Part shown: positions 1 to 62,052 of the stretch, one piece after another | Layout of the letters: each line of letters starts with the position of its first letter | Numbering within the stretch: position 1 is the first letter of the stretch | Notes under the pieces: generated by a model | Seen by the model: only the letters and a program-made list of their open reading frames with translations | Database searches by the model: none | Told to the model about the DNA's origin: nothing | Origin: an uncultured Gemmatimonadota bacterium | GTDB lineage: Bacteria > Gemmatimonadota > Gemmatimonadetes > Palauibacterales > Palauibacteraceae | Assembly: GCA_964607465.1 (NCBI GenBank) | Contig: CAZSKS010000008.1 | Location: 1 to 62,052 of the forward strand | Reading direction: 5' to 3' | DNA length: 62,052 bases | Made by a program: the position numbers and the translations under genes

Positions 1-26
1 CCGACGGGGCCGCCGAGGCTGGCGCC

Positions 27-224
27 GTGGCCGACGGGGCCGCAGCCGACGGTGGCGCCGGATCGGGCGACGAAGCAGGCGCCAGGGGGGGCGCCGACGG
101 TGCCGCCGCCGGATCGGGTGACGGCTACGAGGCGCCCGTCGGCACGCTCTTCCTGCTGATGGTCTACGTCATGGTGCTGGCGGGCATGTGGGTCACCATG
201 TACTGGCTGATGGTGGGGCGATGA
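27..224 (+). CDS. small single-TM protein, candidate ba3 oxidase subunit IIa (CbaD-like); start uncertain
   Basis: C-terminal hydrophobic helix LFLLMVYVMVLAGMWVTMYWLMVGR. Its stop overlaps the subunit II start (ATGA at 221-224). It has the same position and architecture as the 55-aa ORF at 23620 in the second oxidase cluster. The G/A/D-rich N-terminus is in a frame that stays open to the left window edge, so the true start is unresolved. Confidence 0.4.
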   Translation: MADGAAADGGAGSGDEAGARGGADGAAAGSGDGYEAPVGTLFLLMVYVMVLAGMWVTMYWLMVGR

Positions 225-814
225 GCGCCGCGTCCAACGCCGAGCGCTACGAGAAGGCCTTCCTGGGCCTGTCGGCCGTGATGCTCGTCCTCTTCCTGGG
301 GGCGCTCTTCTACGCGGCGACGGCCATGGGCATCTCGCTCCCCTCCCGGGCCGGCGAGCTGGACCCGACCGAGGTCCGGAGCACGCCCCCGTTCGACGAT
401 CCCGGGATCCGGCAGGTCGGGCCGGACCGCTACGAGGTCGTCATGATCGGACAGGCCTGGGGCTTCGTGCCCTCGGAGCTGACGCTGCCGGCGGGGGCGG
501 AGATCGTCTTCCGGGTCACCTCGCCCGACGTGATCCACGGCTTCGACGTGGAGGGCACCCGCCTGAACGCCATGCTGATCCCCGGCCAGGTCACCGAGCT
601 GACCTACACCTTCCGCGAGCCGGGGGAGCACCTGATCATCTGCCACGAGTACTGCGGGATCGGGCACCACAACATGTACGGCACGATCGAGGTGGTGCCG
701 CCCGAGGACTTCGAGTTGCCTGACGAGGAGGACACGGTAGAGGACTCGCCCGACGGAGGCGTCGCCGCGGCGGAGCCGGACGCCGGGGACGCGAGGGAGG
801 GGGGTGGCCCGTGA
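221..814 (+). CDS. cbaB: cytochrome c oxidase subunit II, CuA cupredoxin, ba3/B-family type
   Basis: One N-terminal TM helix followed by a cupredoxin domain. CuA ligand pattern: VIHGFDV plus C-x3-C-x3-H-x2-M in ICHEYCGIGHHNM (Cys codons at 641 and 653). I chose the ATG at 221 because it overlaps the upstream stop; the ORF track starts at 188. Confidence 0.9.
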   Translation: MSAASNAERYEKAFLGLSAVMLVLFLGALFYAATAMGISLPSRAGELDPTEVRSTPPFDDPGIRQVGPDRYEVVMIGQAWGFVPSELTLPAGAEIVFRVTSPDVIHGFDVEGTRLNAMLIPGQVTELTYTFREPGEHLIICHEYCGIGHHNMYGTIEVVPPEDFELPDEEDTVEDSPDGGVAAAEPDAGDAREGGGP

Positions 815-2478
815 GCCAGGCGGTGGTCGCGGCGCCGGACGGCTCGTTCCGGCTCCCCCGGGGTCAGCGGCGGCTGGTGCGGTGGAGCCTGTACATCGCC
901 TTCGCCGCCTTCGGCGTCGCCGTCGTCAACGGCCTGGGCCAGGCGCTGAACTACGCCGGGATCGACATCCTGAGCTGGTTCCCCGGCATGGAGACGTACT
1001 ACCAGGGCCTCACGGCGCACGGGGTCCTGATGGCCATCGTCTTCACCTTCGCCTTCGCCAACGGCTTCCTGTCGCTCACCACCGCCCGCGGGCTGGACCG
1101 TCCGCTGAACGGTGGGCTGCTGCACGGGGCCCTGTGGTCCACGGCGGCCGGCACGCTGCTGGCCGGCTACGCCGTGGTGACGGGCCAGGCGAGCGTCCTC
1201 TACACCTTCTATCCCCCGCTGCAGGCCCACTGGAGCTTCTACCTGGGGCTGGCCCTGCTGGTGATCGGCACCTGGCTGACGGCGATCAACCTGTTCGTCA
1301 CGCTGGGGGCGTGGCGGAAGGAGCACGAGGGCGAGCGGATCCCCCTGATGGCCTTCATCTCCGTCTGCACCTACGCCATGTGGGTCATCGCGTCGGTGGG
1401 GATCGCCGTGGAGGTGGTGGGCTTCCTGCTGCCCTGGTCGCTGGGGCTGCTGGAGGGGGCGGACCCCCTGCTGAACCGGACGCTCTTCTGGTACTCGGGC
1501 CATCCCATCGTCTACTTCTGGCTGCTCCCGGCCTACGTCTCCTGGTACGTGATGGTGCCGGAGCACGCCGACGGGAAGCTGCACAGCGACGCCATCACGC
1601 GCGTCGTGTTCCTGATGTTCCTGGCGCTCTCCATCCCGGTGGGCTTCCATCACCAGTACACCGATCCGGGGGTGGACGCCGGGATGAAGGCGGTGCACAC
1701 GGTGCTCACCTTCGGCGTCTTCTTCCCCAGCCTGGTGACCGCCTTCTCGGTGATGGCCGCCCTGGAGGTGGGGGGACGGAACCGGGGCGGGACGGGGCTG
1801 CTGGGGTGGATCCGGAAGCTGCCGTGGGGCCGGCCGGCCCTCTCGAACCAGATGCTGGCCATGCTGGTCTTCCTGCTGGGGGGCATCACCGGCCTGATCC
1901 TGGCCAGCTACAACATCAACCAGGTCGTCCACAACACGACCTTCGTCCCGGGCCACTTCCACATGACGGTGGGGACGGCCGTGGGGCTCTCCTTCATGGG
2001 GATCGCCTACTGGGCGGTGCCCTACCTGACCGACCGGGAGCTGTGGGGCCGGAAGCTGGCCGTGGCCCAGGGGTGGCTCTGGTTCCTCGGCACCCTGGTC
2101 TTCGCCCGGGGGATGATCTCGGGCGGTCTGGAGGGAATGCCCCGCCGGACGCTCATCGTGGAGGCCCCCTACTTCAGGGAATCGTGGGAGCTGGCCGGGA
2201 TGCTGACCGGCCTGGGCGGCTCGATGATGTTCGCGAGCGGCGTGCTCTTCTTCGTCGTGATGTTCGGTACCTTCTTCCTCGGCCGCCGCGACGACGAGCA
2301 GGAGATCCCCTTCACCGAGACGGAGCTGGCCCCGGCCACCTCGGGCTGGGAGGTCCACCTGGACAGGTTCCGCTACTGGGTGGCCGTCACGATCGTCCTG
2401 ATCCTCATCGCCTACGGGCCGTTCCTGGTGGGCTACCTGCCGCCCCGGCTGCTGTCGCCGGGCTTCGGGTTCTTCTGA
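811..2478 (+). CDS. cbaA: cytochrome c oxidase subunit I, B-family (ba3-type) heme-copper oxygen reductase
   Basis: 555 aa and polytopic. All canonical ligand motifs are present: LTAHGVLMAIVF (low-spin heme His), YSGHPIVYFWLLP (CuB His plus cross-linked Tyr; His 1501-1503, Tyr 1513-1515), VGFHHQY (CuB His-His) and VPGHFHMTV (both heme His). The GTG start overlaps the subunit II stop (GTGA at 811-814). Confidence 0.93.
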   Translation: MSQAVVAAPDGSFRLPRGQRRLVRWSLYIAFAAFGVAVVNGLGQALNYAGIDILSWFPGMETYYQGLTAHGVLMAIVFTFAFANGFLSLTTARGLDRPLNGGLLHGALWSTAAGTLLAGYAVVTGQASVLYTFYPPLQAHWSFYLGLALLVIGTWLTAINLFVTLGAWRKEHEGERIPLMAFISVCTYAMWVIASVGIAVEVVGFLLPWSLGLLEGADPLLNRTLFWYSGHPIVYFWLLPAYVSWYVMVPEHADGKLHSDAITRVVFLMFLALSIPVGFHHQYTDPGVDAGMKAVHTVLTFGVFFPSLVTAFSVMAALEVGGRNRGGTGLLGWIRKLPWGRPALSNQMLAMLVFLLGGITGLILASYNINQVVHNTTFVPGHFHMTVGTAVGLSFMGIAYWAVPYLTDRELWGRKLAVAQGWLWFLGTLVFARGMISGGLEGMPRRTLIVEAPYFRESWELAGMLTGLGGSMMFASGVLFFVVMFGTFFLGRRDDEQEIPFTETELAPATSGWEVHLDRFRYWVAVTIVLILIAYGPFLVGYLPPRLLSPGFGFF

Positions 2479-2559
2479 GCCCGGGCACGGAACCCGCGAT
2501 CCCGGAGAGCCCCGGCCGCGAACCGATTCCGACCAGGCTCACGATCAGGGAGGCACGCC

Positions 2560-3408
2560 ATGGACGCAGCTCACCTTCACCTCCTCCTGAACCACGTCCC
2601 GGTCCTCGGGCTCGTCTTCTCCTCCCTGCTACTGGCCTACGGGCTCGCCACCCGCAGCGACGACGTGACGCGGGCCGGCTTCTGGGCCCTGGGCCTGGTG
2701 GGCCTGGCCGCCGTCGTGGTCTACCTGACGGGCGAGCCGGCGGAGGAGCTGGTGGAGGGGCTCCCCGGGTTCTCGCACGACATCATGGAGCGGCACGAGA
2801 CAGCCGCCCTGTGGGCCACCTCCGTGGCCGCGGCGGTGGGCGTGGCGGCCCTCGGCGGCCTGTACGTCTACCGCGATGCCACCGTCCCCCGGAAGGTCGG
2901 CGTCCTCATGCTCGTCCTGTCCGTGGTCGCGATCGTCCCCATGGGCTGGACGGCGAACCTGGGCGGCCAGGTGCGCCACGAGGAGATCCGGGGACCGGCG
3001 GCGCCGGGGGCGGGGCATGAAGGCGCGCTTCCCGCCGACCGGCGGACGGCGGTCGTCGTCCCGGCGCCGGCCCGGCGGACGGTGCTGGCCGAGATGCGCC
3101 AGATGCTGGAGGCGCTGAACGGAGTCCTCGAGGCCTCGGCCCCCTTCGACCGGGCGGCCGTGCGGGAGGCGGCGCTGTCGGGCGGGACGCGCATCGCCGT
3201 GGACATGGACCCGGCCATGGCGCGGCGGCTGCCGGAGGCGTTCGTCCGGCTGGGGTCGAGCACCCACGAGGACTTCGACGCCCTGGCGGAGGCCGTGGGG
3301 CAGGGAGCCCCGCGGGACACGGTCCTGACCCGCCTCTCCGCCCTGACGGGGAAGTGCGTGTCCTGTCACGCGGCCTACCGGCTGGAGACGCCGGACACGT
3401 CCGACTGA
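2560..3408 (+). CDS. membrane-anchored class II cytochrome c (cytochrome c'-like) fusion protein
   Basis: The N-terminal ~150 aa has about 4 TM helices with His motifs (HLHLLLNHVP, ERHETAALW, GGQVRHEEI). The C-terminal ~120 aa is predicted helical and ends with a single CxxCH heme-c site close to the C-terminus, GKCVSCHAAYR (3355-3369). That placement is typical of cytochrome c'/c556. Confidence 0.65.
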   Translation: MDAAHLHLLLNHVPVLGLVFSSLLLAYGLATRSDDVTRAGFWALGLVGLAAVVVYLTGEPAEELVEGLPGFSHDIMERHETAALWATSVAAAVGVAALGGLYVYRDATVPRKVGVLMLVLSVVAIVPMGWTANLGGQVRHEEIRGPAAPGAGHEGALPADRRTAVVVPAPARRTVLAEMRQMLEALNGVLEASAPFDRAAVREAALSGGTRIAVDMDPAMARRLPEAFVRLGSSTHEDFDALAEAVGQGAPRDTVLTRLSALTGKCVSCHAAYRLETPDTSD

Positions 3409-3410
3409 CG

Positions 3411-4682
3411 GTGGATCTTCCCCCCACGACGACGGTCTTCGTCGACCTGGCCCTGGCCCTCGGGCTGGGCCTGCTGGTGGGGCTCCAGCGCGAGTGGGCG
3501 GACACCCGGGTGGCCGGGATCCGGACCTTCCCGCTCATCGCCCTCTTCGGCACCCTGACCGGGCTGCTGGCGCTGGCGTTCGGCGGCTGGCCGGTGGTGG
3601 CCGGCTTCCTGGCCCTGGGAGCGGTGGTGGTGATGGGGGACCTGAGCCTCCTGCGGATCGCCGAGGTCCGGGGCGAGGAGCCGGATCCCGGGTTGACCAC
3701 GGAGGTGGCGGCCCTGGTGATGTTCGCCGTGGGGGCCCTCCTCCCCCTGGGCTACCGGGGTCCGGGGATCGTGCTGGGCGGCACGGTGGCGGTCCTCCTG
3801 CACTGGAAGCGGCCGCTCCACGACCTGGTGGAGCGGATCGGGACCGACGACGTGCAGGCGATGATGCGCTTCGTCCTCCTGGCGCTGGTGATCCTCCCGG
3901 TGCTCCCGAACCGTTCCTTCGGGCCCTACGAGGTCCTGAACCCCTTCGAGATCTGGCTCATGGTGGTCCTCATCGTGGGGATCAGCCTGGGTGCCTACGT
4001 GGCCTCGCGGCTGCTGGGTCGGCGCGGCGGCACCCTGGCGGCCGGCGTGTTGGGCGGCTTCATCTCCAGCACGGCCACCACGGTCAGCTACGCCCGACGG
4101 TCGACGGAGGGGGAGGGATGGGTACCCTCGGCGGCCGTGGTGATCATGATCGCCTCGACGGCGGTGTTCGTCCGGGTTCTGGGGGAGGTGAGCGTGGTCG
4201 CCCCCGGCATCCTGGGTGCCGTGGCGCCGCCACTGGGTGTCGTGATGGCCTACATGCTGGCGCTCTCGGCCGGTGCCTTCCTGATCGAGCGTCGGCGGAT
4301 GGGGTCGGGCATCGAGGAGGAGCGCTCCCCGCCGTCGGAGCTGGGGGCGGCCATCGCCTTCGGGGTGCTCTACGCGCTGGTGCTCCTGGGTGTGGCGGTG
4401 GCGAAGGAGCACCTGGGCGAGGGGGGGCTCTACCTGGTGGCGGGGCTGTCGGGTCTGACGGACATGGACGCCATCACCCTCTCCACGGCACAGCTGGCGC
4501 GGGCCGGCGAGCTGGCGGAGTCGACGACCTGGCGGCTGATCCTGGTGGGGGCCCTGGCCAACGTGGTCTTCAAGGGCGCCGTGGTGGCGGTGCTCGGGGC
4601 CCGCGGGCTGACCCGACGGATCGCGGTCCTGTTCGGGCTCACGCTGGTGGGGGGCGCGGCCGTGCTTCTGCTCTGGCCGTAG
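3411..4682 (+). CDS. MgtC/SapB family plus DUF4010 membrane protein
   Basis: N-terminus LALALGLGLLVGLQREWADTRVAGIRTFPLIALFG is typical of MgtC-family/DUF4010 proteins, and about 10 TM helices follow. I chose the GTG at 3411, just after the upstream stop at 3408; the ORF track start at 3354 would overlap the previous gene. Confidence 0.75.
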   Translation: MDLPPTTTVFVDLALALGLGLLVGLQREWADTRVAGIRTFPLIALFGTLTGLLALAFGGWPVVAGFLALGAVVVMGDLSLLRIAEVRGEEPDPGLTTEVAALVMFAVGALLPLGYRGPGIVLGGTVAVLLHWKRPLHDLVERIGTDDVQAMMRFVLLALVILPVLPNRSFGPYEVLNPFEIWLMVVLIVGISLGAYVASRLLGRRGGTLAAGVLGGFISSTATTVSYARRSTEGEGWVPSAAVVIMIASTAVFVRVLGEVSVVAPGILGAVAPPLGVVMAYMLALSAGAFLIERRRMGSGIEEERSPPSELGAAIAFGVLYALVLLGVAVAKEHLGEGGLYLVAGLSGLTDMDAITLSTAQLARAGELAESTTWRLILVGALANVVFKGAVVAVLGARGLTRRIAVLFGLTLVGGAAVLLLWP

Positions 4683-4737
4683 GTCTGCGGGGCGCCGGAC
4701 CGACCGGTCGGAATGGAGGCGGCGTGGAGGCGGCGCC

Positions 4738-5298
4738 TCAGCCCCCGAGCCCCAGCTCCGCCACGGCCCGCAGGATGTCCTGGGAGCTGAGGACGCCCAC
4801 CAGGCGCTCGTCCTCCAGCACCAGCGCCCGGTGCACCTCCGCCTCCAGCATCCGGCGGGCGGCCTCCTCGACCTCGGTGTCGGGCGTGACGGAGAACACG
4901 CCGCGGGTCATGACCTCGGAGGCCACGTGCTCGTCGAGGGCGTTCCACTCGGGGCTCCGGCTCTCCTCGAAGCGCTGCGCGACGTCGGCGCCGGCGTCCT
5001 CCCAGAAGCCGGTGAAGTAATCGCCTACCGCCTCGCGCCCGACCTCCACCTCCCAGGCGGGCTCCTCGGGCACCTCGCCGAACCCCTCGCCCTGGAGCTC
5101 GCGCCGGGCCGGGACGCCGGGGCTCTCGGCGTCGAAGCCCACGAGGTCGGTGGCCGAGACGACCCCGAGGATCGTCTCGTTCGTCACGACGGGCACGCCC
5201 CCGATGTGCTCGGTGGCCAGGACCGAGGCCACCTCCCGGAGGGTCGTCTCGGGGCCCACGGTGATCACGTCACGGGTCATCAGATCGGCTACCTTCAT
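4738..5298 (-). CDS. CBS-pair domain protein
   Basis: Two CBS motifs: MKVADLMTRDVITVGPETTLREVA...GGVPVV...GVVSATDLV and VMTRGVFSVTPDTEVEEAARRM...HRALVLEDERLVGVLSSQDILRAV. They are separated by an acidic insert. Start is the ATG at 5298; the longer ORF-track N-terminus is Arg/Gly-rich noise. Confidence 0.85.
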   Translation of the reverse strand: MKVADLMTRDVITVGPETTLREVASVLATEHIGGVPVVTNETILGVVSATDLVGFDAESPGVPARRELQGEGFGEVPEEPAWEVEVGREAVGDYFTGFWEDAGADVAQRFEESRSPEWNALDEHVASEVMTRGVFSVTPDTEVEEAARRMLEAEVHRALVLEDERLVGVLSSQDILRAVAELGLGG

Positions 5299-5342
5299 GT
5301 CTCCCGTCCTCTTCGTTCGGTGGGTCTTTCGTCCAGGTCGGC

Positions 5343-5624
5343 TCAGCCGGCGACCTCGAGGTTGTGGATCAGGGCCGCCAGGAAGGCGCCCAGCTCCGCG
5401 CTCTCCAGCTCCTCCCCCGCCTCGCTCGCGTGCTCCGTGGCACAGGCGGGATGGAGGAAGGCCACCTCCAGGTATCGCTCCTTCGCGTCCGGCGCCCAGA
5501 CGACGTTCCCGCCCGACTCCGAACCCAGCGGCTCGCCGCAACGCTCGCAGCGGACGTGGGCGGCCACGTCGTGGTCTCCCAGGCGGGGCAGGCCCTCCGT
5601 GTCCCGGGTGAGCGTCAGGCTCAC
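5343..5624 (-). CDS. small CxxC...HxxC protein, paralog B (unknown function)
   Basis: 93 aa: VSLTLTRDTEGLPRLGDHDVAAHVRCERCGEPLGSESGGNVVWAPDAKERYLEVAFLHPACATEH... It aligns without gaps to the upstream ORF across the RC-x2-CG...V.W.P....YL.VAFLH..C core. The GTG start overlaps the upstream stop (GTGA at 5621-5624). Confidence 0.6.
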   Translation of the reverse strand: MSLTLTRDTEGLPRLGDHDVAAHVRCERCGEPLGSESGGNVVWAPDAKERYLEVAFLHPACATEHASEAGEELESAELGAFLAALIHNLEVAG

Positions 5625-5926
5625 AGGAAGCGCTCCAGACTCTCGAGGTAGTCCTCCAGGGGGGCCACCCGCACCGGGCCGCCCACCTGCTTCCACGTCG
5701 CCTCCACGCGTCCGCCCGCCTGCTCCCGGAAGGCCTCCACGCATCCCTCGTGGAGGAAGGCGACCGAGAGGTACGTGGCATTCTCCTCCGGCCGCCACGC
5801 GACCCGCCCGTTCGCCGGCTTGGAGATCTCCCTGCCGCAGTCGTCGCACCGGAGCAGGGGCGCGTGGCCGTCGCCGGCCTCGCGGCGGACGGTGGGGGCG
5901 TCGAGCCTCTCGACCGAGACGGTCAC
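5621..5926 (-). CDS. small CxxC...HxxC protein, paralog A (unknown function)
   Basis: 101 aa containing ...LLRCDDCGREISKPANGRVAWRPEENATYLSVAFLHEGCVEAFREQAGG... It shares the spacing C-x2-C-x27-H-x2-C with paralog B. GTG start at 5926. Confidence 0.6.
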   Translation of the reverse strand: MTVSVERLDAPTVRREAGDGHAPLLRCDDCGREISKPANGRVAWRPEENATYLSVAFLHEGCVEAFREQAGGRVEATWKQVGGPVRVAPLEDYLESLERFL

Positions 5927-5932
5927 GGGCCG

Positions 5933-6256
5933 CTACTCGAAGCGGGAGGCGGCGCGCTCGAAGCCCGACCGCAGATCGTCGAGGGCCGATTCGACGCCCG
6001 ATCTGACGTCCTCCCAGGCGGTCTCGCTCGTGTCCTGGAACAGCGACAGCTTCAGGCGTGCCGTCTCCAGCTTCCCCCGCAGCTTGCCGATCTCCTCGGC
6101 GTATCGGATGCGGGCGTCGGCCTTCGCCTTCCGGGCCTTCGCCTCCCACAGGTCGAGCCGGGCGGCCATCTCCTGGATCTGAGCCTCCCGCTTCTCGCGC
6201 CAGGCGCGGCGGGTGTCGGGGTCGTCCTGCTGCCGGGTCGTGCCTTCGGTCGTCAT
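5933..6256 (-). CDS. coiled-coil stress-type protein (unknown family)
   Basis: 107 aa starting at the ATG at 6256, with a strong SD (GGGAGAGG 5 nt upstream). Charged heptad-like sequence: AWREKREAQIQEMAARLDLWEAKARKAKADARIRYAEEIGKLRGKLETARLKL. It is the first gene behind the 6352-6381 promoter motif. Confidence 0.6.
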   Translation of the reverse strand: MTTEGTTRQQDDPDTRRAWREKREAQIQEMAARLDLWEAKARKAKADARIRYAEEIGKLRGKLETARLKLSLFQDTSETAWEDVRSGVESALDDLRSGFERAASRFE

Positions 6257-6351
6257 CGTCCTCTCCCGTTCGGGTCGGCCCGCCGCCTCCCGTCGGCCCT
6301 CTCGGGACCGACGGAGCTCTCGGCGCCGGGCACCATCTCGTCTGCACGACA

Positions 6352-6381
6352 AGGATACCGTGCAAGTCTCCCTCCGTCTGT
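6352..6381 (-). promoter_or_regulatory. stress-promoter-like motif ACAGAC-N18-TATCCT (coiled-coil / CxxC-paralog / CBS operon)
   Basis: Minus-strand reading: cACAGAC ggagggagacttgcacgg TATCCT. It lies about 96 nt upstream of the ATG at 6256. The architecture is the same at 8185, 8363 and 18300. Confidence 0.55.
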
Positions 6382-6414
6382 GGGGAGATCCTCGACGCCG
6401 GATGTCGGGAGTTT
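6378..6414 (-). promoter_or_regulatory. 13-mer GATCTCCCCACAG plus a degenerate second copy upstream of the coiled-coil operon
   Basis: Plus strand shows CTGTGGGGAGATC (6378-6390) and ATGTCGGGAGTTT (6402-6414), with starts 24 nt apart. The first copy is fused to the ACAGAC element. Confidence 0.45.
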
Positions 6415-6443
6415 CAGGGCGTGCCGGAATCCGGGTCGGCGGC

Positions 6444-6914
6444 CTACGTCGCGGAGGCCAGAGGAGCCCCGTCCGGGCCCTCGACGGCCACCCTCACGTC
6501 GATGCCGCGCCGCACGGCCCCGGTCACCACGCAGTAGTCCTCGAACAACTCGAGGCAGCGGGCGGCCCGGCCGCGGTCGTCCGGCTCCAGCTCGAGGCTC
6601 AGGGTGACGTCGCTGACCTCCACCCTGAGCCTCCCGTCCTCGTTGCGGCCGACACGCGTCTCCACGACCGTCCGCAGACCCCGCGGCTCGACGTCGCCCC
6701 TGCGGAGACAGAACAGGAGGCTCGCGCTGAGGCAGTTGCCGATCGCCGCCGAGAGCACCTCCGAGGCGGCGGGCCCCGAACCCTCCCCCAGGGGCTCCGG
6801 CTCGTCCATGACCAGCTGCGTCCCGGAGGACGCGAAGTCGACCCGGAAGCGGAAGCCGCCGAGGGATTCCAGGCTCACCGTCACGCTCCGTCCGTCCTCT
6901 TGATCGGTCGCCAT
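6444..6914 (-). CDS. OsmC/Ohr family peroxiredoxin-like protein
   Basis: OsmC-like features: EPEPLGEGSGPAASEVLSAAIGNCLSASLLFCL and a second Cys region, LELFEDYCVVTGAV. I preferred the ATG at 6914 because of an SD (GGGAGAA) upstream. The ATG at 6932 is an alternative. Confidence 0.8.
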   Translation of the reverse strand: MATDQEDGRSVTVSLESLGGFRFRVDFASSGTQLVMDEPEPLGEGSGPAASEVLSAAIGNCLSASLLFCLRRGDVEPRGLRTVVETRVGRNEDGRLRVEVSDVTLSLELEPDDRGRAARCLELFEDYCVVTGAVRRGIDVRVAVEGPDGAPLASAT

Positions 6915-7068
6915 CCAGGGTTCTCCCGTCATCGTGGGGGTTCGTCGCTGCAGGGAGCGAGCGGGACCCGGGAACCGGAGGGTTCCGTGTCCTTCGCCCC
7001 GCCGTCCCGCAGCGAGTCCGGGACGAAGGCGGCGGCCCGGGCCCGGGGGCTCTCGCGCGGTCGATGCC

Positions 7069-7590
7069 TCATGCGGGGACTTCGGCCCGGGCCACGGCGC
7101 GGACGACGTCCATGCTGGTCACGATCCCCGCCAGGGTCGACCCGTCCAGGACCAGGGCGCGGTGCACGCCGCCCTGGACCAGGAACCGGGCCAGCTCCGC
7201 CAGGGTGGCCTCCGGGCGGACCGAGAAGGTGGCCGGCGTCATGATGTCCCGCACCGCCCGGGCTCCGAGCTTCGATCGCGGCAGCGAGCTCGGAAGACCG
7301 GGCGAGGGGGCGTCCGGGAGCCGGAAGAAGGTCGAGAGCGGGTCCCGGCTCGGGTCCCGCCCCCGCCGGGACGGCGGCCGCCCGGAGGCGGCCTCCTCCC
7401 CGGCGGCCCGGGCCACGTCGCTCACGGAGACGACGCCCTGGACGTCGTCGTCCGGTCCCACCACCGGGACGCCGCTGACGTCGTGCTCCTCCAGCAGCTC
7501 CAGCAGCCTCGCGACCGTGGCGTCCGGCGCGACCGTGAGCACGTCCTCCTGCATGATGTCGGCGGCTGTCCATCGGAAGATGTCGTTCAC
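7069..7590 (-). CDS. CBS-pair domain protein
   Basis: Two CBS motifs: AADIMQEDVLTVAPDATV...VSGVPVVGPDDDVQGVVSVSDV and VRDIMTPATFSVRPEATLAELA...HRALVLDGSTLAGIVTSMDVVRAV. It is a paralog of the 4738-5298 protein. GTG start with an AGAGG SD. Confidence 0.85.
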   Translation of the reverse strand: MNDIFRWTAADIMQEDVLTVAPDATVARLLELLEEHDVSGVPVVGPDDDVQGVVSVSDVARAAGEEAASGRPPSRRGRDPSRDPLSTFFRLPDAPSPGLPSSLPRSKLGARAVRDIMTPATFSVRPEATLAELARFLVQGGVHRALVLDGSTLAGIVTSMDVVRAVARAEVPA

Positions 7591-7661
7591 GCTGACCTCT
7601 GTTTCGTGGGTGAGACGATTCGTGCGTGATGCGCGTCCGTCACCGGTCGTCCGGGGAAGGC

Positions 7662-8117
7662 TCAGTCGCCCTCGATCTCGATGCGACGTCCCCGCGCCAG
7701 CTCGGTCTTCGGCAACCGGACGGTGAGCACACCGTTCTTCATCTCGGCCGTGACGTCCCCGGCGTCGACGGAAGCGGGGAGGGCGAAGGAGCGGGAGAAG
7801 GCGCCGTAGCGCCGTTCGGAGACTCGGACCTCGCCGTCTTCCTCATCGCGCTCGGTTTCCACCTTCTTCTCACCATGGATGCGGAGGACGTCGTTCTCCA
7901 CCTCGATCTGGACGTCCTCCCGGGTGAGCCCCGGCATCTCCGCGGTGAGCACGATCTCGTCGTCCGAGTCCGTCACCTCGACGGCGGGCATCCACACCAT
8001 CTCCTCGCTCTCCTCGAACAGATTCTCCATGAGCCGGCTCATCCGGTCGTCCAGCGGGGCGAAGGACGGGGTGGCGAAAAGGCTGCGGGGGACGCGGCGT
8101 GTCAGGAACCTGGTCAT
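7662..8117 (-). CDS. Hsp20/alpha-crystallin family small heat shock protein
   Basis: Alpha-crystallin domain: PAVEVTDSDDEIVLTAEMPGLTREDVQIEVENDVLRIHGEKK...ERRYGAFSRSFALPASVDAGDVTAEMKNGVLTVRLPK. The ATG at 8117 has a GGGAGAG SD; the ORF-track start at 8144 has none. Confidence 0.92.
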   Translation of the reverse strand: MTRFLTRRVPRSLFATPSFAPLDDRMSRLMENLFEESEEMVWMPAVEVTDSDDEIVLTAEMPGLTREDVQIEVENDVLRIHGEKKVETERDEEDGEVRVSERRYGAFSRSFALPASVDAGDVTAEMKNGVLTVRLPKTELARGRRIEIEGD

Positions 8118-8184
8118 GGTGCTCTCCCGGGTCGGAAAGGTCATAGGGGAAGCGTCTCGATGACGCTGGCGATGCTGTAGACGA

Positions 8185-8214
8185 AGTCTACGAGGTGAGC
8201 GGCCGGACGTCTGT
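8185..8214 (-). promoter_or_regulatory. stress-promoter-like motif ACAGAC-N18-TAGACT (hsp20, possibly also CBS and osmC)
   Basis: Minus-strand reading: gACAGAC gtccggccgctcacctcg TAGACT. It lies 68 nt upstream of the ATG at 8117. Confidence 0.5.
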
Positions 8215-8234
8215 CCGGATTTGTCGGGGCCAGC

Positions 8235-8270
8235 CTGTCGGGAGATTCACCGACTCCCTGTGGGGAGATC
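8235..8270 (-). promoter_or_regulatory. two direct copies of the 13-mer (G/A)ATCTCCC(C/G)ACAG upstream of hsp20
   Basis: Plus strand shows CTGTCGGGAGATT (8235-8247) and CTGTGGGGAGATC (8258-8270), with starts 23 nt apart. A third copy in the opposite orientation lies at 8354-8366 (GATCTCCCGACAG), fused to the hpf promoter motif. Confidence 0.45.
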
Positions 8271-8362
8271 CCGCGGGGTCATCGGGGAAGCGGCGGCCGG
8301 ACGCGGGACGAGGGCCGTGGCCGGAGGGGAGTTTCCCCTCGCGCCCGGTCGACGATCTCCCG

Positions 8363-8392
8363 ACAGACAGGCAGGCTGTCGGCCGCTATCCT
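8363..8392 (+). promoter_or_regulatory. stress-promoter-like motif ACAGAC-N18-TATCCT (hpf-CSD)
   Basis: gACAGAC aggcaggctgtcggccgc TATCCT, 65 nt upstream of the ATG at 8457. Confidence 0.55.
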
Positions 8393-8456
8393 GATCCGTG
8401 GTCGCTCCGGGCAGCCCCCGGCCAGCCAGGGATCGAGAAGGAGAGGAGACGAACCC

Positions 8457-9038
8457 ATGCAGATACCACCGGAGATCAGCTTCCGCGGCGTCCCGGTCAC
8501 CGACCGGCTCAAGGGTCGGATCCAGGACGAGGTCGACAAGCTGGAGCGCTACTACGACGGCATCGTGCGGTGCCGGGTGGCCGTCGAGCTGCCACACCGC
8601 CGCCACGAGGACGGGAACCTGTACCACGTGGGCATTCGCGTCACCGTCCCCGGGCGCCAGCTGGTGGTCAGCCACGACCCGGGAAGGAACGAGACCCACG
8701 AGGATCTGGACGTGGCCATCACCGACGCCTTCCAGGCCATGGCCCGCCAGCTCGAGGAGCACTCCCGAGAGGTGCGGCACGAGGTCAAGACCCACGAGGT
8801 GCCGCCCCACGGCGAGGTACGGAAGCTGTTCCCGTACGAGGACTACGGATTCATCCGGACGCCGGACGGGCGGGACGTCTACTTCCACAGGAACGCCGTC
8901 GCCGACGGAGGCTTCGACGAGCTGGAGCTCGGCACGGAGGTGCGCTTCGCCGAGGAGCAGGGCGTCGAGGGACCGCAGGCGACCGTCGTGCACCTCCTGG
9001 GGAAGCGCGATCTCCCGCCCGTCGACACCGTGAGGTGA
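8457..9038 (+). CDS. HPF/RaiA-like ribosome-associated domain fused to a cold-shock (CSD/OB) domain
   Basis: The N-terminal ~110 aa, MQIPPEISFRGVPVTDRLKGRIQDEVDKLERYYDGIVRCRVAVE...LYHVGIRVTVPGRQLVVSH...LDVAITDAFQAMARQLEE, fits the S30AE/HPF fold pattern. The C-terminal part, GEVRKLFPYEDYGFIRTPDGRDVYFHRNAV...ELELGTEVRFAEEQGVEGPQATVV, looks like a CSD. Strong SD (AAGGAGAGGAG). Confidence 0.75.
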   Translation: MQIPPEISFRGVPVTDRLKGRIQDEVDKLERYYDGIVRCRVAVELPHRRHEDGNLYHVGIRVTVPGRQLVVSHDPGRNETHEDLDVAITDAFQAMARQLEEHSREVRHEVKTHEVPPHGEVRKLFPYEDYGFIRTPDGRDVYFHRNAVADGGFDELELGTEVRFAEEQGVEGPQATVVHLLGKRDLPPVDTVR

Positions 9039-9111
9039 GCGCGCGCGGGGCGCTCCACCGGGCGGACGCCGTGACGCGGGAGGCTCCCCGCGCCGGCCGG
9101 CCCGCCGGGGA

Positions 9112-9258
9112 TCACTCCGGCCGGAGCATCCCGATCAACCGGTAGAGGAGGAGGGCGCCGATCGCCGCGGGCAGCGCCCAGCTCCAGGGAGGGCCGACGC
9201 CGGCCAGCAGGGTCAGCAGCCAGCCCACGGTGAGCAGCAGGAGTAGCGTCCAGACCAT
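9112..9258 (-). CDS. 48-aa two-helix membrane peptide (not in the supplied ORF track)
   Basis: My own translation: [56 protein letters not shown] lies 6 nt upstream of the ATG at 9258, and the stop is at 9112-9114. It lies between hpf-CSD and the glucan synthase. Confidence 0.5.
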
Positions 9259-9506
9259 CCCTACCTCCATATTCGAAGGCCCGATCGAGCGCCGCGGCGA
9301 GACGCGGCGCTCCGTGCTCCGCCGCCCTCCGTCCCGCCCGGTCGCATGTCACGTCGAAGCCGTCATCCCCGGTCGATCCGCCTCCACCCGCCGGGCCCCG
9401 CGTCCGGGGGAGCCAGGGCCGTCCGCCGCCCCCGGATCGGGCGCGATCCCGTGACCGGACGCGGCCCGGGTCGGAGTCGGAAAGGCCCGTCCGCCGGGAC
9501 CGCCGC

Positions 9507-12500
9507 GTGAGCGGTCTCGACCTCGCCGGCCTCTTCCGGCGGCTGGCGGGCCGGAACGACGGCGGCCCCTCCGGCGACCTCCCGGACCCGATCCGGGGTG
9601 CCATCTTCGGCCCCGACCGGCTGCGACTCCACGCCGCCGGCCTGGCGGAGGAGCACCGGGTGGACCGGCGCGAGCGCCGGGGCGCCCGCGTCCTGGACCG
9701 TCTGGCCGACAACGAGCGGATCCTCCGGAGCGCCTACCGCGACCTGACGGGGGCCGTCCGGCGCGACGAGGCCGTATCGCCCGCCGCCGAGTGGCTCCTG
9801 GACAACTTCCACCTGGTCGAGGAGCAGGTCCGGGAGGCCCGGGAGTCGCTGCCCGAGGGCTACCAGCGCCAGCTTCCCAAGCTGACCCGAGGCGAGCTCG
9901 CGGACCACCCCCGCCCCTACGGGCTGGCCCGGGAGTACGTGGCCCACACGGACAGCCGGTTCGATCCCGAGGCGCTGGAGAGCTTCGTCGAGGCCTACCA
10001 GGAGGTCTCCCCCCTCACCATGGGCGAGATCTGGGCCCTGCCCAGCTCCCTCCGGCTGGTGCTGGTGGAGAACCTGCGCCGGCTGGCCGAGCGGATCGTG
10101 GGCTCCCGGGAGGCCCGTGCGGAGGCGGACCGCGTCGCGGAGCAGGTCCGGGAGGCGGTGGTAGAGGACGGGGATCCCGTGGCCCCGCTCCGGCCCCGGC
10201 AGCGGGGCGAGGCCCGGATGGACCGCGCGTTCATCGTCGAGCTGGTGCACCGGCTGCGCGAGGAGGACGCCCGGGCCATGCCGGCGCTGGCCTGGCTGGA
10301 GGAGCGGGCCGAGCGGGCCGGCGCGACCCTCGAGGAGCTGGTGCGGGAGGAGCACGCGAGCCAGCTCTCGGCCCAGGCGACGGTGGCCAACATCGTCACC
10401 AGCCTGCGGAAGATCGCCTCCTTCGATTGGGCGGACTTCTTCGAGGACGTCAGCCGGGTGGAGCGGATCCTCCGCCGGGATCCGTCCGGCGTCTATCCCC
10501 GGACGGACTTCGCGACCCGGGACGAGTACCGGCACGCCGTCGAGGAGCTGGCCCGGGGCTCGGGGGTGGACGAGGAGGAGGTGGCCCGCCGGGCCGTGGC
10601 GCGGGCCGCGGCGGCCCGGGACGGGGACGGCGCGGGCGGCGCGGGCTCGGGCGGGAACGGCGGGGAGCCGGAGCCCGGTGAGTCGCGCTCGTCGGAAGGG
10701 GCCCGCGCGGGCTACCTGGGCCATCACCTCGTCCTGGAGGGACGGCGGGCCTTCGAGGAGGACCTGGGCTATCGGGTCCCCCTCGCCCGCCGGTTGCACA
10801 GGGCCTTCGTGGGGGCCGCCTACCCCGGCTACTTCGGGACCCTGGCCCTGGCCACGCTGGCGCTGCTGGCCCTCCCGCTGGGCTACGCCGCCGACGCCGG
10901 GGCGGGAGGGTGGACCCTGGTCCTGATCGGCCTGCTGGCCCTGGTCCCCGCCACCGACCTGGCCCTGGCGGTGCTGCACCAGGACGTGACCGAGCTGGTG
11001 CCGCCGCGCCGGCTCCCGAAGCTGGAGCTGGCCGACGGCGTGCCCGAGGAGATGAAGACGCTGGTGGCCGTGCCCACGCTCCTGGAGAGCGAGGAGGGCG
11101 TCCGGGAGGAGGTGGAGCGGCTGGAGGAGCGCTACCTGGCCAACTCCAGCGGACATCTCGCCTTCGCCCTCCTCGGCGACTGGCGGGACGCGCCGCGGGA
11201 ATCCATGCCGGGGGACGAGGAGCTTCTGGCGACGGCCGCCCGCGCCCTGCGGGAGCTGAACGAGCGCTACGGCCCGGCCCCCGACGGCCACCCCCGCTTC
11301 CTGCTCCTCCACCGCCGGCGGGTGTGGAGCGAGAGCGAGGGGCGCTGGATGGGCTGGGAGCGAAAGCGGGGCAAGCTGGAGGAGCTGAACCGCCTCCTGC
11401 GCGGGGACGGGGAGACCACGTACCTGGAGCGGGACGACGGGCTGACCGACGTGGCGCCCGACGTCCGGTTCGTCCTCACCCTGGACGCCGACACCCGCCT
11501 CCCGCCGCGCGCGGCCCGCCGGCTGGTGGGGACCCTGGGCCATCCGCTCAATCGCCCCCGCTACGACGAGGAGCTGGGCCGGGTGACCCGGGGCTACGGC
11601 ATCCTGCAGCCCCGGATCACGGCCCTCCTCACCCGGGCCGGCGAGGGGTCCTGGTACCACCGCATCCACTCGGGCCCCACGGGCATCGACCCCTACTCCT
11701 CGGCGGCGTCGGACGTCTACCAGGACCTCTTCGGCCGGGGGACGTTCGTGGGCAAGGGGATCTACGACGTGGACGCCTTCCAACGGTCGCTGGAGGGGCG
11801 GGTGCCGGAGGGGGCCCTGCTGAGCCACGACCACTTCGAGGGGGCCTTCGCCCGCTGCGGCCTGGCCAGCGACATCGAGCTGTTCGACGACTTCCCCACC
11901 CACTTCGAGCAGAACGCCCGGCGCCTTCACCGGTGGGCCCGGGGCGATTGGCAGCTCCTTCCCTGGATCCTGGGACACCCTCCGGAGGTGGAGGGACGGG
12001 ACGTGCCGGAGAGCCCCCCGTTCCTGAGCTGGTGGAAGATGGTGGACAACCTCCGCCGCACCCTCTCCCCGCCCTCGGCCCTGCTGCTGCTGGTGGCCGG
12101 CTGGCTGTTCCTGCCGGTCTCGCCCCCGGTGTGGACCGCCTTCGTCGTGGCCACCGTCGCTGTCCCGGCGGTGGTGCCGGTGGTGGGCGGCCTGGTCCCC
12201 CGGCGGCGGGGCGCGCCGCTCCGGGCCCACGTCCGGGGGGCGGTCCGGGAGGCGGGCGCCGCGGCGGCCCGGGTCGGGCTGGAGGTGGCCTTCCTGGCCA
12301 ACCACGCCTGGCTCATGGTCGACGCCGTGGTCCGCTCGCTGGTCCGGGTCTACGTGACCGGGCGCAACCTGCTGGAGTGGACGCCGGCGGCCATGGCCGG
12401 TCGGGGGCTGGGCGGGGGCGTGGCGGGCGCCTACCGGCGCCAGTGGCGACCGGTGGCCGTGGCGGCGGCCGCGGCGGGGGCGGTGGCCTGGCTCCGGCCG

Positions 12501-15500
12501 GCGGCCCTGCCGGCGGCCCTCCCCCTGGCGGCGGCGTGGGCTGCGTCCCCCCTCCTGTCGTGGTGGGTGAGCCGTCCCGTACGGGCCGAGGAGCCCGAGG
12601 AGCTGTCAGCCGAGGACGTCCTGGAGCTGCGCGGCACGGCGCGGGAGAGCTGGCGCTTCTTCGAGGAGACGGTGGACGGGACGTCGGCCGCCCTGCCGCC
12701 GGACAACCTGCAGGAGGATCCGGAGCCCCGGGTGGCGCACCGGACGTCGCCGACCAACGTCGGGATGTATCTCCTCTCAGTGATGGCGGCCCGGGACTTC
12801 GGCTGGATCGGCACCCGGGAGACGGCGGAGCGCCTGGAGCGGACCCTGGAGACGATGGAGGGCCTGGAGCGGATCCGGGGCCACTTCTACAACTGGTACG
12901 ACACCCGCTCCCTCGTCCCCCTGGAGCCCCGCTACGTCTCGACGGTGGACAGCGGCAACCTCGCGGGCCACCTGCTGACGGTGGCCGAGGCGTGCCGGGA
13001 GTTCCGCGAGGGCCCCGTCCGGCCCGAGGAGGCGGCCGCGGGCATCGCCGACGCCCTGCGCCTGGCCCGACGGGCCGCGGGGGAGGGCGCGGGCCGCCTG
13101 CACGGCGGGACGGTGTCGCGCCACGAGCTGGAGGCGTCGTTCCGTCGGCTGTCGGAAGGTCTGGACGCGCCGCCGCCGGAACCGGACGCATGGGCGCACC
13201 GGCTGGAGGAGCTCCGGGAGGAGGCCGCGTCCCTGGAGGACATGGCCTCGGTCGTGGCCGAGCAGGCCGGGGGGCGCGAGGCGGCCTCCCTGGCGTACTG
13301 GACGTCGGCGGTCCGCCGGGCGGTGGAGAGCCACCGCCGGGACCTGGCGGACCGTGAGGAGGAGCTGGAGCTGGACCGCCGCCTGCGCCGTTTGTCGTCC
13401 CGGGCCGAGGCCATGGCGCGGGAGATGGACTTCTCCCTGCTCTACGATCCGACCCGGAAGCTCTTCTCCATCGGGTACCGGCCGGAGGAGGACGAGCTGG
13501 ACGAGGGCTACTACGACCTGCTGGCGTCCGAGGCCCGCCTGGGCAGCCTGGTGGCCGTGGCCACCGGCGACGTGGGCACCGAGCACTGGTTCCACCTGGG
13601 CCGACAGGTGACACCGGTGGACCACGGGGCGGCGCTGGTCTCCTGGGCCGGCTCCATGTTCGAGTACCTGATGCCCTACCTGGTCATGGAGCCGCCGCCG
13701 GGCACGATCCTGGAGCGGACGCAGCGCCTGGTCGTGAAGCGGCAGATCGAGTACGGCCGGGAGCGCGGGGTCCCGTGGGGCGTCTCCGAGTCGGCCTACA
13801 ACGCCCGGGACCTGGAGATGACCTACCAGTACTCCCACTTCGGGGTGCCGGGCCTCGGGCTGGCCCGGGGGCTCAGCGAGGACCTGGTGGTGGCCCCCTA
13901 CGCCACGTCCCTGGCCGCCATGGTGGCCCCCTCCGAGGCGATCCGGAACCTCCGACGCCTGGAGGCCATGGGAGCGCGCGGGGAGCGGGGCTTCTACGAG
14001 GCCGTGGACTTCACCCCCTCCCGCCTGTCGACGGACGAGGACTTCGCCGTGGTCCGGGCCCACATGGCCCACCACCAGGGGATGACCGTGGCGGCCCTGG
14101 CCAACGTGGTCCAGGCCGGCCGTCTGCGGGAGCGGTTCCACCGGGTGCCGATGATCGGCTCGGTGGACGTGCTGCTCCAGGAGCGGGTCCCGCGGAACGT
14201 GCCCGTCTCCCGGCCGCGCCCCGAGGAGGTGGAGACGGTGCGCCACGTCCGGGAGATCTCCCCGCCGGTCTCCCGGCGCTTCACCACGCCCCACCGTAGC
14301 CCGCCCGCCACCCACCTGCTGTCGAACGGCCGCTACCGGGTCATGATCACCGCCGCCGGGGGCGGCTACAGCCGGTGCGGGGAGCTGGCGGTCACGCGGT
14401 GGCGGGAAGATCCCACCCGCGACCCGTGGGGCACCTTCATCTACCTGCGGGACGTGGACGGCGGCGACGTATGGTCGGCGGGCTGGCAGCCCACCGGCGC
14501 CCGGCCGGACGACTACGAGGTGGTCTATTCCGAGGGCCGGGCGGACATCCGCCGGCGCGACGGGGCGCTCTCCACGTCGATGGAGGTCGTCGTCTCGCCC
14601 GAGGAGGACGGCGAGCTCCGGCGGATCACGCTCAGGAACCAGGGCGCACGCGCCCGGGAGGTGGAGGTCACCAGCTACGCCGAGGTCGTCCTGGCGCCTC
14701 CCGAGGTCGACACGGCCCACCCGGCCTTCCAGAAGCTCTCCGTCCAGACCGAGTTCGACGCGGCCACCGGCGCGCTGCTGGCCACGCGACGCCGCCGCGA
14801 GCCCGGGGATCCGGAGGTGTGGGCGAGCCACGTGGCGGCGGTGGAGGGGGAGACCGTCGGCCCGCTCCAGTACGAGACCGACCGGGCCCGCTTCCTGGGG
14901 CGGGGTCAGGACCCCTCGGCCCCGGACGCCGTGACGGAGGGGCGCCCGCTGTCCAACACCACCGGCCCGGTGCTGGATCCCGTCGTCAGCCTGCGCCGCA
15001 CGCTGCGGATCCCGCCGGGCGGGTCGGCGCGAATCACCTTCGCCACGCTGGTGACGTCCTCCCGGGAGGAGGCGGTCGACCGGGCGGAAGTGTACCGGGA
15101 CCCGGCGGCCTTCGAGCGGGCGGCCGGCCTGGCGTGGACCCAGGCCCAGGTCCAGCTCCAGCACCTGGGCGTCAGCCCCGACGAGGCGCACCTGTTCCAG
15201 CGGCTCGCCAGCCGCCTCCTCTACCTGGACCCGGAGATGCGTCCCGGCTCCGAGCGCCTGGCCCGCAACGGCAGGGGACAGTCCGGCCTCTGGAAGTACG
15301 GCGTCTCCGGGGACCGGCCGATCGCGGTGGTGCGGATCGCGCAGGTCCGCGACCGCGAGCTGGTGCGGCAGCTCCTTCGGGCCCACGAGTACTGGGCGTG
15401 GAAGGGGCTGTCCGCGGACCTGGTGATCCTGAACGAGCACCCGGTCTCCTACGCCGACGAGCTGCAGGACTGGATCGGGCGGCTGATCCGGGTGAGCCAC

Positions 15501-18260
15501 ACGACCGGCGGGGAGGAGCAGGGGGTCCAGGGCGACGTCCATCTGCTGCGGACGGAGGAGATGGACGGGGAGGACGTGGAGCTGCTGCAGGCGGCGGCCC
15601 GGGTGGTCCTGCACGCCCGGGACGGCTCGCTGTCCGAGCAGCTGGAGGACGTCCGGTCGCAGGAGACGCGTCGCCCGCCGCCGACCGACCTGGCGCCCCC
15701 GGACGTGGCGCCCGAGGCGCCCTCGCCGCGGCCGGGCCTCCGGTTCTACAACGGGCTCGGCGGGTTCTCGGAGGACGGGCGGGAGTACGTCATCGTCCTG
15801 GGCGAGGGGCAGTGGACCCCGGCGCCCTGGGTGAACGTGGTGGCCAACGAGCGCTTCGGCTTCCTGGCCTCCGAGGCGGGCTCCGGGTTCACCTGGGCGG
15901 CGAACAGCCGGGAGAACCGGCTCACGCCCTGGTCCAACGATCCCGTGGCGGATCCGCCGGGGGAGGCCCTGTACGTGCGGGACGAGGCCACCGGAGAGGT
16001 GTGGACCCCGACGCCCCTGCCCATCCGGGAGGCCACGCCCTACCGGATCACCCACTCCCAGGGGTGGACCCGCTTCGAGCACGAGAGCCACGGCGTCCGC
16101 CTGGAGCTGACCCAGCTCGTTCCCCCCGACGACCCGGTCAAGATCTCCCGACTCCGGCTGCGCAACCGGTCGGGCCGGTCCCGGCGGCTCTCGGTCACGG
16201 CCTACGCCGAGTGGGTGCTGGGCGTGCAGCGGGAGCGGGCGGCGCCCCACGTGAGGACCGCGGTGGACGAGGCGACGGGGGCGCTCCTGGCCCGCAACGG
16301 CTGGAACGAGGAATTCGCCCGCCGGACGGCCTTCGCGGACCTGGCCGGCGAGCAGGACGCCTGGACGTGCGACCGCACGGAGTTCCTGGGCCGCAACGGG
16401 ACCCCGGCCTCCCCGGCGGCGATGGCTCCCGGTCGGGAGCTGTCGGGCACCGCCGGCGCGGGACGGGACCCGTGCGCCGCCCTGCGCCGCGAGGTGCGCC
16501 TGGCGCCGGGCGGGGAGGCCGAGGTGGTGTTCCTGCTGGGGCAGGGGCGCGACGCCGACGAGGCCCGGGAGCTGGTCCGGCGATACCGGGCGGCGGATCC
16601 GGACGACGTGCTGGAGGCGGTCCGCACCCACTGGGACGACATCCTGGGCACCGTGCAGGTGGACGTGCCGGACGGCTCCATGGAGCCGATGCTGAATCGG
16701 TGGCTCCTCTACCAGACCCTCTCCTGTCGGCTCTTCGGACGTTCGGCCTTCTACCAGTCGGGGGGCGCCTACGGCTTCCGGGACCAGCTCCAGGACGTCA
16801 TGGCGCTGACCGTCGCCCGCCGCGACCTGGCCCGGGAACACATCCTCCGGGCCGCGGGCCGCCAGTTCCCCGAGGGCGACGTCCAGCACTGGTGGCACCC
16901 GCCGTCGGGCCGCGGCGTGCGGACCCGCATCTCCGACGACCTGCTGTGGCTGCCCTTCGCGGCGCTCCACTACCTGCGGGTCACCGGCGACGCCTCCGTG
17001 CTGGAGGAGGAGGTGCCCTTCCTGGAGGGCGAGGTGCTGGGGGAGGACGAGCTGGAGCGGTACTTCGAGCCCGAGCGGACGGAGGCGACGGCCACGCTGT
17101 ACGAGCACTGCGCCCGGGCCCTGGACGCACGTCTCGAGGCCGGGCCCCACGGCCTCCCCCTCATGGGGTCGGGCGATTGGAACGACGGCATGGACCGGGT
17201 GGGCCACCGGGGGCGGGGGGAGAGCGTGTGGATGGGCTGGTTCCTCCACATGAACCTGGCGGGCTTCGCGCCGCTGGCCGAGGCCCGGGGCGAGGAGGCT
17301 CGGGCCCGGGCGTGGCGACGGCGCATGGACGAGCTGGCGGAGGCCCTGGAGCGCCACGGCTGGGACGGGGACTGGTACCGGAGAGCCTACTTCGACGACG
17401 GGACGCCCCTGGGCTCCTCGGCCAACGACGAGTGCCGCATCGACTCCATCGCCCAGTCCTGGGCCGTGCTGTCGGGCGTGGCCCGGCCGTCCCGCCAGCG
17501 GCGGGCGATGCAGTCGGTGGAGCAGTACCTGGTGCGCCGGGGGGACGCGCTGGTGCTCCTCTTCACGCCGCCCTTCGACGAGGGGGAGCTGGACCCCGGC
17601 TACATCAGGGGCTACCTGCCGGGGGTGCGGGAGAACGGCGGCCAGTACACCCACGCCGCCATCTGGTCGGTGCTGGCCTTCGCCGAGCTGGGGGACGGCG
17701 ACGGGGCGGCGGAGCTGTTCTCGATCCTGAATCCCGTCAACCAGGCGAGCACACGGGCCGGGGTGCACCGCTACAAGGTGGAGCCCTACGTGTCGGTGGG
17801 CGACGTCTACGCCGAGCCGCCCCACACCGGACGGGGGGGCTGGAGCTGGTACACGGGCTCGGCGGGCTGGATGCACCGGGCGGGGCTGGAGTGGATCCTG
17901 GGCTTCCGCCTGCGGGGCGACACGCTGCGCCTGGACCCCTGCATCCCGCGGGACTGGCCGGGCTTCTCGATGACCTTCCGGTACCATTCGGCGCGCTACG
18001 AGATCGAGGTCGAGAGCCCCGGCGGCGACATGCGGGGCGTATCGGCGGCGGAGGTGGACGGCGAGCCGGCGCGGGTCGACGACGAGGGCGCCTGGATTCC
18101 CCTGGCCGACGACGGGGCGACCCACCGCGTGCGGGTGCTGCTGGGCGGCGCGGGGGACGGGGAGGCGAGCCGGTCGGACGGGGACGGCGGGATCGGCTCG
18201 GGGGGTGAGGACGGCTCGCCGGGCGCTGCCCACGAGCGTGGGGGATCTCCCGACGGCTGA
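9507..18260 (+). CDS. ndvB: cyclic beta-1,2-glucan synthase (NdvB/ChvB/Cgs type: membrane GT domain plus GH94-like phosphorylase domain)
   Basis: 2917-aa single ORF. It has TM helices flanking a glycosyltransferase core ([41 protein letters not shown] as a QxxRW-like motif). The C-terminal GH94-type region carries [13 protein letters not shown] and [10 protein letters not shown]. Size and domain order match Cgs/NdvB. Confidence 0.9.
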
Positions 18261-18299
18261 CCCTCCGGTTCCCCCACGACGACCGTCCAGATCCAGACG

Positions 18300-18329
18300 A
18301 CAGACGGACGGACGCCGGCGGGGTACTTT
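18300..18329 (+). promoter_or_regulatory. stress-promoter-like motif ACAGAC-N18-TACTTT (usp-usp, possibly the 20542 membrane protein)
   Basis: gACAGAC ggacggacgccggcgggg TACTTT, 48 nt upstream of the ATG at 18377. Confidence 0.5.
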
Positions 18330-18376
18330 GCCGGAGGTGGTCGCCCGGCATCCACCCCGACAGCGAGGCCGACGCC

Positions 18377-19567
18377 ATGATCACGCCTCACACGCCGCAG
18401 GAAGAGGTTCCGAGCCCCGGTGATCCGTCCTCCGACGCGCGGCCGCCCTCCGACGCGCGGCCGGCCTCCGATCGGCACGTCAGAAGCCCGACGGAGGTGC
18501 CGGAGACGATCCTCGTCGCCCTGGACGGCTCGCCCTTCGGGGAGACGGCGCTGGCACACGCCCGGGTGCTCGCGCGGGCTTTCGGCAGCCGCCTCCACCT
18601 GGTCACGGTGTTCGATCCGAGCCGATCCGGAGGGACCGTGGCCGTGAGCGCCGAATGTCGGCTCCAGATGGCAGAGGCGAAGAACTACCTGGAGCGCCTG
18701 GCCAGGAGTCTGGAGGACGACCGGCTCGCGGCCGACCTCGAGACGCGGGAGGGTAACCCCGCCCACGAGATCGTGGCCGCCGCCCGGGAGCGGGAGGCGG
18801 GTCTCGTGGTCCTCGCGGCGCGGCCACGGCGACGGGACGAGCGACTCGTCTCCCGGGGCGTCGCCCAGGGCGTCATCGCGGCAGGCGTCGGCTCGCTCCT
18901 GGTGGCGCGGGGAGAGCCGATGTGTCGGGGGCGTGACCGGGCGGATGCGATGTACCGGAGGATCGCCGTCGCCGTGGACGGCTCTTCGGCCAGCCACCGG
19001 GCCCTGCGTGTGGCGGCGTCGCTGGCCCGGAGCGAGGGCGCGCGTCTGGTGCTCGTCCACGTCTTCCCTCCCGGGACCGGAACGTCGGAGGGGCGCGCGG
19101 CCAGCCGGAGCCAGGGGGGAGAGTCGGGGGTCGGCACCGACGCTCCCCGGTCGGACGGTGCGTACCTGCGGGAGCTGGCGAGCCGGCTGGACGGCCCGGG
19201 AACCGGGGTGGACACCGTCCTGTGCCGCTCGAGCCGCGTGGCCGACACCGTGGAGGAGGTGGCGAGGGAGGTGGGGGTCGACCTGCTGGTGCTGGGAGCT
19301 CGGGGGGCCGGGCGGGCGAGCTCCCGTTACGGCGGATGCGCCCGCTGGCTCCTGCGGCACGGCCAGGTGCCGGTCCTGGTCGTGCGGGGCGCCGAGGGGA
19401 AGACGACGGCGGACGGGTGGAAGACGGGGGCGCGGGGCGCCCTGCGAAATCGGCGGCCCCGGGAGCATATTCGTGGCGGGCCACGATACGGTCGTGGCCC
19501 GCGATCCGGGACCCCGGTCCGTGCCGCTGAGTCCGGAGGCGTCAACGAAGAGAGGAGCCGTCGATGA
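18377..19567 (+). CDS. universal stress protein, tandem USP domains, with a repeat-containing N-terminus and a long basic tail
   Basis: Two USP domains: ETILVALDGSPFGETALAHARVLARAFGSRLHLVTVF...LVVLAAR and YRRIAVAVDGSSASHRALRVAASLARSEGARLVLVHVF...LLVLGARGAGR...VPVLVVR. The stop overlaps the next start (ATGA at 19564-19567). The exact start is uncertain. Confidence 0.85.
   Translation: MITPHTPQEEVPSPGDPSSDARPPSDARPASDRHVRSPTEVPETILVALDGSPFGETALAHARVLARAFGSRLHLVTVFDPSRSGGTVAVSAECRLQMAEAKNYLERLARSLEDDRLAADLETREGNPAHEIVAAAREREAGLVVLAARPRRRDERLVSRGVAQGVIAAGVGSLLVARGEPMCRGRDRADAMYRRIAVAVDGSSASHRALRVAASLARSEGARLVLVHVFPPGTGTSEGRAASRSQGGESGVGTDAPRSDGAYLRELASRLDGPGTGVDTVLCRSSRVADTVEEVAREVGVDLLVLGARGAGRASSRYGGCARWLLRHGQVPVLVVRGAEGKTTADGWKTGARGALRNRRPREHIRGGPRYGRGPRSGTPVRAAESGGVNEERSRR
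18429..18475 (+). repeat. in-frame 18-bp tandem repeat (2.6 copies) in the N-terminus of the first USP gene
   Basis: CCTCCGACGCGCGGCCGC / CCTCCGACGCGCGGCCGG / CCTCCGATCGG, encoding the repeated peptide (P)SDARP. Confidence 0.8.
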
Positions 19568-20487
19568 ACATCAAGAAGGTGCTGTTCGCCACCGATTTCT
19601 CGGAGCGCTCGGAGACGGCGCTCCCCCACGCGCTGTGGTACGCCCGGGAATTCGGGGCGGAGCTCCACATGCTGCATGCCGTGGTGCTCCACGCCGCGGA
19701 CCCGGCCAACCCCGACGTCGACTTCCCGGACCTGGAGGCGGCGTACGACGAGGTGCGGCGGTGGGCCTCGGCCCGCATGGAGGCGGCCGCCGGCCGGGTC
19801 GACGACGCCGGCGTCGCGGTGAAGCGCGTGGAGGAGAGGGGCGTCGCCGCCGCCCCGGTGATCCTGGATTACGCCCGGGAGGAGGGGGTGGACCTGATCG
19901 TGCTGGCCACCCACGGCCGGCGCGGCGTCCGCCGGATGCTGATGGGGAGCGTGGCCGAGGAGGTGGTCCGGCTGGCCGCCCGCCCCGTCCTGACGGTGCG
20001 GCCGAACGGGGCGGAGGAGCACGGCGAGCCGCCCCGCAGCGTCCTCGTTCCGGTGGACTTCTCGGAGCACTCCGACCGGGCGCTGGCCTACGGCGGCGCC
20101 CTGGCCGGGAGGACCGGCGCCGAGCTCCACGCGCTCCACGTGGTCCCGGAGATGTCGTTTCCCGACCCCTATTTTGCCGAGGCCGCCCAGATCCGCGCCA
20201 TGGCGAAGGCCGCCCAGGAGAGGGTGCCCGAGGCCATGCAGCGCAACGTCCGGGAGGTGCTGGGCGAGGAGGCCGACGTCCACGTCCACCTGGAGGTGGG
20301 CACGCCGGCGGCCACCATCGTCCGCGTGGCCGAGGAGGAGGCCATCGACCAGGTGGTCCTCTCGAGCCACGGCCGCACGGGCCTCGAGCGGATGCTGCTG
20401 GGGAGCGTGGCCGAGGGCGTCGTCCGCCGCGCCCCGTGTCCGGTCCTGACCGTGAAGGCCTTCGGCCGGGACCTGCTGGCCGGGTGA
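19564..20487 (+). CDS. universal stress protein, tandem USP domains
   Basis: MNIKKVLFATDFSERSETALPHALWYAREFGAELHMLHAV...DLIVLATHGRRGVRRMLMGSVAEEVVRLAARPVLTV, plus a second copy of the same pattern (SVLVPVDFSEHSDRAL...VVLSSHGRTGLERMLLGSVAEGVVRRAPCPVLTV). Confidence 0.92.
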   Translation: MNIKKVLFATDFSERSETALPHALWYAREFGAELHMLHAVVLHAADPANPDVDFPDLEAAYDEVRRWASARMEAAAGRVDDAGVAVKRVEERGVAAAPVILDYAREEGVDLIVLATHGRRGVRRMLMGSVAEEVVRLAARPVLTVRPNGAEEHGEPPRSVLVPVDFSEHSDRALAYGGALAGRTGAELHALHVVPEMSFPDPYFAEAAQIRAMAKAAQERVPEAMQRNVREVLGEEADVHVHLEVGTPAATIVRVAEEEAIDQVVLSSHGRTGLERMLLGSVAEGVVRRAPCPVLTVKAFGRDLLAG

Positions 20488-20541
20488 GCCGGCCGCGGCG
20501 GGACGACCACGTGTCGCGGGACGGCGGCCGGACGCACCCGC

Positions 20542-21861
20542 TTGGCTGAGCCCGCCGGCGGGCCGGCTCCCGCCCGGGGCGCGCCCGGGCCCGCGGGGAC
20601 GATCGCCGACGCCCCGGCCTTCCGGATCCCGGGCCAGCACTTCGCCGCGTCCCTCCTCTTCCTGGTGGCCGGGGCGACGGGCCTGGCGTGGCAGGCGCCG
20701 GCCGTGGCCGCGGGGGCCTTCTCGTCCTCCGGGGTCGTGGCGTCGGCCCACCTGCTGACGGTGGGCTGGATCGGCACCTCCATCATGGGCGCCCTCTACC
20801 AGCTGCTGCCCGTGGCGCTGGGGGCGACGCTGCGCTGGGAGCGGTTGGGCGACGCCGCGTTCTGGGCGTGGACGGTCGGCCTGGCGGCCTTCGCCGCCGG
20901 GATCGTGGTCCGGGAGCCGCGCCTCCACGTGCCCGGGGCGGTCCTGCTGGGGCTGGGCGTGGCGCTGTTCGCCGCCAACGTGGCCGCCACGCTGCCGCGG
21001 ACCGCCCGGCGGGACCTCACCTGGTGGTGCGTGGCGGGCGGCGTCCTCTTCCTCCTGGGCGGGTGGGTGCTGGGCCTCCTGCTGGCCGTGAACCTGGGGA
21101 CGGGCGTCCTGGGCGGCAGCCGCTACGCGGTGCTGGCGGTCCACCTGCACCTGGCCGCCGGGGGGTGGGTGCTGCTGACCGTCGTCGGCGTCGCCCACCG
21201 GCTCCTGCCGATGTTCCTCGGCAGCCGGGGAGCGTCCCGCCTGCCGGGCCGGATCGCCGCCGGGCTGGTGGGCGGCAGCGCCGGGGCCCTGCTGCTGAGC
21301 GGACACCTGCTGCCGGGGAGCGTCCTGCGTCCGGCGCTGGCGGTCATGGGGCTGGGGACGGTGGCCTTCCTGGCGCAGGCCGGGCTCCACTTCCGCCGTC
21401 GGACGCGGAGCGAGATCCACCCCGGGCTGCGGCTGGCGGCGGTGGGCCTGGCGCTGCTCGGGCTGGCGGCGCTGGCCGGTCTCGCTCTCCTGGCGACGGG
21501 CCGATCGGCCCTTCGGCTGCTGACCGCCTACGGAATCCTGCTGATCCCCGGGGGCCTGGGCCTCTTCCTGGCGGGCTTCCAGTACCGCATCGTGCCGTTC
21601 CTGACGTGGACACACCGGTACGCGCCCCGGGCCGGCGGGGCCGACGGGGAGGCGGTGCCCCGGCCCGAGGAGCTGGTGGACCCGCGGGGCCCCCTCGCCG
21701 CCACGCTCCTGCTGGCGGCGGGCGTGCTGCTTCTGGCTGCCGGGGCCGTGGCCGGGGAGACGGCCGCGGCGCGGGCCGGCGGGGTGGCCTTCACCGCCGG
21801 GGCGGCGATCGAGGCGGGCCAGCTGCTGGCCGTGCTGGCGGGCTGGCGGAGGCGGCGCTGA
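20542..21861 (+). CDS. polytopic (about 12 TM) His-bearing membrane protein with heme-copper-oxidase-helix-like motifs; function unknown
   Basis: Motifs SAHLLTVGWIGTSIMGALYQLLP, LAVHLHLAAGGWVLLTVVGVAHRLLPMFLG and LAGFQYRIVPFLTWTHRY. There is no His-His pair. The start is a TTG in the ORF track and is uncertain. Confidence 0.55.
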   Translation: MAEPAGGPAPARGAPGPAGTIADAPAFRIPGQHFAASLLFLVAGATGLAWQAPAVAAGAFSSSGVVASAHLLTVGWIGTSIMGALYQLLPVALGATLRWERLGDAAFWAWTVGLAAFAAGIVVREPRLHVPGAVLLGLGVALFAANVAATLPRTARRDLTWWCVAGGVLFLLGGWVLGLLLAVNLGTGVLGGSRYAVLAVHLHLAAGGWVLLTVVGVAHRLLPMFLGSRGASRLPGRIAAGLVGGSAGALLLSGHLLPGSVLRPALAVMGLGTVAFLAQAGLHFRRRTRSEIHPGLRLAAVGLALLGLAALAGLALLATGRSALRLLTAYGILLIPGGLGLFLAGFQYRIVPFLTWTHRYAPRAGGADGEAVPRPEELVDPRGPLAATLLLAAGVLLLAAGAVAGETAAARAGGVAFTAGAAIEAGQLLAVLAGWRRRR

Positions 21862-21937
21862 GCTGGCGGGATCGGGGGAGCTGAAGGACGCCACGCGACC
21901 GCCGCGCCCGGACGGTCGCGAGGTGTCGCGGCGGACT

Positions 21938-21961
21938 CTGGTCGTACGTACGTACGATCAG
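21938..21961. repeat. GTACGTACGTAC-cored palindromic element (REP-like / bidirectional terminator hairpin), copy 1
   Basis: CTGGTCGTACGTACGTACGATCAG folds as a 10-bp stem (one G-U pair) with a GUAC loop. It lies between the convergent ends of the 20542 membrane-protein gene and ctaB. The preceding GGACT is shared with copy 2. Confidence 0.7.
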
Positions 21962-22001
21962 GGGGGCCAGCCAGCCCGGCCGGACGTCGGCGGCCTCGGC
22001 C

Positions 22002-22931
22002 TCAGATCAGGACGTCGGCCACCCCCGCGCCCAGCGTGACGGGCAGGTAGAGGAGGGAGGCGAGGAAGAGCCGCCGGGCGTGGCGGGCCGAGCGATCGCG
22101 GAGGAAGGCCGCCGCCGGCAGCACGAGGGCGAGCCCGGCCGCGACGGCGGCCCCGCCGTACAGCGGCCCGAGGTCGGCGTGGGCCAGGGGCACCAGGCTC
22201 ACCGCCAGCAGCAGCCCGGCCCAGGTCAGGGCGTGGCGGCCGCTGCGCCGGCCGCTGGGATCGGCCACGGCCAGCGTCGCGAAGCCCGCCGCCCGGTACT
22301 CGGATCGGTGCATCCACTCCAGGGCGAAGAAGTGGGGCAGCTGCCAGGCCAGCAGCATCCCGAAGAGCGCCCAGCCGGTGGGCCCGACGCCGCCGGTGGC
22401 CGCCGCCCAGCCGCCCAGCACGGGCAGCGCGCCGGGCAGGGTCCCCACGTGGGTGGACCAGGGCGTCCGCGCCTTGAGGGGCGTGTAGAGCAGCAGGTAG
22501 CTGAGCACCGTGAGGGCTGCCAGCCCGCCCACCAGCGGGGTCACGCCAGCCCACAGCAGGCCGGTCCCCACGACGGCGAGGCCGACGCCCCAGGTCAGGC
22601 CCCCGGCGGCGCCGATGCGGCCCGACGGGATCGGTCGGCCCCGGGTGCGCTCCATCCGGGCGTCCCGCCCCCGCTCCATCCACTGGTTCAGGGCGTTCGT
22701 GCCCCCGCACGCCAGGGCGGTCCCGGCCAGCAGCAGGAGGAGCCGGAGGGGGTCGCCGTCCCGGGCCGCTCCGATCAGGTAGCCGGCCCCGGCGGTGGCC
22801 GCCACCAGCCCGGTGATGCGGGGCTGGGCCATCTCCACGAGGGCGGCCGGGAGCGATCCCCGGGCCGGGGCGCCGGGCGATCCGCGGGCCGAGGGACGGC
22901 GGTCCGTCCGGGGCTGGCTGTCGCGTTCCAT
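22002..22931 (-). CDS. ctaB: protoheme IX farnesyltransferase (heme O synthase), UbiA family
   Basis: PRITGLVAATAGAGYLIGA...LAGTALACGGTNALNQWMERGRDARMERTRGRPIPSGRI...YTPLKARTPW. Polytopic, with typical CtaB/CyoE motifs. Confidence 0.9.
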   Translation of the reverse strand: MERDSQPRTDRRPSARGSPGAPARGSLPAALVEMAQPRITGLVAATAGAGYLIGAARDGDPLRLLLLLAGTALACGGTNALNQWMERGRDARMERTRGRPIPSGRIGAAGGLTWGVGLAVVGTGLLWAGVTPLVGGLAALTVLSYLLLYTPLKARTPWSTHVGTLPGALPVLGGWAAATGGVGPTGWALFGMLLAWQLPHFFALEWMHRSEYRAAGFATLAVADPSGRRSGRHALTWAGLLLAVSLVPLAHADLGPLYGGAAVAAGLALVLPAAAFLRDRSARHARRLFLASLLYLPVTLGAGVADVLI

Positions 22932-22961
22932 GGGGCGTGGCTCGTGAAGGGTGGACGAGGG

Positions 22962-22990
22962 TTGACCCGGACTCGAACCGTGACGATACT
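22962..22990 (+). promoter_or_regulatory. sigma70-like promoter candidate for the Rrf2-oxidase operon, inside an AT-rich island
   Basis: TTGACC (22962-22967), a 17-nt spacer, then GATACT (22985-22990), followed by ATATAAC. It sits in the 200-nt divergent ctaB/rrf2 intergenic region, which is the most AT-rich stretch of the window. Confidence 0.4.
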
Positions 22991-23131
22991 ATATAACCGC
23001 ATACGGAACTCCACAATTCGACGGACGCGGGGAGCGCCGGCCGGGGCGAGGCCCGGGCGAGGACTGTGCCGGCCGGGAGAATTCCACGGGCGGGAAGCGC
23101 GCCAGCCGCGGTCAGGCGGGTCGCCAGGCCG

Positions 23132-23623
23132 ATGCTCAACAGCTCTGCGGAATACGCGCTGAAGGCGACGCATCTCCTGGCCCGCATCGAACCGGGGGAG
23201 CGCCGGACGGCGGAGGAGCTGGCCGCGGAGCTGGACCTGCCGGCCAACTTCCTGTCGAAGCTGCTGGGCCGGCTCCGGCAGCGGGGGATCCTGGAGTCGC
23301 GGCCGGGGCCGAGCGGCGGATTCCGGCTGGCGCGGGAGCCGTCGGAGGTGACGCTGGCCGAGGTGGCCGGCCCCTTCGACGACCTGGTGCGGGACCGTCA
23401 GTGCCTGCTGGGCCGGCCGGAGTGCCGCGACGACGCGCCCTGCGCGGCCCACGAGCGCTGGAAGGAGCTGGCCGACCGGGTCGAGCGCTTCTTCCGGGAG
23501 ACGACGCTGGCGGACCTGGACGCCCGGCCCCGGGTCGGATCCCCTGCCGGGAACGGGCGACGGGCCGGCGAGGGCGGGACGGCGAGCGGCGGCTCGAGGT
23601 CGGAAGGCGAGGAGACCGCATGA
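23132..23623 (+). CDS. Rrf2 family transcriptional regulator with a three-Cys Fe-S-type motif (NsrR/IscR-like)
   Basis: MLNSSAEYALKATHLLARIEPGERRTAEELAAELDLPANFLSKLLGRLRQRGILESRPGPSGGFRLAR is an Rrf2 wHTH. The Cys cluster is C-x6-C-x5-C in RQCLLGRPECRDDAPCAAH. I chose the ATG at 23132; the stop overlaps the next ORF (ATGA at 23620-23623). Confidence 0.85.
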   Translation: MLNSSAEYALKATHLLARIEPGERRTAEELAAELDLPANFLSKLLGRLRQRGILESRPGPSGGFRLAREPSEVTLAEVAGPFDDLVRDRQCLLGRPECRDDAPCAAHERWKELADRVERFFRETTLADLDARPRVGSPAGNGRRAGEGGTASGGSRSEGEETA

Positions 23624-23787
23624 CGGGGGACGGCATGACGGACGAGACGAAGGACGAAGGCCGGGCGCCGCTGCCCCAGCGCCTCTACGAGAGCATCTGG
23701 CTGTGGGCGGCGGTGGCGATCCTCTTCTGGCTCCTCTCGTACGTGGTCTGGGGCTTCATCGACCTGACGGTCATCCCGGGGGGCTGA
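23620..23787 (+). CDS. 55-aa single-TM protein, candidate small subunit (IIa-like) of the second oxidase
   Basis: MTGDGMTDETKDEGRAPLPQRLYESIWLWAAVAILFWLLSYVVWGFIDLTVIPGG. It is translationally coupled to the regulator upstream and ends 1 nt before the subunit II ATG at 23789. It occupies the same position as ORF 27-224 in cluster 1. Confidence 0.55.
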   Translation: MTGDGMTDETKDEGRAPLPQRLYESIWLWAAVAILFWLLSYVVWGFIDLTVIPGG

Positions 23788-23788
23788 C

Positions 23789-24328
23789 ATGAGCTCACCG
23801 ATCCGATCGCCGGAGGGCCACTGGTGGAACTGGCCCGTCAGCGGCCAGGAGAAGACGTGGATCGGCCTGGTGATCGTCACCGGGGTGATCCTCTTCGGCT
23901 GGATGTTCGGCTGGATGTACGCCGGCGCCCAGAACCCCACCGGCCCCACCTATCGGGTCTCCGCGGCCGAGTTCCGGGAGAAGATGACCGACTACCGGGA
24001 GGAGGCGACGAGGACGGAGCGCGGCCTCCGCCCGGCGGGTCGGGACGTCTACGTGGCCGGCTCGCAGTTCGCGTGGAACGGGCTCCCGGTGGTCCTGGAG
24101 GCCGGCGTGGAGTACCGGCTGCACCTGAGCAGCTACGACGTGCAGCACGGCTTCTCCGTGCGCCCGGAGCACGACCTCTGGAAGCAGATGAACCTGCAGG
24201 CCCTGCCCGGCTACGAGTGGGTCGTGCCGATGCGCTTCGAGGAGCCCGGCACCTACTACGTCGTCTGCAACGAGTTCTGCGGCGTGGGGCATCGGGTGAT
24301 GAGCGGCCAGTTCCACGTGGTCGAGTGA
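23789..24328 (+). CDS. CuA-containing subunit II of a divergent heme-copper oxidase
   Basis: One TM helix (WIGLVIVTGVILFGWMFGWMYAG) plus a cupredoxin domain. CuA ligands: VQHGFSV and C-x3-C-x3-H-x2-M in VCNEFCGVGHRVM. No cytochrome c domain. Confidence 0.88.
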   Translation: MSSPIRSPEGHWWNWPVSGQEKTWIGLVIVTGVILFGWMFGWMYAGAQNPTGPTYRVSAAEFREKMTDYREEATRTERGLRPAGRDVYVAGSQFAWNGLPVVLEAGVEYRLHLSSYDVQHGFSVRPEHDLWKQMNLQALPGYEWVVPMRFEEPGTYYVVCNEFCGVGHRVMSGQFHVVE

Positions 24329-24344
24329 CGGGAGGGGGCGCGCG

Positions 24345-26060
24345 GTGATCCGAGACCTGTTCGACGGCGGCTACGGCGAGGACGGATTCCGGACCTGCTC
24401 GATCACGGGCCTCCGCGTCCACCGGTCGGTGGAGAACCTGGCGAAGGTCTTCGGCCTCACCGCCGTGGTGGCGCTGCTGATCGGCGGTGTGGGGGCCTTC
24501 TTCGTGGCGATGACCCGCTGGGAGGTCGTCGGCCTCCTGGGCGCCGAGGACTTCTACCGGGTGCTCAGCGTCCACGCCTGGCACCTGCTCATCTTCTGGA
24601 TGGTGTTCATGGAGGTCGCCATCCTCTACGTGGGCGGGCCCATGGTGCTGGGGCGGAAGATGCCGGCCCCCTCGCTGGCGAAGGTCGGCTGGGGGCTGAT
24701 GGTGGCCTCGGCCGTGGCCATCACCTGGGCCATCTGGGTCACCGATCCACCGGCCCACCAGCAGCCCCTGCTCACCTCCTACGCGCCGCTGGAGTCCCAC
24801 CCGGTCTTCTACGGCGGGGTCGTCGCCTTCATCCTCGGCACGGTGATCGCGGCCCTGCCGTTCTTCGCCTCGCTGTGGCAGGAGAAGAGCGAGTTCCCCG
24901 ACCGGACGCTGCCGCTGGTCACCTTCGGGGCCTTCGCCACCTCCATCATCGCCCTGGAGGCGCTGGTGGGCGGGCTGATCACCTACGTCCCCACCTTCCT
25001 GTGGTCGGTGGGGGTGGTGGAGACGATCGACGCCGGCTGGTACCGCCAGGCCTACTGGACGATCGGCCACGGGTCCCAGCAGATCAACCTGCTGGCCATG
25101 ATCACGGTGTGGTACTTCATGACCCACGTGGTCGGCGGGGCGCAGGTGGTGAGCGAGAAGATCTCCCGCACGGCCTTCATCCTGTACGTCTTCTTCATCA
25201 ACATGGGCGCCGCCCACCACCTGCTGGCCGACCCCGCGGTGAGCGGCGGATGGCGGATCTGGAACGCCTCCTACGCCATGTACGGCGCGGTCGGCGCCAG
25301 CATGATCCACGCGTTCGCCATCCCGGCGGGTCTGGAGGCGGGCCTCCGCAAGAAGGGGATCGGCGGGGACGGCTGGTTCGGCTGGCTGCGGTCGGCGCCC
25401 TGGCACGACCCCGGCTTCTCGTCCACCGTGTTCAGCATCGCGCTCTTCGGCTTCCTGGGCGGGATCAGCGGCGTGCTGGTGGGCCAGATGCAGCTCAACG
25501 TGATGCGGCACAACACCTTCGCGATCCCCGGGCACTTCCACGCCACGGTGGCCGTCGGCACGACGCTGGCCTTCATGGGCCTGATCTTCTTCATGCTCCG
25601 CGCGAACTTCTTCCGCGACTGGGTGGGGAAGACGATGGCCCGGCTCCAGCCCTTCCTCTACTCGGGCGCCATGGGCCTGGCCGTGATGGCGATGATGGTC
25701 CTGGGGATCATGTACAGCGTGCCCCGCCGGCACCCGGAGGGCGTGGCGCTGCCCGGCATCGAGCTCAGCCTGGACGCCGCCGGGCCCATGTTCGCCGTCT
25801 TCGGGGTGACGGCCCTGGGGGCCATCCTCGCCGGGGCGATCTTCGTGGCCGTGGCCCTGGCGACGCTGCTGTTCGGGAAGCGGAGCCAGCCGAGCGTCCC
25901 GATCCCGGGGGCCGCCACGGCCTCCGGCGCCGACGCCGGGCTCCACGCCTACTCCATGCGGGGGACCTTCGCCCTCTGCATCGTCTTCCTGATCTCCTTC
26001 GGCGTGCTCTTCTGGCTCGACTGGGCGTGGCTCGCCGACATGTGGCAGTTCGGCACGTGA
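24345..26060 (+). CDS. divergent heme-copper oxidase superfamily subunit I lacking the cross-linked Tyr (candidate NO reductase of B-family-derived type)
   Basis: 571 aa. It retains SVHAWHLLIFW, WTIGHGSQQINLL (CuB His at 25068-25070), GAAHHLLADP and IPGHFHATV. Ungapped alignment with cluster-1 subunit I (RTLFWYSGHPIVYFWLLP vs RQAYWTIGHGSQQINLLA) places Gln (25080-25082) at the Tyr position. GTG start with a GGGAGGGGG SD. Confidence 0.85.
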   Translation: MIRDLFDGGYGEDGFRTCSITGLRVHRSVENLAKVFGLTAVVALLIGGVGAFFVAMTRWEVVGLLGAEDFYRVLSVHAWHLLIFWMVFMEVAILYVGGPMVLGRKMPAPSLAKVGWGLMVASAVAITWAIWVTDPPAHQQPLLTSYAPLESHPVFYGGVVAFILGTVIAALPFFASLWQEKSEFPDRTLPLVTFGAFATSIIALEALVGGLITYVPTFLWSVGVVETIDAGWYRQAYWTIGHGSQQINLLAMITVWYFMTHVVGGAQVVSEKISRTAFILYVFFINMGAAHHLLADPAVSGGWRIWNASYAMYGAVGASMIHAFAIPAGLEAGLRKKGIGGDGWFGWLRSAPWHDPGFSSTVFSIALFGFLGGISGVLVGQMQLNVMRHNTFAIPGHFHATVAVGTTLAFMGLIFFMLRANFFRDWVGKTMARLQPFLYSGAMGLAVMAMMVLGIMYSVPRRHPEGVALPGIELSLDAAGPMFAVFGVTALGAILAGAIFVAVALATLLFGKRSQPSVPIPGAATASGADAGLHAYSMRGTFALCIVFLISFGVLFWLDWAWLADMWQFGT

Positions 26061-26091
26061 CCGACCGGATGGATGGAACCGGAGGTGAGCG

Positions 26092-26265
26092 ATGAGCGAC
26101 ACTGAGCGGACGCCCGGGAGCCCGTCGCCGGCGCCGGGGACCCCGACGGTGGAGTACGAGGGACCGGGCGCCTGGGGGCCGGCGGCGATGTGGCTGCTCG
26201 GGGCGCTGTTCGTGCTCTCGGCCGCCGCCACCGTCCACTCCATCCTGGCGACGTTCGGCGGCTGA
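26092..26265 (+). CDS. 57-aa single-TM protein, candidate extra small subunit of the second oxidase (not in the ORF track)
   Basis: My own translation: MSDTERTPGSPSPAPGTPTVEYEGPGAWGPAAMWLLGALFVLSAAATVHSILATFGG. A GGAGG SD lies 6 nt upstream, and the ORF starts 32 nt after the subunit I stop. Confidence 0.5.
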   Translation: MSDTERTPGSPSPAPGTPTVEYEGPGAWGPAAMWLLGALFVLSAAATVHSILATFGG

Positions 26266-26473
26266 CGGCCGGGGGCGGCTCGCCCCCGCACGGTCGCCGT
26301 CGCTCGCGCCCTCCCGTCGTCCCGGGGGTCCCGCGGCCTCGGGCCCGACCACCTCCGTCGCGAGCCCGCGGGCGCCGGCACACGGGGCTCCGCCGCGTGT
26401 ATGGTGGTCTCCGTGCCGCCGCCGCGGGTCCGCCCCGCGGCCGGATTCCACACCCCGGCCCCGAGGTCCCCGC

Positions 26474-27997
26474 ATGCACGCCGAGCCCGCCCCCCACGCC
26501 CGATCCGGACCCGGCGCGGCGCTCCTCGTAACCGCGCTCGCCCTGGCGTCGGTCCCCGCGGGGGCGTCGGCCCAGGCGCCGGCCACGGCCACGGGGGTGG
26601 AGACCCGGGGGGTGGAGAGCATCACGGCCGTGGACCTGCGACAGCGGGTCGGGATCCTGGCCCACGACTCCATGCGGGGCCGGGACACGCCGAGCCCGGA
26701 GCTCGAGGAGACGGCACGCTGGATCGCCGAGCGGTTCCGCTCGTTCGGCCTGCAGCCCGGGCTGGGCAGCCAGGGCTACCTGCAGTGGTATCCCCTCACC
26801 GTGGTGGAGCCCGGCCCGCCCTTCCGGCAGCGCCTGACCCTGGAGGGACCCGCCGGTCGCACGACGCTGGACGCCCGGGAGGAGTTCGTGGCCGCGCCCA
26901 CCGGCCAGCGGACGACCGCCAGCGGCCCCCTGCGGCGTTGGAGCCCGGCGGAGGGGACGGCGGCGCCCGCCGACGGCATCCTCCTGGTGCCGGTGGACCG
27001 GGCGTCGGTGGGTTCGGCCTTCGAGGGCGTCCGGCAGGCGCTGGGAGACGACGGCGCCGCGGGGGCGATCTTCGTGGTCGAGGGCCCGGACGCCTTCTTC
27101 CAGCGGGTGCGGGGCTTCTTCGCCACCCGGCAGATCTCGCTGGGTGAGCCGGACGCCCTCTCCAAACCCGTGGGCCTGGTGCGGCGGCAGGGTCTGCCCG
27201 AGGCGCTGGTCCGGGAGCTGGAGGGAGACCTGGAGGGCGAAGCCTGGACGGCGGAGCTCCGGACCGACGCCACCGTCCGGGGGCGCCGGGCGCCCAACGT
27301 GATCGGCTGGATCGAGGGCTCCGACCCCGAGCTGCGGGACGAATACGTCGTCTTCACGGCCCACATGGATCACGTGGGCGTGGGCGAGCCGGTGGAGGGC
27401 GACTCCATCTACAACGGGGCCGACGACGACGGCTCCGGCACGGCCGCCGTCCTGGAGCTGGCCGAGGCCTTCGCCGGCGGGCCGGCGCCCCGGCGCTCGG
27501 TGATCTTCATGACGGTGAGCGGGGAGGAGAAGGGGCTCTTCGGCTCCCGCTGGTACAGCGAGCACCCCGTCTTCCCCCTGGACCGGACCGTGGCGGCGCT
27601 GAACATGGACATGATCGGCCGGAACTGGAAGGACACGGTGGTGGCCGTCGGCAAGCAGGAGTCCAGCCTCGGCGCCACCGTCGACAGCGTGACGGCGGCC
27701 CACCCGGAGCTGGACATGACGGTGGTGGAGGACCGGTGGCCGGAGCAGAACTTCTACCGGCGCTCCGACCACTACAACTTCGCCCGCAAGGGCGTGCCGA
27801 TCCTATTCTTCTTCAGCGGCGTGCACGAGGACTACCACCAGCCGTCCGACGAGGTGGACCGGCTGGACTACGACAAGACCGCGCGGATCGTCCGCCTGGT
27901 CTACCTCCTGGGACGGAGCGTGGCCGACGCGGACGAGCCGCCCCGGTGGGATCCGGAGGCGTACGAGCGGGTGGTCGAGGAGGGCGGCGGACGCTAG
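26474..27997 (+). CDS. secreted M28 family metallopeptidase (aminopeptidase) with PA-like insert
   Basis: Signal peptide AALLVTALALASVPAGASAQA. M28 metal-binding motifs: VVFTAHMDHVG, YNGADDDGSGTAAVLELA, FMTVSGEEKGLFGSRWY, LNMDMIG and HEDYHQPSD. Confidence 0.88.
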   Translation: MHAEPAPHARSGPGAALLVTALALASVPAGASAQAPATATGVETRGVESITAVDLRQRVGILAHDSMRGRDTPSPELEETARWIAERFRSFGLQPGLGSQGYLQWYPLTVVEPGPPFRQRLTLEGPAGRTTLDAREEFVAAPTGQRTTASGPLRRWSPAEGTAAPADGILLVPVDRASVGSAFEGVRQALGDDGAAGAIFVVEGPDAFFQRVRGFFATRQISLGEPDALSKPVGLVRRQGLPEALVRELEGDLEGEAWTAELRTDATVRGRRAPNVIGWIEGSDPELRDEYVVFTAHMDHVGVGEPVEGDSIYNGADDDGSGTAAVLELAEAFAGGPAPRRSVIFMTVSGEEKGLFGSRWYSEHPVFPLDRTVAALNMDMIGRNWKDTVVAVGKQESSLGATVDSVTAAHPELDMTVVEDRWPEQNFYRRSDHYNFARKGVPILFFFSGVHEDYHQPSDEVDRLDYDKTARIVRLVYLLGRSVADADEPPRWDPEAYERVVEEGGGR

Positions 27998-28115
27998 TTT
28001 TTCGCCCCCTGGCCGCACGAGAAGCGCCGCGCGCCTCGCCCCGGCGCGTACCGGCGGCCCCGGGGATCCGCCCCGTGAGCCGTTTCTCATCCATAGATCG
28101 AGACGTCGACCCGAT

Positions 28116-29510
28116 ATGAGCGAGAAGGACAACGACAGACGCGACGCCGCCCCCATCCTGGTGGTGGACGACGAGACGACCATCGTGGAGGCGCTCCAGG
28201 CGGTGCTCAGCGACGAGGGCTTCGAGGTGGATGTCGCCGAGGACGGCGAGACCGCCTGGGAGCTGCTCCAGGAGACCGCCTACGGCCTGGTGGTCCTGGA
28301 CCTCAAGCTGCCGGAGATGGACGGCCTCGAGCTGTTCGGGAAGATCCGGGACGAGGAGCTGGGCTGCGAGGTCATCATCATCACCGGAGAGGGAACGGTC
28401 GACTCCGCCGTGCAGGCGATGCGCAGCGGCGCCTACGACTACCTGACCAAGCCCCTGGAGACCGACCGTCTGAAGGCGCTGGTCCCCAAGGCGCTGGAGA
28501 AGTACGACGTCCGGGAGCAGAAGGCCGCCCTGGAGCGGAAGGTGGCCAACCTCACCCGCTACGGCGAGCTGGTGGGGCAGTCCGACGAGATGAAGGAGAT
28601 CTACAAGACGATCGAGGCGGTGGCGCCCACCGACGCCAGCATCCTGGTGTACGGCCAGTCGGGTACCGGCAAGGAGCTGGTGGCCCGGGCGCTTCACGAG
28701 AAGTCCCACCGCTCCGACGGCCCCTTCGTGGCGGTCAACTGCGCCGCCTTCCCCAAGGACATCCTGGAGAACGAGCTGTTCGGCCACGAGAAGGGCGCCT
28801 TCACCGGCAGCCTGAAGGAGAAGGCCGGCTGCTTCGAGCTGGCCGACGGCGGCACCCTCTTCCTGGACGAGGTGGCCGAGATGGAGTCCGACACGCAGGT
28901 GAAGCTGCTGCGGGCCATCGAGAGCCAGCGCTTCCGCCGCCTCGGCGGCAAGGACGAGATCGAGGTGGACATCCGGGTGCTGGCCGCCACGAACCGGGAC
29001 GTCCACGAGGCGCTGCGGGAGGGCGAGTTCCGGGAGGACCTGTACTACCGGCTGTCGGTGGTGGAGATCTACCTGCCCCCGCTGAAGGAGCGGGGCAACG
29101 ACGTGCACCTGCTGGCCCACGAGTTCCTGCAGGAGTTCTCCGAGGAGCACGGCAAGGAGGCCCAGGGCTTCACCGACGAGGCGATGAAGTTCATCCAGGC
29201 CTACGACTGGCCCGGCAACGTCCGGGAGCTGAAGAACGCGGTGGAGCGGGCCGTCATCATGAGCGGCGAGGGAGAGATTCCGCTGGAGGCCGTCCGTCCC
29301 CGGGCGGCCGAGCAGCGTCGGGCCAGCGAGGTCCGGATCCCCATCGGCGACAGCCTGGAGGAGGCCCGCTCCAAGATGATCCTCCAGACCTTCGCCTCCA
29401 CCGGCGGTGACCGGTCCCGTACGGCCGACATCCTGGGGATGGACGAGGAGGAGCTGGGCGAGCGCCTCCTGAAGCTGCTGGACGCCGAGCCGGAGGCGGT
29501 GGCCCCGTAG
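28116..29510 (+). CDS. sigma54-dependent response regulator (NtrC family: REC-AAA+-Fis HTH)
   Basis: REC domain: [14 protein letters not shown]...[20 protein letters not shown]+ domain: Walker [16 protein letters not shown], the GAFTG sigma54-contact loop (EKGAFTGS), LFLDEV and RVLAATN. C-terminal HTH: [18 protein letters not shown]. No sensor kinase gene is adjacent. Confidence 0.92.
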
Positions 29511-29624
29511 CGCGGCCGGGCTCCGGCCCGGGCGGCGGGTCCGCCTGAGGCCGGCGTCGGCCCGGGCGACGGGGACGGGAGCCGCGTCGCCGGCCGGCGG
29601 CATCGGGCGGGCGGCCGCCGAAAT

Positions 29625-29640
29625 CGGTACACCGCTTGCA
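29625..29640 (+). promoter_or_regulatory. sigma54 (-24/-12) promoter candidate upstream of ytxH-yihY
   Basis: cGGTACAccgcTTGCA compared with the consensus TGGCAC-N5-TTGC(A/T): GG at 29626-29627 and TTGCA at 29636-29640, with exactly consensus spacing. It lies 98 nt upstream of the ytxH ATG and 115 nt downstream of the NtrC-type regulator gene. Confidence 0.6.
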
Positions 29641-29737
29641 CCGTTGAACCCGACGCACAGCGATTCGGCCCGCGAGCACGGCCATCCCGGCCCGTGACCT
29701 CACGCGGGCCGCGGACCCAGAAGAGAGGTGGGCAGCC

Positions 29738-30190
29738 ATGCCGGATTCCAAGGACACCCCCGTCGTCATCGTCGAGAAGGAGAGCGGCTCCAGCGTGGGC
29801 GGCTTCCTGGTCGGCCTCCTCGCGGGGGCCGCGGCCGGCCTCCTCCTGGCGCCGAAGTCGGGCGAGGAGACCCAGCAGGAGCTGAAGGAGGGCGCCCTGA
29901 AGCTCCGCGTCGACGCGGAGAACAGGCTGGCGGATCTCCGCGAGGAGCTCACCGACGTCTACGAGCGCGCCCGGGAGGACGTGGCCGAGCGGATGGACGC
30001 GGCCCGGGACGAGATCCAGGAGCGCCGCCGCCGGGCCGAGGAGGCCGTCCGGGCCGGCCGCACCGCCGCCGGCTCCGCCCGCAGCGACCTGGAGCGCCGT
30101 GTCGCCGAATCGAAGAAGGCCTACGAGGAGGCCGTCGGCGCCGAGCCCGGCGGCGGCGAGGCGGACGGGGAGGACGGGGAGGAGGCCTGA
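29738..30190 (+). CDS. YtxH domain protein (general-stress-type membrane-anchored helical protein)
   Basis: GGFLVGLLAGAAAGLLLAPKSGEETQQELKEGALKLR is the characteristic YtxH N-terminus. The rest is charged and helical. SD GAGAGGTGGG upstream. Confidence 0.8.
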   Translation: MPDSKDTPVVIVEKESGSSVGGFLVGLLAGAAAGLLLAPKSGEETQQELKEGALKLRVDAENRLADLREELTDVYERAREDVAERMDAARDEIQERRRRAEEAVRAGRTAAGSARSDLERRVAESKKAYEEAVGAEPGGGEADGEDGEEA

Positions 30191-30274
30191 CGCCGATCCG
30201 CCCGGGAGCGGATCCGTCGCCCGGCTGCGCCCGGCCCGCCCCGCCCTGAGCTCCCCTTCTTCCGTGGAGGCCCC

Positions 30275-31147
30275 GTGACGGCGCCGGCCGACGTCCGGGG
30301 CTTCCTCTCCCTGGTCTACGAGAAGGCCGCCGAGGACAACATCTTCTTCCTCGCCTCGGGGATGACCTTCAGCGTCCTCGTGGCGGCCATCCCCTTCCTC
30401 CTCCTGGCGCTGACCGCCGCCGGCCTCTTCCTGGCCCCCCAGTTCGAGGCGCCGCAGAGCCAGGTGCTGGAGTGGTTCTGGACCCTCCTGCCCGTGAGCG
30501 GCGCCGGCGTGCGGGGGGAGCTCGAATCGGTGGTCCAGGAAGTGGCCGACCGGGCCGGCTCCATCGGGCTGCTCGGCGGCGTGGCCTTCGTCTGGCTGTC
30601 CACCCGGCTCTTCGGATCCCTGCGCACGGTCCTGGCCGAGGTGTTCGACCTGGACGACCGCCCCAGCGTCGTCCGCGGCAAGGTGATGGACGTGGGCATG
30701 GTGCTGGTGAGCACCGTCCTCCTGTCGCTGAACGTCGCCCTCACCTCGGTGGTGCGGGCCCTGGGGAGCGAGGGGATCGAGGCGCTGGGCGTCCGCCCGG
30801 GCCTGCTGGAGCGGCTGCTGGGCCTGGGCGTAGCCTTCCTCTTCATTTACCTGATGTTCCTCCTCATCTACAAGATGGTGTCGCTGAACCGGATCCGGTG
30901 GCGGACCGCGGCCCTGGCGGCGCTCCTGGCGTCGGCCGGCTTCGAGCTGGTGAAGGTGGGCTTCGGCTGGTGGGTGACGAACTTCGCCGACTACACCTCC
31001 TACTTCTTCGCCTTCGGGACGCTGGTGGTGCTGGTCATCGCGGTCTACTACGGCTCGGTGCTCTTCGTGTTGGGCGGGGAGGTGGCGCAGGTGGCGCAGC
31101 TTCGGCGGACGCTGCGGGCACAGCGGGAGATGTTCGACACGGAGTGA
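30275..31147 (+). CDS. YihY/BrkB family membrane protein
   Basis: AEDNIFFLASGMTFSVLVAAIPFLLLALTAAG...GSIGLLGGVAFVWLSTRLFGSLRTVL...YGSVLFVLGGEVA matches the YihY (former RNase BN) family pattern. 6 TM helices. Confidence 0.82.
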   Translation: MTAPADVRGFLSLVYEKAAEDNIFFLASGMTFSVLVAAIPFLLLALTAAGLFLAPQFEAPQSQVLEWFWTLLPVSGAGVRGELESVVQEVADRAGSIGLLGGVAFVWLSTRLFGSLRTVLAEVFDLDDRPSVVRGKVMDVGMVLVSTVLLSLNVALTSVVRALGSEGIEALGVRPGLLERLLGLGVAFLFIYLMFLLIYKMVSLNRIRWRTAALAALLASAGFELVKVGFGWWVTNFADYTSYFFAFGTLVVLVIAVYYGSVLFVLGGEVAQVAQLRRTLRAQREMFDTE

Positions 31148-31160
31148 GGGCCGTGGGGTC

Positions 31161-31287
31161 GGGGCGCGGCGGGGGAGCTCCCCCTCGCTCGGTTGCACCC
31201 GCTCGCCACGGTGCGAACGGTACGCCGGGCCGATGCGGCGGCGAGCGTGCGGAGACGCTCGCTCGGGGGACTCCCCCGCCGCGCCCC
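31161..31287. repeat. 17-bp perfect inverted repeat flanking 93 nt in the yihY-smpB intergenic region
   Basis: GGGGCGCGGCGGGGGAG (31161-31177) and its exact reverse complement CTCCCCCGCCGCGCCCC (31271-31287). Each arm overlaps a local palindrome: GGGGGAGCTCCCCC at 31171-31184 and GGGGGACTCCCCC at 31265-31277. Confidence 0.65.
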
Positions 31288-31505
31288 TCACCCGGGCCCT
31301 TCCGTCCGTGGTCGAGCGGCCAGGGGGATGGGCTGCCGACGTCGCTCGGAGAACTCCTCCCCCTCCTCGCCCTCCCGCTCCGTGTCGATGCGGGCAGGGG
31401 GGTGGGCAAAACATGGCGCGGAGGCGGGGCGCGGCTTACCTTTACGGGCACCGTCCCGTTCCATCCGCCGCGCAGCTTCCACCGTCGAGATCGCGGGAGA
31501 CCGGT

Positions 31506-31973
31506 TTGGCCAGCGAAGACGGGCGGCGTGTGGTCATCCGCAACCGCAAGGCCCGCCACGAGTACGAGTTCCTCGACACCTTCGAGGCCGGCCTCGTCCT
31601 GAAGGGGTCCGAGGTGAAGTCCCTCCGCGAGGGGGACAGCAGCTTCACCGACGCCTTCGCGAGGGTGGAGAACGGCGAGGTGTGGCTCTACAACCTCCAC
31701 ATCAAGCCGTACCACTCCTCCAGCCACGACGCTCCCGATCCGACGCGGACCCGCAAGCTGCTCCTCCGGAAGAGCCAGATCCAGAAGCTGGCCGCGGAGA
31801 CGCAGCAACGCGGCAACACCCTGGTCCCCCTGGACCTGTATTTTCGCGACGGCCGCGCCAAGATCACGCTGGCGCTCGCCAAGGGGAAGAAGCTGCACGA
31901 CAAGCGCGAGACCCTGAAGCGGGAAGCCATGCGTCGGGAGGCGGAGCGTGAGATCCAGCGGCACAAGGGATGA
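31506..31973 (+). CDS. smpB: SsrA-binding protein SmpB
   Basis: IRNRKARHEYEFLDTFEAGLVLKGSEVKSLREG...AFARVENGEVWLYNLHIKPY...DPTRTRKLLLRKSQIQKL...GNTLVPLDLYF.DGRAKITLALAKGKK.HDKRE. I chose the TTG at 31506 (GGGAG 8 nt upstream, giving 155 aa). The in-frame ATG at 31413 is an alternative. Confidence 0.9.
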   Translation: MASEDGRRVVIRNRKARHEYEFLDTFEAGLVLKGSEVKSLREGDSSFTDAFARVENGEVWLYNLHIKPYHSSSHDAPDPTRTRKLLLRKSQIQKLAAETQQRGNTLVPLDLYFRDGRAKITLALAKGKKLHDKRETLKREAMRREAEREIQRHKG

Positions 31974-32067
31974 CGGAGTGAGCAGCCGGGGAAGGGACCG
32001 ACCCGGCCGGCCGGTGAGGCCCCCGACGCCGGCGGGCCCGGCCCGTACGGCCGGGGGCGGGACGGGC

Positions 32068-33222
32068 ATGGCGGCCGTGGCGGGCATGGCGGCCGCGGCG
32101 CTGGCCGCCCTCCTGCTGGCCGCCTCGGCGGCCCCGGCCGCCGCCCAGCCCCGCTCGGAGGCCGGGGCGTCGGGAGTCTGGGCGGAGACGTCCGATCGCC
32201 ATCACGGCTACCCCGCCGTGGCGGCCTCCGCGCTGTCGGACGCCCTGTCGGAGGTGACGGCCGACGGGGCCCGCTTCACGGCCCGGATCGACGGACGGGA
32301 GCTGGAGCTGCTGGCCGGGAGCCCCTTCTACCGGGTGGACGGCCGGGTGGGCCAGCTGGCCAACCCGCCCTACCGGCGGGACGGCGGCTTCTGGCTCCCC
32401 CTGCAGCTGTTGGAGCGGCTGGACGTGGCCGGGGTGGAGGCCGCCCGGGCGGCGGCCGGCGGCGCCGGCGAGGCGTCCGGGGAGGACGCAAGGTCGGGTC
32501 GGACGGGTCCCTGGAAGGTCGTCATCGACCCCGGTCACGGGGGCAAGGACCCCGGCGCCCGGGGCCCCCGCGGCGTCCGGGAGAAGGACGTGGTGCTGGG
32601 CATCGCCCGGCGGCTGGCGGAGCGGCTGAACCGGCGGGACGACGTGGAGGCGAGCCTCACGCGGACCGACGACTCCTTCCTCCCGCTGGACGAGCGCTCC
32701 CGGATCGCGGTCCGGCGGGACGCCGACCTCTTCCTCTCCCTCCACGCCAACGCCGCCCGCAACCGGAACGCGTCGGGCTTCGAGACCTACTTCCTGGGCG
32801 AGGCGCGTACCGAGCGGGCGCGCCGGGTGGCGCTGCGGGAGAACAGCTCGGTGCGCTACGAGGGGGGCAGCGGGGAGGAGGTCTCCAACGAGGTGCAGAT
32901 GATCCTGGCCAACATGGACCTGAACATGTTCCAGGAGGAGTCCCGGTTCCTGGCGGGCTACGTGCAGAACTCCCTGCGGCAGCGGGTCGCCAGCCCCGAC
33001 CGCGGGGTGAAGCAGAACATCTTCCTGGTGCTGGTGAACGCCAGCGGAAGCATGCCCTCCATCCTGGTGGAGACCGGCTTCATCTCCAACCCGCAGGGCG
33101 AGCGGCGCCTGCGGAGCGGCGAGGGCCAGGAGCGGATCGCCGACGGCCTGAGCCAGGCCATCGTCGAGTACTTCCAGGAGCGGGAGCGCAGGGAGACGGT
33201 CCAGACCGCGGCGAGGCGCTGA
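32068..33222 (+). CDS. N-acetylmuramoyl-L-alanine amidase (Amidase_3, AmiC-like) with signal peptide
   Basis: Signal peptide MAAVAGMAAAALAALLLAASAAPAAAQ. Catalytic domain: VVIDPGHGGKDPGARG...EKDVVLGIARRL...DADLFLSLHANAA...SGFETYFL...SILVETGFISN. I chose the ATG at 32068; the ORF-track start at 31948 overlaps smpB. Confidence 0.88.
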   Translation: MAAVAGMAAAALAALLLAASAAPAAAQPRSEAGASGVWAETSDRHHGYPAVAASALSDALSEVTADGARFTARIDGRELELLAGSPFYRVDGRVGQLANPPYRRDGGFWLPLQLLERLDVAGVEAARAAAGGAGEASGEDARSGRTGPWKVVIDPGHGGKDPGARGPRGVREKDVVLGIARRLAERLNRRDDVEASLTRTDDSFLPLDERSRIAVRRDADLFLSLHANAARNRNASGFETYFLGEARTERARRVALRENSSVRYEGGSGEEVSNEVQMILANMDLNMFQEESRFLAGYVQNSLRQRVASPDRGVKQNIFLVLVNASGSMPSILVETGFISNPQGERRLRSGEGQERIADGLSQAIVEYFQERERRETVQTAARR

Positions 33223-34080
33223 ATGCCGGCGGTCTCCGCCCGGGACGCTCCCCCGGCGCTGGACGTCCTCACGGGCCGGGCGGCGCTGCCGGAGGGGCCG
33301 CCCCGGCGGAGCTGGTCCCCGGTCACCCGCCGCCGCGAGGTGGCCGAGAACACCTGGTGGCTCGAGCTGGCGAGCCCCGAGATCGCCGCGGCCAGCGTGC
33401 CCGGGCAGTTCCTCATGGTGGGCTACGGCCTGGAGAACACCGGCGCGCCCTTCCTGCCCCGCCCCTTCAGCGTGGGTTGGCGCTCCGGGGACGGCCGGGT
33501 GGGACTCCTGCTGCGCTCCTTCGGCGCCGGCACCCGCCGCATGGCCGGGCTCCGGCCGGGCGACGAGCTGCTGCTGCTGGGCCCCCTGGGCCGTCCCTTC
33601 CGCCTGGACGCCGCGCGGCGGACCGTCTGCGTGGCCGGCGGGGTGGGCCTGGCCCCCTTCATCTTCCTGGCCGACGAGGCCCGCCGCGGCGGCCTCGAGG
33701 TCGACCTGGTCTACGGCGAGCGGACCGCCGACCGCGTCTTCGATCCCGAGCTGTTGGCGGAACTCGCTTCCGGCCCGGTCGAGGTGTGGACCGAGGACGG
33801 CAGCCGGGGCCGCGAGGGGCGGGTCCTGGAGGGGATCGATCCGACGGGCGACCCGCTGGTGCTGGGATGCGGCCCCGATCCGATGCTGCGGGCCCTGGCG
33901 GCCTGGGCCCGGGAGCGGGAGGCCGACCTCCAGGTCTCGGTGGAGGAGCACATGGGCTGCGGCGTGGGCACGTGCCAGGGCTGCGTGGTGCGGAGCGCCG
34001 ACGGGCGGTGGGTGAAGTCGTGCGTCGAGGGCCCGGTCTTCGACGCGCGCTCGCTGGACTGGAGCGTGCCCCATGCGTGA
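33223..34080 (+). CDS. pyrK: dihydroorotate dehydrogenase (class 1B) electron-transfer subunit
   Basis: FAD/NAD-binding fold (PGQFLMV...PRPFSV, VAGGVGLAPF) plus a C-terminal 2Fe-2S motif, HMGCGVGTCQGCVV...SCVEGPVF. It lies directly upstream of pyrD. Confidence 0.88.
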   Translation: MPAVSARDAPPALDVLTGRAALPEGPPRRSWSPVTRRREVAENTWWLELASPEIAAASVPGQFLMVGYGLENTGAPFLPRPFSVGWRSGDGRVGLLLRSFGAGTRRMAGLRPGDELLLLGPLGRPFRLDAARRTVCVAGGVGLAPFIFLADEARRGGLEVDLVYGERTADRVFDPELLAELASGPVEVWTEDGSRGREGRVLEGIDPTGDPLVLGCGPDPMLRALAAWAREREADLQVSVEEHMGCGVGTCQGCVVRSADGRWVKSCVEGPVFDARSLDWSVPHA

Positions 34081-34160
34081 GGCCGCCGGGCGCGCCGTGG
34101 CCGGTCGACGGCGATGCCGGGGTCGACCGGGGCCGCCCGCCCGCCCCGGGGAGGCCACCG

Positions 34161-35177
34161 GTGGCTGACGCGTCGCCCCTGGCCCGGGAGCTGTTCGGGA
34201 CCTCTTTCCAGAGCCCCGTGCTGCTGGCGTCGGGGACGTGCGGCTACGGCCAGGAGTACGAGGGCCTGATCCCCCTGGACGAGCTGGGCGGGCTGGTCAC
34301 CAAGGCCGTCAGCGTCGAGCCCCGGGCCGGCAACCCGCCCCACCGGGTGGCGGAGACGCCGGGCGGGATGATCAACGCCATCGGTCTGGACAACGTGGGG
34401 CTGGAGCGCTTCCGGGAGGAGAAGCTCCCCTGGCTGCGCGACCACCTGGAGCGGGCCCGGGTCCTGGTGAACGTCGTGGGCCACACGGTGGACGACTTCG
34501 CCGCGGTCGTGGCCGGGCTGGACGGCGAGGAGGGCTTCCTGGGCTACGAGGTCAACGTCTCCTGCCCCAACGTGGAGGGCGGCACGCTGTTCGGCACCGA
34601 CCGCGAGGCCCTGGCCCGGCTGGTGGATCGGCTCCGGGAGGAGACCGAGCGTCCGCTGCTGGTGAAGCTGACCCCCAACGTCCCCGACATCGGGGTGTAC
34701 GCCCGCATCTGCGAGGAGGCGGGGGCGGACGGGCTCAGCACCATCAATACCTTCCCGGGGATGCTGGTGGACGTGGAACGCCGCCGCCCGGTGATCGGCA
34801 ACGTCACCGGCGGGGTCAGCGGGCCGGCCATCCTGCCCATGGGCGTCTACCTCACGTGGCGGGCGGCCCGTGCGGTGGACATCCCGGTGCTGGGGATCGG
34901 CGGCATCCGCTCGGCGGAGGACGCCCTGCAGTACGTGCTGGCCGGCGCGTCCCTGGTGCAGGTGGGCACGGCCCTCTTCGTGGACCCGGCGGCCGCCCGG
35001 GGCGTCCACGAGGGGCTGGAGGCGCACCTGGAGGCGCAGGGGGTCGACCGGCTGTCCGAGCTGGTGGGCGCGCTGGAGACGGGACCCACCGGCCCGCCGG
35101 CCCCGGGGGCCGGTCCCGACGCCGGACCGGGGGACGCCGACGAGGAGACGGTGCCGGAGGCCGGTGCCCGTGGGTGA
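34161..35177 (+). CDS. pyrD: dihydroorotate dehydrogenase catalytic subunit (class 1B)
   Basis: [20 protein letters not shown]...[38 protein letters not shown]...EVNVSCPNV...KLTPNV...STINTFPGM...GGVSGPAI...VLGIGGI. The GTG at 34161 has a GGGGAGG SD. An alternative GTG at 34077 overlaps the pyrK stop (GTGA). The acidic/Pro-rich C-terminal tail is unusual. Confidence 0.88.
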
Positions 35178-35997
35178 CGCCGGCTCCGGCCGGGCGCCCG
35201 ACGACGCAGGAACGGGCCGACCCGACGCCGGGGCCGACCCCCACGAGGACCGGGCCGGGGCGCCGCCGCCCGACCTCAGGGTCCCCGAGCCGGTGGTCGC
35301 CCTGGACGTGCCCGGGGCCGCCGAGGCCCGGGCGCTGGTGGAGCGGCTCCCGCCCGAGACCTGGTACAAGGTCGGGCTCGAGCTCTTCGTCTCCGAGGGT
35401 CCGGACCTGGTGCGGGAGCTGGCCGCCGCGGGCCATCCCGTCTTCCTGGACCTGAAGCTCCACGACATCCCCAACACGGCGGCCGGCGCGGCCCGCTCGG
35501 CGGCCCGGCTGGGCGTCCGCCTGCTCACGGTGCACGCGGCCGGCGGCCGGGAGATGGTCGCGGCGGCCGTGGAGGCCGCACGGGACGTGGCGGGACCGCC
35601 GGCGGAGGGCGGGACGGCGGTGCTGGCCGTCACCGTGCTCACCTCCCTGGACGACGCGTCCCTCTCGGAGGTGGCGGGGGCCGAGGTCGGTGCCGAGGAG
35701 GCGGTGGGCCGGCTGGCCGTGCTGGCCCGGGAGGCCGGCGCCGACGGCGTGGTGGCGTCGGTGGACGAGTGCTCGGCGGTGAAGGCGCTGTGCGGCGAGG
35801 ACTTCCTCGTGGCCACGCCGGGCATCCGGCTGGCGGACGGCGCGGCCCACGACCAGAAGCGGGTGGCGACGCCGGCCGAGGCCGCGGCGGCGGGCTCGGA
35901 CTACCTGGTGGTGGGTCGGGCGGTCCGCGGTGCCGACGATCCGGCGGCGGCGCTGCGGCGGGTGCGGGAGTCGGCGGCCGCAGGGGTCCCCGGGTGA
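35170..35997 (+). CDS. pyrF: orotidine 5'-phosphate decarboxylase
   Basis: [19 protein letters not shown]...WYKVGLELF...[13 protein letters not shown]...LTVHAAGG...VLAVTVLTS...LVATPGIR...DQKRVATP...[11 protein letters not shown]. The start is uncertain; the GTG at 35170 overlaps the pyrD end by 8 nt. Confidence 0.85.
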
Positions 35998-36089
35998 TCG
36001 GCCGGACCGCGAGGTGATCGGCCGGACCGCGGCCGGCGGGATCGCCCCTTTGCGTGGTTCCGGGGCGGCGACGCGGGCCCCGACGGGGA

Positions 36090-36117
36090 CTCTGGTTGTA
36101 CGTACGTACGACCAGAG
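36090..36117. repeat. GTACGTACGTAC-cored palindromic element, copy 2
   Basis: CTCTGGTTGTACGTACGTACGACCAGAG folds as a 12-bp stem (one U-G pair) with a GUAC loop. It lies between the convergent ends of pyrF and the DUF2784 gene. The shared core with copy 1 is GGACTCTGGT(C/T)GTACGTACGTACGA(T/C)CAG. Confidence 0.7.
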
Positions 36118-36217
36118 GGTCTCACGGAGGGACGCGGCTCGCCTTCCGGGGAGCGCTTCGGGGAGGGGCGTCACGACCCGTCGCCGGGACCGGCAGGTCC
36201 GGCAGGGCCCGCCGCCG

Positions 36218-36589
36218 TCAGGCGCCTCCGCCCCCCCGCCGGCGCGCCCAGATCCAGCCGTAGATCGCCGCGTTGCCCACGATCACGGCGATCCCCAGCC
36301 ACACGTGGATCTCGCTCCAGCTGGCCGGATAGAGGATGCCCCGGAGGTAGTGCTCGATGAAGCTGCCCGTGTAGCCCGCCTGGCCCGCGGCCCGGCGGAG
36401 GCCGATCTCGAGAGGCGTCAGGGGACAGGTCCAGCCGAAGAACTCGATGGCCGCCCCGTACAGGGCGCAGGGGACGTGGGCCCAGGCCACCGGCAGCCGC
36501 CAGGCGGCGAGGAAGCCTCCGACGGCGACGAACACGACGAAGGCCGCGTGGACGAGCATCACCAGGTCGGCGAGCACCGAGTAGAGCAT
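36218..36589 (-). CDS. DUF2784 family membrane protein
   Basis: MLYSVLADLVMLVHAAFVVFVAVGGFLA...WAHVPCALYGAAIEFFGWTCPLTPLE matches my memory of the DUF2784 signature (WxCPLT). Confidence 0.7.
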   Translation of the reverse strand: MLYSVLADLVMLVHAAFVVFVAVGGFLAAWRLPVAWAHVPCALYGAAIEFFGWTCPLTPLEIGLRRAAGQAGYTGSFIEHYLRGILYPASWSEIHVWLGIAVIVGNAAIYGWIWARRRGGGGA

Positions 36590-36761
36590 CCCGGGTCGAA
36601 CCTATGGGAGGAAGCGTCCCCATGAGAGACCGGAGCGCACACGGTCGAGCCCATGCCGCGGCGGGAGCCCATGTCGCGACGAGGGCCCGCGCCGCGGCGT
36701 GGGCCTCCGCCGCGCAGAGGTCCCACGCTGCGGCCAGGGTCCACGCGACGACGACGATCCC

Positions 36762-37748
36762 GTGAGAGCCGTCCGCATCACCCGGCCGGGAGAGCCGGAG
36801 GTCCTGCAGCTCCAGGAGGTCGCCGATCCCTCCCCGGGCCCGGAGGAGATTCTGGTGGACGTGCGGGCGGCGGCGCTGAACCGGGCCGACCTGATGCAGC
36901 GCCGCGGCCATTATCCCGCCCCCCCGGGCGCCCCGTCCGACGTGCCGGGCCTGGAGTTCGCCGGCGAGGTGGCGGAGGTGGGCGAGCGGGTGCGGGAGGC
37001 GGAGCCCGGCGACCGGGTGATGGGGCTGCTGGGCGGCGGTGGTTACGCGGAGCGCGTAACGACCCCGGCGGGCCTGGCCCTGGCGGTGCCCGCCGGCCTC
37101 GACTGGGTCCGGGCCGCGGCGATCCCGGAGGTCTTCTTCACCGCCTACGACGCCCTGTACCGGCAGGCCGGCTTCTCGGCCGGCGACCGGGTGCTGGTCC
37201 ACGCGGCGGGGGGCGGCGTGGGGACGGCGGCCCTGCAGCTGGCCCGCGCCGGCGGGGCGTCGCTGGTCGTCGGCACCGCCTCGGCCGCCAAGCTCGAGGC
37301 CCTGGCCGCGGAGGGGCTGGCCCCGGACGTGGCGGTGGACCGCCACGAGGAGGACTTCGCCGAGGTGGTGGCGGCCGAGACCGGCGGCCGGGGGGTGGAC
37401 GTCATCCTGGACATGGTGGGGGCCGACTACTGGGAGGCGAACGTGGCGTCGCTGGCCGAGCTGGGCCGGATGGTGCTGATCGGGCTGCTGGGCGGAAGCC
37501 GGGTGGAGGTGGACCTGAGGGCGCTGCTCGGGAAGCGGGCCCGGGTCTTCGGCACCGTGCTCCGCGCCCGCAGCCGGGCCGAGAAGCTGACCCTCACCGC
37601 GGAGGTGCGGGAGCGGCTGCTCCCGCTGTTCGGGGACGGGCGGCTGCGGCCGGTGGTGGATCGTGCCTTCCCGCTGGCCGAGGCGGCGGAGGCCCACCGC
37701 TGGATGGAGGCCGACCGGAACGTGGGGAAGATCGTCCTGGAGGTGTGA
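36762..37748 (+). CDS. NADPH:quinone oxidoreductase, zeta-crystallin/PIG3-like MDR family
   Basis: VRAVRITRPGEPEVLQLQEV..PSPGPEEILVDVRAAALNRADLMQRRGHYP.PPGAPSDVPGLEFAGEV...VLVHAAGGGVGTAALQLA...AHRWMEADRNVGKIVLEV. I preferred the GTG at 36762; the ORF-track start is 36699. Confidence 0.85.
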   Translation: MRAVRITRPGEPEVLQLQEVADPSPGPEEILVDVRAAALNRADLMQRRGHYPAPPGAPSDVPGLEFAGEVAEVGERVREAEPGDRVMGLLGGGGYAERVTTPAGLALAVPAGLDWVRAAAIPEVFFTAYDALYRQAGFSAGDRVLVHAAGGGVGTAALQLARAGGASLVVGTASAAKLEALAAEGLAPDVAVDRHEEDFAEVVAAETGGRGVDVILDMVGADYWEANVASLAELGRMVLIGLLGGSRVEVDLRALLGKRARVFGTVLRARSRAEKLTLTAEVRERLLPLFGDGRLRPVVDRAFPLAEAAEAHRWMEADRNVGKIVLEV

Positions 37749-37761
37749 CGGCCCCGGGGGA

Positions 37762-39810
37762 TCAGGTCTTCGCCGCCTCCTCCGCCGACGCCTCCTCCGC
37801 CGCCCCCTCGGCCCGACCCTGGGCGCCGGCACCGCCCCCGACGTCCCCGGCCTCCCTCTCGCCGGCCTCCCGCCGGCTGCCTTCGCGCTCGTCGGCCACC
37901 AGCTCCGGCTCCAGCTCGGGCTCGAACTCGGGCTCCATCTCGTCGGCGGTGACGCCGAGCCCCACGATGCCCTCCTCCCACCAGGTGTACCGTCCGTCCA
38001 TGACCTTCTGGGCCGTGCGGTACTTCTGGACGTCGTCGTTGGAGGCCATGTCCCGGAAGAGCCGCTTCACGCGGCGGCGGGAGTCGCGGCAGAAGAGGTC
38101 GGCCAGCTCGGCCGCCTCCTCGGCGTGCGGATGGCCTCGGTCGCGCATCCCCTGCACCCGGGAACACACGGCCGCCTGGGCGAACAGCTCGACCCCGACG
38201 TCCACCGCCCGGAACAGGATCCCCTGCTTGAACTGCAGCTTCGCCCCGTGGCGGAGCATCTTGTGGAACAGGGTGCGGGCCAGCTTCCGGCTGCTGCGCT
38301 CCGCGAAGCGGACGTGGGTGGCCAGGTCGCCGAACTCGGCGTAGCGGGGCCACCGCCCCCATCCCAGCCAGCGGGTGGGATACCACCCGGCGTAGAACGC
38401 GCCGATCCTCGGGAGCTCGGCCAGCTTCTGGCCCACCGACAGGTCGCCCTCCACCAGCTCGCCGGCCACCTGCAGGTGCTTGTCCACCGCCTCCCGGGCG
38501 ATGAACAGGTGCATGATCTCGCTGGAGCCTTCGAAGATCCGGTTGATGCGGAAGTCCCGCATCATTCGCTCGACGGGGATGCCGGGCTCGCCCCGGGAGC
38601 GCAGGGAGTCGGCCGTCTCGTAGCCGCGACCGCCGCGGATCTGCATGGCGTCGTCCACCAGCTGCCAGCCGAGCTCGGTGTTGAAGAGCTTGGCCGCCGC
38701 CGCCTCGAGGCGGATGTCGTAGCCCCCGTCGGCCGCCATCATCCCGGTGAGGTCGCCGATGGTGTCGATGGCGAAGCCGTGGGACGCCATGTCGGCCAGC
38801 ATGTGGGCCACCGCCTCGTGCTTGCCCACCGGCTGGCCCCACTGGACGCGCTCGGTGCACCACTTGCGGCACACCTCCAACGAGGCCTTGGCCGTTCCGG
38901 CGGCCGCCGCCGGGATCGTCAGGCGGCCCGTGTTGAGGGTGATGAGGGCGAGCTTGAGACCCTTCCCCTCGTCCCAGATCAGGTTCTCTCGCGGCACCCG
39001 GACGTCGTGGAAGCGGACGACGCCGTTCTCCAGCGCCTTCAGCCCCATGAACTCGAGCTTGTGGCCGATCTCGACGCCCTCCCAGTCGGTCTCGACGATG
39101 AAGGCGGAGATCCTCCCCGTGTCCGTGTGGCGCGCCATGACCACGATCACGTCGGCCACGGTGCCGTTGGTGGTCCACAGCTTCTCGCCGTTCAGGAGGA
39201 AGGCGTCGCCGCCCTCCACCCGCTCGGCGGATGTCTCCAGGCCGGCCGGGTCCGATCCCACCTGGGGCTCGGTGAGGGCGAAGGCCGAGATGGCCCCGTC
39301 GGCGAACATCGGGAAGTACTTCTCCTTCTGCTCCCGGGTGCCGAAGAGCTTCAGCGGCTGGGGCACGCCGATGGACTGGTGGGCGGAGAGCAGGGCCAGG
39401 AGGTTGCCGTCGGCGCTTCCCACCACCTCCATGATGGCCCCGTACTCGGCCTGGTTGAACCCCATGCCGCCGTACTCCTCCGGGATCTTCAGGCCGAAGG
39501 CGCCCATCTCGCCCAGCTCGTCGATGATCTCCCGGGGGATCTTCCCCTCGCGGTCGATGCGGTCCGAGTCGACCCGCTCGCGCAGGAAGGTCCGCATCTC
39601 GTCCATGTAGTCTTCCGCCCGGTCCGAGACGAAGTCGTCGGCGTCGGGGAAGGGGTGGATGTCGGAGAGCCGGAAATCACCCAGGAAGAGATCCCGGAGG
39701 AACGTCTTGCCGCCCCACTCGGACTCCCTCGCGCCCTCGGCGACCTGGCGGGCCTCCTTCTCGCTCACGGGGCCGCCGGAACGGCTCCCGGTGTCGTCTG
39801 TATCGCTCAT
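37762..39810 (-). CDS. large acyl-CoA dehydrogenase (FadE-like, about 680 aa) with a low-complexity acidic tail
   Basis: ACAD core: [26 protein letters not shown]...[26 protein letters not shown]...[20 protein letters not shown]...[11 protein letters not shown]...[11 protein letters not shown] helical C-terminal extension follows. Start is the ATG at 39810; the ORF-track N-terminus up to 40080 is noise. Confidence 0.88.
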
Positions 39811-40036
39811 GGCTCGTGCTCGCGTTTGGCATGTTGGCATGCAGGGGAACGGCGCGGACCGTCTCGCCCGGCGCCGACGGATCGCGGCCGGGAACCGGCC
39901 TCCAGGGGCCGACGCCGGCCGCCATCGCACGCTACAATATAGTCTACGGGACCCCGGATCCGACACCCGCGGGGCCGGTCGGACGCCGCCCGGGCCGGCC
40001 GACCGTTCCCCGTCCACTGCTCCGGAGGAGGAGCCG

Positions 40037-40945
40037 ATGACCGACGCCCTCGACGGGCTCCACCACATCACCGCCGTCACCGGCGACGGCCGCCGGTGCC
40101 TGGATTTCTACACCGACGTCCTGGGCCTCCGCAGCGTGAAGCGGACCGTCAACTTCGACGCTCCCACGTCCTGGCACCTGTACCTGTCCGACCGGTCGGG
40201 TACCCCCGGGACCGTCCTCACCTTCTTCGTGTGGCCCCGGCTCCCGGACGGCCGTCCGGGCGCGGGCCAGGCGACGCGGGTGGCCTTCGCCGCCCCGCCG
40301 GGCTCGCTGGACCGGTGGGAGGCGCGGCTGGAGGAGAAACAGGTCGATTCCCGCCGCGGTTCCTCGCCGTGGGGCGAGGCCCTCCACTTCGAGGACCCCG
40401 ACGGGACGGGGCTGACCCTGGTGGAGGAAGGGGACGCCGACGCCGGGGCCCCGGGTCGTTTCGCGGCCGATCCGTGGACCGGGGGTCCGGTGGGCGCGGA
40501 CATGGCGCTGCGCGGCTTCCGCGGCGTGGAGCTGACGGTGGAGACACCCGGCCCCACGCGGGAGCTCCTGGAGGAGGAGATGGGCATCGCCCCCGCGCCC
40601 TCCGGCCCCGCCGCCGTGGGCCCGGCCGGGGAGCGGACGCCCGCCGGGCGGGGCGGCGCCGGCGCGGTCCACCACGTGGCGTGGCGGGTCGCCGACCGGG
40701 ACGCCCAGGAGGCGTGGCGCGAGCGGCTCCTGGGCCGCGGCCTGGAGGTGACGCCGGTGGTGGACCGGCACTACTTCACCTCCGTCTACTTCCGGGAGCC
40801 GGGGGGCGTGCTGTTCGAGATCGCCACCGAGGGGCCGGGCTTCACGGTGGACGAGAGCGTGGAGGAGCTGGGGTCGGGCCTCCGGCTGCCGCCGTGGCTC
40901 GAGGACCGACGGGAGATGATCGAGGAGAACCTGCCGGAGCTGTAG
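40037..40945 (+). CDS. two-domain VOC (glyoxalase/ring-cleaving extradiol dioxygenase) family protein
   Basis: [45 protein letters not shown]...GTVLTFF plus a second module, FRGVELTV...VHHVAWRV...[28 protein letters not shown] at 40037 with a GGAGGAGGAG SD. Confidence 0.8.
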
Positions 40946-40986
40946 GCGGGGGCCGCCGTGTCGAGGGGCTCGGGCGCTGGCGGGCG

Positions 40987-41946
40987 TCAGCCCCCCGGAG
41001 CCTCCCCCCGCCCGTCGCCCTCGCCGCGGTCGGCCGCGGGCACCGCGTCGCCGGCCAGCGTCCGCTGGACCCATTCCCGGGCCACCTGCCGGAAGTCCCG
41101 ACCCTCCACGTCCACCTGCCGGTTCAGACGGCGCATCTCCGGCGTGTCGATCAGGCCGCCCAGCCGCTCCAGGGAGCGGCGCAGCTCGGGGTGGCGCTCC
41201 AGCAGCGCCGCGTCCACCACCGGCGCCGCGTGATAGGGCGGGAAGTAGCGGCGGTCGTCCTCCAGCATCGCCAGGTCCAGGGCCTCGATCTGGCCGTCGG
41301 TGGAGTTGCCGGCGATGACGTCCACCTTCCCCTCCGCCAGGGCCCGGTAGATGAGCCCCAGCTCCATGGTCCGCGGCTCGCCCCGGAAGCTCATGTCGTA
41401 GGTCTCCCGGAGCCCGGGCAGGCCGTCCTCGCGCTCCACGAACTCGTAGTTGACGCCCAGGCGGAGGCCCTCGGCGTGCTCGGCCAGGTCGGAGACGGTC
41501 TCCAGGCCCAGCGAGTCCGCCGTCGAGCGCCGCACGAGCATGGCGAAGGTGTTCTCGAAGCCCAGCGGCTCGGTCCATTCCAGGTTCCAGCGTTCCCGAT
41601 AGGCCCGCCGGACGGCCCGGAGCACGCTGTCGGGATCCTGCACCGGCGGCCGCTCCAGGATGGCGGTCAGGGCGGTCCCCGTGTACTCGACGTAGAGGTC
41701 CAGCTCGCCCGTGGTGAGGGCCTCGTGGCAGATGAAGGTGCCCCCCAGGTGCAGCCGCCGCCGGACGGTCAGGTCGGTGGTCCGCTCGATCCAGGTGGCC
41801 ACCAGCTCCCCCAGGAGGTCCTGCTCGGTGAAGAACTTGGAGCCGACGACGACCGTGTCCTCGTCCGCGCCGCAGCCGGCCACGGCAGGGGCCAGGAGGA
41901 GGGGCGCCAGGAGCCCGGCCAGCCGGCGACGCCAGGTGCGGCTCAC
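40987..41946 (-). CDS. ABC transporter substrate-binding lipoprotein, OpuC/OsmF (quaternary-amine) family
   Basis: Lipobox LLLAPAVAGC. Domain: VVVGSKFFTEQDLLGELVATWIE...GELDLYVEYTGTAL...LGFENTFAMLVR...LGLIYRALAEGKVDVIAGNSTDGQI...LEDDRRYFPPYHAAPVV. The GTG start overlaps the permease stop (GTGA at 41943-41946). Confidence 0.85.
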   Translation of the reverse strand: MSRTWRRRLAGLLAPLLLAPAVAGCGADEDTVVVGSKFFTEQDLLGELVATWIERTTDLTVRRRLHLGGTFICHEALTTGELDLYVEYTGTALTAILERPPVQDPDSVLRAVRRAYRERWNLEWTEPLGFENTFAMLVRRSTADSLGLETVSDLAEHAEGLRLGVNYEFVEREDGLPGLRETYDMSFRGEPRTMELGLIYRALAEGKVDVIAGNSTDGQIEALDLAMLEDDRRYFPPYHAAPVVDAALLERHPELRRSLERLGGLIDTPEMRRLNRQVDVEGRDFRQVAREWVQRTLAGDAVPAADRGEGDGRGEAPGG

Positions 41947-42620
41947 GGCCCCTCGTCCTCGCCGCGCCAGCGGGAGTATCGCCGCTCGAGCCGGCCCAGG
42001 CCCCAGTCGGCCAGCAGGGCCAGCAGCGCGGCCGGCACGGCCCCGGCCAGGATCTGGTCGTTGTTCACCATGTTCAGGCCCCGGAAGATGAAGGCGCCGA
42101 GGCCGCCGGCACCGATGGCCGCCGCGATGGTGGCGATGCCGATGCCGATGACGGTGGCCAGGCGGATGCCCCCCAGGATGACGCCCATGGCCAGGGGCAG
42201 CTCGACCTGTCGCAGCAGCTGGCCGTCGGTCATCCCCATGGCCCGGCCCGCCTCTCGTACCGCCGGGTCCACCCCGCGGATTCCCTCGTAGGTGTTCCGC
42301 AGGACGGGAAGCAGGCTGTAGCCGAAGAGCGCGATGATGGCGGTCCGGGCCCCGATGCCCCCCAGCAGGGGCAGGGGGATCAGCAGGCCGAACAGGGCCA
42401 GGCTGGGCACGGTCTGGATGACGTTCGTCACGCCGATCACCGGGCCCCGCCAGGCGGGCCGCCGGGTGAGGGCGATGCCCAGCGGCACGGCCACCAGCAC
42501 GGCCAGGCCGACGGAGATGCCCACCAGGTAGAGGTGCTCCCACAGCCGCTGGGCCAGCTCCGCCTGGTGGGAGGCCAGGTAGCTCAGGAACCCCACGGCT
42601 TCCCCCTCGCCCCCGCCCAC
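41943..42620 (-). CDS. ABC transporter permease, OpuCB/OpuCD-type
   Basis: LWEHLYLVGISVGLAVLVAVPLGIAL...VTNVIQTVPSLALFGLLIP...GYSLLPVLRNTYEGIRGVDPAVREAGRAMGMTDGQLLRQVELPLA is a BPD-type permease EAA loop typical of glycine betaine/choline systems. Confidence 0.88.
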   Translation of the reverse strand: MGGGEGEAVGFLSYLASHQAELAQRLWEHLYLVGISVGLAVLVAVPLGIALTRRPAWRGPVIGVTNVIQTVPSLALFGLLIPLPLLGGIGARTAIIALFGYSLLPVLRNTYEGIRGVDPAVREAGRAMGMTDGQLLRQVELPLAMGVILGGIRLATVIGIGIATIAAAIGAGGLGAFIFRGLNMVNNDQILAGAVPAALLALLADWGLGRLERRYSRWRGEDEGP

Positions 42621-42654
42621 CCGGCGCCGCCTGTCCCGGTTTCCCCCGCCCGGC

Positions 42655-43413
42655 TCACGCCGTCTCCTCCCCCAGGAACGCCCGCACCAGCGGCCGGTCG
42701 CTCTCCCGGAACGCGTCCGGCGAGCCCAGGAAGGCCAGCTTCCCGTCCTCCAGCAGCCCGATGCGGTCCCCCATGAGGAGCGCCTCGCGGACGTCGTGGG
42801 TCACGAAGAGGAGGGAGGTCTCGAGCCGCCGGCTCAGCTCCCGGAACTCGTCCTGGAGCTCCCGCCGGGTGATGGGGTCCAGGGCACCGAAGGGCTCGTC
42901 GCACAGGAGAAGCGGCGGATCGGCCGCCAACGCGCGGGCCACGCCGACCCGCTGCTGCTGCCCGCCGGACAGCTCCCGGGGGTAGCGCCCGGCGAAGGTC
43001 GCCGGCGGGAGCCCCACCATCTCCAGCAGCTCGCCCACCCGCTCGTCGACCCTCTCCGCCTCCCACTCCAGCAGACGGGGGACGAGGCCGGCATTCTCCG
43101 CCACCGTGAGGTGGGGGAACAGGCCGATGCCCTGGATGACGTAGCCGGTGCGCCGACGGAGCTCGATGGGGTCCCAGGCGTCCACCGGGCGCCCACCCAC
43201 CCGGACCTGACCGGCGTCCGCCTCCAGCAGCCGGTTCACCAGCTTGAGGGCGCTGGACTTGCCCGTCCCGCTCCGCCCCACCAGCACGAGGGTCTCGCCG
43301 TCGGCCAGCCGGAAGTCGAGCCCGTCCAGCACCTGTCGGCCGCCCAGGCGGAGCCCCACGTCGTCGAAGACCACGACGGGCTCGGCGGGGGAGGTCTGGC
43401 GATGTCCTTGCAT
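42655..43413 (-). CDS. ABC transporter ATP-binding protein (short form, no C-terminal CBS pair)
   Basis: Walker A GRSGTGKSS, Q-loop YVIQGIGLFPHLTV, signature LSGGQQQRVGVARAL, Walker B LLLCDEPFGALD and H-loop FVTHD. At 252 aa it is too short for the tandem CBS module found in many OpuA/OpuC ATPases. I chose the ATG at 43413. Confidence 0.88.
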   Translation of the reverse strand: MQGHRQTSPAEPVVVFDDVGLRLGGRQVLDGLDFRLADGETLVLVGRSGTGKSSALKLVNRLLEADAGQVRVGGRPVDAWDPIELRRRTGYVIQGIGLFPHLTVAENAGLVPRLLEWEAERVDERVGELLEMVGLPPATFAGRYPRELSGGQQQRVGVARALAADPPLLLCDEPFGALDPITRRELQDEFRELSRRLETSLLFVTHDVREALLMGDRIGLLEDGKLAFLGSPDAFRESDRPLVRAFLGEETA

Positions 43414-43577
43414 ACCTAGGGTCCACGAGCGCGGGTCCCGGTCGGCCGGAATCATGGTGCCGGCCGGCGGCGGCGAGCAAACGGTCCCACCGGAGGGCGG
43501 CGGTCCCGCCCCGCTGCGGCGGGCCGGGCCGGGTCCCTCGCAGGTCCGGCCGGACACGCGGACGGAGGAGGACGTCA

Positions 43578-44630
43578 GTGAGCGACCAGGTCTCGGAGCC
43601 CGATCCAGGGGACGGCGCGTCGCCCACGACCGCGGCGGAGGCGGCCGCCGGGCTGGCCGAGCACCCCCGGATCACCCTCCGGCGGGAGCTGCGCGAGGGC
43701 GACCGACGCCGCCGGATGGCGGCCGACGTGCGCGAGGGCCTCGGATCCGACCCGAAGACGCTGCCGCCGAAGTATTTCTACGACACCCGGGGCTCGAAGC
43801 TCTTCGAGGCGATCACGCGGCTGCCCGAGTACTATCCCACACGGGCCGAGCGGACGATCCTGGAGGACCGGGCCGACGACCTGGTGGAGGACCTCCGTCC
43901 CGAGGCGCTGGTGGAGTACGGATCCGGTTCCTCCGGCAAGACGCGCGTCCTGCTCGAGGCCATGGACCGCGCGGGCCTGCTGGCGGGCTACGCGCCCATC
44001 GACGTGAGCCCCCAGCCCGTCCGCGAGGCGTCCGAGGCGCTGGCCGAGCGGTTCCCGGACCTCCGGATCGAGGGCCTGGTGGCCGACTTCGAGCATCCCC
44101 TGGACCTGCCCTTCGCCGCGATGCCGCGCCTGGTGCTCTTCCTGGGCGGGACGATCGGGAACCTCGCCCGGGAGGACGCCGTCGCGTTCCTGCGGCGCAC
44201 TGCCGACGAGATGACGGCGGCCGACGGCCTGCTGGTGGGCTTCGACCTGATCAAGGACCGGGAGACGCTGGAGGCCGCCTACGACGATCCGGCCCGGGTC
44301 ACGGCAGAGTTCAACCTCAACGTCCTGCGGGTGCTGAACCGGGAGCTCGACGCGGGCTTCGATCTGGACGCGTTCCGGCACCGGGCCCTGTGGAACGAGG
44401 AGGAGAGCCGCATCGAGATGCACCTGGTGTCCGAGCGCCGGCAGCGGGTCCCGATCCGGGCGCTGGAGATGGAGGTCACGTTCGAGCGGGAGGAATCGAT
44501 CCTCACCGAGATCAGCCGGAAGTACACGCGCGACCGGGCCACCGACCTCCTGGAGACGGCCGGCCTCTCCCTGGAGCGGTGGGAGACCGACCCGGACGAC
44601 CTCTTCGCCCTGGCGGTGGCGGGGCTGTAA
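43578..44630 (+). CDS. egtD: L-histidine N-alpha-methyltransferase (EgtD-type, makes hercynine)
   Basis: ADVREGLGSDPKTLPPKYFYDTRGSKLFEAITRLPEYYPTRAERTIL...LVEYGSGSSGKTRVLLEA...LVLFLGGTIGNL...FNLNVLRVLNREL...HRALWNEEESRIEMHL is the EgtD/Methyltransf_33 signature. GTG start. Confidence 0.85.
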   Translation: MSDQVSEPDPGDGASPTTAAEAAAGLAEHPRITLRRELREGDRRRRMAADVREGLGSDPKTLPPKYFYDTRGSKLFEAITRLPEYYPTRAERTILEDRADDLVEDLRPEALVEYGSGSSGKTRVLLEAMDRAGLLAGYAPIDVSPQPVREASEALAERFPDLRIEGLVADFEHPLDLPFAAMPRLVLFLGGTIGNLAREDAVAFLRRTADEMTAADGLLVGFDLIKDRETLEAAYDDPARVTAEFNLNVLRVLNRELDAGFDLDAFRHRALWNEEESRIEMHLVSERRQRVPIRALEMEVTFEREESILTEISRKYTRDRATDLLETAGLSLERWETDPDDLFALAVAGL

Positions 44631-44708
44631 GAGCGCCGATCTCCGCCGGCGGGTCCTCGCCTCCGGAGTCCGCCGCCGACCGGCGGAGAGCCCCCCGGTC
44701 GCCCTGCG

Positions 44709-45602
44709 TCAACGCGTCCGGATCACGAAGTCCGCCACCTCCCGGGCCAGCCGCGGGCCGCAGTCCTCCTGGAGGAAGTGCCCCCCGCCCGCCAGCGTGA
44801 CGTGGCGCCGGTCCCGGGCGCCGGGCACCCGCTCCCGGAAGGCCCGGTCCATCCCGCGGGTCACGGGATCGCCGTCGCTGAAGGCGGTGAGGAACGGCTT
44901 CTCCCACCGCTCGAGGGCCTTCCAGGCCTCCCGGTTCCCGGCGCCGCCGGGGTCGTCCTCCGAGGTGGGCACCAGCCGGGGGAGGGCGCGGGCCCCGGCC
45001 TGGTGGCGGGCGTCGGGAAAGGGGGCGTCATAGGCCGCCCGCTCCTCCCGGGACAGCCGTCGGGCGGTGCCCACCTGGACGACGCGGCCGGCGGGGAAGA
45101 CCGGGCTCCAGCGGGCGAAGGCGCGCCAGGCGCGGAAGGCCAGGGGCACCGGACCCCGACCGGTGGGGAGCATCCCGTTGGCCACCACGATGCGGCGAAA
45201 GCGTCCGGGCCGTCGGGCCGCCATCCGGAGCCCCACGATGGCGCCCCAGTCCTGGCCGACCAGCGTGACGCCGTCCAGGCCCACGGCGTCCATCCAGCCC
45301 TCCATCCAGGCGACCAGGCGTGCCGTCCCGTAGTCGCCGACCCGGGCGGGCTTGTCCGACCGGCCGAAGCCGGGCAGGTCCGGCGCCACGGCCCGCAGCC
45401 CGGCCAGCGCCAGCCCCGGGATCACGCGCCGGTAGAGGAAGGACCAGGACGGCTCGCCGTGCAGCAGCAGCACCGTCTCCCCGTCCTCGGGTCCGTCCTC
45501 CACCCAGGCGATCCGCAGGCCGTCCACCTCGGCGTGGCGGGCCCGCCAGGGGAAGTCCGGCAGGTCCCGGAAGCGGTCGGGCGGCGTGCGGAGCGCGTCC
45601 AC
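44709..45602 (-). CDS. haloalkane dehalogenase-family alpha/beta hydrolase
   Basis: RFRDLPDFPW....EVDGLRIAWVEDGPEDGETVLLLHGEPSWSFLYRRVIP.LA.AGLR.VAPDLPGFGRSDKP and the nucleophile elbow LVGQDWGAIVG (Asp nucleophile), then a C-terminal GGHFLQED. Confidence 0.82.
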   Translation of the reverse strand: MDALRTPPDRFRDLPDFPWRARHAEVDGLRIAWVEDGPEDGETVLLLHGEPSWSFLYRRVIPGLALAGLRAVAPDLPGFGRSDKPARVGDYGTARLVAWMEGWMDAVGLDGVTLVGQDWGAIVGLRMAARRPGRFRRIVVANGMLPTGRGPVPLAFRAWRAFARWSPVFPAGRVVQVGTARRLSREERAAYDAPFPDARHQAGARALPRLVPTSEDDPGGAGNREAWKALERWEKPFLTAFSDGDPVTRGMDRAFRERVPGARDRRHVTLAGGGHFLQEDCGPRLAREVADFVIRTR

Positions 45603-45626
45603 GGCGGATCCGGCGACGCCCTGGCC

Positions 45627-46037
45627 TCAGCCGGCGGCCAGCCGCTCCTCCAGAACCTCCCTGAGCACGACGGCGTTGTTGTGCTCCTCGTCCTTCGCCG
45701 CGTAGACCAGGGTCACCGCGCCCTCCCGTGCCAGCTCCTCCAGCCGCTGCAGCTCCGGCTCGCGGTCCTCCAGCTCCGCCCGGTAGCGCTCCCGGAACCC
45801 CTCCCAGCGGTCGGGATCGTGATCGAACCACTCCCGCAGCTCGTCGCTGGGCGCCACCGAGCGGAGCCACAGGGCCAGGTCGGCCTCCTCCTTCGAGACG
45901 CCCCGGGGCCAGATCCGGTCCACGAGCACGCGTGGCCCGCCGCGGGGGGAGGCGTCGTCGTAGGCGCGCTCCAGGCGGATGTCGGGGTCAGCGATCCGGG
46001 CGCCGTGGGAGGTGGTCGAAGGGTCGGGCTGGGCCAT
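45627..46037 (-). CDS. DUF488 (YeaO-like) family protein
   Basis: IRLERAYDD.......RVLVDRIWPRGVSKEEADLALWLRSVAPSDELREWFDHDPDRWEGFRERYRAEL...TLVYAAKDEEHNNAVVL. Confidence 0.8.
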   Translation of the reverse strand: MAQPDPSTTSHGARIADPDIRLERAYDDASPRGGPRVLVDRIWPRGVSKEEADLALWLRSVAPSDELREWFDHDPDRWEGFRERYRAELEDREPELQRLEELAREGAVTLVYAAKDEEHNNAVVLREVLEERLAAG

Positions 46038-46293
46038 CTCGGGAGCTCCGCGTGCCGGGGTCGTGGGAGGAGGCTCGGGGAAAAGGGAACGCCGTGGACG
46101 GTGAGGTTCAAGGGGGACGCGGGCCAGGGTGGGGGGAACCGCCGGCTCCGCCTAGTTTGGACGACCGGACGTCGACCGGCGACGGAGAGGCCCCGCGGCG
46201 GGTCCGCCGACCGACGCGTCCGATGAGCGGTGCGCTCGACCGGCGACGGGGCCGGCGAGCGACGAGACCGAATCGACGAGGTGGGAGGGGGCG

Positions 46294-46917
46294 ATGCCCG
46301 AAGAGCTGATCCGTGGCCTGCGAACGTTCCGGCGCGAGGCGTTCCCGAGATACCGGGAGCGGTTCCGTCGGCTGGTGGAGGAGGGCCAGCGTCCGGGAAC
46401 GCTGTTCATCGGCTGCTCGGACTCCCGGGTCGTCCCGGACCTGCTCACCGACGCCTCCCCTGGCGACCTGTTCGTGGCCCGCAACGTGGGCGCCCTCGTC
46501 CCGCCCTTCGACCCCGAGGCGGGGGGACACGAGACGGCGGCGGCGGTGGAGTACGCCGTCCAGGTCCTGGAGGTGTCCGACATCGTCGTCTGCGGCCACA
46601 GCCACTGCGGCGCGGTGCGGGCCCTGTACGAGCCCCCGGCGGCGGAGGCCCCGAACCTGGAGCGCTGGCTGGCGATGGCCCGGGAGGCGAGGGTCGAGCT
46701 CGGGACGGGGACGTCGGTGGACGAGGCGACGCTCCGGCGGACCGAGCGGCGCAGCATCGCCCTGCAGCTGGGGCGGCTGGCCGAGTATCCCATGGTCCGG
46801 GACCGCCTCGGGGCGGGGGAGCTGGCCCTGCACGGCTGGCACTACCTCCTGGAGGAGGGACGGGTGGAGGTGCTGGATCCGGAGCGCGGCGAGTTCCGCC
46901 CGCCGGAGCCGGGCTGA
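46294..46917 (+). CDS. beta-class carbonic anhydrase
   Basis: PGTLFIGCSDSRVVPDLLTDASPGDLFVARNVGALVP...EYAVQVLEVSDIVVCGHSHCGAV carries the zinc ligands C..D.R and H..C. Confidence 0.9.
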   Translation: MPEELIRGLRTFRREAFPRYRERFRRLVEEGQRPGTLFIGCSDSRVVPDLLTDASPGDLFVARNVGALVPPFDPEAGGHETAAAVEYAVQVLEVSDIVVCGHSHCGAVRALYEPPAAEAPNLERWLAMAREARVELGTGTSVDEATLRRTERRSIALQLGRLAEYPMVRDRLGAGELALHGWHYLLEEGRVEVLDPERGEFRPPEPG

Positions 46918-47003
46918 CGCCGCCCTCCCCGCCCGGCGACGCGGCGCGGTCGCGTCCGTCCCCCCGGAGCGCCTCCGGTCGACGTCGGGGACGCGCCCGG
47001 GCC

Positions 47004-48128
47004 CTACAGCGCCGCCCGCGCCGCCTCGACCTTCTCAGCCGCCGCGTCGGCGTCGTCGGCCAGGGCTGCGACGTGTCCCATCTTCCGGCCGGGCCGGGCC
47101 TCGCGCTTGCCGTACAGGTGGAGCTTCACGTCGTCGTGGGCGAGCAGCGACGCCCAGTCCGGCGCGCCTTCCGACCACAGGTCCCCGAGGAGGTTGGCCG
47201 TGGCAGCGGGCCGTACGGAGGCGGCGGACCCCAGCGGGAGACCGCACACCGCCCGGACCTGCTGCTCGAACTGTGACGTGACGTGGCCCTCGATGGTCAG
47301 GTGACCGGAGTTGTGGGGCCGGGGGGCGATCTCGTTGATCAGCAGCCCGCCGTCGGGCGTGAGGAAGAGCTCCACGCAGAGCACCCCCACCACGTCCAGG
47401 GCCTCCATCACCGCGCGGCCGATCTCCCGGGCCTCCTCCTCGACCGCCGGGGAGACCCCGGCGGGATGGCGGCTCACGTCCAGCACGTGCTCCACGTGCC
47501 GGTTGTGCATCGGCCCGTACAGGGCGGTCCGGCCGTCGACCCCCCGGGCGGCGACCACCGACAGCTCGCACTCGAAGTCGACGAAGCGCTCGTAGACGGC
47601 TTCCCCGGCTCCCAGCTCCGCCCACGCGGCCTCGAGGCCGTCGGCGTCCTCGACGGGCACCTGCCCCTTGCCGTCGTATCCGCCCCGCGCGGTCTTCAGC
47701 ACGCCCGGCGCGCCCACCGCCCCGGCGGCTCCGGCCAGCTCCTCCTCCCGCCGCACGGCGGCGAAGGGCGTCACCGGGAGGCCGGCGTCCCGCAGCGAGC
47801 TCTTCTCCCGCACCCGGTCCCGGGCCACGGCCAGCACCCGGGGCGAGGGCCGCACCGGCACCAGCTCGGCGCACGCCTCGGCCGCGGAGGGGGCGACCTG
47901 CTCGAACTCGTAGGTCACCACGTCCACCTCCCGGGCGAAGTCCCTGACGGCCTCCAGGTCCTCGTAGGGGGCCGTGATCTCGCGGTCGGCGACCTGTCCG
48001 GTGGGGGTCCCCGGGGGGCGGGGCGAGAGGACGTGCACCCCGTAGCCCAGCCGGCGGGCCTCGACGGCGAGCATGCGCCCGAGCTGGCCGGAGCCCAGCA
48101 CCCCGAGGGTGGCGCCGGGGGCGATCAC
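47004..48128 (-). CDS. purK: N5-carboxyaminoimidazole ribonucleotide synthase
   Basis: [28 protein letters not shown]...ATP-grasp...[15 protein letters not shown]...[13 protein letters not shown]...[18 protein letters not shown]. The GTG start overlaps the purE stop (GTGA at 48125-48128). The ORF-track extension to 48527 is noise. Confidence 0.9.
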
Positions 48129-48634
48129 CCGTCGGGGGGAGGCGGAGGGAGCTCGTCCGCCATGACCTCGTCCGCCCGGCGCTCCCGGTCGGCGCGCAGG
48201 GCCTCCCGGAGGTCGGGGCGGGAGTTGGCGAGGATGCCCACCGCCAGCAGCGCGGCGTTCTCGGCGCCCGAGTGGCCGATGGCCAGCGTGCCCACCGGGA
48301 CGCCGCCCGGCATCTGGACGATGGAGAGGAGGGAGTCCCAGCCGCTGAGGGTCGAGGTCTTCACGGGCACGCCCAGGACCGGGAGCACGGTCCGGGCGGC
48401 CACCATGCCAGGCAGGTGGGCCGCCCCGCCGGCGCCGGCGATGATGACCTCCAGGCCCCGCTCCTCGGCTTCGGCGGCGTAGCGCGCCATCCGGTCGGGC
48501 GTGCGGTGGGCCGAGACGACCTCGCACTCGTGGGGCACCTCGAACCGCTCCAGGACCTCGACGGCGTGCTCCATGGTGGGCCAGTCGGACGTGCTGCCCA
48601 TGATCACGCCCACCAGCGGGCGGTCGGATTCCAT
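48125..48634 (-). CDS. purE: N5-CAIR mutase (class I PurE)
   Basis: [78 protein letters not shown]. Confidence 0.93.
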
Positions 48635-48776
48635 GCGTTCGCCTCCTCGCTTCGATGAACGGTCGTCGTGGGACGCTCGGGGAACGCTCCGCCGGTCGGG
48701 GCCCGGGCGACCAGGACGGACGGCCGGGCCGTGCCCGGCCGTGGCGGCCCGTGCCCGGTGGCCTCGCGCGGGACGC

Positions 48777-49337
48777 TCAGTCCAGGACGCCGGCCTCCAG
48801 GGCCTCCACGTCGAGGCGGATCCGAACCTCGTCGCTCACCACCACGCCCCCACGGTCGAGGGAGCCGTTCCAGCTCACGCCGAACGCCTGGCGGTCGAGG
48901 ACGGTCTCCGCCTCGAAGCCGATGCGACGGACCGGGCCGCGGTCCTCGCCGTCTTCCCAGTAGGGGGTGTCCCACACGCCGAGGCAGCGGGCCTGCAGCT
49001 CCACCGTCCGGGTGACGTCACGGATCGTCAGCTCGCCGCCGACGACCAGGTCGTTCGGGCCGACGGCCGACGCGACCTCACCCCGGAAGGTGATCTCGGG
49101 GTGGTTCTCCACATCCAGGAAGTCGTCGCTCCTGAGGTGGGCGTCGCGGGACGCCTCCCCCGTCCACAGCTTGCGGGCGTCCAGTCGGGCCTCCACCGAG
49201 CCGCGGGTGGGGTCGTCCGGGTCGAACTTCAGGGTACCGTGGACGTCCTTGATGTGGCCCCGCACGTAGGAGACCATCATGTGCCGCGCCCGGAACTCGG
49301 CGGCGGTGTGGCCGGGCTCGAAGGTCCACCGGGTCAT
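48777..49337 (-). CDS. YceI family protein (cytoplasmic form, no signal peptide)
   Basis: [81 protein letters not shown]...[13 protein letters not shown]. Confidence 0.85.
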
Positions 49338-49395
49338 GAGGTCCTCCTGGGGCGAGGGATCGTCGTGGGAATCGTCGGGAGGGACGGCGCCGGGG

Positions 49396-49641
49396 TCACT
49401 CCGGGTCGACGGAGTCGAGGCGGGCCGCCCGCTCCCGGGCCTCGTCCGAGGCCTCCAGGGCCTGTCCCACCCCCCGGGCGCCGGGGAGGCCGGACTCGGC
49501 GACGGCGCTGTCCTTCTGGCGACGGGTGAGGCTGTCCCGCTCCGCGGCGTCCCCGCCGGGCTCGCCGGCCGAGCAGGCCGGAAGCGCGACGGTCAGGACG
49601 GCCAGGGCCGGGGCCAGGAAGCGGCGTCGCATGGGGCGCAC
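49396..49641 (-). CDS. small lipoprotein, unknown function
   Basis: Signal peptide plus lipobox MRPMRRRFLAPALAVLTVALPAC. The mature part is about 58 aa and charged. Confidence 0.55.
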   Translation of the reverse strand: MRPMRRRFLAPALAVLTVALPACSAGEPGGDAAERDSLTRRQKDSAVAESGLPGARGVGQALEASDEARERAARLDSVDPE

Positions 49642-49664
49642 AATCTAGGGGCTCACGGCGCCCC

Positions 49665-50687
49665 TCACACGTGGCCTTCCTGCCGCAGCCAGGCCGCCGT
49701 CCGCTCCATTCCCCGGTCCAGGTCGAAGCGCGGGCGCCATCCCAGCTCGCCCTGGATTCTGTCGGTGGGGAAGGAGCAGCGGTTGGTGGCCAGCTTCAGG
49801 AACGTGGGGTCCACCGGCGAGTCCACGAACGGAAGGGCGTCGGCCAGGGCCAGGAGACGGGCCAGCCACGTCGGCGTCGCCCCCGGCTCGCCGTCGCACA
49901 GCGCGGCGTAGCGCCCCACGTATTCCGTCCAGGTGACGGGCGGCCGGCTCACGTTGTAGGCCCGGCCGGGGGCCTCGGGCCGGACGGCGCACAGCAGGAG
50001 CGCGTCGACGACGTCGTCGATGTAGACGGGATGGAAGTGGCCGGAGCCGTCGCCGACGAGGATCGGCTTGCCGGCGCAGGCGGCCCGGCAGATGCCCACG
50101 GACCAGAGCCGCGAGCGGGGGCCGTACACCATGGCGGGGCGCACGACGGCCAGCTCCAGCCCGGCCTCGTCGGCCAGCTCCCGGGCACGGATCTCGCCCT
50201 CGGCCTTGGTGCGGCCGTAGCGGTCGCCGCCGTCCGGGGCCAGCGGCGTCTCCTCGTCCACGGGGCCCTCGGGTGGCAGGTCGTAGGCGCCCACCGTGCT
50301 GACGTGGACGACGCGCCGGACGCCCTGCCGGGCCGCGGCGCGCACCAGCGCTTCGGTGGCCGTGACGTTGACCGGGCGGGCCATCGCCGGATCGCCGCCC
50401 ACCCAGCCCGCCACGTGGAAGACGACCTCCCGGCCCCGGACCAGCTCCGGGAGCCGGGCCTCGTCCAGGAGGTCGGCCCGGGCCAGCGTCACCCCGTGGG
50501 GCTCCAGGTGGCGCGCCTTGGCCAGCTCCCGGCCGGCGCCGGTGACCCGCGCCCCCTGGCCCTCGGCCAGGCGGCGCGCCAGCCGGCCTCCGATGAAGCC
50601 GGTGGCTCCCGTGACGAGGACGGGGACGTCCCGCAGGCTCGCGCCGTCGAGGTCCGGGCCCTCGGGAACCGCCTCGGGGTCGCTCAC
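49665..50687 (-). CDS. NAD-dependent epimerase/dehydratase (extended SDR) family protein
   Basis: VLVTGATGFIGGRLARRL Rossmann motif, YGRTK (YxxxK) and an extended-SDR C-terminal part. The GTG start overlaps the upstream stop (GTGA at 50684-50687). Confidence 0.85.
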   Translation of the reverse strand: MSDPEAVPEGPDLDGASLRDVPVLVTGATGFIGGRLARRLAEGQGARVTGAGRELAKARHLEPHGVTLARADLLDEARLPELVRGREVVFHVAGWVGGDPAMARPVNVTATEALVRAAARQGVRRVVHVSTVGAYDLPPEGPVDEETPLAPDGGDRYGRTKAEGEIRARELADEAGLELAVVRPAMVYGPRSRLWSVGICRAACAGKPILVGDGSGHFHPVYIDDVVDALLLCAVRPEAPGRAYNVSRPPVTWTEYVGRYAALCDGEPGATPTWLARLLALADALPFVDSPVDPTFLKLATNRCSFPTDRIQGELGWRPRFDLDRGMERTAAWLRQEGHV

Positions 50688-50914
50688 CCGTCGTCCAGGA
50701 CCCCGGCGTCCCGGAGCACCTCCTCCGCCTCCTCCCGGTCCTCCGGCCGCACCATCAGGGGGACCCGGCGCGCGAAGGAGAGGCCCATGTCCGCGCCGCC
50801 GGCGTCGTCGGCCAGGAGGACGGAGTCGATCCCGGCGTCCTCCAGGAACCCCCGGGCGAACTCGGCCTCGTGGCGACGGTCGAACGCGGCGACGGGCACC
50901 AGGTCTTCCTCCAT
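50684..50914 (-). CDS. DUF2007-like small protein (putative signal-transducing fold)
   Basis: 76 aa: LVPVAAFDRRHEAEFARGFLEDAGIDSVLLADDAGG...PLMVRPEDREEAEEVL resembles my memory of DUF2007. Confidence 0.55.
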   Translation of the reverse strand: MEEDLVPVAAFDRRHEAEFARGFLEDAGIDSVLLADDAGGADMGLSFARRVPLMVRPEDREEAEEVLRDAGVLDDG

Positions 50915-50927
50915 CAGCGACCTCCGA

Positions 50928-51314
50928 TCAGAAGGACAGGGTCACCTCGAGGCCGGTGGTGTCCGGCCCCGGTACCAGCGTCTGGCTCACCACCACGCCG
51001 AGGTCCCGGCCGACGCGCAGCTCCGCCTCGACCTCTCCCTCCAGCTCCCGCTCCAGGCGGTCCCATTCCAGGCCCCCGCTCAGCACCAGCCCGTCGTCGG
51101 CCGACAGCCGGACCCCGGCCGTCGTCTCCAGGGCGACGACCAGCTCGTCGGGGGTCGAGAAGTCCACCTCCAGGGACGAGCGCACGGCGTCGGAGAAGGC
51201 GAACCTGAGCTGCCCCGACCCGCGGAACGTGCCGTCGAAGTCTCCGGCCCCCCGGAGCCGCAGCTTCACGTGGTGGGAGGGGGCGGAGGACGGGGCGGTC
51301 GGCGTGCGGGCCAT
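50928..51314 (-). CDS. hypothetical beta-rich protein ending in Phe
   Basis: 128 aa from the ATG at 51314: MARTPTAPSSAPSHHVKLRLRGAGDFDGTFRGSGQLRFAFSD...GLEVTLSF. It has alternating hydrophobic/polar stretches and no signal peptide that I can see. Coding is supported only by frame, position and codon pattern. Confidence 0.4.
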   Translation of the reverse strand: MARTPTAPSSAPSHHVKLRLRGAGDFDGTFRGSGQLRFAFSDAVRSSLEVDFSTPDELVVALETTAGVRLSADDGLVLSGGLEWDRLERELEGEVEAELRVGRDLGVVVSQTLVPGPDTTGLEVTLSF

Positions 51315-51376
51315 GGGGACGGCCTCCGGTCGAGAGGGCGGGCGAGGACGGTCGAACCCTACGCTACCACAAGCTA

Positions 51377-53806
51377 CTACGATCCCGTCTCCTCCAGAAG
51401 CTCCCCGAACTCCGCCGCCGTCACCGGCCGCCCGAAGTGGAAGCCCTGGGCCCAGGGGCAGCCCTCCTGCTCCAGCCAGCTCCGCTGGGCGGCGGTCTCC
51501 ACGCCCTCGGCCACCACGTCCAGCTCCAGGGAGCGTCCCAGGGTCAGGATCGTCCGGATGATGGCCTCGTCGGCCTGGCTCTCGCCGATCCCGTGGACGA
51601 AGGACATGTCGATCTTCAGCGCGTCGGCGGCCAGCTCGCGCACGTAGCTGAGGGAGGAGTAACCGGTCCCGAAGTCGTCGATGCAGACGCCCACGCCGAG
51701 GTCGGCCAGGGCCCGGGTCCGGGTGGGGGCCTGCATGACCGAGTGCTCGGTCACCTCGACCTCCAGGTAACGGGCCGGCAGCCCGGCGGCCCGGAGGATC
51801 TCCTGGAGCCGTTCCTCCAGCTCGGGATCCTCGAACTGCAGGGCCGACAGGTTGGGATGGACGAAGAGGGGATCGTCCGGGCGGAGCTCGCGGTTCCACT
51901 CGGCCACCTGGCGGCAGGAGGCCTCCAGCACCCAGGCGCCGAGGCTCAGGATGAGGCCCGTCTCGTCGGCCAGGGGCAGGAACGACTCGGGCGGGAGGAG
52001 GCCCCGTTCAGGATGCTGCCAGCGCACCAGGGGCTCGGCCGCGGCGATCCGGCCGTCCGGGAGCGAGACGATGGGCTGGTAGTGGAGGAGGAACTCCCCG
52101 GCGTCGATGGCCCGGCGCAGCTCGTTCTCCCGCTGGACCCGGGTCTGCCGTTCCTCGTCCCGCTCCGGCACGTAGCGGGCGAATCCCGTCCCCCGCCTGC
52201 CCTTCGCCCGGTACATGGCGCTGTCCGCCTGGCGGACCAGCTCGTCCACCGTGTCGGTGGTGGGGAGCTTGCTCGCCTCCTCCGGCTCCAGCAGGGCGAT
52301 GCCGATGCTGACGTCCAGGTGCACCTTCTCGCCCGCGACGGGGAAGGGGGGCTCGAAGGCCCGCTGGATCCGGTCCGCCACCATCGCCGCCTCGTCGCCG
52401 GCCTGCAGGCTCTCCAGCAGGACCACGAACTCGTCACCCCCGACGCGGGCCACGGTGTCGGGCTCGCGGACGCACGCCTCGAGCCGGCGGCTCACCTTGA
52501 TCAGCACCTGGTCGCCGGCGGCGTGGCTGAGGCTGTCGTTGACCACCTTGAAGCGGTCGAGGTCCACGAAGAGCACGGCCAGGGGGCCCGCCGAGCCCCG
52601 GGCCGCGCGGGCCACGGCCTGCTCCAGCCGGTCCCACAGGAGGGCGCGGTTCGGCAGGCCGGTGAGGAAGTCGTGCAGGGCCTGGCGCTCCAGCTCCTCC
52701 TCGATCTGCTTCCGCTCGGTGACGTCCCGGATGATGCCCTGGTAGCCCGCCACCTCGCCGTTCTCGACGCGGGTGGTGGAGGTCAGCTCGCAGTCGAGCA
52801 CCCGACCGTCCCGGGTCTCCAGCTGGACCTCGAAGCCCTCGATCTCCCCCTCGTCGGCGATCCGGCGCCGGAAGCGCTCCCGGTCGGCTGGATCGTGGTA
52901 CAGGTCCTGGGCCTGGAGACCCTGGAACTCCTCGCGCGAGTAGCCGAAGAGGGTCATGCCCGCCGGGTTGATCTCCATGACCGTGCCGTCCACGCCGGTG
53001 ACATAGATGGCGTCCTGGGAGTTCTCGAAGATGCTCCTGTACCGCTGCTCCGCGCTGCGGAGGGCGTCCTCGCGGTCGTGGACGACCCGGTAGAGGAGCC
53101 ACGACACGCCGCCTCCCCCGAGGAGGAGGAGGGCCGACAGGCCGGCGACGAACCAGACGAACCAGCGGTGGGCCGCACGTGAGGCCTCGTTCATGGCCAT
53201 GGAGAAGCCGAGCTCGGCCTGGTGGAGCTCCCGGTTCAGGGCTTCCACCCGGTCCATCGCCCCGATGACGGCCTGGGTGTCGGGGGGCGGCAGCTCGAAC
53301 TCCCGCCGGATGAGGCCCGCCTGACGATGGAGATCGGCGATGAGGGAGTCCCCCTTCGCCCACCTCTGCAGCGCCCGGCGCATGGGGGTCCAGCCGGAGA
53401 ACCACCGGTGGAGGCGGATCATGCCGTCGATCTCGGCCGGGTGCAGCCCGCCCTGCAGGAAGCCCCGGCGGACCACGTCCGGGTCCGGCTCGGGCGTCGA
53501 CAGCTCCAGCCGGGCCGTCCGGTCACCCAGGGGCACGGCCAGGGACTCCAGGTATCGATCCCAGTAGGCCTCCCCGGCACCGGCGGCGTACTCGTCCAGG
53601 GCCAGCACGGCCTCCTTCTGGGCCTTGCTCCACAGGCTTTCGCCCCGGACGTAGGACTGGATCCCCGTCTGGACGTCGAGGCCGATCATGGCGGCGACGG
53701 CCACCAGGACGACGGCCGTCGTGTAGGCGCCGAGGACCCCGAGGGTGACGTGCCGGAGCCGCTCCGGTCGGAGCCGGTCGACGGCCGGGCCGGAGGGGTG
53801 GCTCAT
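51377..53806 (-). CDS. membrane sensor PAS-GGDEF-EAL protein (c-di-GMP turnover)
   Basis: Two TM helices bracket a ~230-aa periplasmic-type domain. Then a PAS domain (SAEQRYRSIFENSQDAIYVTGVDGTVMEINPAG) and a GGDEF domain with an intact active site and an RxxD I-site 5 aa upstream (REPDTVARVGGDEF). The EAL domain has YQPIVSL...AAEPLVRW, LEVEVTE, DDFGTGYSSL and EGVE. I chose the ATG at 53806. Confidence 0.9.
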   Translation of the reverse strand: MSHPSGPAVDRLRPERLRHVTLGVLGAYTTAVVLVAVAAMIGLDVQTGIQSYVRGESLWSKAQKEAVLALDEYAAGAGEAYWDRYLESLAVPLGDRTARLELSTPEPDPDVVRRGFLQGGLHPAEIDGMIRLHRWFSGWTPMRRALQRWAKGDSLIADLHRQAGLIRREFELPPPDTQAVIGAMDRVEALNRELHQAELGFSMAMNEASRAAHRWFVWFVAGLSALLLLGGGGVSWLLYRVVHDREDALRSAEQRYRSIFENSQDAIYVTGVDGTVMEINPAGMTLFGYSREEFQGLQAQDLYHDPADRERFRRRIADEGEIEGFEVQLETRDGRVLDCELTSTTRVENGEVAGYQGIIRDVTERKQIEEELERQALHDFLTGLPNRALLWDRLEQAVARAARGSAGPLAVLFVDLDRFKVVNDSLSHAAGDQVLIKVSRRLEACVREPDTVARVGGDEFVVLLESLQAGDEAAMVADRIQRAFEPPFPVAGEKVHLDVSIGIALLEPEEASKLPTTDTVDELVRQADSAMYRAKGRRGTGFARYVPERDEERQTRVQRENELRRAIDAGEFLLHYQPIVSLPDGRIAAAEPLVRWQHPERGLLPPESFLPLADETGLILSLGAWVLEASCRQVAEWNRELRPDDPLFVHPNLSALQFEDPELEERLQEILRAAGLPARYLEVEVTEHSVMQAPTRTRALADLGVGVCIDDFGTGYSSLSYVRELAADALKIDMSFVHGIGESQADEAIIRTILTLGRSLELDVVAEGVETAAQRSWLEQEGCPWAQGFHFGRPVTAAEFGELLEETGS

Positions 53807-54011
53807 GGGAGGGCGGCGACGCGGGTCATCTGCTCCTGGCACCGGGGGATCGCGCGACGACGTCGCGCCTGGATCGCGTCCAGGGTACGGGCGGGGATCC
53901 ATCCGCGCCACCCGGACGCGGCCCGGCGCCACGGTCCGGGGTCCCGTTCCGTGGCCCGGGCGCCCGGGCCCGTGTCCGGCGCAGGCGGGGAGGCGGGCAG
54001 AGAGAGAGGCG

Positions 54012-55133
54012 TCAGCCGCTCGTCTCCTCCAGCGCCGCCCGGGCGACGCGGAAGGCGAAGTCGTTGAAATCCTCCAGGGCGACGGCCTCGTTGCACAGGA
54101 TGACGACGCCGACCCCGGCCTCGGGCTCGAAGGCCAGGAAGCTGCGGAATCCGGCGGTGGCCCCGTTGTGCCACAGCAGCCCTGCGCCGACCGAGGTGTC
54201 CACGTGCCATCCGAGGCCGAGTTCCAGCCCGCCGCCGGCCCGGTGGTGGACCTGGTGGGAGAGGCGGGTCGCCTCCGGGAAGGGCGTGCCGTCCGGGTCC
54301 AGCTGTCCCTCGAGGAACGCCATCAGGTCGGAGGCGGTGGAGCGCAGCGCCCCGGCGCCGGCCAGGGCGTCGAAGATCCAGTAGGACACGGCCTGCGACC
54401 CGTCGTGGCCCAGCGCGAGCCGCCCGTCGGCCGAGTCGGCGTCGGCCACGTAGGTGTCGGCCAGCCCCAGCGGATCCAGCACCCGGACCCGGAGGAGCTC
54501 CGCGTAGGCCCGGCCCTCCCGCCGACCGAGGCCGTGCCCGAGCAGCCCCACGGCGAGGTTGGAGTAGAGGTACTGCGTACCCGGCGCCCGGGGGAGGGAG
54601 GCGGCGTCCAGGTAGGCATAGAGCTCCCGCTGTCCGTAGTCCCGGTAGGGGTCGTCCGGGTCGGAGGGATGGAAGTTGTCGGGCAGGCGGGGCAGGCCGG
54701 AGGTGTGGGTCGCGAGGTGTCGCAGGAGGATCGGCTGGCCCTGGTGGTCGGGCACCGAGAGCGTATCCGGGAGCAGGGTGGCGAGGGGATCGTCGAGGGC
54801 GACCCGGCCCCGGACGGCGAGATCCGCCAGGAGGAGCCCCGTGAACACCTTGCTCACCGAGGCGATCTCGAACCGCGTCGTCGCGTCCACGGGCGTGTCA
54901 TCCTGCCGGGAGGCGACGCCGAGGGGGAGGACCCGGTCGCCGCCCGGCCCGACGACGCCCACCACCAGCCCGGCGGCCTGGTGCTGGGCGCGGAACGACC
55001 GCGCCAGGTCGTCGACGCTGCTCGGGCCGGGCGTCGGCGTCGGCGAGGAGACCTCCCCGCCCGAACAGGCCGCCACCGACAGCAACGCGGCGGCCGCCAG
55101 CGCCCGGCGCAGCGCCGGGACGGGTCCTGTCAC
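54012..55133 (-). CDS. serine hydrolase, class C beta-lactamase/PBP-like lipoprotein
   Basis: Lipobox ALLSVAAC. SxxK motif FEIASVSKVFTGLLLADL, plus YSN (LYSNLAVGLLG) and a later HNGATAGF. The GTG at 55133 overlaps the upstream stop (GTGA at 55130-55133). Confidence 0.82.
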   Translation of the reverse strand: MTGPVPALRRALAAAALLSVAACSGGEVSSPTPTPGPSSVDDLARSFRAQHQAAGLVVGVVGPGGDRVLPLGVASRQDDTPVDATTRFEIASVSKVFTGLLLADLAVRGRVALDDPLATLLPDTLSVPDHQGQPILLRHLATHTSGLPRLPDNFHPSDPDDPYRDYGQRELYAYLDAASLPRAPGTQYLYSNLAVGLLGHGLGRREGRAYAELLRVRVLDPLGLADTYVADADSADGRLALGHDGSQAVSYWIFDALAGAGALRSTASDLMAFLEGQLDPDGTPFPEATRLSHQVHHRAGGGLELGLGWHVDTSVGAGLLWHNGATAGFRSFLAFEPEAGVGVVILCNEAVALEDFNDFAFRVARAALEETSG

Positions 55134-55375
55134 CCGTAGCTCAGCGTGATGCGAAAGCCGTCCTCGGTGCGCTCCTTTCGGACCCCCCGGACGGTGCGCT
55201 TCCATTCGAAGGCGTCGCTCTCCAGCTCGTCGCCGATCCTGAGCCCGAGGTCGCGGTCGGCGGTGACGGTCAGCTCACGGGCGTCGGTGTCCACCTCGCA
55301 CGGAACGTCGCTGGCGATTTCCGTCTCCTCGCCCTGCAGGTCCGTCCGGGTGACCTTCTCGAGTGTGGCGTCCAT
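55130..55375 (-). CDS. hypothetical acidic 81-aa protein
   Basis: MDATLEKVTRTDLQGEETEIASDVPCEVDTDARELTVTADRDLGLRIGDELESDAFEWKRTVRGVRKERTEDGFRITLSYG. It is translationally coupled to the hydrolase downstream. I recognise no family. Confidence 0.45.
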   Translation of the reverse strand: MDATLEKVTRTDLQGEETEIASDVPCEVDTDARELTVTADRDLGLRIGDELESDAFEWKRTVRGVRKERTEDGFRITLSYG

Positions 55376-55517
55376 GGCGTCGGGTCGGCGGGTGAGAGTG
55401 AGGCCGACGGCCCGCGGTCGTGCGCGACCGTCCGTCGGATCGTCGGGTTCGGTCCCTGCAATGGTTGTCGCGACGGGGGCTTTCGCGCCAGGATCGGCCG
55501 GAGTCCCGCCGCCGGGG

Positions 55518-55754
55518 TCAGCGCCCCCGGTCCTGCTCCATGGCCCGCTCCAGCCAGCGACGGAGCTCCTCGTCGTCGAACCGGTGGAGGGGCTTGGCCT
55601 CCGGGCAGGCCACGGTGTGCTCTTCCGTCTCGCTCCGGAAGTGCAGCCTCGGGTCGCCGCCCGACGTCGCCGCGACGTCGGCGCCGTCGCCCGCCGTGAG
55701 GCTCACCCACCAGGTCCTGTCGTCCGATGGATCCGTCCACCTGCGCTCCGACAT
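55518..55754 (-). CDS. hypothetical 78-aa protein
   Basis: ATG at 55754 with a GGGGAG SD: MSERRWTDPSDDRTWWVSLTAGDG...HFRSETEEHTVACPEAKPLHRFDDEELRRWLERAMEQDRGR. I recognise no family. Confidence 0.4.
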   Translation of the reverse strand: MSERRWTDPSDDRTWWVSLTAGDGADVAATSGGDPRLHFRSETEEHTVACPEAKPLHRFDDEELRRWLERAMEQDRGR

Positions 55755-55914
55755 GGTCGGCTCCCCTTCGAAGGGAGGTGCCTCGGGTCTCCGGCCGAGA
55801 GGCGCGTCGGCCGCCGGAGTCCCGGCGATCCTCGTACGGAAGATAACGGAGTCGGCCCTCCCACGCTGGATCCCCACCGCTCGATCCACCTCGTCCGACA
55901 CGGGCCGTCGCCGG

Positions 55915-56559
55915 CTACTCCGGCGGCCATTCGGCTCCCTGGTGCGCGCCGTGGTTCGTCCGCCGATCGTACGCGTCCTCCCGCTCGCGGTACCGGTCCA
56001 GGATCCGGTGGGCGAGCGAGTTCGCCTGCTCCTCCATGCCGTCGCAGCGATCCAGCCGGAGGGAGCGAAGCCGGCGGAGGATGTCCCGGGCCGCCCGGGC
56101 ACCGATGTCGCGGTGACCGTACTCGTGTTCCCGGAGCGCGGCCACGTACGCCCTCCAGTCGGCGACGAGCGTCGGATCGGCGTCGTCGGGAGGATCCCAG
56201 CGGGGGAGGCGCACCCGGGACCGGAAGGAGACGTCGACCGTCTGCATCCTGCATTCTCCGCTCACCACGGCGTAGTTGTATCGCCAATGCACGTGCCACG
56301 TCGTGTATCCGGACCACGATTTCCCGTCCACTTCCGGCCCCTCGTCCCAGATCGATTGCCGAAGCTCCGCGGCCGTGGAGCCCGTGACCCGGTACGGGAC
56401 CTCCCGCTCGTCGGTGTCGATCTCCCGGGGCAGGGGCACGTCCGCGACCAGCCCCTGGCCGCTGGCCGGTCCGACCGGGGCTCCGGCCACCAGCAGCGCC
56501 GCCGCGAGCAGCGGCAGGACATGCGGCCGTGAGGACGGCTGCCTTCGCTGCGCTTCCAT
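55915..56559 (-). CDS. secreted DUF922-type putative Zn-metalloprotease
   Basis: Signal peptide HVLPLLAAALLVAGAPVGPASGQ. YTTWHVHWRY...C...RLPRW... and the HExxH motif REHEYGHRDI fit my memory of DUF922. I chose the ATG at 56559. Confidence 0.7.
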   Translation of the reverse strand: MEAQRRQPSSRPHVLPLLAAALLVAGAPVGPASGQGLVADVPLPREIDTDEREVPYRVTGSTAAELRQSIWDEGPEVDGKSWSGYTTWHVHWRYNYAVVSGECRMQTVDVSFRSRVRLPRWDPPDDADPTLVADWRAYVAALREHEYGHRDIGARAARDILRRLRSLRLDRCDGMEEQANSLAHRILDRYREREDAYDRRTNHGAHQGAEWPPE

Positions 56560-56797
56560 CGTGGGGGTCTCCCCGGTCGGACGTCGTACGGATGGCGATG
56601 TCGCGGACGCGTCCAGGAACGGCCCCGCGACCCATCGGGCGTCGCCGCCCGAACCTACGGGGTCCGCCATAGGGAGGACAGCCGGGGGCACGGGGCCCAC
56701 CGAACCTGGGGCACGAAACGCTTGACCTGTGGGCCCCGGGAGCGGAATGTGGACGGCCCCCACGCGACTGGACGCCTCCAGACGGGAAGCGGAAGCG

Positions 56798-59158
56798 ATG
56801 AGCCCAGCCGATTCGGAGCCGACGGAACCGGCCGGCCCGGGGCCGGAGGTCGCCGCCCCGGGGGACGCCGCCCCGGGGGATGCCGCTCCGACCGAGACGC
56901 CGGCCGACGTCGACCTCCGGAAGCCGGAGCAGGCCGAGGAGGCCGGGCTCACGGGCGCCCGGCGCGTGCCCCGCTTCGGGACCTTCGGGGGCGTCTTCAC
57001 CCCCACGCTCCTCACCATCCTCGGCGTCATCATGTTCCTCCGGGAAGGGTGGGTGGTGGGCAACGCCGGCATCCTGGGCGGCGCGGCCATCATCGTCCTC
57101 TCCTTCGGGATCACGGCCTGCACCGCCCTGTCGATGTCCTCCATCACCACCAACATCCGGATCGGGGCGGGCGGGGCCTACGCCATCGTCGCCCAGTCGC
57201 TGGGGCTCGAGATCGGGGGCGCGCTGGGCATCCCCCAGTACCTGTCCCAGGCCCTGGCGGTGACCATGTACGTCTTCGGCTTCCGGGAGGGGTGGCTGTG
57301 GATCTTCCCGGAGCACCCGGCCTTCGTGGTCGACCTGGTGATCTTCCTGGCGCTGTTCGGGATCGCCTACTGGAGCGCCGACCTGGCCATCCGGGTGCAG
57401 TACGTGATCATGGCGGTGATCGCCGCGGCCCTCGTCTCCATCGGGATGGCGGCCCTGGACGGCTCCATGCAGCACCCGGTCTCCGACGTGGGCTGGTGGG
57501 GCTCCTTCCCCGGCAGTCCCGAGGACGGGTTCCAGGGCACGGACTTCTGGAAGGTGTTCGCCGTCTTCTTCCCCGCGGCGACGGGTATCATGGCGGGCGC
57601 CAACATGTCCGGCGAGCTGAAGGATCCGAAGAGGAGCATCCCGGCGGGCACGATGGCGGCCATCGGCGTGAGCCTGGTCGTCTACCTGGCCCTGGCCTAC
57701 TGGCTGGCCCGCTCGGCCACCCCCGGCGAGCTGGTCTCCAACTACACCGTGATGATCGACAAGGCCTTCTGGGGACCGCCGGTGCTGGCGGGGCTGCTGG
57801 GAGCCACCTTCTCCTCGGGGCTGGCTTCGCTGGTCGGCTCGAGTCGCATCCTCATGGCCATGGGCGAGCACCGGGTCCTGCCCGGCGGCGAGTGGCTGGG
57901 GCGTCGGACGAAGGCCGGCGAGCCCCGCAACGCGATGCTCGTGACCGGCGTCATCCTGTTCCTCTCCATGCTGCTCCGCGACCTGAACGCCGTGGCGCCG
58001 CTGATCACGATGTTCTTCCTCATCACCTACGCGATGCTGAACGGCGTGCTGCTGCTGGAGCAGAGCCTGGGCCTGCTCAGCTTCCGGCCCCGCCTGGAGG
58101 TGCCGCGCATCGTGCCCCTGCTGGGCCTGGTGGGCTCGCTCTTCGCCATGTTCATCATCAACGCCACGATCAGCTGGGTCTCCCTGGTCGTCGTGCTGGC
58201 GTTCTACGGCGCTCTCCTCCGGCGTCGGCTGGAGGCGCCCTTCGCCGACGTCCGCAGCGGGTTGTTCGTGGCCCTGGCCGAGTGGGCGGCGGAGAAGGTA
58301 ACGCAGCTCCCGACACGGCAGGAGCGGGCCTGGAAGCCGAACCTGCTGGTCCCCGTGGACGACCCGCGGGAGCTGCGGGGCACCTACCAGATCCTGGAGG
58401 CGGTGGCCCGGCCCCACGGCACGGTGAGCCTGGTGGGGCTGGCGGCCGACGCCGAGGCGGAGGAGGGCCTGCTCCGGCGGCTGCGGGGGACGGCGGGCTC
58501 CTTCCGCGAGCGAGGGGTCTCGTCCCGGACCACCGTCATCCGCTCGCCGGGTCTGGTGGAGGAGGGCGGCTTCGCCGAGTCGGTGACCGCGGGCATGCAG
58601 GCGCTGCGCGGCGCCTTCTTCCGGCCCAACGTGGTCTTCCTGCGGATGCCGGCCCGCCCCGGCCGGCGGGACTCGATCCGGCGCATCGTCGGAGAGGCCG
58701 ACCGGGAGCACATCGGTGTCCTCCTCTACGCGCCCCACGCCGTGACCGGGCTGGGCCAGCGGGAGTCGGTGAACATCTGGATCCGGGACCGGGCCCCGGA
58801 CTGGCGCATCTCGTGGGACATCGGGAACCTGGACCTCTCGATCCTCATCGGGTTGCTGGTGGCCCGGAACTGGGGCGCGGACCTCCGGCTGCTGATGGCC
58901 GCCGAGGAGGAGAGCCACCTGGACGACGCCCGGTCCTTCCTGGACGACCTGGTGGAGCTGGCCCGCCTCCATCGCGCGACCACGGTGGTGGAGGCCGGCT
59001 CCTTCCGGGACTTCGTGGACCGGGCCCCGCGGGCCGACCTTAGCGTCTTCGGGCTGGTGCGGGATCCGGACTTCGCCTTCATCGAGGAGATGCGGGAGCG
59101 GAGCGGGTCGAGCTGCCTCTTCGTCCGGGACTCCGGCCTGGAGAGCGCGCTGGCCTGA
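56798..59158 (+). CDS. cation-chloride cotransporter (SLC12/CCC) family homologue, APC superfamily, with a large cytoplasmic C-terminal domain
   Basis: FGTFGGVFTPTLLTILGVIMFLREGWVVGNAGILGG...TTNIRIGAGGAYAIVAQSLGLEIGGALGIPQYLSQALAVTMYVFGF...FFPAATGIMAGANMSGELKDPKRSIP are CCC-type TM1/TM3/TM6 signatures. There are about 12 TM helices followed by a ~330-aa soluble domain. The start is uncertain (ATG at 56798 chosen). Confidence 0.8.
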   Translation: MSPADSEPTEPAGPGPEVAAPGDAAPGDAAPTETPADVDLRKPEQAEEAGLTGARRVPRFGTFGGVFTPTLLTILGVIMFLREGWVVGNAGILGGAAIIVLSFGITACTALSMSSITTNIRIGAGGAYAIVAQSLGLEIGGALGIPQYLSQALAVTMYVFGFREGWLWIFPEHPAFVVDLVIFLALFGIAYWSADLAIRVQYVIMAVIAAALVSIGMAALDGSMQHPVSDVGWWGSFPGSPEDGFQGTDFWKVFAVFFPAATGIMAGANMSGELKDPKRSIPAGTMAAIGVSLVVYLALAYWLARSATPGELVSNYTVMIDKAFWGPPVLAGLLGATFSSGLASLVGSSRILMAMGEHRVLPGGEWLGRRTKAGEPRNAMLVTGVILFLSMLLRDLNAVAPLITMFFLITYAMLNGVLLLEQSLGLLSFRPRLEVPRIVPLLGLVGSLFAMFIINATISWVSLVVVLAFYGALLRRRLEAPFADVRSGLFVALAEWAAEKVTQLPTRQERAWKPNLLVPVDDPRELRGTYQILEAVARPHGTVSLVGLAADAEAEEGLLRRLRGTAGSFRERGVSSRTTVIRSPGLVEEGGFAESVTAGMQALRGAFFRPNVVFLRMPARPGRRDSIRRIVGEADREHIGVLLYAPHAVTGLGQRESVNIWIRDRAPDWRISWDIGNLDLSILIGLLVARNWGADLRLLMAAEEESHLDDARSFLDDLVELARLHRATTVVEAGSFRDFVDRAPRADLSVFGLVRDPDFAFIEEMRERSGSSCLFVRDSGLESALA

Positions 59159-59163
59159 CGGGG

Positions 59164-59490
59164 TCAGCCGCCCCCGTCGCCCTCCCGGTCCCGCGTCCGG
59201 TCGCGGTAGAAGCCGTATCCGATCCCCGCCACGGTGAGGAAGGTGACGGTGATCATCAGGAGCACCGCCCAGATGGCGGCCTCCTCGAAGCCGCCGCCGG
59301 GTCCCAGCGCCACCCGGACCAGGACGACGACCTCCACCAGCACGACGACGACGGCGCCTGTGCCCAGCGCCAGTCCCAGGGACCGGCGGTCCGTGGGGTC
59401 CGGCTCGTCCGACGTGGGCCGGCGGCCGCCTTCGCCCTCGCCCCGGTCCGGGCCGGGGTCCGGCCGCGGCCGGTCGCTTCGATCGCTCAC
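59164..59490 (-). CDS. hypothetical two-TM protein with a charged Pro/Asp/Arg-rich N-terminus
   Basis: GTG at 59490 with a GAGGAGG SD: ...RRSLGLALGTGAVVVVLVEVVVLVRVALGPGGGFEEAAIWAVLLMITVTFLTVAGIGYGFYRDRTRDREGDGGG. It lies immediately downstream of the patatin-Omp85 gene. Confidence 0.45.
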   Translation of the reverse strand: MSDRSDRPRPDPGPDRGEGEGGRRPTSDEPDPTDRRSLGLALGTGAVVVVLVEVVVLVRVALGPGGGFEEAAIWAVLLMITVTFLTVAGIGYGFYRDRTRDREGDGGG

Positions 59491-59504
59491 GGTGCCTCCT
59501 CGTC

Positions 59505-61808
59505 TCAGAACAGACCTCCGGCTTCCACTGCCAGCCTGGGCCCGCCGGAGCCCGTCGCCTCCGCCACCGAGAGGCGGACCGGGCCGAGCGGGGTCCGCAC
59601 GCCGGCGCCCAGCTCGAAACCGTGCGTCCAGTCCGAGGGGCGGACGCTGCCGTCCGCCCCCACGTCGCCGCCGGTCCAGCCGGCGGACAGGTAGAGGTCC
59701 GAGCCGACCAGCACCTGCAATCCCGCCTCCGCGCGCTGGAGCTTCTCCCCCCGCAGCTCGTGGGGCGCCAGCCCCGGGAGTGTCGGCCGTCGCCGCGGGC
59801 TCACGCGGTCGGGCACGGTGCCTCCGAGGAAGAAGGTACGGTGAAGAGGGGGCGCGTCGCCCGCCGTCGAGCCGGCCGTCGCCCGCAGAGAGGCCGTCCA
59901 GCGCTCGCTCAGCGGCACGTGGAGCGCGAGATCTCCCCAGCTCTGGACCAGCTCGCGATCGGCGCTTCCCACCCCGGCGACCGCCTCCACCCGCAGGTCC
60001 ACGTGGAGCCCCGAGCGGGTGAAGGCGAGCCGGTCCCGGCTGTCGTAGGTGGCCAGCACGGCGGCGGTGGTCAGCCAGCCGCCGGCCTCCGGGGGAGGGG
60101 CGCCCTCCTCCGGGTCGACGTCGTACCACTCGGCGCCGCCCTCCACCCCGACGACCGCCCGTCGCCCCAGGAGCCGGCCCACGAGCAGCTTGCCCTCCAC
60201 GACCTCGGGGCTCACGTCCCGGGGGGGCACTCCCTCCGGATCACGCAGCTCCAGGGGCGTGCGCCGGTAGCCGGCCCGCAGCCCCACCAGGAACCCCGGG
60301 GCGAAGGCGGGCTGGTAGCGCTGTCGTCCCTCGAAATGAAGCTGCTCGCCCAGTCGGGCGTCCACCCGGGCGAACGAGCCGAAGCCGGGGAAGCGCGGCA
60401 GGTCCACGGAGAAGAGCACGGCGGCCGTGCGGTGGGAATCGAAGCGCAGCCCGGCCCGGAGCTCCCGCCGACCCTCCGGCGTCGTCTCCACGACCAGCGT
60501 CCGGCGCGGGGGCCCGTCCTCCGCCCGGTCGGTCCGGGCGGGCGGAGCCTCCTCCAGGCGGTAGCTGACCCGCGAGAAGAGCCCGGCGTCGTACAGCCGG
60601 CCCACCTCCCGGTCGATCCGCGCGACGGTGGTCCCGCCGTCCGGGGGGAGGGCCATGATGCGACGGAGGTAGCGGGCCCTGCCCGGGGGCTGCCGGGGAA
60701 AGCGGATCCCGGCGATCACCACCGAGTCCGAGCGCGGGACGAGGTCCGGCGTCGGGCGCCCGTCCGACGGGCCGGCCCGGGCCGCCAGCGCCCGCAGCGT
60801 GTCCTCGTGGAGCCGGGCGGCGGAGTCGCCACGCCGGATCCAGCTCTCCGCCCGGTCGAAGGAGTAGCGTCCGAGCCCGTCCAGCTCCGGCCGGACCACC
60901 ACGTCGCACAGCTCCCGCTGCCGCTCCGCCTCCCGCACCGTCCGGAAAGAGATCGTCTGGGTCAGGACCTCGAGGAAGGTGCGGAGGCTGTCGGCGGGCT
61001 CCAGCGGCTCGGTGACGTCGCTGCAGACGACGACGTCGGCCCCGAGCCGACGGACGTCCTCCGCCGGCAGGTTCCGGGAGACGCCCCCGTCCACCAGGTA
61101 GCGGTCGTCCAGCCGCACCGGCGTGAAGAGGCTCGGGATGGCCAGGCTGGCGCGGACGGCCAGGGGCAGGGAGCCCCGCTCCAGGGGCACGGCCTCGCCC
61201 GTCTCCAGGTCGGTGGCCAGCGTGACGAAGGGGACGGGGAGGTCGCGGAACGCCTCGATGGGGTGGACGTGCCAGGTGAGGCGGGTCAGCAGCTGCGTGA
61301 CCCGCTGCCCCGAGACGAGGCCGGTCGGAAGTGTCGGCCGGCCGCTGCGCAGCGGGAGGGAGATCGCGTGGCGATCGGCCTCGGGCGCCGTCCAGGGCCA
61401 GGAGGCGCCGGCGGTCTCGGTCTCGGAGAAGAAGGCGCCCCAGTCCCGTCCCACGGCCAGCCGCTCCAGCTCGTCGGGCCCGTAGCCCGCGGCGTGCAGG
61501 GCCCCGACCACCGCCCCCATGCTCACGCCGGCCACGGCGGCCACGGGCACGTCCATCGCCTCCAGGGCCCGAAGCACGCCCACGTGGGCGAACCCCCGGG
61601 CGGAGCCGCCGCTGAGGGCGACGCCGATCCGGACCGCGCTGTCGCCCCGGGCGACGGATCCGGGCCCGTCGTCGGGGGCCTGGCCGGCGGCCGGCGCTCC
61701 CGCGAGGCACGCCAGCAGGAGCGCGGAGAGGAGGACGCCTCCCCGCGCCGTCGGGGACGACGCGCCGGCCGGGCGGCTCCGGCGCCCGTCCGGGGCCCGC
61801 TCCCTCAC
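59505..61808 (-). CDS. patatin-like phospholipase fused to a POTRA/Omp85-type beta-barrel (PlpD-like, type Vd secretion)
   Basis: Signal peptide VLLSALLLACLAGAPAAGQA. Patatin motifs: GVALSGGSARGFAHVGVLRALE (oxyanion G-G-x-R/K-G), GVSMGAVVG (GxSxG) and LVDGGVSRNLP (Asp of the dyad). The C-terminal ~450 aa is beta-rich and ends in ...LAVEAGGLF (terminal aromatic). The GTG start overlaps the upstream stop (GTGA at 61805-61808). Confidence 0.85.
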   Translation of the reverse strand: MRERAPDGRRSRPAGASSPTARGGVLLSALLLACLAGAPAAGQAPDDGPGSVARGDSAVRIGVALSGGSARGFAHVGVLRALEAMDVPVAAVAGVSMGAVVGALHAAGYGPDELERLAVGRDWGAFFSETETAGASWPWTAPEADRHAISLPLRSGRPTLPTGLVSGQRVTQLLTRLTWHVHPIEAFRDLPVPFVTLATDLETGEAVPLERGSLPLAVRASLAIPSLFTPVRLDDRYLVDGGVSRNLPAEDVRRLGADVVVCSDVTEPLEPADSLRTFLEVLTQTISFRTVREAERQRELCDVVVRPELDGLGRYSFDRAESWIRRGDSAARLHEDTLRALAARAGPSDGRPTPDLVPRSDSVVIAGIRFPRQPPGRARYLRRIMALPPDGGTTVARIDREVGRLYDAGLFSRVSYRLEEAPPARTDRAEDGPPRRTLVVETTPEGRRELRAGLRFDSHRTAAVLFSVDLPRFPGFGSFARVDARLGEQLHFEGRQRYQPAFAPGFLVGLRAGYRRTPLELRDPEGVPPRDVSPEVVEGKLLVGRLLGRRAVVGVEGGAEWYDVDPEEGAPPPEAGGWLTTAAVLATYDSRDRLAFTRSGLHVDLRVEAVAGVGSADRELVQSWGDLALHVPLSERWTASLRATAGSTAGDAPPLHRTFFLGGTVPDRVSPRRRPTLPGLAPHELRGEKLQRAEAGLQVLVGSDLYLSAGWTGGDVGADGSVRPSDWTHGFELGAGVRTPLGPVRLSVAEATGSGGPRLAVEAGGLF

Positions 61809-62052
61809 GACGCCGGCTCCGCCGCCCGGCGGGCCCGCGCCTCCTCCTCGCGGGCGACCCGTCGCCCCTCCTCCACGTCCACCCGGTAGAGCAGAACGCC
61901 CCCGATCACGAACAGGCCGGCGACCATGAGGATGGCGTTCCGGCTGGAGCCGGTCAGCGAGACCGTCGCCGTGAAGAGGGCCGGCCCGAAGATGCCCGCG
62001 AACTTCTCCATCACGCCGTAGAAGCCGAAGAACTCGCCGCTCTTGTGGCCGG
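61805..62052 (-). CDS. MFS transporter (UMF1/Atg22-like), C-terminal fragment truncated by the window edge
   Basis: The frame is open to the right edge: ...GHKSGEFFGFYGVMEKFAGIFGPALFTATVSLTGSSRNAILMVAGLFVIGGVLLYRV. The FGFYG..EKFA pattern resembles UMF1-family MFS proteins. Confidence 0.6.
   Translation of the reverse strand, partial: GHKSGEFFGFYGVMEKFAGIFGPALFTATVSLTGSSRNAILMVAGLFVIGGVLLYRVDVEEGRRVAREEEARARRAAEPAS

Follow-up and report, generated by a model that had tools for sequence, protein, structure and literature searches.

A periodic palindromic box at four stress-gene promoters of an uncultured Gemmatimonadota bacterium and a candidate oxygen-responsive regulator

Four sites on one contig of an uncultured Gemmatimonadota bacterium share the pattern ACAGAC-N18-TAnnnT in front of genes of a stress type, which raises the question of what kind of protein reads it. 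The preliminary description of this DNA left two readings side by side, an alternative sigma factor and a factor-dependent promoter class. We favor the second, because the conserved box extends to about −49, repeats, outlasts ACAGAC in sister clades, and adjoins NarL-type regulator and kinase genes, while the −10 is of the housekeeping type. We put the probability at roughly 0.6 that the four sites are activator-dependent, sigma-70-type promoters of one low-oxygen regulon, with the box bound by a NarL-type response regulator. The original “stress” label was right and can be sharpened, as both the genes and the sensor indicate a response to oxygen limitation.

Four promoters with one geometry

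An exact search of the window (the whole analyzed stretch of 62,052 nucleotides) returns exactly four matches to ACAGAC-N18-TANNNT, at 6352-6381 (−), 8185-8214 (−), 8363-8392 (+), and 18300-18329 (+). As first described, all four are intergenic, face their downstream gene, and leave 48–96 nt between the end of TANNNT and the start codon; intergenic DNA makes up 11.3% of the window by our own gene list. The earlier gene calls also stand. Unit 1 (4741-6256, minus strand) encodes an sll1863-family coiled-coil protein (5936-6256), two CxxC paralogs (5624-5926 and 5346-5624), and a CBS-pair protein (4741-5214), which spacing and overlapping stop and start codons suggest form one operon. Its −10-like hexamer TATCCT (6352-6357) ends 96 nt before the ATG at 6256. 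ACAGAC (6376-6381) lies inside the proximal box GATCTCCCCACAGAC (6376-6390; 15.8 bits with a box-only weight matrix), and a second box, AAACTCCCGACA (6403-6414; 17.7 bits), lies 24 bp farther upstream. Unit 2 (6447-8144, minus strand) comprises hsp20 (7665-8117 or 8144), a CBS-pair gene (7072-7590), and an OsmC-like gene (6447-6932), a probable operon given the common strand and the lack of a further box promoter among them. Its hexamer TAGACT (8185-8190) ends 68 nt before an ATG at 8117 or 41 nt before one at 8144; the former start is likelier because it has a ribosome-binding site and gives a length that agrees with orthologs. The proximal box here is CAAATCCGGACAGAC (8209-8223; 14.1 bits), with AATCTCCCGACAG (8235-8247; 18.1 bits) and GATCTCCCCACAG (8258-8270; 15.8 bits) located 24 and 47 bp upstream of it, and TCCGGACAGACG is kept in the hsp20 promoters of two relatives (L084 and L085).

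On the plus strand, unit 3 (8457-9035) encodes a hibernation-promoting factor (Ribosomal_S30AE) fused to a cold-shock domain (HPF-CSD), with the hexamer TATCCT (8387-8392) ending 65 nt before the ATG at 8457. Its proximal box GATCTCCCGACAGAC (8354-8368) scores 18.6 bits, and the distal palindrome GGGGAGTTTCCCC (8326-8338), at −67 and one 23–24 bp period upstream, is kept in every hpf/dodecin promoter of the relatives. Unit 4 (18377-20484) encodes two tandem-domain Usp proteins (18377-19564 and 19564-20484) and may continue into a COX1-like gene (20542-21858). The hexamer TACTTT (18324-18329) ends 48 nt before its ATG at 18377. The proximal element CCAGACGACAGAC (18293-18305) is the weakest box copy, in a promoter that scores 22.5 bits as a whole, and GATCTCCCGACGG (18244-18256) and GTTCCCCCACGA (18268-18279) lie 47 and 24 bp upstream of it.

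The preliminary description had judged the composite motif to be far above chance (about 0.04 expected), and dinucleotide-preserving shuffles of the window agree, with a mean of 0.01 matches and none of 100 shuffles reaching four. ACAGAC alone is rarer than chance (7 copies against 18.7 ± 4.6 expected), and four of the seven are the promoter sites. The 12-mer ATCTCCCSACAG, allowing one mismatch, occurs five times against 0.97 expected, always within three promoter-bearing intergenic regions. A weight matrix trained exclusively on 14 promoters from other Gemmatimonadota contigs places the four sites first (42.2, 37.0, 31.7, and 22.5 bits; the next scores 15.0, and the best within a gene 7.0), a result that is partly circular because the training promoters were collected with the ACAGAC pattern.

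Relatives carry the motif as well, in line with the check that the preliminary description had proposed. On contigs with an 82–87% identical HPF-CSD, it precedes hpf/dodecin, hsp20, CBS, and sll1863-like genes, at orthologous positions although the spacers have diverged; it is also present in L089 and L090, and all 14 sites outside the window lie between genes and point toward the next gene downstream. The genome is GC-rich and holds many CCGACA-like strings, and the sites could in principle be chance similarities or non-regulatory copies of a small mobile or repetitive element. We regard this as very improbable and, on the comparative data, already contradicted: four sites stand against 0.01 expected, their placement and orientation follow the genes, orthologous positions persist across diverged spacers, and 1.09 Mb of unrelated HPF-CSD loci yield only two matches, neither with the extended box. 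Beyond the boxes, the flanks share no similarity. In metagenomes, about half of 29 matches have no supporting feature and are probably chance occurrences.

A repeated box in place of a −35 element

ACAGAC belongs to a longer box, (G)ATCTCCCSACAG, at its 3′ end; it comprises the final ACA of that box plus GAC, and the box is in turn the right half of an 18–19 bp imperfect palindrome, TGTSGGGA-N2-3-TCCCSACA. We aligned 18 promoters chosen solely by ACAGAC-N18-[TC]AnnnT, which leaves all other columns unselected. Conserved among these were CTCCCG at −42 to −37, a C at −49 (15 of 18), a distal GGGGA-N3-TCCCCAC at −73 to −59 with a C at −63 in every promoter, and further columns near −86; the spacer from −29 to −13 shows no conservation. 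The box, partly palindromic, recurs at −67 and −90 with a period of 23–24 bp. One or two extra copies sit 23–24 and 46–48 bp upstream of the proximal one, and the offsets of CC[CG]AC[AG] from the proximal box peak at the same distances (15 and 8 cases). Gemmatimonadota conserve the left half of the proximal palindrome weakly, and in hsp20 promoters a direct CSGACA repeat 10 bp upstream replaces it; a perfect palindrome, TGTGGGGAGTATCCCCACA, lies upstream of the cco operon in L121. A periodic, partly palindromic pattern of this kind is characteristic of a DNA-binding protein that acts as a dimer and is not what sigma region 4 recognizes.

The −10 hexamer is of the housekeeping type (T−12, A−11, T−7) at all four sites in the window. 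Promoters found by the box, unselected for a −10, have TATCCT (L090 8792, L128 3801) or TAGGTT (L128 10716), and others have CAATTT, GAATTT, or GATCTT. The earlier statement that the upstream hexamer is unlike TTGACA holds in the frame in which it was made; one base over, cAGACr-N17-TAnnnT reads as a weak TTGACA-like −35 at optimal spacing, matching at three or four of six positions. TTGACA itself, 16–18 bp from the −10, is absent at the four sites, its position is not conserved in sister clades, and a consensus scan of 6000-9200 found no canonical sigma-70 promoter. Lack of a proper −35 is typical of activator-dependent promoters.

On one hand, some of these observations would also suit an alternative sigma factor (a general-stress sigma of either group 2/3 or ECF type) that takes ACAGAC as its −35 and TAnnnT as its −10: the 18 bp spacing is rigid in every ACAGAC-bearing promoter, the consensus scan finds nothing like TTGACA, and ECF sigma genes lie less than 10 kb from regulator loci in three relatives (L089, L125, and L127). 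However, no box lies upstream of those ECF genes, so that they are not autoregulated through it, and the conserved block runs 9–13 bp beyond the hexamer and repeats every 23–24 bp with dyad symmetry. Sister clades keep the TCCCSACA box and the −10 yet replace ACAGAC with ACACCC, ACAGTA, ACAGAG, ACAGCC, or ACTTCG (for example, ACACCC-N18-TATCCT and ACAGTA-N18-TATCCT after an intact TCCCGAC box), so that ACAGAC is dispensable. The TAnnnT −10 is not of ECF, sigma-B, or sigma-54 type. Reading the four sites for the ECF (GGAAC/CGTC), sigma-B (GTTT-N14-GGGTA), and sigma-54 (GG-N10-GC; TGGCAC-N5-TTGC) elements gave no complete family set: none has GGAAC or GTTT at −35, GGGTAC occurs at the usp site alone, and GG-N10-GC with TTGCA is confined to 6381 (−). 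In addition, the same box stands beside NarL-type regulators in genomes of 40–75% GC. We therefore consider an alternative sigma factor unlikely. The alternative-sigma pattern of two short blocks is not what these promoters show, since conservation reaches −49 and recurs at −73 to −59 and near −86. A stationary-phase-like group-2 sigma factor might read the same −10 alongside the box-binding protein, without replacing it, and direct sigma contact at the GAC that follows the box is possible because this GAC is invariant in the present clade.

Taking TAnnnT as −12 to −7, the proximal copy would be centered near −43, and the layout is that of class II response-regulator promoters, with dyad or tandem sites of about 18–20 bp of which the proximal one covers the −35. 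In FNR/Anr class II promoters, the activator binds over the −35, near −41.5, and the proximal box of the Mycobacterium DevR/DosR system overlaps the −35 as well. A site over the −35 suits repression as well as activation, and tandem sites can support cooperative repression; the boxes might accordingly be operators for the same response regulator or another protein, blocking the −35 until stress. Against this, the promoters have no recognizable −35 from which strong basal transcription could follow release, a proximal site near −43 with upstream helper sites fits class II activators, and NarL-family regulons of like content (DevR/OsdR) are activated (PMC5069765). These points are not decisive, and we hold repression to be improbable.

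A candidate regulator and its kinases

If the box is the docking site of an activator, its binding protein should be encoded in the genome. The preliminary description stated that the window has no candidate sigma or regulator gene. This is correct for sigma factors, and we found no NarL-type regulator in the 62 kb either, but two other regulators are present, an Rrf2 protein (23066-23620) and a sigma-54-dependent response regulator (28116-29507). In relatives, a conserved locus encodes a NarL/UvrY-like response regulator with two HisKA_3 kinases, one of which has a FixL-type haem-PAS domain; by analogy, the regulator and both kinases are probably encoded elsewhere in this genome. The box precedes a HisKA_3 kinase(-Usp-CBS) operon, divergent from a PAS-kinase/regulator operon, in L089, L120, and L121, and in L113 an exact 15-mer with its −10 lies directly upstream of a 71%-identical regulator. 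It also adjoins NarL-type regulators in L097, L102, L109, and L112. All of the latter keep the recognition helix SPK(T/S)V(D/E)(T/N)(Y/H)R(S/G)R at only 40–50% overall identity, and similar boxes in other phyla flank regulators with the same helix.

The tie between box and regulator comes from gene neighborhood, and a different factor could bind the box, with the regulator genes among its targets; this might be an unlinked regulator or the Rrf2 protein, whose gene lies 5 kb from the usp unit. However, Rrf2 is never beside the box in the relatives examined, five unrelated contigs of differing GC pair the box with regulators of one common helix, and the GacA box likewise takes the form of an 18-bp TGT...ACA palindrome, with the regulator sharing 40% identity with UvrY of E. 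coli. A different binding factor thus seems doubtful, and the two-component regulator is the most likely partner of the box.

Across Gemmatimonadota, the candidate regulator, with the helix SPKTVDTYRSRIM, keeps more than 82% identity. Among NCBIfam models it scores best with UvrY/SirA/GacA, at 180.6 bits against a cut-off of 280, and FixJ models give 97.6 bits against 255; it is distant from FixJ (E = 1e-18), closer to VraR (1e-41), and nearer the UvrY, MctR, and NarL models than any DevR-specific family. We rejected it as a UvrY/SirA/GacA equivalog on the sub-threshold score and on its half-site, TGTSGG rather than TGTAAG. JGI pipelines call this regulator NreBC, an automatic best-hit name. 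The kinase cores are HisKA_3, DesK-like. The second kinase carries a PAS domain that matches the haem domains of FixL proteins (E = 5.6e-16 to that of B. japonicum FixL, in the relative L089), with the proximal histidine aligned (...RSRHDSY... against ...RAKHRDQ... in FixL), and also matches the DosP haem-PAS; this domain has no cysteine. Where FixL has Arg220, it has Met, so the ligand may differ from O2. The other kinase lacks a haem-PAS, and only the ATP-binding domains of the kinases match DevS/DosT.

The motif, its extent, its period, its conservation, and the genes that it accompanies are observed directly; from them we infer the binding protein, activation over repression, and the signal. 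Each promoter would pair a housekeeping-like TAnnnT with a proximal box in the place of a proper −35, and the GAC end of ACAGAC could also serve as a weak −35. The signal, sensed through the kinase with the FixL-type haem-PAS, would be oxygen limitation or else a related haem-ligand or redox cue. The phosphorylated regulator, most likely a NarL/FixJ-superfamily protein of an uncharacterized UvrY/GacA-like subfamily, would then bind the tandem boxes and recruit RNA polymerase from the −35-overlapping position in class II manner. Switched on would be HPF-CSD (ribosome hibernation), the small heat-shock protein, Usp, CBS, OsmC, and sll1863-family proteins, and in relatives also terminal oxidases, N2O reductase, and the kinase operon itself. 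Among the targets of the box in relatives are heme-copper oxidase operons, orthologs of the COX2-COX1 genes of the window, as well as a cytochrome c-nosZ operon and the ccoNOQP neighborhood (cbb3 oxidase).

Known oxygen-responsive systems and a possible regulon

DevR/DosR of Mycobacterium and OsdR of Streptomyces are the closest in content. As here, two HisKA_3 kinases act on a NarL-family regulator, the regulator locus contains a Usp gene, promoters have several palindromic boxes, and the regulon includes alpha-crystallin/HSP20, several Usp, CBS-pair, and HPF-like proteins. The published OsdR/DevR regulon has the consensus AGGGCCGATCGGCCCT / GGGAC-N4-GTCCC (PMC5069765), unlike TGTSGGGA-N2-3-TCCCSACA. 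The sensors differ too (haem-GAF in DosS/DosT, against a FixL-type haem-PAS in one kinase of the relatives), and so do the host, here a Gram-negative Gemmatimonadota, and the targets, here including terminal oxidases and nosZ. Rhizobial FixL-FixJ resembles the locus of the relatives in its haem-PAS kinase with a proximal histidine, its NarL/FixJ-superfamily regulator, and its association with cbb3 oxidase (ccoNOQP/fixGHIS) and nos genes. However, the kinase core here is HisKA_3 (DesK/NarX type), the regulator is not a FixJ ortholog, Met stands for Arg220, and the box lies directly on target promoters with no FixK intermediary seen. Staphylococcus NreBC likewise joins a PAS-HisKA_3 kinase to a NarL-type regulator that responds to oxygen. 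Its target is a GC-rich palindrome, TAGGG-N4-CCCTA, which differs from the present box, and NreB senses oxygen by a Cys-ligated Fe-S cluster, whereas the PAS here lacks cysteine and matches haem-PAS domains.

The UAS of GacA/UvrY, TGTAAG-N6-CTTACA, is also an 18-bp palindrome with outer TGT...ACA (PMC4950607), and the UvrY recognition helix SPKTVNSYRYRMF resembles SPKTVDTYRSRIM. The inner half-site differs (TGTAAG against TGTSGG), GacA sites lie far upstream (−75, −196) rather than over the −35, the targets are Rsm/Csr small RNAs rather than protein-coding stress genes, and no BarA/GacS-type kinase is present here. In Burkholderia cenocepacia, the low-oxygen-activated lxa locus holds, in one island, many Usp genes and an alpha-crystallin gene under a common palindromic box (PMC3721108); its regulator is a CRP/FNR-family Fe-S protein with the box TTGAT-N4-ATCAA (TGA-N6-TCA), unrelated to the box and candidate family described here. 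HPF-CSD genes of Proteobacteria carry FNR/FixK-like boxes, which across other phyla occur in 15 of 77 HPF-CSD upstream regions against about 1.8 expected.

By analogy, these comparisons suggest an undescribed regulon of low-oxygen/dormancy type, comparable to DosR/FixLJ with a different box. More tentatively, and with somewhat less than even confidence, we propose that the 19-bp box TGTSGGGA-N2-3-TCCCSACA marks a master regulon of several phyla. Its control would fall to a UvrY-like NarL-family regulator together with a kinase pair of FixL-like haem-PAS/HisKA_3 type, and the functions switched on would be ribosome hibernation, chaperones, Usp proteins, clade II N2O reductase, and high-affinity oxidases. 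If true, such a regulon would supply the oxygen switch that has been missing for N2O reduction and dormancy in Gemmatimonadota, equivalent to DosR/FixLJ in function but evolved on another regulator lineage.

Motif occurrence and conservation

The composite motif ACAGAC-N18-TANNNT has exactly four matches in the window, against a mean of 0.01 in dinucleotide-preserving shuffles (none of 100 reached four), and the preliminary description was correct both on the four sites and on their excess over chance. The hexamer alone is under-represented, with seven copies in the whole window compared with 18.7 ± 4.6 in shuffles; four of these are the promoter sites, and only three lie elsewhere. Intergenic DNA makes up 11.3% of the window (73.7% GC) and holds all four sites, each oriented toward its downstream gene and ending 48–96 nt ahead of the start codon, as had been claimed. 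The hsp20 start was taken as ATG 8117, 68 nt from the site, because of its GGGAGAG ribosome-binding site and a product of 151 aa as in orthologs.

Pfam and NCBIfam upheld the earlier gene calls. Unit 1 encodes an sll1863-family stress protein, two CxxC paralogs, and a CBS-pair protein; unit 2 encodes HSP20 and, from genes downstream in the same orientation, CBS and OsmC proteins; unit 3 encodes a fusion of HPF (S30AE) to a cold-shock domain (HPF-CSD); and unit 4 encodes two tandem-domain Usp proteins. The CxxC paralogs (5624–5926 and 5346–5624, minus strand), of ~100 aa each and probably transcribed together with their sll1863-family and CBS neighbours, have no family match in Pfam or NCBIfam.

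The preliminary description had proposed looking for the motif in orthologous upstream regions of relatives, and it is present there. In contigs whose HPF-CSD is 82–87% identical to that of the window (L081–L088), it precedes hpf, or a dodecin gene preceding hpf, and also hsp20, CBS, and sll1863-like genes, while the 18-bp spacers have diverged completely. This 70-aa dodecin gene lies between promoter and hpf in L084 (2386–2601) and L086 (1651–1863), is reduced to a short remnant (MSSIAKVTFVVRGHG*) in L085 (~2062–2110), and is lost in the window. Two further Gemmatimonadota contigs were found via COX1. In the first (L089, 21.7 kb), all four ACAGAC copies are in promoter position, ahead of a CBS gene, a Tll0287-like gene heading an operon orthologous to the window’s COX2-COX1, a cytochrome c-nosZ-nosDFY operon (15002–21642), and a HisKA_3 kinase gene; the second (L090) has one site, ahead of a Usp gene. 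The negative control, 1.09 Mb of sequence surrounding HPF-CSD genes of distant relatives in other phyla (≤57% identity, mostly Proteobacteria), gave two plain motif matches, none with the extended box described below.

A periodic box and the anatomy of the promoter

The conserved sequence extends well upstream of the hexamer. A position weight matrix trained only on 14 non-window promoters ranked the window sites as its top four (42.2, 37.0, 31.7, and 22.5 bits; background −37 ± 10, best genic site 7.0), a ranking that is partly circular since the training sites had themselves been collected with ACAGAC. The argument is therefore carried by the unselected columns. With TAnnnT assumed to occupy −12 to −7, the 18 Gemmatimonadota promoters share CTCCCG at −42 to −37, G/A at −30, and C at −49 (15 of 18), as well as a second block, GGGGA (−73 to −69)-N3-TCCCCAC (−65 to −59), in which C is found at −63 in all 18 and at −59 in 17; the columns from −29 to −13 show no conservation.

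The blocks are copies of one repeated box. Across 42 non-redundant sites, offsets of CC[CG]AC[AG] upstream of the proximal box peak at 23–24 bp (15 cases) and 46–48 bp (8 cases), with almost none at other distances. The array is present at every window promoter: unit 1 has a proximal box at 6376–6390 and an upstream copy at 6403–6414; hsp20 has a proximal box at 8209–8223 and copies at 8235–8247 and 8258–8270; hpf-CSD has a proximal box at 8354–8368 and an upstream palindrome at 8326–8338; and usp has a proximal box at 18293–18305 and copies at 18244–18256 and 18268–18279. The 12-mer ATCTCCCSACAG, with at most one mismatch, occurs five times in the window (0.97 expected), every time in these promoter regions; the short half-site patterns CCSACAG and CSGACA are too common in a 74% GC genome to inform. 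Each box unit is an imperfect palindrome, and ideal forms are found ahead of the cco operon in L121 (TGTGGGGA-GTA-TCCCCACA) and in low-GC contigs (CTGTCAGGATCTCCCGACAG). The proximal palindrome copy would be centred near −43.

The preliminary description read the motif as the target of an alternative sigma factor or as a factor-dependent promoter class. The evidence favors the second option. Against the first speak the sister clades, where a box-only search found TCCCGAC(A) and the −10 kept while the hexamer varied: ACACCC-N18-TATCCT ahead of a Pyr_redox/HPF-CSD unit and ACTTCG ahead of a Usp gene (both L128), ACAGTA-N18-TATCCT ahead of the L090 oxidase operon, ACAGAG ahead of the L121 cco operon, and ACAGCC in L124. 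Nor do the four sites show the signatures of ECF, sigma-B, or sigma-54 promoters. The named close homologs of the window’s COX1 all come from Gemmatimonadota or Longimicrobiales, and together with the gene content this indicates a genome that is not actinobacterial, so that the actinobacterial sigma-B/F lore does not apply. A mismatch of the hexamer to TTGACA had also been stated; a consensus scan of 6000–9200 indeed found no full sigma-70 promoter, but one base on, the window element reads cAGACr-N17-TAnnnT, a weak TTGACA relative at optimal spacing. The −10 belongs to the housekeeping type. Judged from sequence, such a −10 with a weak or absent −35 and a box is how an activator-dependent promoter is built, and ACAGAC is most likely the end of the activator box, neither a −35 in its own right nor a sigma element. 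We put the probability that the sites are co-regulated promoters with a protein-binding box at roughly 85%.

Two other sigma-based explanations and one at the RNA level were considered. The window encodes a sigma-54-dependent response regulator (REC-AAA+-HTH_8, 28116–29507), which is not associated with the box, and a sigma-54 promoter was rejected, with only one of the four sites having a plausible GG-N10-GC and TTGCA. ECF sigma genes in the neighbourhood of the regulator loci described below were rejected as the factor, there being no box upstream of them. A GC hairpin, CCGGGCAGCCCCCGG (8407–8421), lies ~15–30 nt into the predicted hpf leader, and its sequence is kept in L081, L085, and L086. 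An RNA element in this leader was dropped, as the hairpin shows no covariation or compensatory changes and Rfam families have no match in the window.

Other genes of the window were placed relative to the box. Between the hpf and usp units, a single ORF of 2917 aa (9507–18257, plus strand) with GH94 supersandwich and catalytic, glucoamylase-like, and GH65 C-terminal domains looks like a cyclic beta-1,2-glucan synthase/phosphorylase, and no box promoter for it alone scored above threshold. The contig begins inside a COX2-COX1-DUF2231/cytochrome c'-MgtC/DUF4010 cluster (1–4679, plus strand). Because orthologs of the oxidase operon are box-headed in L089 and L090, and homologs of the DUF2231 gene have their own box promoters in the metagenome contigs L108 and L116, the box promoter of this cluster is probably just outside the contig, and the first 22 kb may form a single low-oxygen island. 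An Omp85/patatin protein is also encoded on the window.

A candidate regulator and its kinases

The preliminary description reported neither sigma nor regulator genes in the window. Our search of its gene content likewise found no sigma factor and no NarL-type regulator; besides the sigma-54 activator, however, there is an Rrf2-family regulator, which adjoins a second COX2/COX1-like pair (23066–26057 for regulator and pair together) and is not associated with the box. A candidate comes from relatives. The L089 promoter heading the HisKA_3 kinase gene is divergent from an operon of a PAS-HisKA_3 kinase and a REC-GerE response regulator, and this layout (kinase-Usp-CBS facing PAS-kinase-regulator) is kept across Gemmatimonadota, with regulator identities of 82–100% over hundreds of clusters. 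The locus adjoins ccoNOQP/fixGHIS in Gemmatimonadales, and MgtC/DUF4010 and HPF-CSD in L128.

Scanning JGI metagenomes with GATCTCCCSACAGAC-N18-TANNNT returned 29 contigs of 40–75% GC. Judged by position statistics, roughly half are probably chance matches, and a match was used only if independently supported by tandem units, by a regulator or kinase next to it, or by orthologous targets. The other half have tandem units, with three or four copies of the 23-bp unit in L109. In L113 a 71%-identical regulator lies directly downstream of the box, followed by a HisKA_3 kinase; NarL-type regulators are adjacent to the box in L097, L102, L109, and L112, and single REC-domain proteins are nearby in L097, L102, and L112. 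L101 has tandem Usp genes after COX2-COX1. Four contigs of 40–43% GC (L095, L106, L107, and L119) share a box promoter, …TCCTTACACAAACTGTCAGGATCTCCCGACAGAC-N18-TATATT, upstream of a membrane adenylate/guanylate-cyclase-like gene. Use of this box seems to extend to other phyla.

The recognition helix SPK(T/S)V(D/E)(T/N)(Y/H)R(S/G)R is retained in the box-adjacent regulators, which overall are only 40–50% identical, in keeping with a DNA box that is nearly the same throughout. With E. coli UvrY the regulator shares 40% identity (helices SPKTVDTYRSRIM and SPKTVNSYRYRMF), its best NCBIfam model is UvrY/SirA/GacA (180.6 bits, below the cut-off of 280), and its nearest solved structures are VraR, NarL, and DevR. 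On these grounds, we favor this NarL-type regulator as the candidate binding protein, with less confidence than we have in the promoter class. Both kinases have DesK/NarX-like cores. The PAS domain of the second matches FixL haem domains (E = 6e-16, proximal His aligned), and also DosP/EcDOS, with Met at the Arg220 equivalent.

A possible low-oxygen regulon

The composite promoter, one or more boxes with periodic and dyad structure plus TAnnnT, is conserved and associated with one regulator/kinase locus and a coherent gene set. Its targets include HPF-CSD (ribosome hibernation), sHSP, Usp, CBS, OsmC, and sll1863-family proteins, as well as a heme-copper oxidase operon, the cbb3 oxidase neighbourhood, and nosZ. 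Together with the haem-PAS sensor, this set points to oxygen limitation, and we tentatively propose oxygen as the signal. Among HPF-CSD genes of Gamma- and Alphaproteobacteria (within the other-phyla loci L001–L080), the FNR/FixK-like box TTGAT-N4-ATCAA, with at most one mismatch, is found in 15 of 77 upstream regions against ~1.8 expected (background 0.024 per 300 nt), suggesting that in many lineages the fusion belongs to the low-oxygen genes. The low-oxygen-activated locus of Burkholderia, in which an alpha-crystallin is grouped with Usp genes, is under an Anr-like box (PMC3721108), and DevR/OsdR regulons combine similar gene content with a NarL-family regulator (PMC5069765). These three independent hints agree with the oxygen theme.

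Mechanistically, phosphorylated regulator dimers would bind sites centred near −43, −67, and sometimes −90, and the proximal dimer may touch RNA polymerase and stand in for the absent −35. The haem-PAS kinase and a second membrane kinase would relay O2, redox, or a related signal, with the kinase-Usp-CBS operon presumably under positive feedback. DosR/OsdR and FixLJ are alike in working to this predicted system, and the GacA box (TGTAAG-N6-CTTACA; PMC4950607) has the same 18-bp TGT...ACA format, yet each of the three differs here in box sequence, sensor domain, or equivalog score. Full-text literature searches for the box sequences returned only primers and unrelated eukaryotic sequences, and concept searches of the searchable literature returned analogues (DosR/OsdR, Burkholderia lxa) and nothing on the box or Gemmatimonadota regulators. 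A two-component-regulated promoter class is a well-known kind; for this box and regulator, we found no prior description in the searchable literature.

For sequence-only promoter reading, the case is a caution that a fixed-spacing hexamer at −35 can turn out to form one end of an activator box. Clade II nosZ is present in Gemmatimonas aurantiaca, in which N2O reduction increases once O2 is depleted (PMC10100939). From the L089 box promoter before cytochrome c-nosZ-nosD-nosF-nosY, it would seem that a two-component system controls clade II N2O reductase directly. The Gemmatimonadota, an abundant phylum of soils and sediments, are rarely cultivated, and to our knowledge almost nothing is known of their transcription control. 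A cis-element so sharply defined allows regulons to be read straight from metagenomes, and the candidate regulator and sensor lead to a hypothesis that can be tested in cultivable relatives: a single two-component system responsive to oxygen may coordinate HPF-CSD, sHSP/Usp/CBS protection, alternative terminal oxidases, and the nosZ operon of some members. This would be relevant to dormancy, gene regulation in a poorly studied phylum, and possibly N2O consumption.

What the first reader, a model, noticed from the sequence alone, without database searches (positions are those of the whole stretch)
23132..26265. Second CuA-type heme-copper oxidase lacks the cross-linked tyrosine: candidate nitric oxide reductase derived from the B-family
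The window carries two clusters with the same order: small TM protein, CuA subunit II, subunit I.
- Cluster 1 (27-2478) is a textbook ba3-type enzyme with GHPIVY.
- In cluster 2, subunit I (24345-26060) keeps every metal ligand: H in SVHAWH, H242 in TIGHG, H291/H292 in AAHHLL, and H397/H399 in GHFH.
- An ungapped alignment of the two paralogs (RTLFWYSGHPIVYFWLLP vs RQAYWTIGHGSQQINLLA) puts Gln (codon 25080-25082) where the His-Tyr cross-link tyrosine sits. It also puts Asn where the following Trp sits.
- Loss of the active-site Tyr with retention of the His ligands is the hallmark of NO-reducing members of the superfamily. CuA-bearing NOR families related to B-type oxidases have been proposed (bNOR/CuANOR, sNOR, eNOR). 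I cannot assign this protein to one of them from memory.
- The operon is headed by an Rrf2 regulator with a C-x6-C-x5-C motif like the NO sensor NsrR, and it ends with an extra 57-aa TM peptide that cluster 1 lacks.
Basis: partly seen in the sequence, partly recalled or inferred. Interest (0 to 1): 0.8.

Follow-up and report, generated by a model that had tools for sequence, protein, structure and literature searches.

The report
eNOR-type nitric oxide reductase operon

Summary
Subunit I (24345-26060) keeps all six histidine metal ligands. It has Gln246 (codon 25080-25082) where B-family oxidases have the cross-linked tyrosine, and Asn248 where they have Trp.

This H-x3-Q signature is the published diagnostic of the eNOR family. 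The protein is 63% identical over its full length to the Rhodothermus marinus DSM 4252 eNOR-type subunit I; that organism's eNOR was purified and reduces NO but not O2. In a neighbour-joining tree the window protein groups with it at 96-100% bootstrap, apart from Tyr-bearing B-family oxidases. All 167 relatives retrieved by similarity carry GH(G/S)xQQIN.

Subunit II has a complete CuA site, and part of the ba3-type K proton path is retained. The small TM protein is conserved in 75 of 80 related loci. The 57-aa ORF is a real, conserved gene in the Gemmatimonadota/Salinibacter branch. A heme o synthase gene is divergently adjacent.

The Rrf2 regulator is translationally coupled to the operon, and Rrf2 genes recur beside eNOR genes in 6 other loci. 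Its ligand set (Cys91, Cys98, Cys104, His107) matches IscR rather than NsrR.

Verdict: a new member of a known kind, of modest interest.

The parts
22962..22990 (+). Sigma-70-like promoter (TTGACC, 17 nt, GATACT) in the AT-rich island between ctaB and rrf2
   Evidence: It is the only promoter-like site in 22800-26600, against 0.1 expected from shuffles. The local GC minimum is 0.42 in a 74% GC window. Function is inferred.
22002..22931 (-). ctaB/cyoE heme o synthase, divergently transcribed from the operon
   Evidence: NCBIfam TIGR01473 scores 232.8 bits against a 210.3-bit equivalog cutoff. Pfam gives UbiA. A CtaB homolog lies within 7 kb of the eNOR genes in 39 of 80 related loci.
23132..23623 (+). 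Rrf2-family regulator with putative Fe-S ligands Cys91, Cys98, Cys104, His107. Its stop codon overlaps the next gene's ATG (ATGA at 23620-23623).
   Evidence: Pfam Rrf2 scores 97.6 bits. The best PDB and NCBIfam matches are IscR. Ligand positions come and the junction sequence. Homologs with the same C-x6-C-x5-C-x2-H motif lie next to eNOR genes in L081, L082, L003, L004, L005 and L007.
23620..23787 (+). 55-aa single-helix membrane protein, probably a small eNOR subunit (comparable in position to ba3 subunit IIa)
   Evidence: Homologs sit directly upstream of subunit II in 75 of 80 loci from Bacteria and Archaea. The conserved core is QRLYES-WL-A-A-LF-LSYVVWG-D-PGG. A GGAG motif precedes the ATG.
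23789..24328 (+). eNOR subunit II: one TM helix plus a cupredoxin domain with a complete CuA site (His120, Cys160, Cys164, His168, Met171). Glu21 aligns with ba3 Glu15(II).
   Evidence: Pfam gives COX2. The best solved relative is ba3 subunit II at E 1.7e-13. The ligands align residue for residue with ba3 positions H114, C149, C153, H157 and M160. Calling those ba3 residues the CuA ligands rests on established knowledge of ba3, not on a tool result.
24345..26060 (+). eNOR subunit I (571 aa). Heme ligands are His77/His399 (low-spin) and His397 (high-spin). The non-heme metal ligands are His242, His291 and His292. Gln246 replaces the cross-linked Tyr.
25077..25088 (+). Codons for Gln245-Gln246-Ile247-Asn248, the family-defining active-site segment
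   Evidence: Q245, Q246, I247 and N248 are invariant in alignment A2.
26092..26265 (+). 57-aa membrane protein with a C-terminal helix ending in VHS-x2-ATFGG. It is a conserved extra small subunit candidate, restricted to the bacterial (Gemmatimonadota/Salinibacter) branch.
   Evidence: Homologous ORFs lie directly after subunit I in 14 loci. Against L047, 30 of 50 nucleotide differences fall on third codon positions. A GGAGG motif lies 7 nt before the ATG.

Best explanation
The cluster 23132-26265 is an operon for an eNOR-type nitric oxide reductase. eNOR is a heme-copper-superfamily enzyme that descends from B-family (ba3-like) oxygen reductases.

Proposed mechanism:
- Electrons from a periplasmic donor enter at the CuA centre of subunit II.
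- They pass to the bis-His low-spin heme (His77/His399).
- They then reach the binuclear site, made of the high-spin heme (His397) and a non-heme metal held by His242, His291 and His292.
- There two NO are reduced to N2O and water.

The redox-active His-Tyr cofactor needed for four-electron O2 reduction is absent, because Gln246 replaces the Tyr. Invariant polar residues (Gln245, Gln246, Asn248, Asn286) line the site instead.

Protons probably come from the cytoplasm through a retained K-path analogue: Glu21 of subunit II, then Tyr257, Ser270, Ser319 and His322. That would make the reaction electrogenic.

The 55-aa and 57-aa membrane peptides are likely small subunits. The divergent ctaB gene supplies heme o as the precursor of the A-type heme this family uses.

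The co-translated Rrf2 protein probably carries an Fe-S cluster on Cys91/Cys98/Cys104/His107. It probably releases or changes control of the shared promoter when NO or O2 modifies the cluster.

Shown here: gene content, ligands, family membership, conservation and linkage. Taken from a characterised homolog: NO-reductase and not O2-reductase activity, and heme type. Inferred: proton path use, subunit status of the peptides, and the regulator's signal and direction.
For: Family diagnostic: Gln at His+4 matches the published eNOR criterion (PMC8756737).

Link to the characterised enzyme:
- The protein is 63% identical and 77% similar over 567 residues to R. marinus DSM 4252 ACY47069.1.
- The R. 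marinus eNOR is Rmar_0161.
- The purified enzyme reduces NO at 0.68 per s and does not reduce O2.

Phylogeny: in the NJ tree the window protein sits in a clade with the R. marinus, Salinibacter and Natrinema proteins at 100% bootstrap. That clade sits inside a 96% Q-Q-N clade, separate from the V-Y-W B-family clade that holds the window's own cluster-1 subunit I.

Conservation: all 167 relatives have GH(G/S)xQQIN.

Cofactor sites: the CuA ligands are complete. Of the K path, Y248, S261 and S309 equivalents are kept, and S309 is cited as conserved in eNOR.

Fold: the AF2 model (pLDDT 79, pTM 0.84) best matches B-family oxidases at TM 0.74-0.75, with cNOR only at rank 48.

Operon structure: an ATGA overlap and gaps of 1, 16 and 31 nt between the other genes. 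There is a single promoter-like site upstream.

Recurrent neighbours: CtaB in 39/80 loci, the small TM in 75/80, orf57 in 14 loci and Rrf2 in 6 loci.
Against: - No activity, metal content or heme type was measured for this protein.
- Three of the ba3 K-path residues are changed (Y244->I253, T312->H322, T315->A325), so proton uptake from the cytoplasm is not assured.
- No nitrite reductase, nitrate reductase or N2O reductase gene lies in the 62-kb window. A respiratory role rather than a detoxifying one therefore cannot be decided.
- No heme a synthase (CtaA) gene is in the window.
- The Rrf2 gene is absent from the two closest relatives with enough flank to check (L047 at 87% and L083 at 89% identity). 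The palindrome shared by other Rrf2-linked promoters is not seen in the window.
- The identity ACY47069.1 = Rmar_0161 is inferred from the diagnostic motif and the accession order. It was not read from the record.
Confidence: 0.88

Rival explanations
1. It is an NO-detoxifying enzyme rather than a respiratory (denitrification) enzyme. The chemistry is the same, but the cell uses it to remove NO made by neighbours or by side reactions. It would be switched on by the Rrf2 sensor as a stress response.
For: The window holds no nir, nar, nap or nos genes. The surroundings are stress genes: two Usp genes, Hsp20, OsmC and a hibernation factor. The operon carries its own Rrf2 regulator of the kind that usually governs stress regulons.
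Against: Only 62 kb of the genome is visible, and nir genes are often unlinked. In R. marinus, nirK, nirS, eNOR and nosZ carry locus tags that are far apart. The retained K-path residues suggest energy coupling.
Confidence: 0.3
2. It is still an oxygen reductase of the B family. It would have lost the canonical Tyr but use another residue or mechanism.
For: It has the B-family fold and closest solved relatives, a CuA subunit and all His ligands. Several Tyr are invariant in the family, including Tyr233 and Tyr237 one to two turns before His242.
Against: The same invariant Tyr residues are present in the R. marinus protein, and the eNOR purified from R. marinus showed no O2 reduction with several donors. 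The authors found no migrated Tyr in models of these families. The position 6 residues before the HH pair, where I recall (not checked here) that cbb3 oxidases place their Tyr, is Ile285. The protein lies outside the Tyr-bearing clades.
Confidence: 0.04
3. It catalyses a different reaction on a small nitrogen or oxygen species, such as NO dismutation or N2O reduction. Such reactions have been proposed for other Tyr-less offshoots of the superfamily.
For: Tyr-less superfamily members close to qNOR and cNOR have been proposed as NO dismutase and N2O reductase. Nothing was measured for this protein.
Against: Those proposals concern families related to qNOR and cNOR, not B-family derivatives. The 63%-identical branch of eNOR has direct evidence for N2O production from NO.
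Confidence: 0.03

Closest known systems
eNOR of Rhodothermus marinus DSM 4252 (Rmar_0161; Murali et al. 2024, PMC11214002)
   Same: 63% identity over the full length. Identical active-site segment GHGSQQIN and FINMGAAHH. Same small-TM, subunit II, subunit I gene order, seen in the Rhodothermus sp. locus L025.
   Different: Neither a downstream 57-aa ORF homolog nor a linked Rrf2 gene was detected by BLAST in the two Rhodothermus sp. MAG loci L021 and L025. The R. marinus DSM 4252 locus itself was not examined. The host here is probably a mesophilic or halophilic Gemmatimonadota member with 74% GC.
Cytochrome ba3 oxidase of Thermus thermophilus (B-family O2 reductase)
   Same: Closest solved structure by sequence (E 7e-35) and by fold (TM 0.74-0.75). 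Same six His ligands, CuA subunit II, small third subunit and part of the K path.
   Different: Tyr237 becomes Gln, Trp239 becomes Asn, Val236 becomes Gln, Thr312 becomes His and Tyr244 becomes Ile. Identity is only about 22-25%. The predicted substrate is NO, not O2.
bNOR (CuANOR of Bacillus azotoformans) and sNOR
   Same: CuA-bearing NO reductases derived from B-type oxidases without the Tyr cofactor.
   Different: sNOR is listed with Asn at the diagnostic position (Table A4), and bNOR is said to share the sNOR active site. Here the residue is Gln. bNOR is confined to Bacillales. No reference sequences were available for a direct comparison.
IscR / NsrR (Rrf2-family Fe-S regulators)
   Same: Winged-helix Rrf2 fold. 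The cluster-ligand spacing nearly coincides with E. coli IscR Cys92/Cys98/Cys104/His107. Control of a NOR gene by an Rrf2 protein is known for NsrR (general knowledge).
   Different: It falls below the curated cutoffs of both IscR (66 against 207 bits) and NsrR (21 against 182 bits). The first Cys is shifted by one residue. It is encoded inside the eNOR operon.

Membership tests
eNOR (heme-copper superfamily NO reductase) | Subunit I of the heme-copper superfamily with all six conserved His ligands | tested here: met
   Pfam COX1 161.5 bits. H77, H242, H291, H292, H397 and H399 align with ba3 H72, H233, H282, H283, H384 and H386.
eNOR (heme-copper superfamily NO reductase) | Gln in place of the cross-linked active-site Tyr (published diagnostic) | tested here: met
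   Gln246 aligns with ba3 Tyr237. The criterion comes from PMC8756737.
eNOR (heme-copper superfamily NO reductase) | Groups phylogenetically with a biochemically characterised eNOR, apart from O2 reductases | tested here: met
   NJ tree with 200 bootstraps: 100% for the clade with the R. marinus protein, 96% for the wider Q-Q-N clade. Limits: a distance method was used, and no labelled bNOR, sNOR, gNOR or nNOR references were included.
eNOR (heme-copper superfamily NO reductase) | Adjacent CuA-binding cupredoxin subunit II | tested here: met
   His120, Cys160, Cys164, His168 and Met171 align with the ba3 CuA ligands.
eNOR (heme-copper superfamily NO reductase) | Conserved K-channel-like proton path including the Ser309 (ba3) equivalent | tested here: met
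   Ser319, Tyr257, Ser270 and Glu21(II) are retained and invariant in the family. Three other ba3 path residues differ. Whether the path conducts protons cannot be tested here.
eNOR (heme-copper superfamily NO reductase) | Modified heme a (heme As) in both heme sites | not testable with these tools
   Only indirect evidence: a heme o synthase gene is adjacent. No ctaA gene is in the window.
eNOR (heme-copper superfamily NO reductase) | Reduces NO to N2O and does not reduce O2 | not testable with these tools
   Known for the R. marinus enzyme only.
B-family heme-copper O2 reductase | His-Tyr cross-link tyrosine four residues after the first CuB histidine | tested here: not met
   Gln246 occupies that position. 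Cluster 1 in the same window does meet this feature, with GHPIVY.
sNOR / bNOR | Asn at the diagnostic active-site position | tested here: not met
   The residue is Gln, not Asn. Table A4 gives the criterion.
gNOR | One active-site His replaced by Asp, and a subunit II without CuA ligands | tested here: not met
   All three His are present, and the CuA ligands are present.
cNOR / qNOR / nNOR | Glu as the diagnostic active-site residue, a fourth ligand to FeB. cNOR has a cytochrome c subunit; nNOR has His/Met heme ligation. | tested here: not met
   The diagnostic position is Gln. Both low-spin heme ligands are His. The partner subunit is a cupredoxin. cNOR ranks only 48th by fold.
NsrR (NO-sensing Rrf2 repressor) | Scores above the curated NsrR model cutoff | tested here: not met
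   NF008240 scores 21 bits against a 182-bit cutoff. No NsrR structure appears among the PDB hits at E <= 0.001.
IscR (Fe-S cluster-sensing Rrf2 regulator) | Cys92/Cys98/Cys104/His107-type ligand set, and a score above the curated IscR cutoff | tested here: inconclusive
   The ligand set is present as Cys91/Cys98/Cys104/His107. However, TIGR02010 scores 66.2 bits against a 207.55-bit cutoff.

The most novel reading that the evidence does not exclude
The eNOR operons of the Gemmatimonadota/Salinibacter branch carry two parts not yet described for the family. The first is a dedicated Rrf2 regulator with an IscR-type Cys3-His cluster site, which would be a new NO- or O2-responsive switch for aerobic denitrification. 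The second is a fourth, 50-70-aa subunit with an invariant membrane-embedded His (VHS-x2-ATFGG). In some lineages a further uncharacterised HCO-like bis-His membrane protein may also work with eNOR.
Probability: 0.35. Interest if true: 0.4.

Novelty: new member of a known kind. Interest (0 to 1): 0.28.

Why it matters
eNOR enzymes make N2O, a greenhouse gas. They are reported to be among the most abundant and most expressed NO reductases in some environments.

Public annotation still names these proteins 'cytochrome c oxidase subunit I' or 'cbb3-type oxidase'. No NCBIfam model recognises them. Flagging this operon therefore corrects the predicted physiology of its host, probably a Gemmatimonadota/Longimicrobiales member from a saline setting. 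Such a host would otherwise be scored as having two oxidases and no NO reductase.

The operon also offers a natural pair for comparison. A ba3 oxidase and an eNOR lie 21 kb apart in one genome. They could be used to compare how the Tyr-to-Gln active site changes chemistry.

The linked Rrf2 gene and the 57-aa peptide are cheap, testable leads on regulation and composition of eNOR.

Tried and rejected
- **Supplementary data:** I looked for the PNAS paper's supplementary alignments and HMMs, but none are held. No labelled bNOR, sNOR, gNOR or nNOR references could be put in the tree.
- **Direct search for the R. marinus protein:** searching with a Rhodothermus MAG protein did not list it by name. 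It was found only through the cluster member list.
- **Horizontal transfer:** the lower GC of the eNOR genes (0.68-0.69) is not a transfer signal. The ba3 genes have the same GC (0.69-0.70), so this is a membrane-protein effect.
- **Terminator:** the hairpin after the 57-aa ORF folds no better than shuffled sequence (z = -0.51). The only terminator-like site lies inside subunit I. No terminator can be claimed.
- **Shared operator:** ATCATGAT-like palindromes occur in L004, L005, L007 and L081, but not in the window. L004, L005 and L007 are close relatives, so this stays a lead.
- **RNA genes:** the window has no Rfam family at gathering score. The two ARAGORN tRNA calls lie inside coding regions and have odd lengths.
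- **Structure model:** the AF2 model could only be compared at fold level. Coordinates could not be inspected, so distances from any Tyr to the metal site were not measured.
- **A first tree script** timed out and printed nothing. The tree was rebuilt.


Full report
**Anatomy.** The window is 62,052 bases at 73.7% GC. Five tightly packed plus-strand ORFs lie between 23132 and 26265:
- an Rrf2 regulator (23132-23623)
- a 55-aa single-helix protein (23620-23787)
- a cupredoxin subunit II (23789-24328)
- a 571-aa subunit I (24345-26060)
- a 57-aa single-helix protein (26092-26265)

The Rrf2 stop codon overlaps the next ATG (ATGA at 23620-23623). The remaining gaps are 1, 16 and 31 nt, and Shine-Dalgarno-like motifs precede the small TM, subunit I and the 57-aa ORF. 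The only sigma-70-like site in 22800-26600 is TTGACC-17-GATACT at 22962-22990, against 0.1 expected by chance. It lies in an AT-rich island between the operon and a divergent heme o synthase gene (22002-22931). That gene passes the NCBIfam equivalog cutoff at 232.8 against 210.3 bits.

**Checking the observation.** Pfam assigns COX1, COX2 and Rrf2 to the three larger proteins. The best solved relative of subunit I is T. thermophilus ba3, at E 7e-35. I placed that alignment on native ba3 numbering.
- It reproduces the known ligand numbers: H72, H233, H282, H283, H384 and H386 map to H77, H242, H291, H292, H397 and H399.
- Gln246 sits at Tyr237, Asn248 at Trp239 and Gln245 at Val236.
- The codons were read directly: YWTIGHGSQQINLLAM from 25053, with Gln246 = cag at 25080-25082.

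Cluster 1 (27-2478) is a ba3-type oxidase. Its subunit I scores 441 bits against T. thermophilus ba3 and carries GHPIVY.

**What it is.** Gln at this position is the published diagnostic of the eNOR family. Table A4 of PMC8756737, after Hemp and Gennis 2008, lists Y for oxygen reductases, E for cNOR/qNOR, N for sNOR and Q for eNOR. Murali et al. 2024 purified eNOR from Rhodothermus marinus DSM 4252. It reduces NO at 0.68 per s, does not reduce O2, and carries heme As (PMC11214002). The preprint names the gene Rmar_0161.

A similarity search returned 5,495 relatives at E <= 1e-10. The best are at 58-89% identity, from Gemmatimonadota, Longimicrobiales, Salinibacter, Rhodothermales and many Halobacteria. 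All are annotated as cytochrome c oxidase or cbb3-type subunit I. The cluster represented by P0099 contains ACY47069.1 / WP_012842681.1 of R. marinus DSM 4252. The window protein is 63% identical and 77% similar to it over 567 residues, with an identical active-site segment. I infer, but did not read from the record, that ACY47069.1 is Rmar_0161. It carries the diagnostic motif, and the paper says the genome encodes one eNOR.

All 167 proteins gathered by similarity carry GH(G/S)xQQIN, and none has Tyr at His+4.

**Phylogeny.** I searched the 50%-identity representative library and tabulated the active-site residues. Four groups appear:
- the Q-Q-N group, which is eNOR
- a Tyr-retaining Q-Y-N group at 31-37% identity
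- the classical V-Y-W B-family group
- a more distant H-Y-P group

In a neighbour-joining tree with 200 bootstraps, the window protein groups with the Salinibacter protein at 90%. It groups with the R. marinus, Natrinema and P0168 proteins at 100%, and with P0169 at 96%. The window's cluster-1 subunit I falls among the V-Y-W sequences. The tree uses a distance method and lacks labelled bNOR, sNOR, gNOR and nNOR sequences, so it does not replace a curated placement.

**Structure.** The AF2 model (31-sequence alignment, mean pLDDT 79.3, pTM 0.84) shows the expected bundle of long helices. It best matches B-family oxidases (7DEG and ba3, TM 0.74-0.75). A-family, cbb3 and cNOR (rank 48) follow. 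No eNOR structure appears in the PDB copy.

I could not inspect coordinates, so the question of an alternative Tyr was addressed in three indirect ways.
- The invariant Tyr residues of the family are all shared with the R. marinus protein. The eNOR purified from R. marinus lacks O2 reductase activity.
- I recall, but did not check here, that cbb3 oxidases place their Tyr six residues before the HH pair. That position is Ile285 here.
- The authors report no migrated Tyr in models of these families.

**Other subunits and cofactors.** Subunit II aligns best with ba3 subunit II (E 1.7e-13). It has His120, Cys160, Cys164, His168 and Met171 at the ba3 positions H114, C149, C153, H157 and M160, which I know as the CuA ligands. 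Glu21 aligns with Glu15(II), the entrance of the ba3 K path.

Within subunit I the ba3 K-path residues Tyr248, Ser261 and Ser309 are kept as invariant Tyr257, Ser270 and Ser319. Thr312 is an invariant His322. Thr315 and Tyr244 are replaced by Ala and Ile. This fits the statement that eNOR keeps a K-channel-like path including Ser309.

**Conservation of the neighbourhood.** A genome scan gave 80 loci. BLAST of the window's proteins against their six-frame ORFs shows:
- The 55-aa protein is present upstream of subunit II in 75 of 80 loci, including Rhodothermus and haloarchaea (alignment).
- A CtaB homolog lies within 7 kb in 39 of 80 loci, often directly after subunit I.
- The 57-aa ORF has homologs directly after subunit I in 14 loci, 12 Gemmatimonadota/Salinibacter-type genome loci (L002-L007, L011, L014, L046, L047) plus L081-L083. 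They share LF-x-A-x-A-x-VHS-x2-ATFG(G) at the very C-terminus. Third-position substitutions predominate, 30 of 50 against L047. It is a real gene, restricted to that branch.

**The regulator.** Rrf2 homologs lie next to eNOR genes in L081 and L082, in the same upstream position as in the window. These loci carry an 85%-identical subunit I. Rrf2 homologs also lie downstream of subunit I in L003, L004, L005 and L007. All carry C-x6-C-x5-C-x2-H. The gene is absent from the flanks of L047 (87%) and L083 (89%).

Its best solved relatives are E. coli IscR structures (E 6e-11). Cys98, Cys104 and His107 align with IscR's ligands, and Cys91 is shifted by one residue from IscR Cys92. It fails the curated cutoffs of both IscR (66 against 207 bits) and NsrR (21 against 182 bits). 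It is thus an unassigned cluster-binding Rrf2 protein. A response to NO or O2 is plausible from context but is not shown.

Promoters of four Rrf2-linked operons share an ATCATGAT-type palindrome just after the -10 element. The window does not have it.

**Context.** Pfam scans of essentially all coding regions of the window found no nitrate, nitrite or nitrous oxide reductase gene and no heme a synthase. The neighbours are stress and osmoadaptation genes:
- two tandem-Usp proteins, Hsp20, OsmC and a hibernation factor
- a betaine ABC transporter and a cation-chloride cotransporter
- a 2,917-aa cyclic-glucan-synthase-like protein

The closest relatives of both the eNOR and the neighbouring 439-aa protein come from Gemmatimonadota/Longimicrobiales MAGs, several from hypersaline sites. 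The host is therefore probably a halotolerant member of that phylum. One 3-kb contig labelled Actinomycetota (L001) is too short to trust. Whether the enzyme serves denitrification or NO detoxification cannot be decided from 62 kb.

**Verdict.** It was proposed in 2008 and characterised in 2024. The 2024 paper counted 547 eNORs in GTDB genomes and 2,709 in IMG metagenomes. A 2026 estuary study found it the most abundant and most expressed nor type. This is a new member of a known kind.

Three modest points go beyond the literature I could search:
- the operon-encoded IscR-like Rrf2 regulator
- the conserved 57-aa peptide
- the recurrent uncharacterised HCO-like membrane protein nearby

A search for eNOR together with NsrR or Rrf2 found no relevant paper. 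That shows only that none is in this library.

Noticed in passing
window 20542-21861 (+): A 439-aa polytopic membrane protein with a weak, partial COX1 hit (41.8 bits to profile positions 312-396). In an alignment with six eNOR-linked relatives, the second His (the first His of HLHLAAGGW) is invariant, and the first (in AHLL-VGW) is kept only in the three closer relatives. All database relatives are 'hypothetical protein', mostly Gemmatimonadota/Longimicrobiales. Relatives sit directly beside eNOR genes in the haloarchaeal loci L048, L073 and L079. Possibly a heme-binding partner or assembly factor; function unknown.
   Followed up: partly
proteins P0172, P0174, P0178, P0194 and P0279, P0284 (representative library): The eNOR clade groups at 72% bootstrap with relatives that share eNOR's Gln245 and Asn248 equivalents but retain Tyr at the cross-link position (H-x2-Q-Y-x-N); most also share His322. 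A further pair (H-x2-Q-F-x-N) lacks the HH metal ligands altogether. These could mark the oxidase-to-NOR transition, or degenerate non-catalytic copies.
   Followed up: partly
window 2560-3408 (+): Directly after the ba3 genes lies a fusion of a DUF2231 membrane domain with a cytochrome c'-like C-terminus carrying CVSCH. This may be a heme c electron carrier or gas-binding protein attached to the oxidase cluster.
   Followed up: no
L004 6166-6235, L005 1615-1684, L007 6127-6196, L081 7261-7330: Promoter regions of Rrf2-linked eNOR operons share TTGAC-17-GATAxx followed by an ATCATGAT / ATGATGATC palindrome. This is a candidate Rrf2 operator. It is not seen in the window's own promoter region (22962-23030).
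   Followed up: partly
window 9507-18260 (+): A 2,917-aa protein with GH94 supersandwich and catalytic domains plus a glucoamylase-like domain. It resembles cyclic beta-1,2-glucan synthases, which fits an osmoadaptation theme.
   Followed up: no
window 15118-15214 (-) and 20824-20923 (+): ARAGORN calls a tRNA-Pro and a tRNA-Gln of unusual length (97 and 100 nt) inside protein-coding regions. Rfam finds no tRNA at gathering score. They are probably false positives in GC-rich coding sequence.
   Followed up: partly
window 18377-20487 (+), 5621-9038, 40987-43557 (-), 56729-59158 (+): A dense set of stress and salt-adaptation genes surrounds the two respiratory clusters. It includes two tandem-domain Usp proteins, CBS-domain proteins, OsmC, Hsp20, a hibernation-factor/cold-shock-domain fusion, an OpuA-type betaine ABC transporter and a prokaryotic cation-chloride cotransporter.
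   Followed up: no
window 24345-26060 and public records: [quoted passage not shown] No NCBIfam model reaches its cutoff; the best is TIGR02891 at 40.7 against 670.75 bits. Automated annotation therefore hides this NO reductase.
   Followed up: yes
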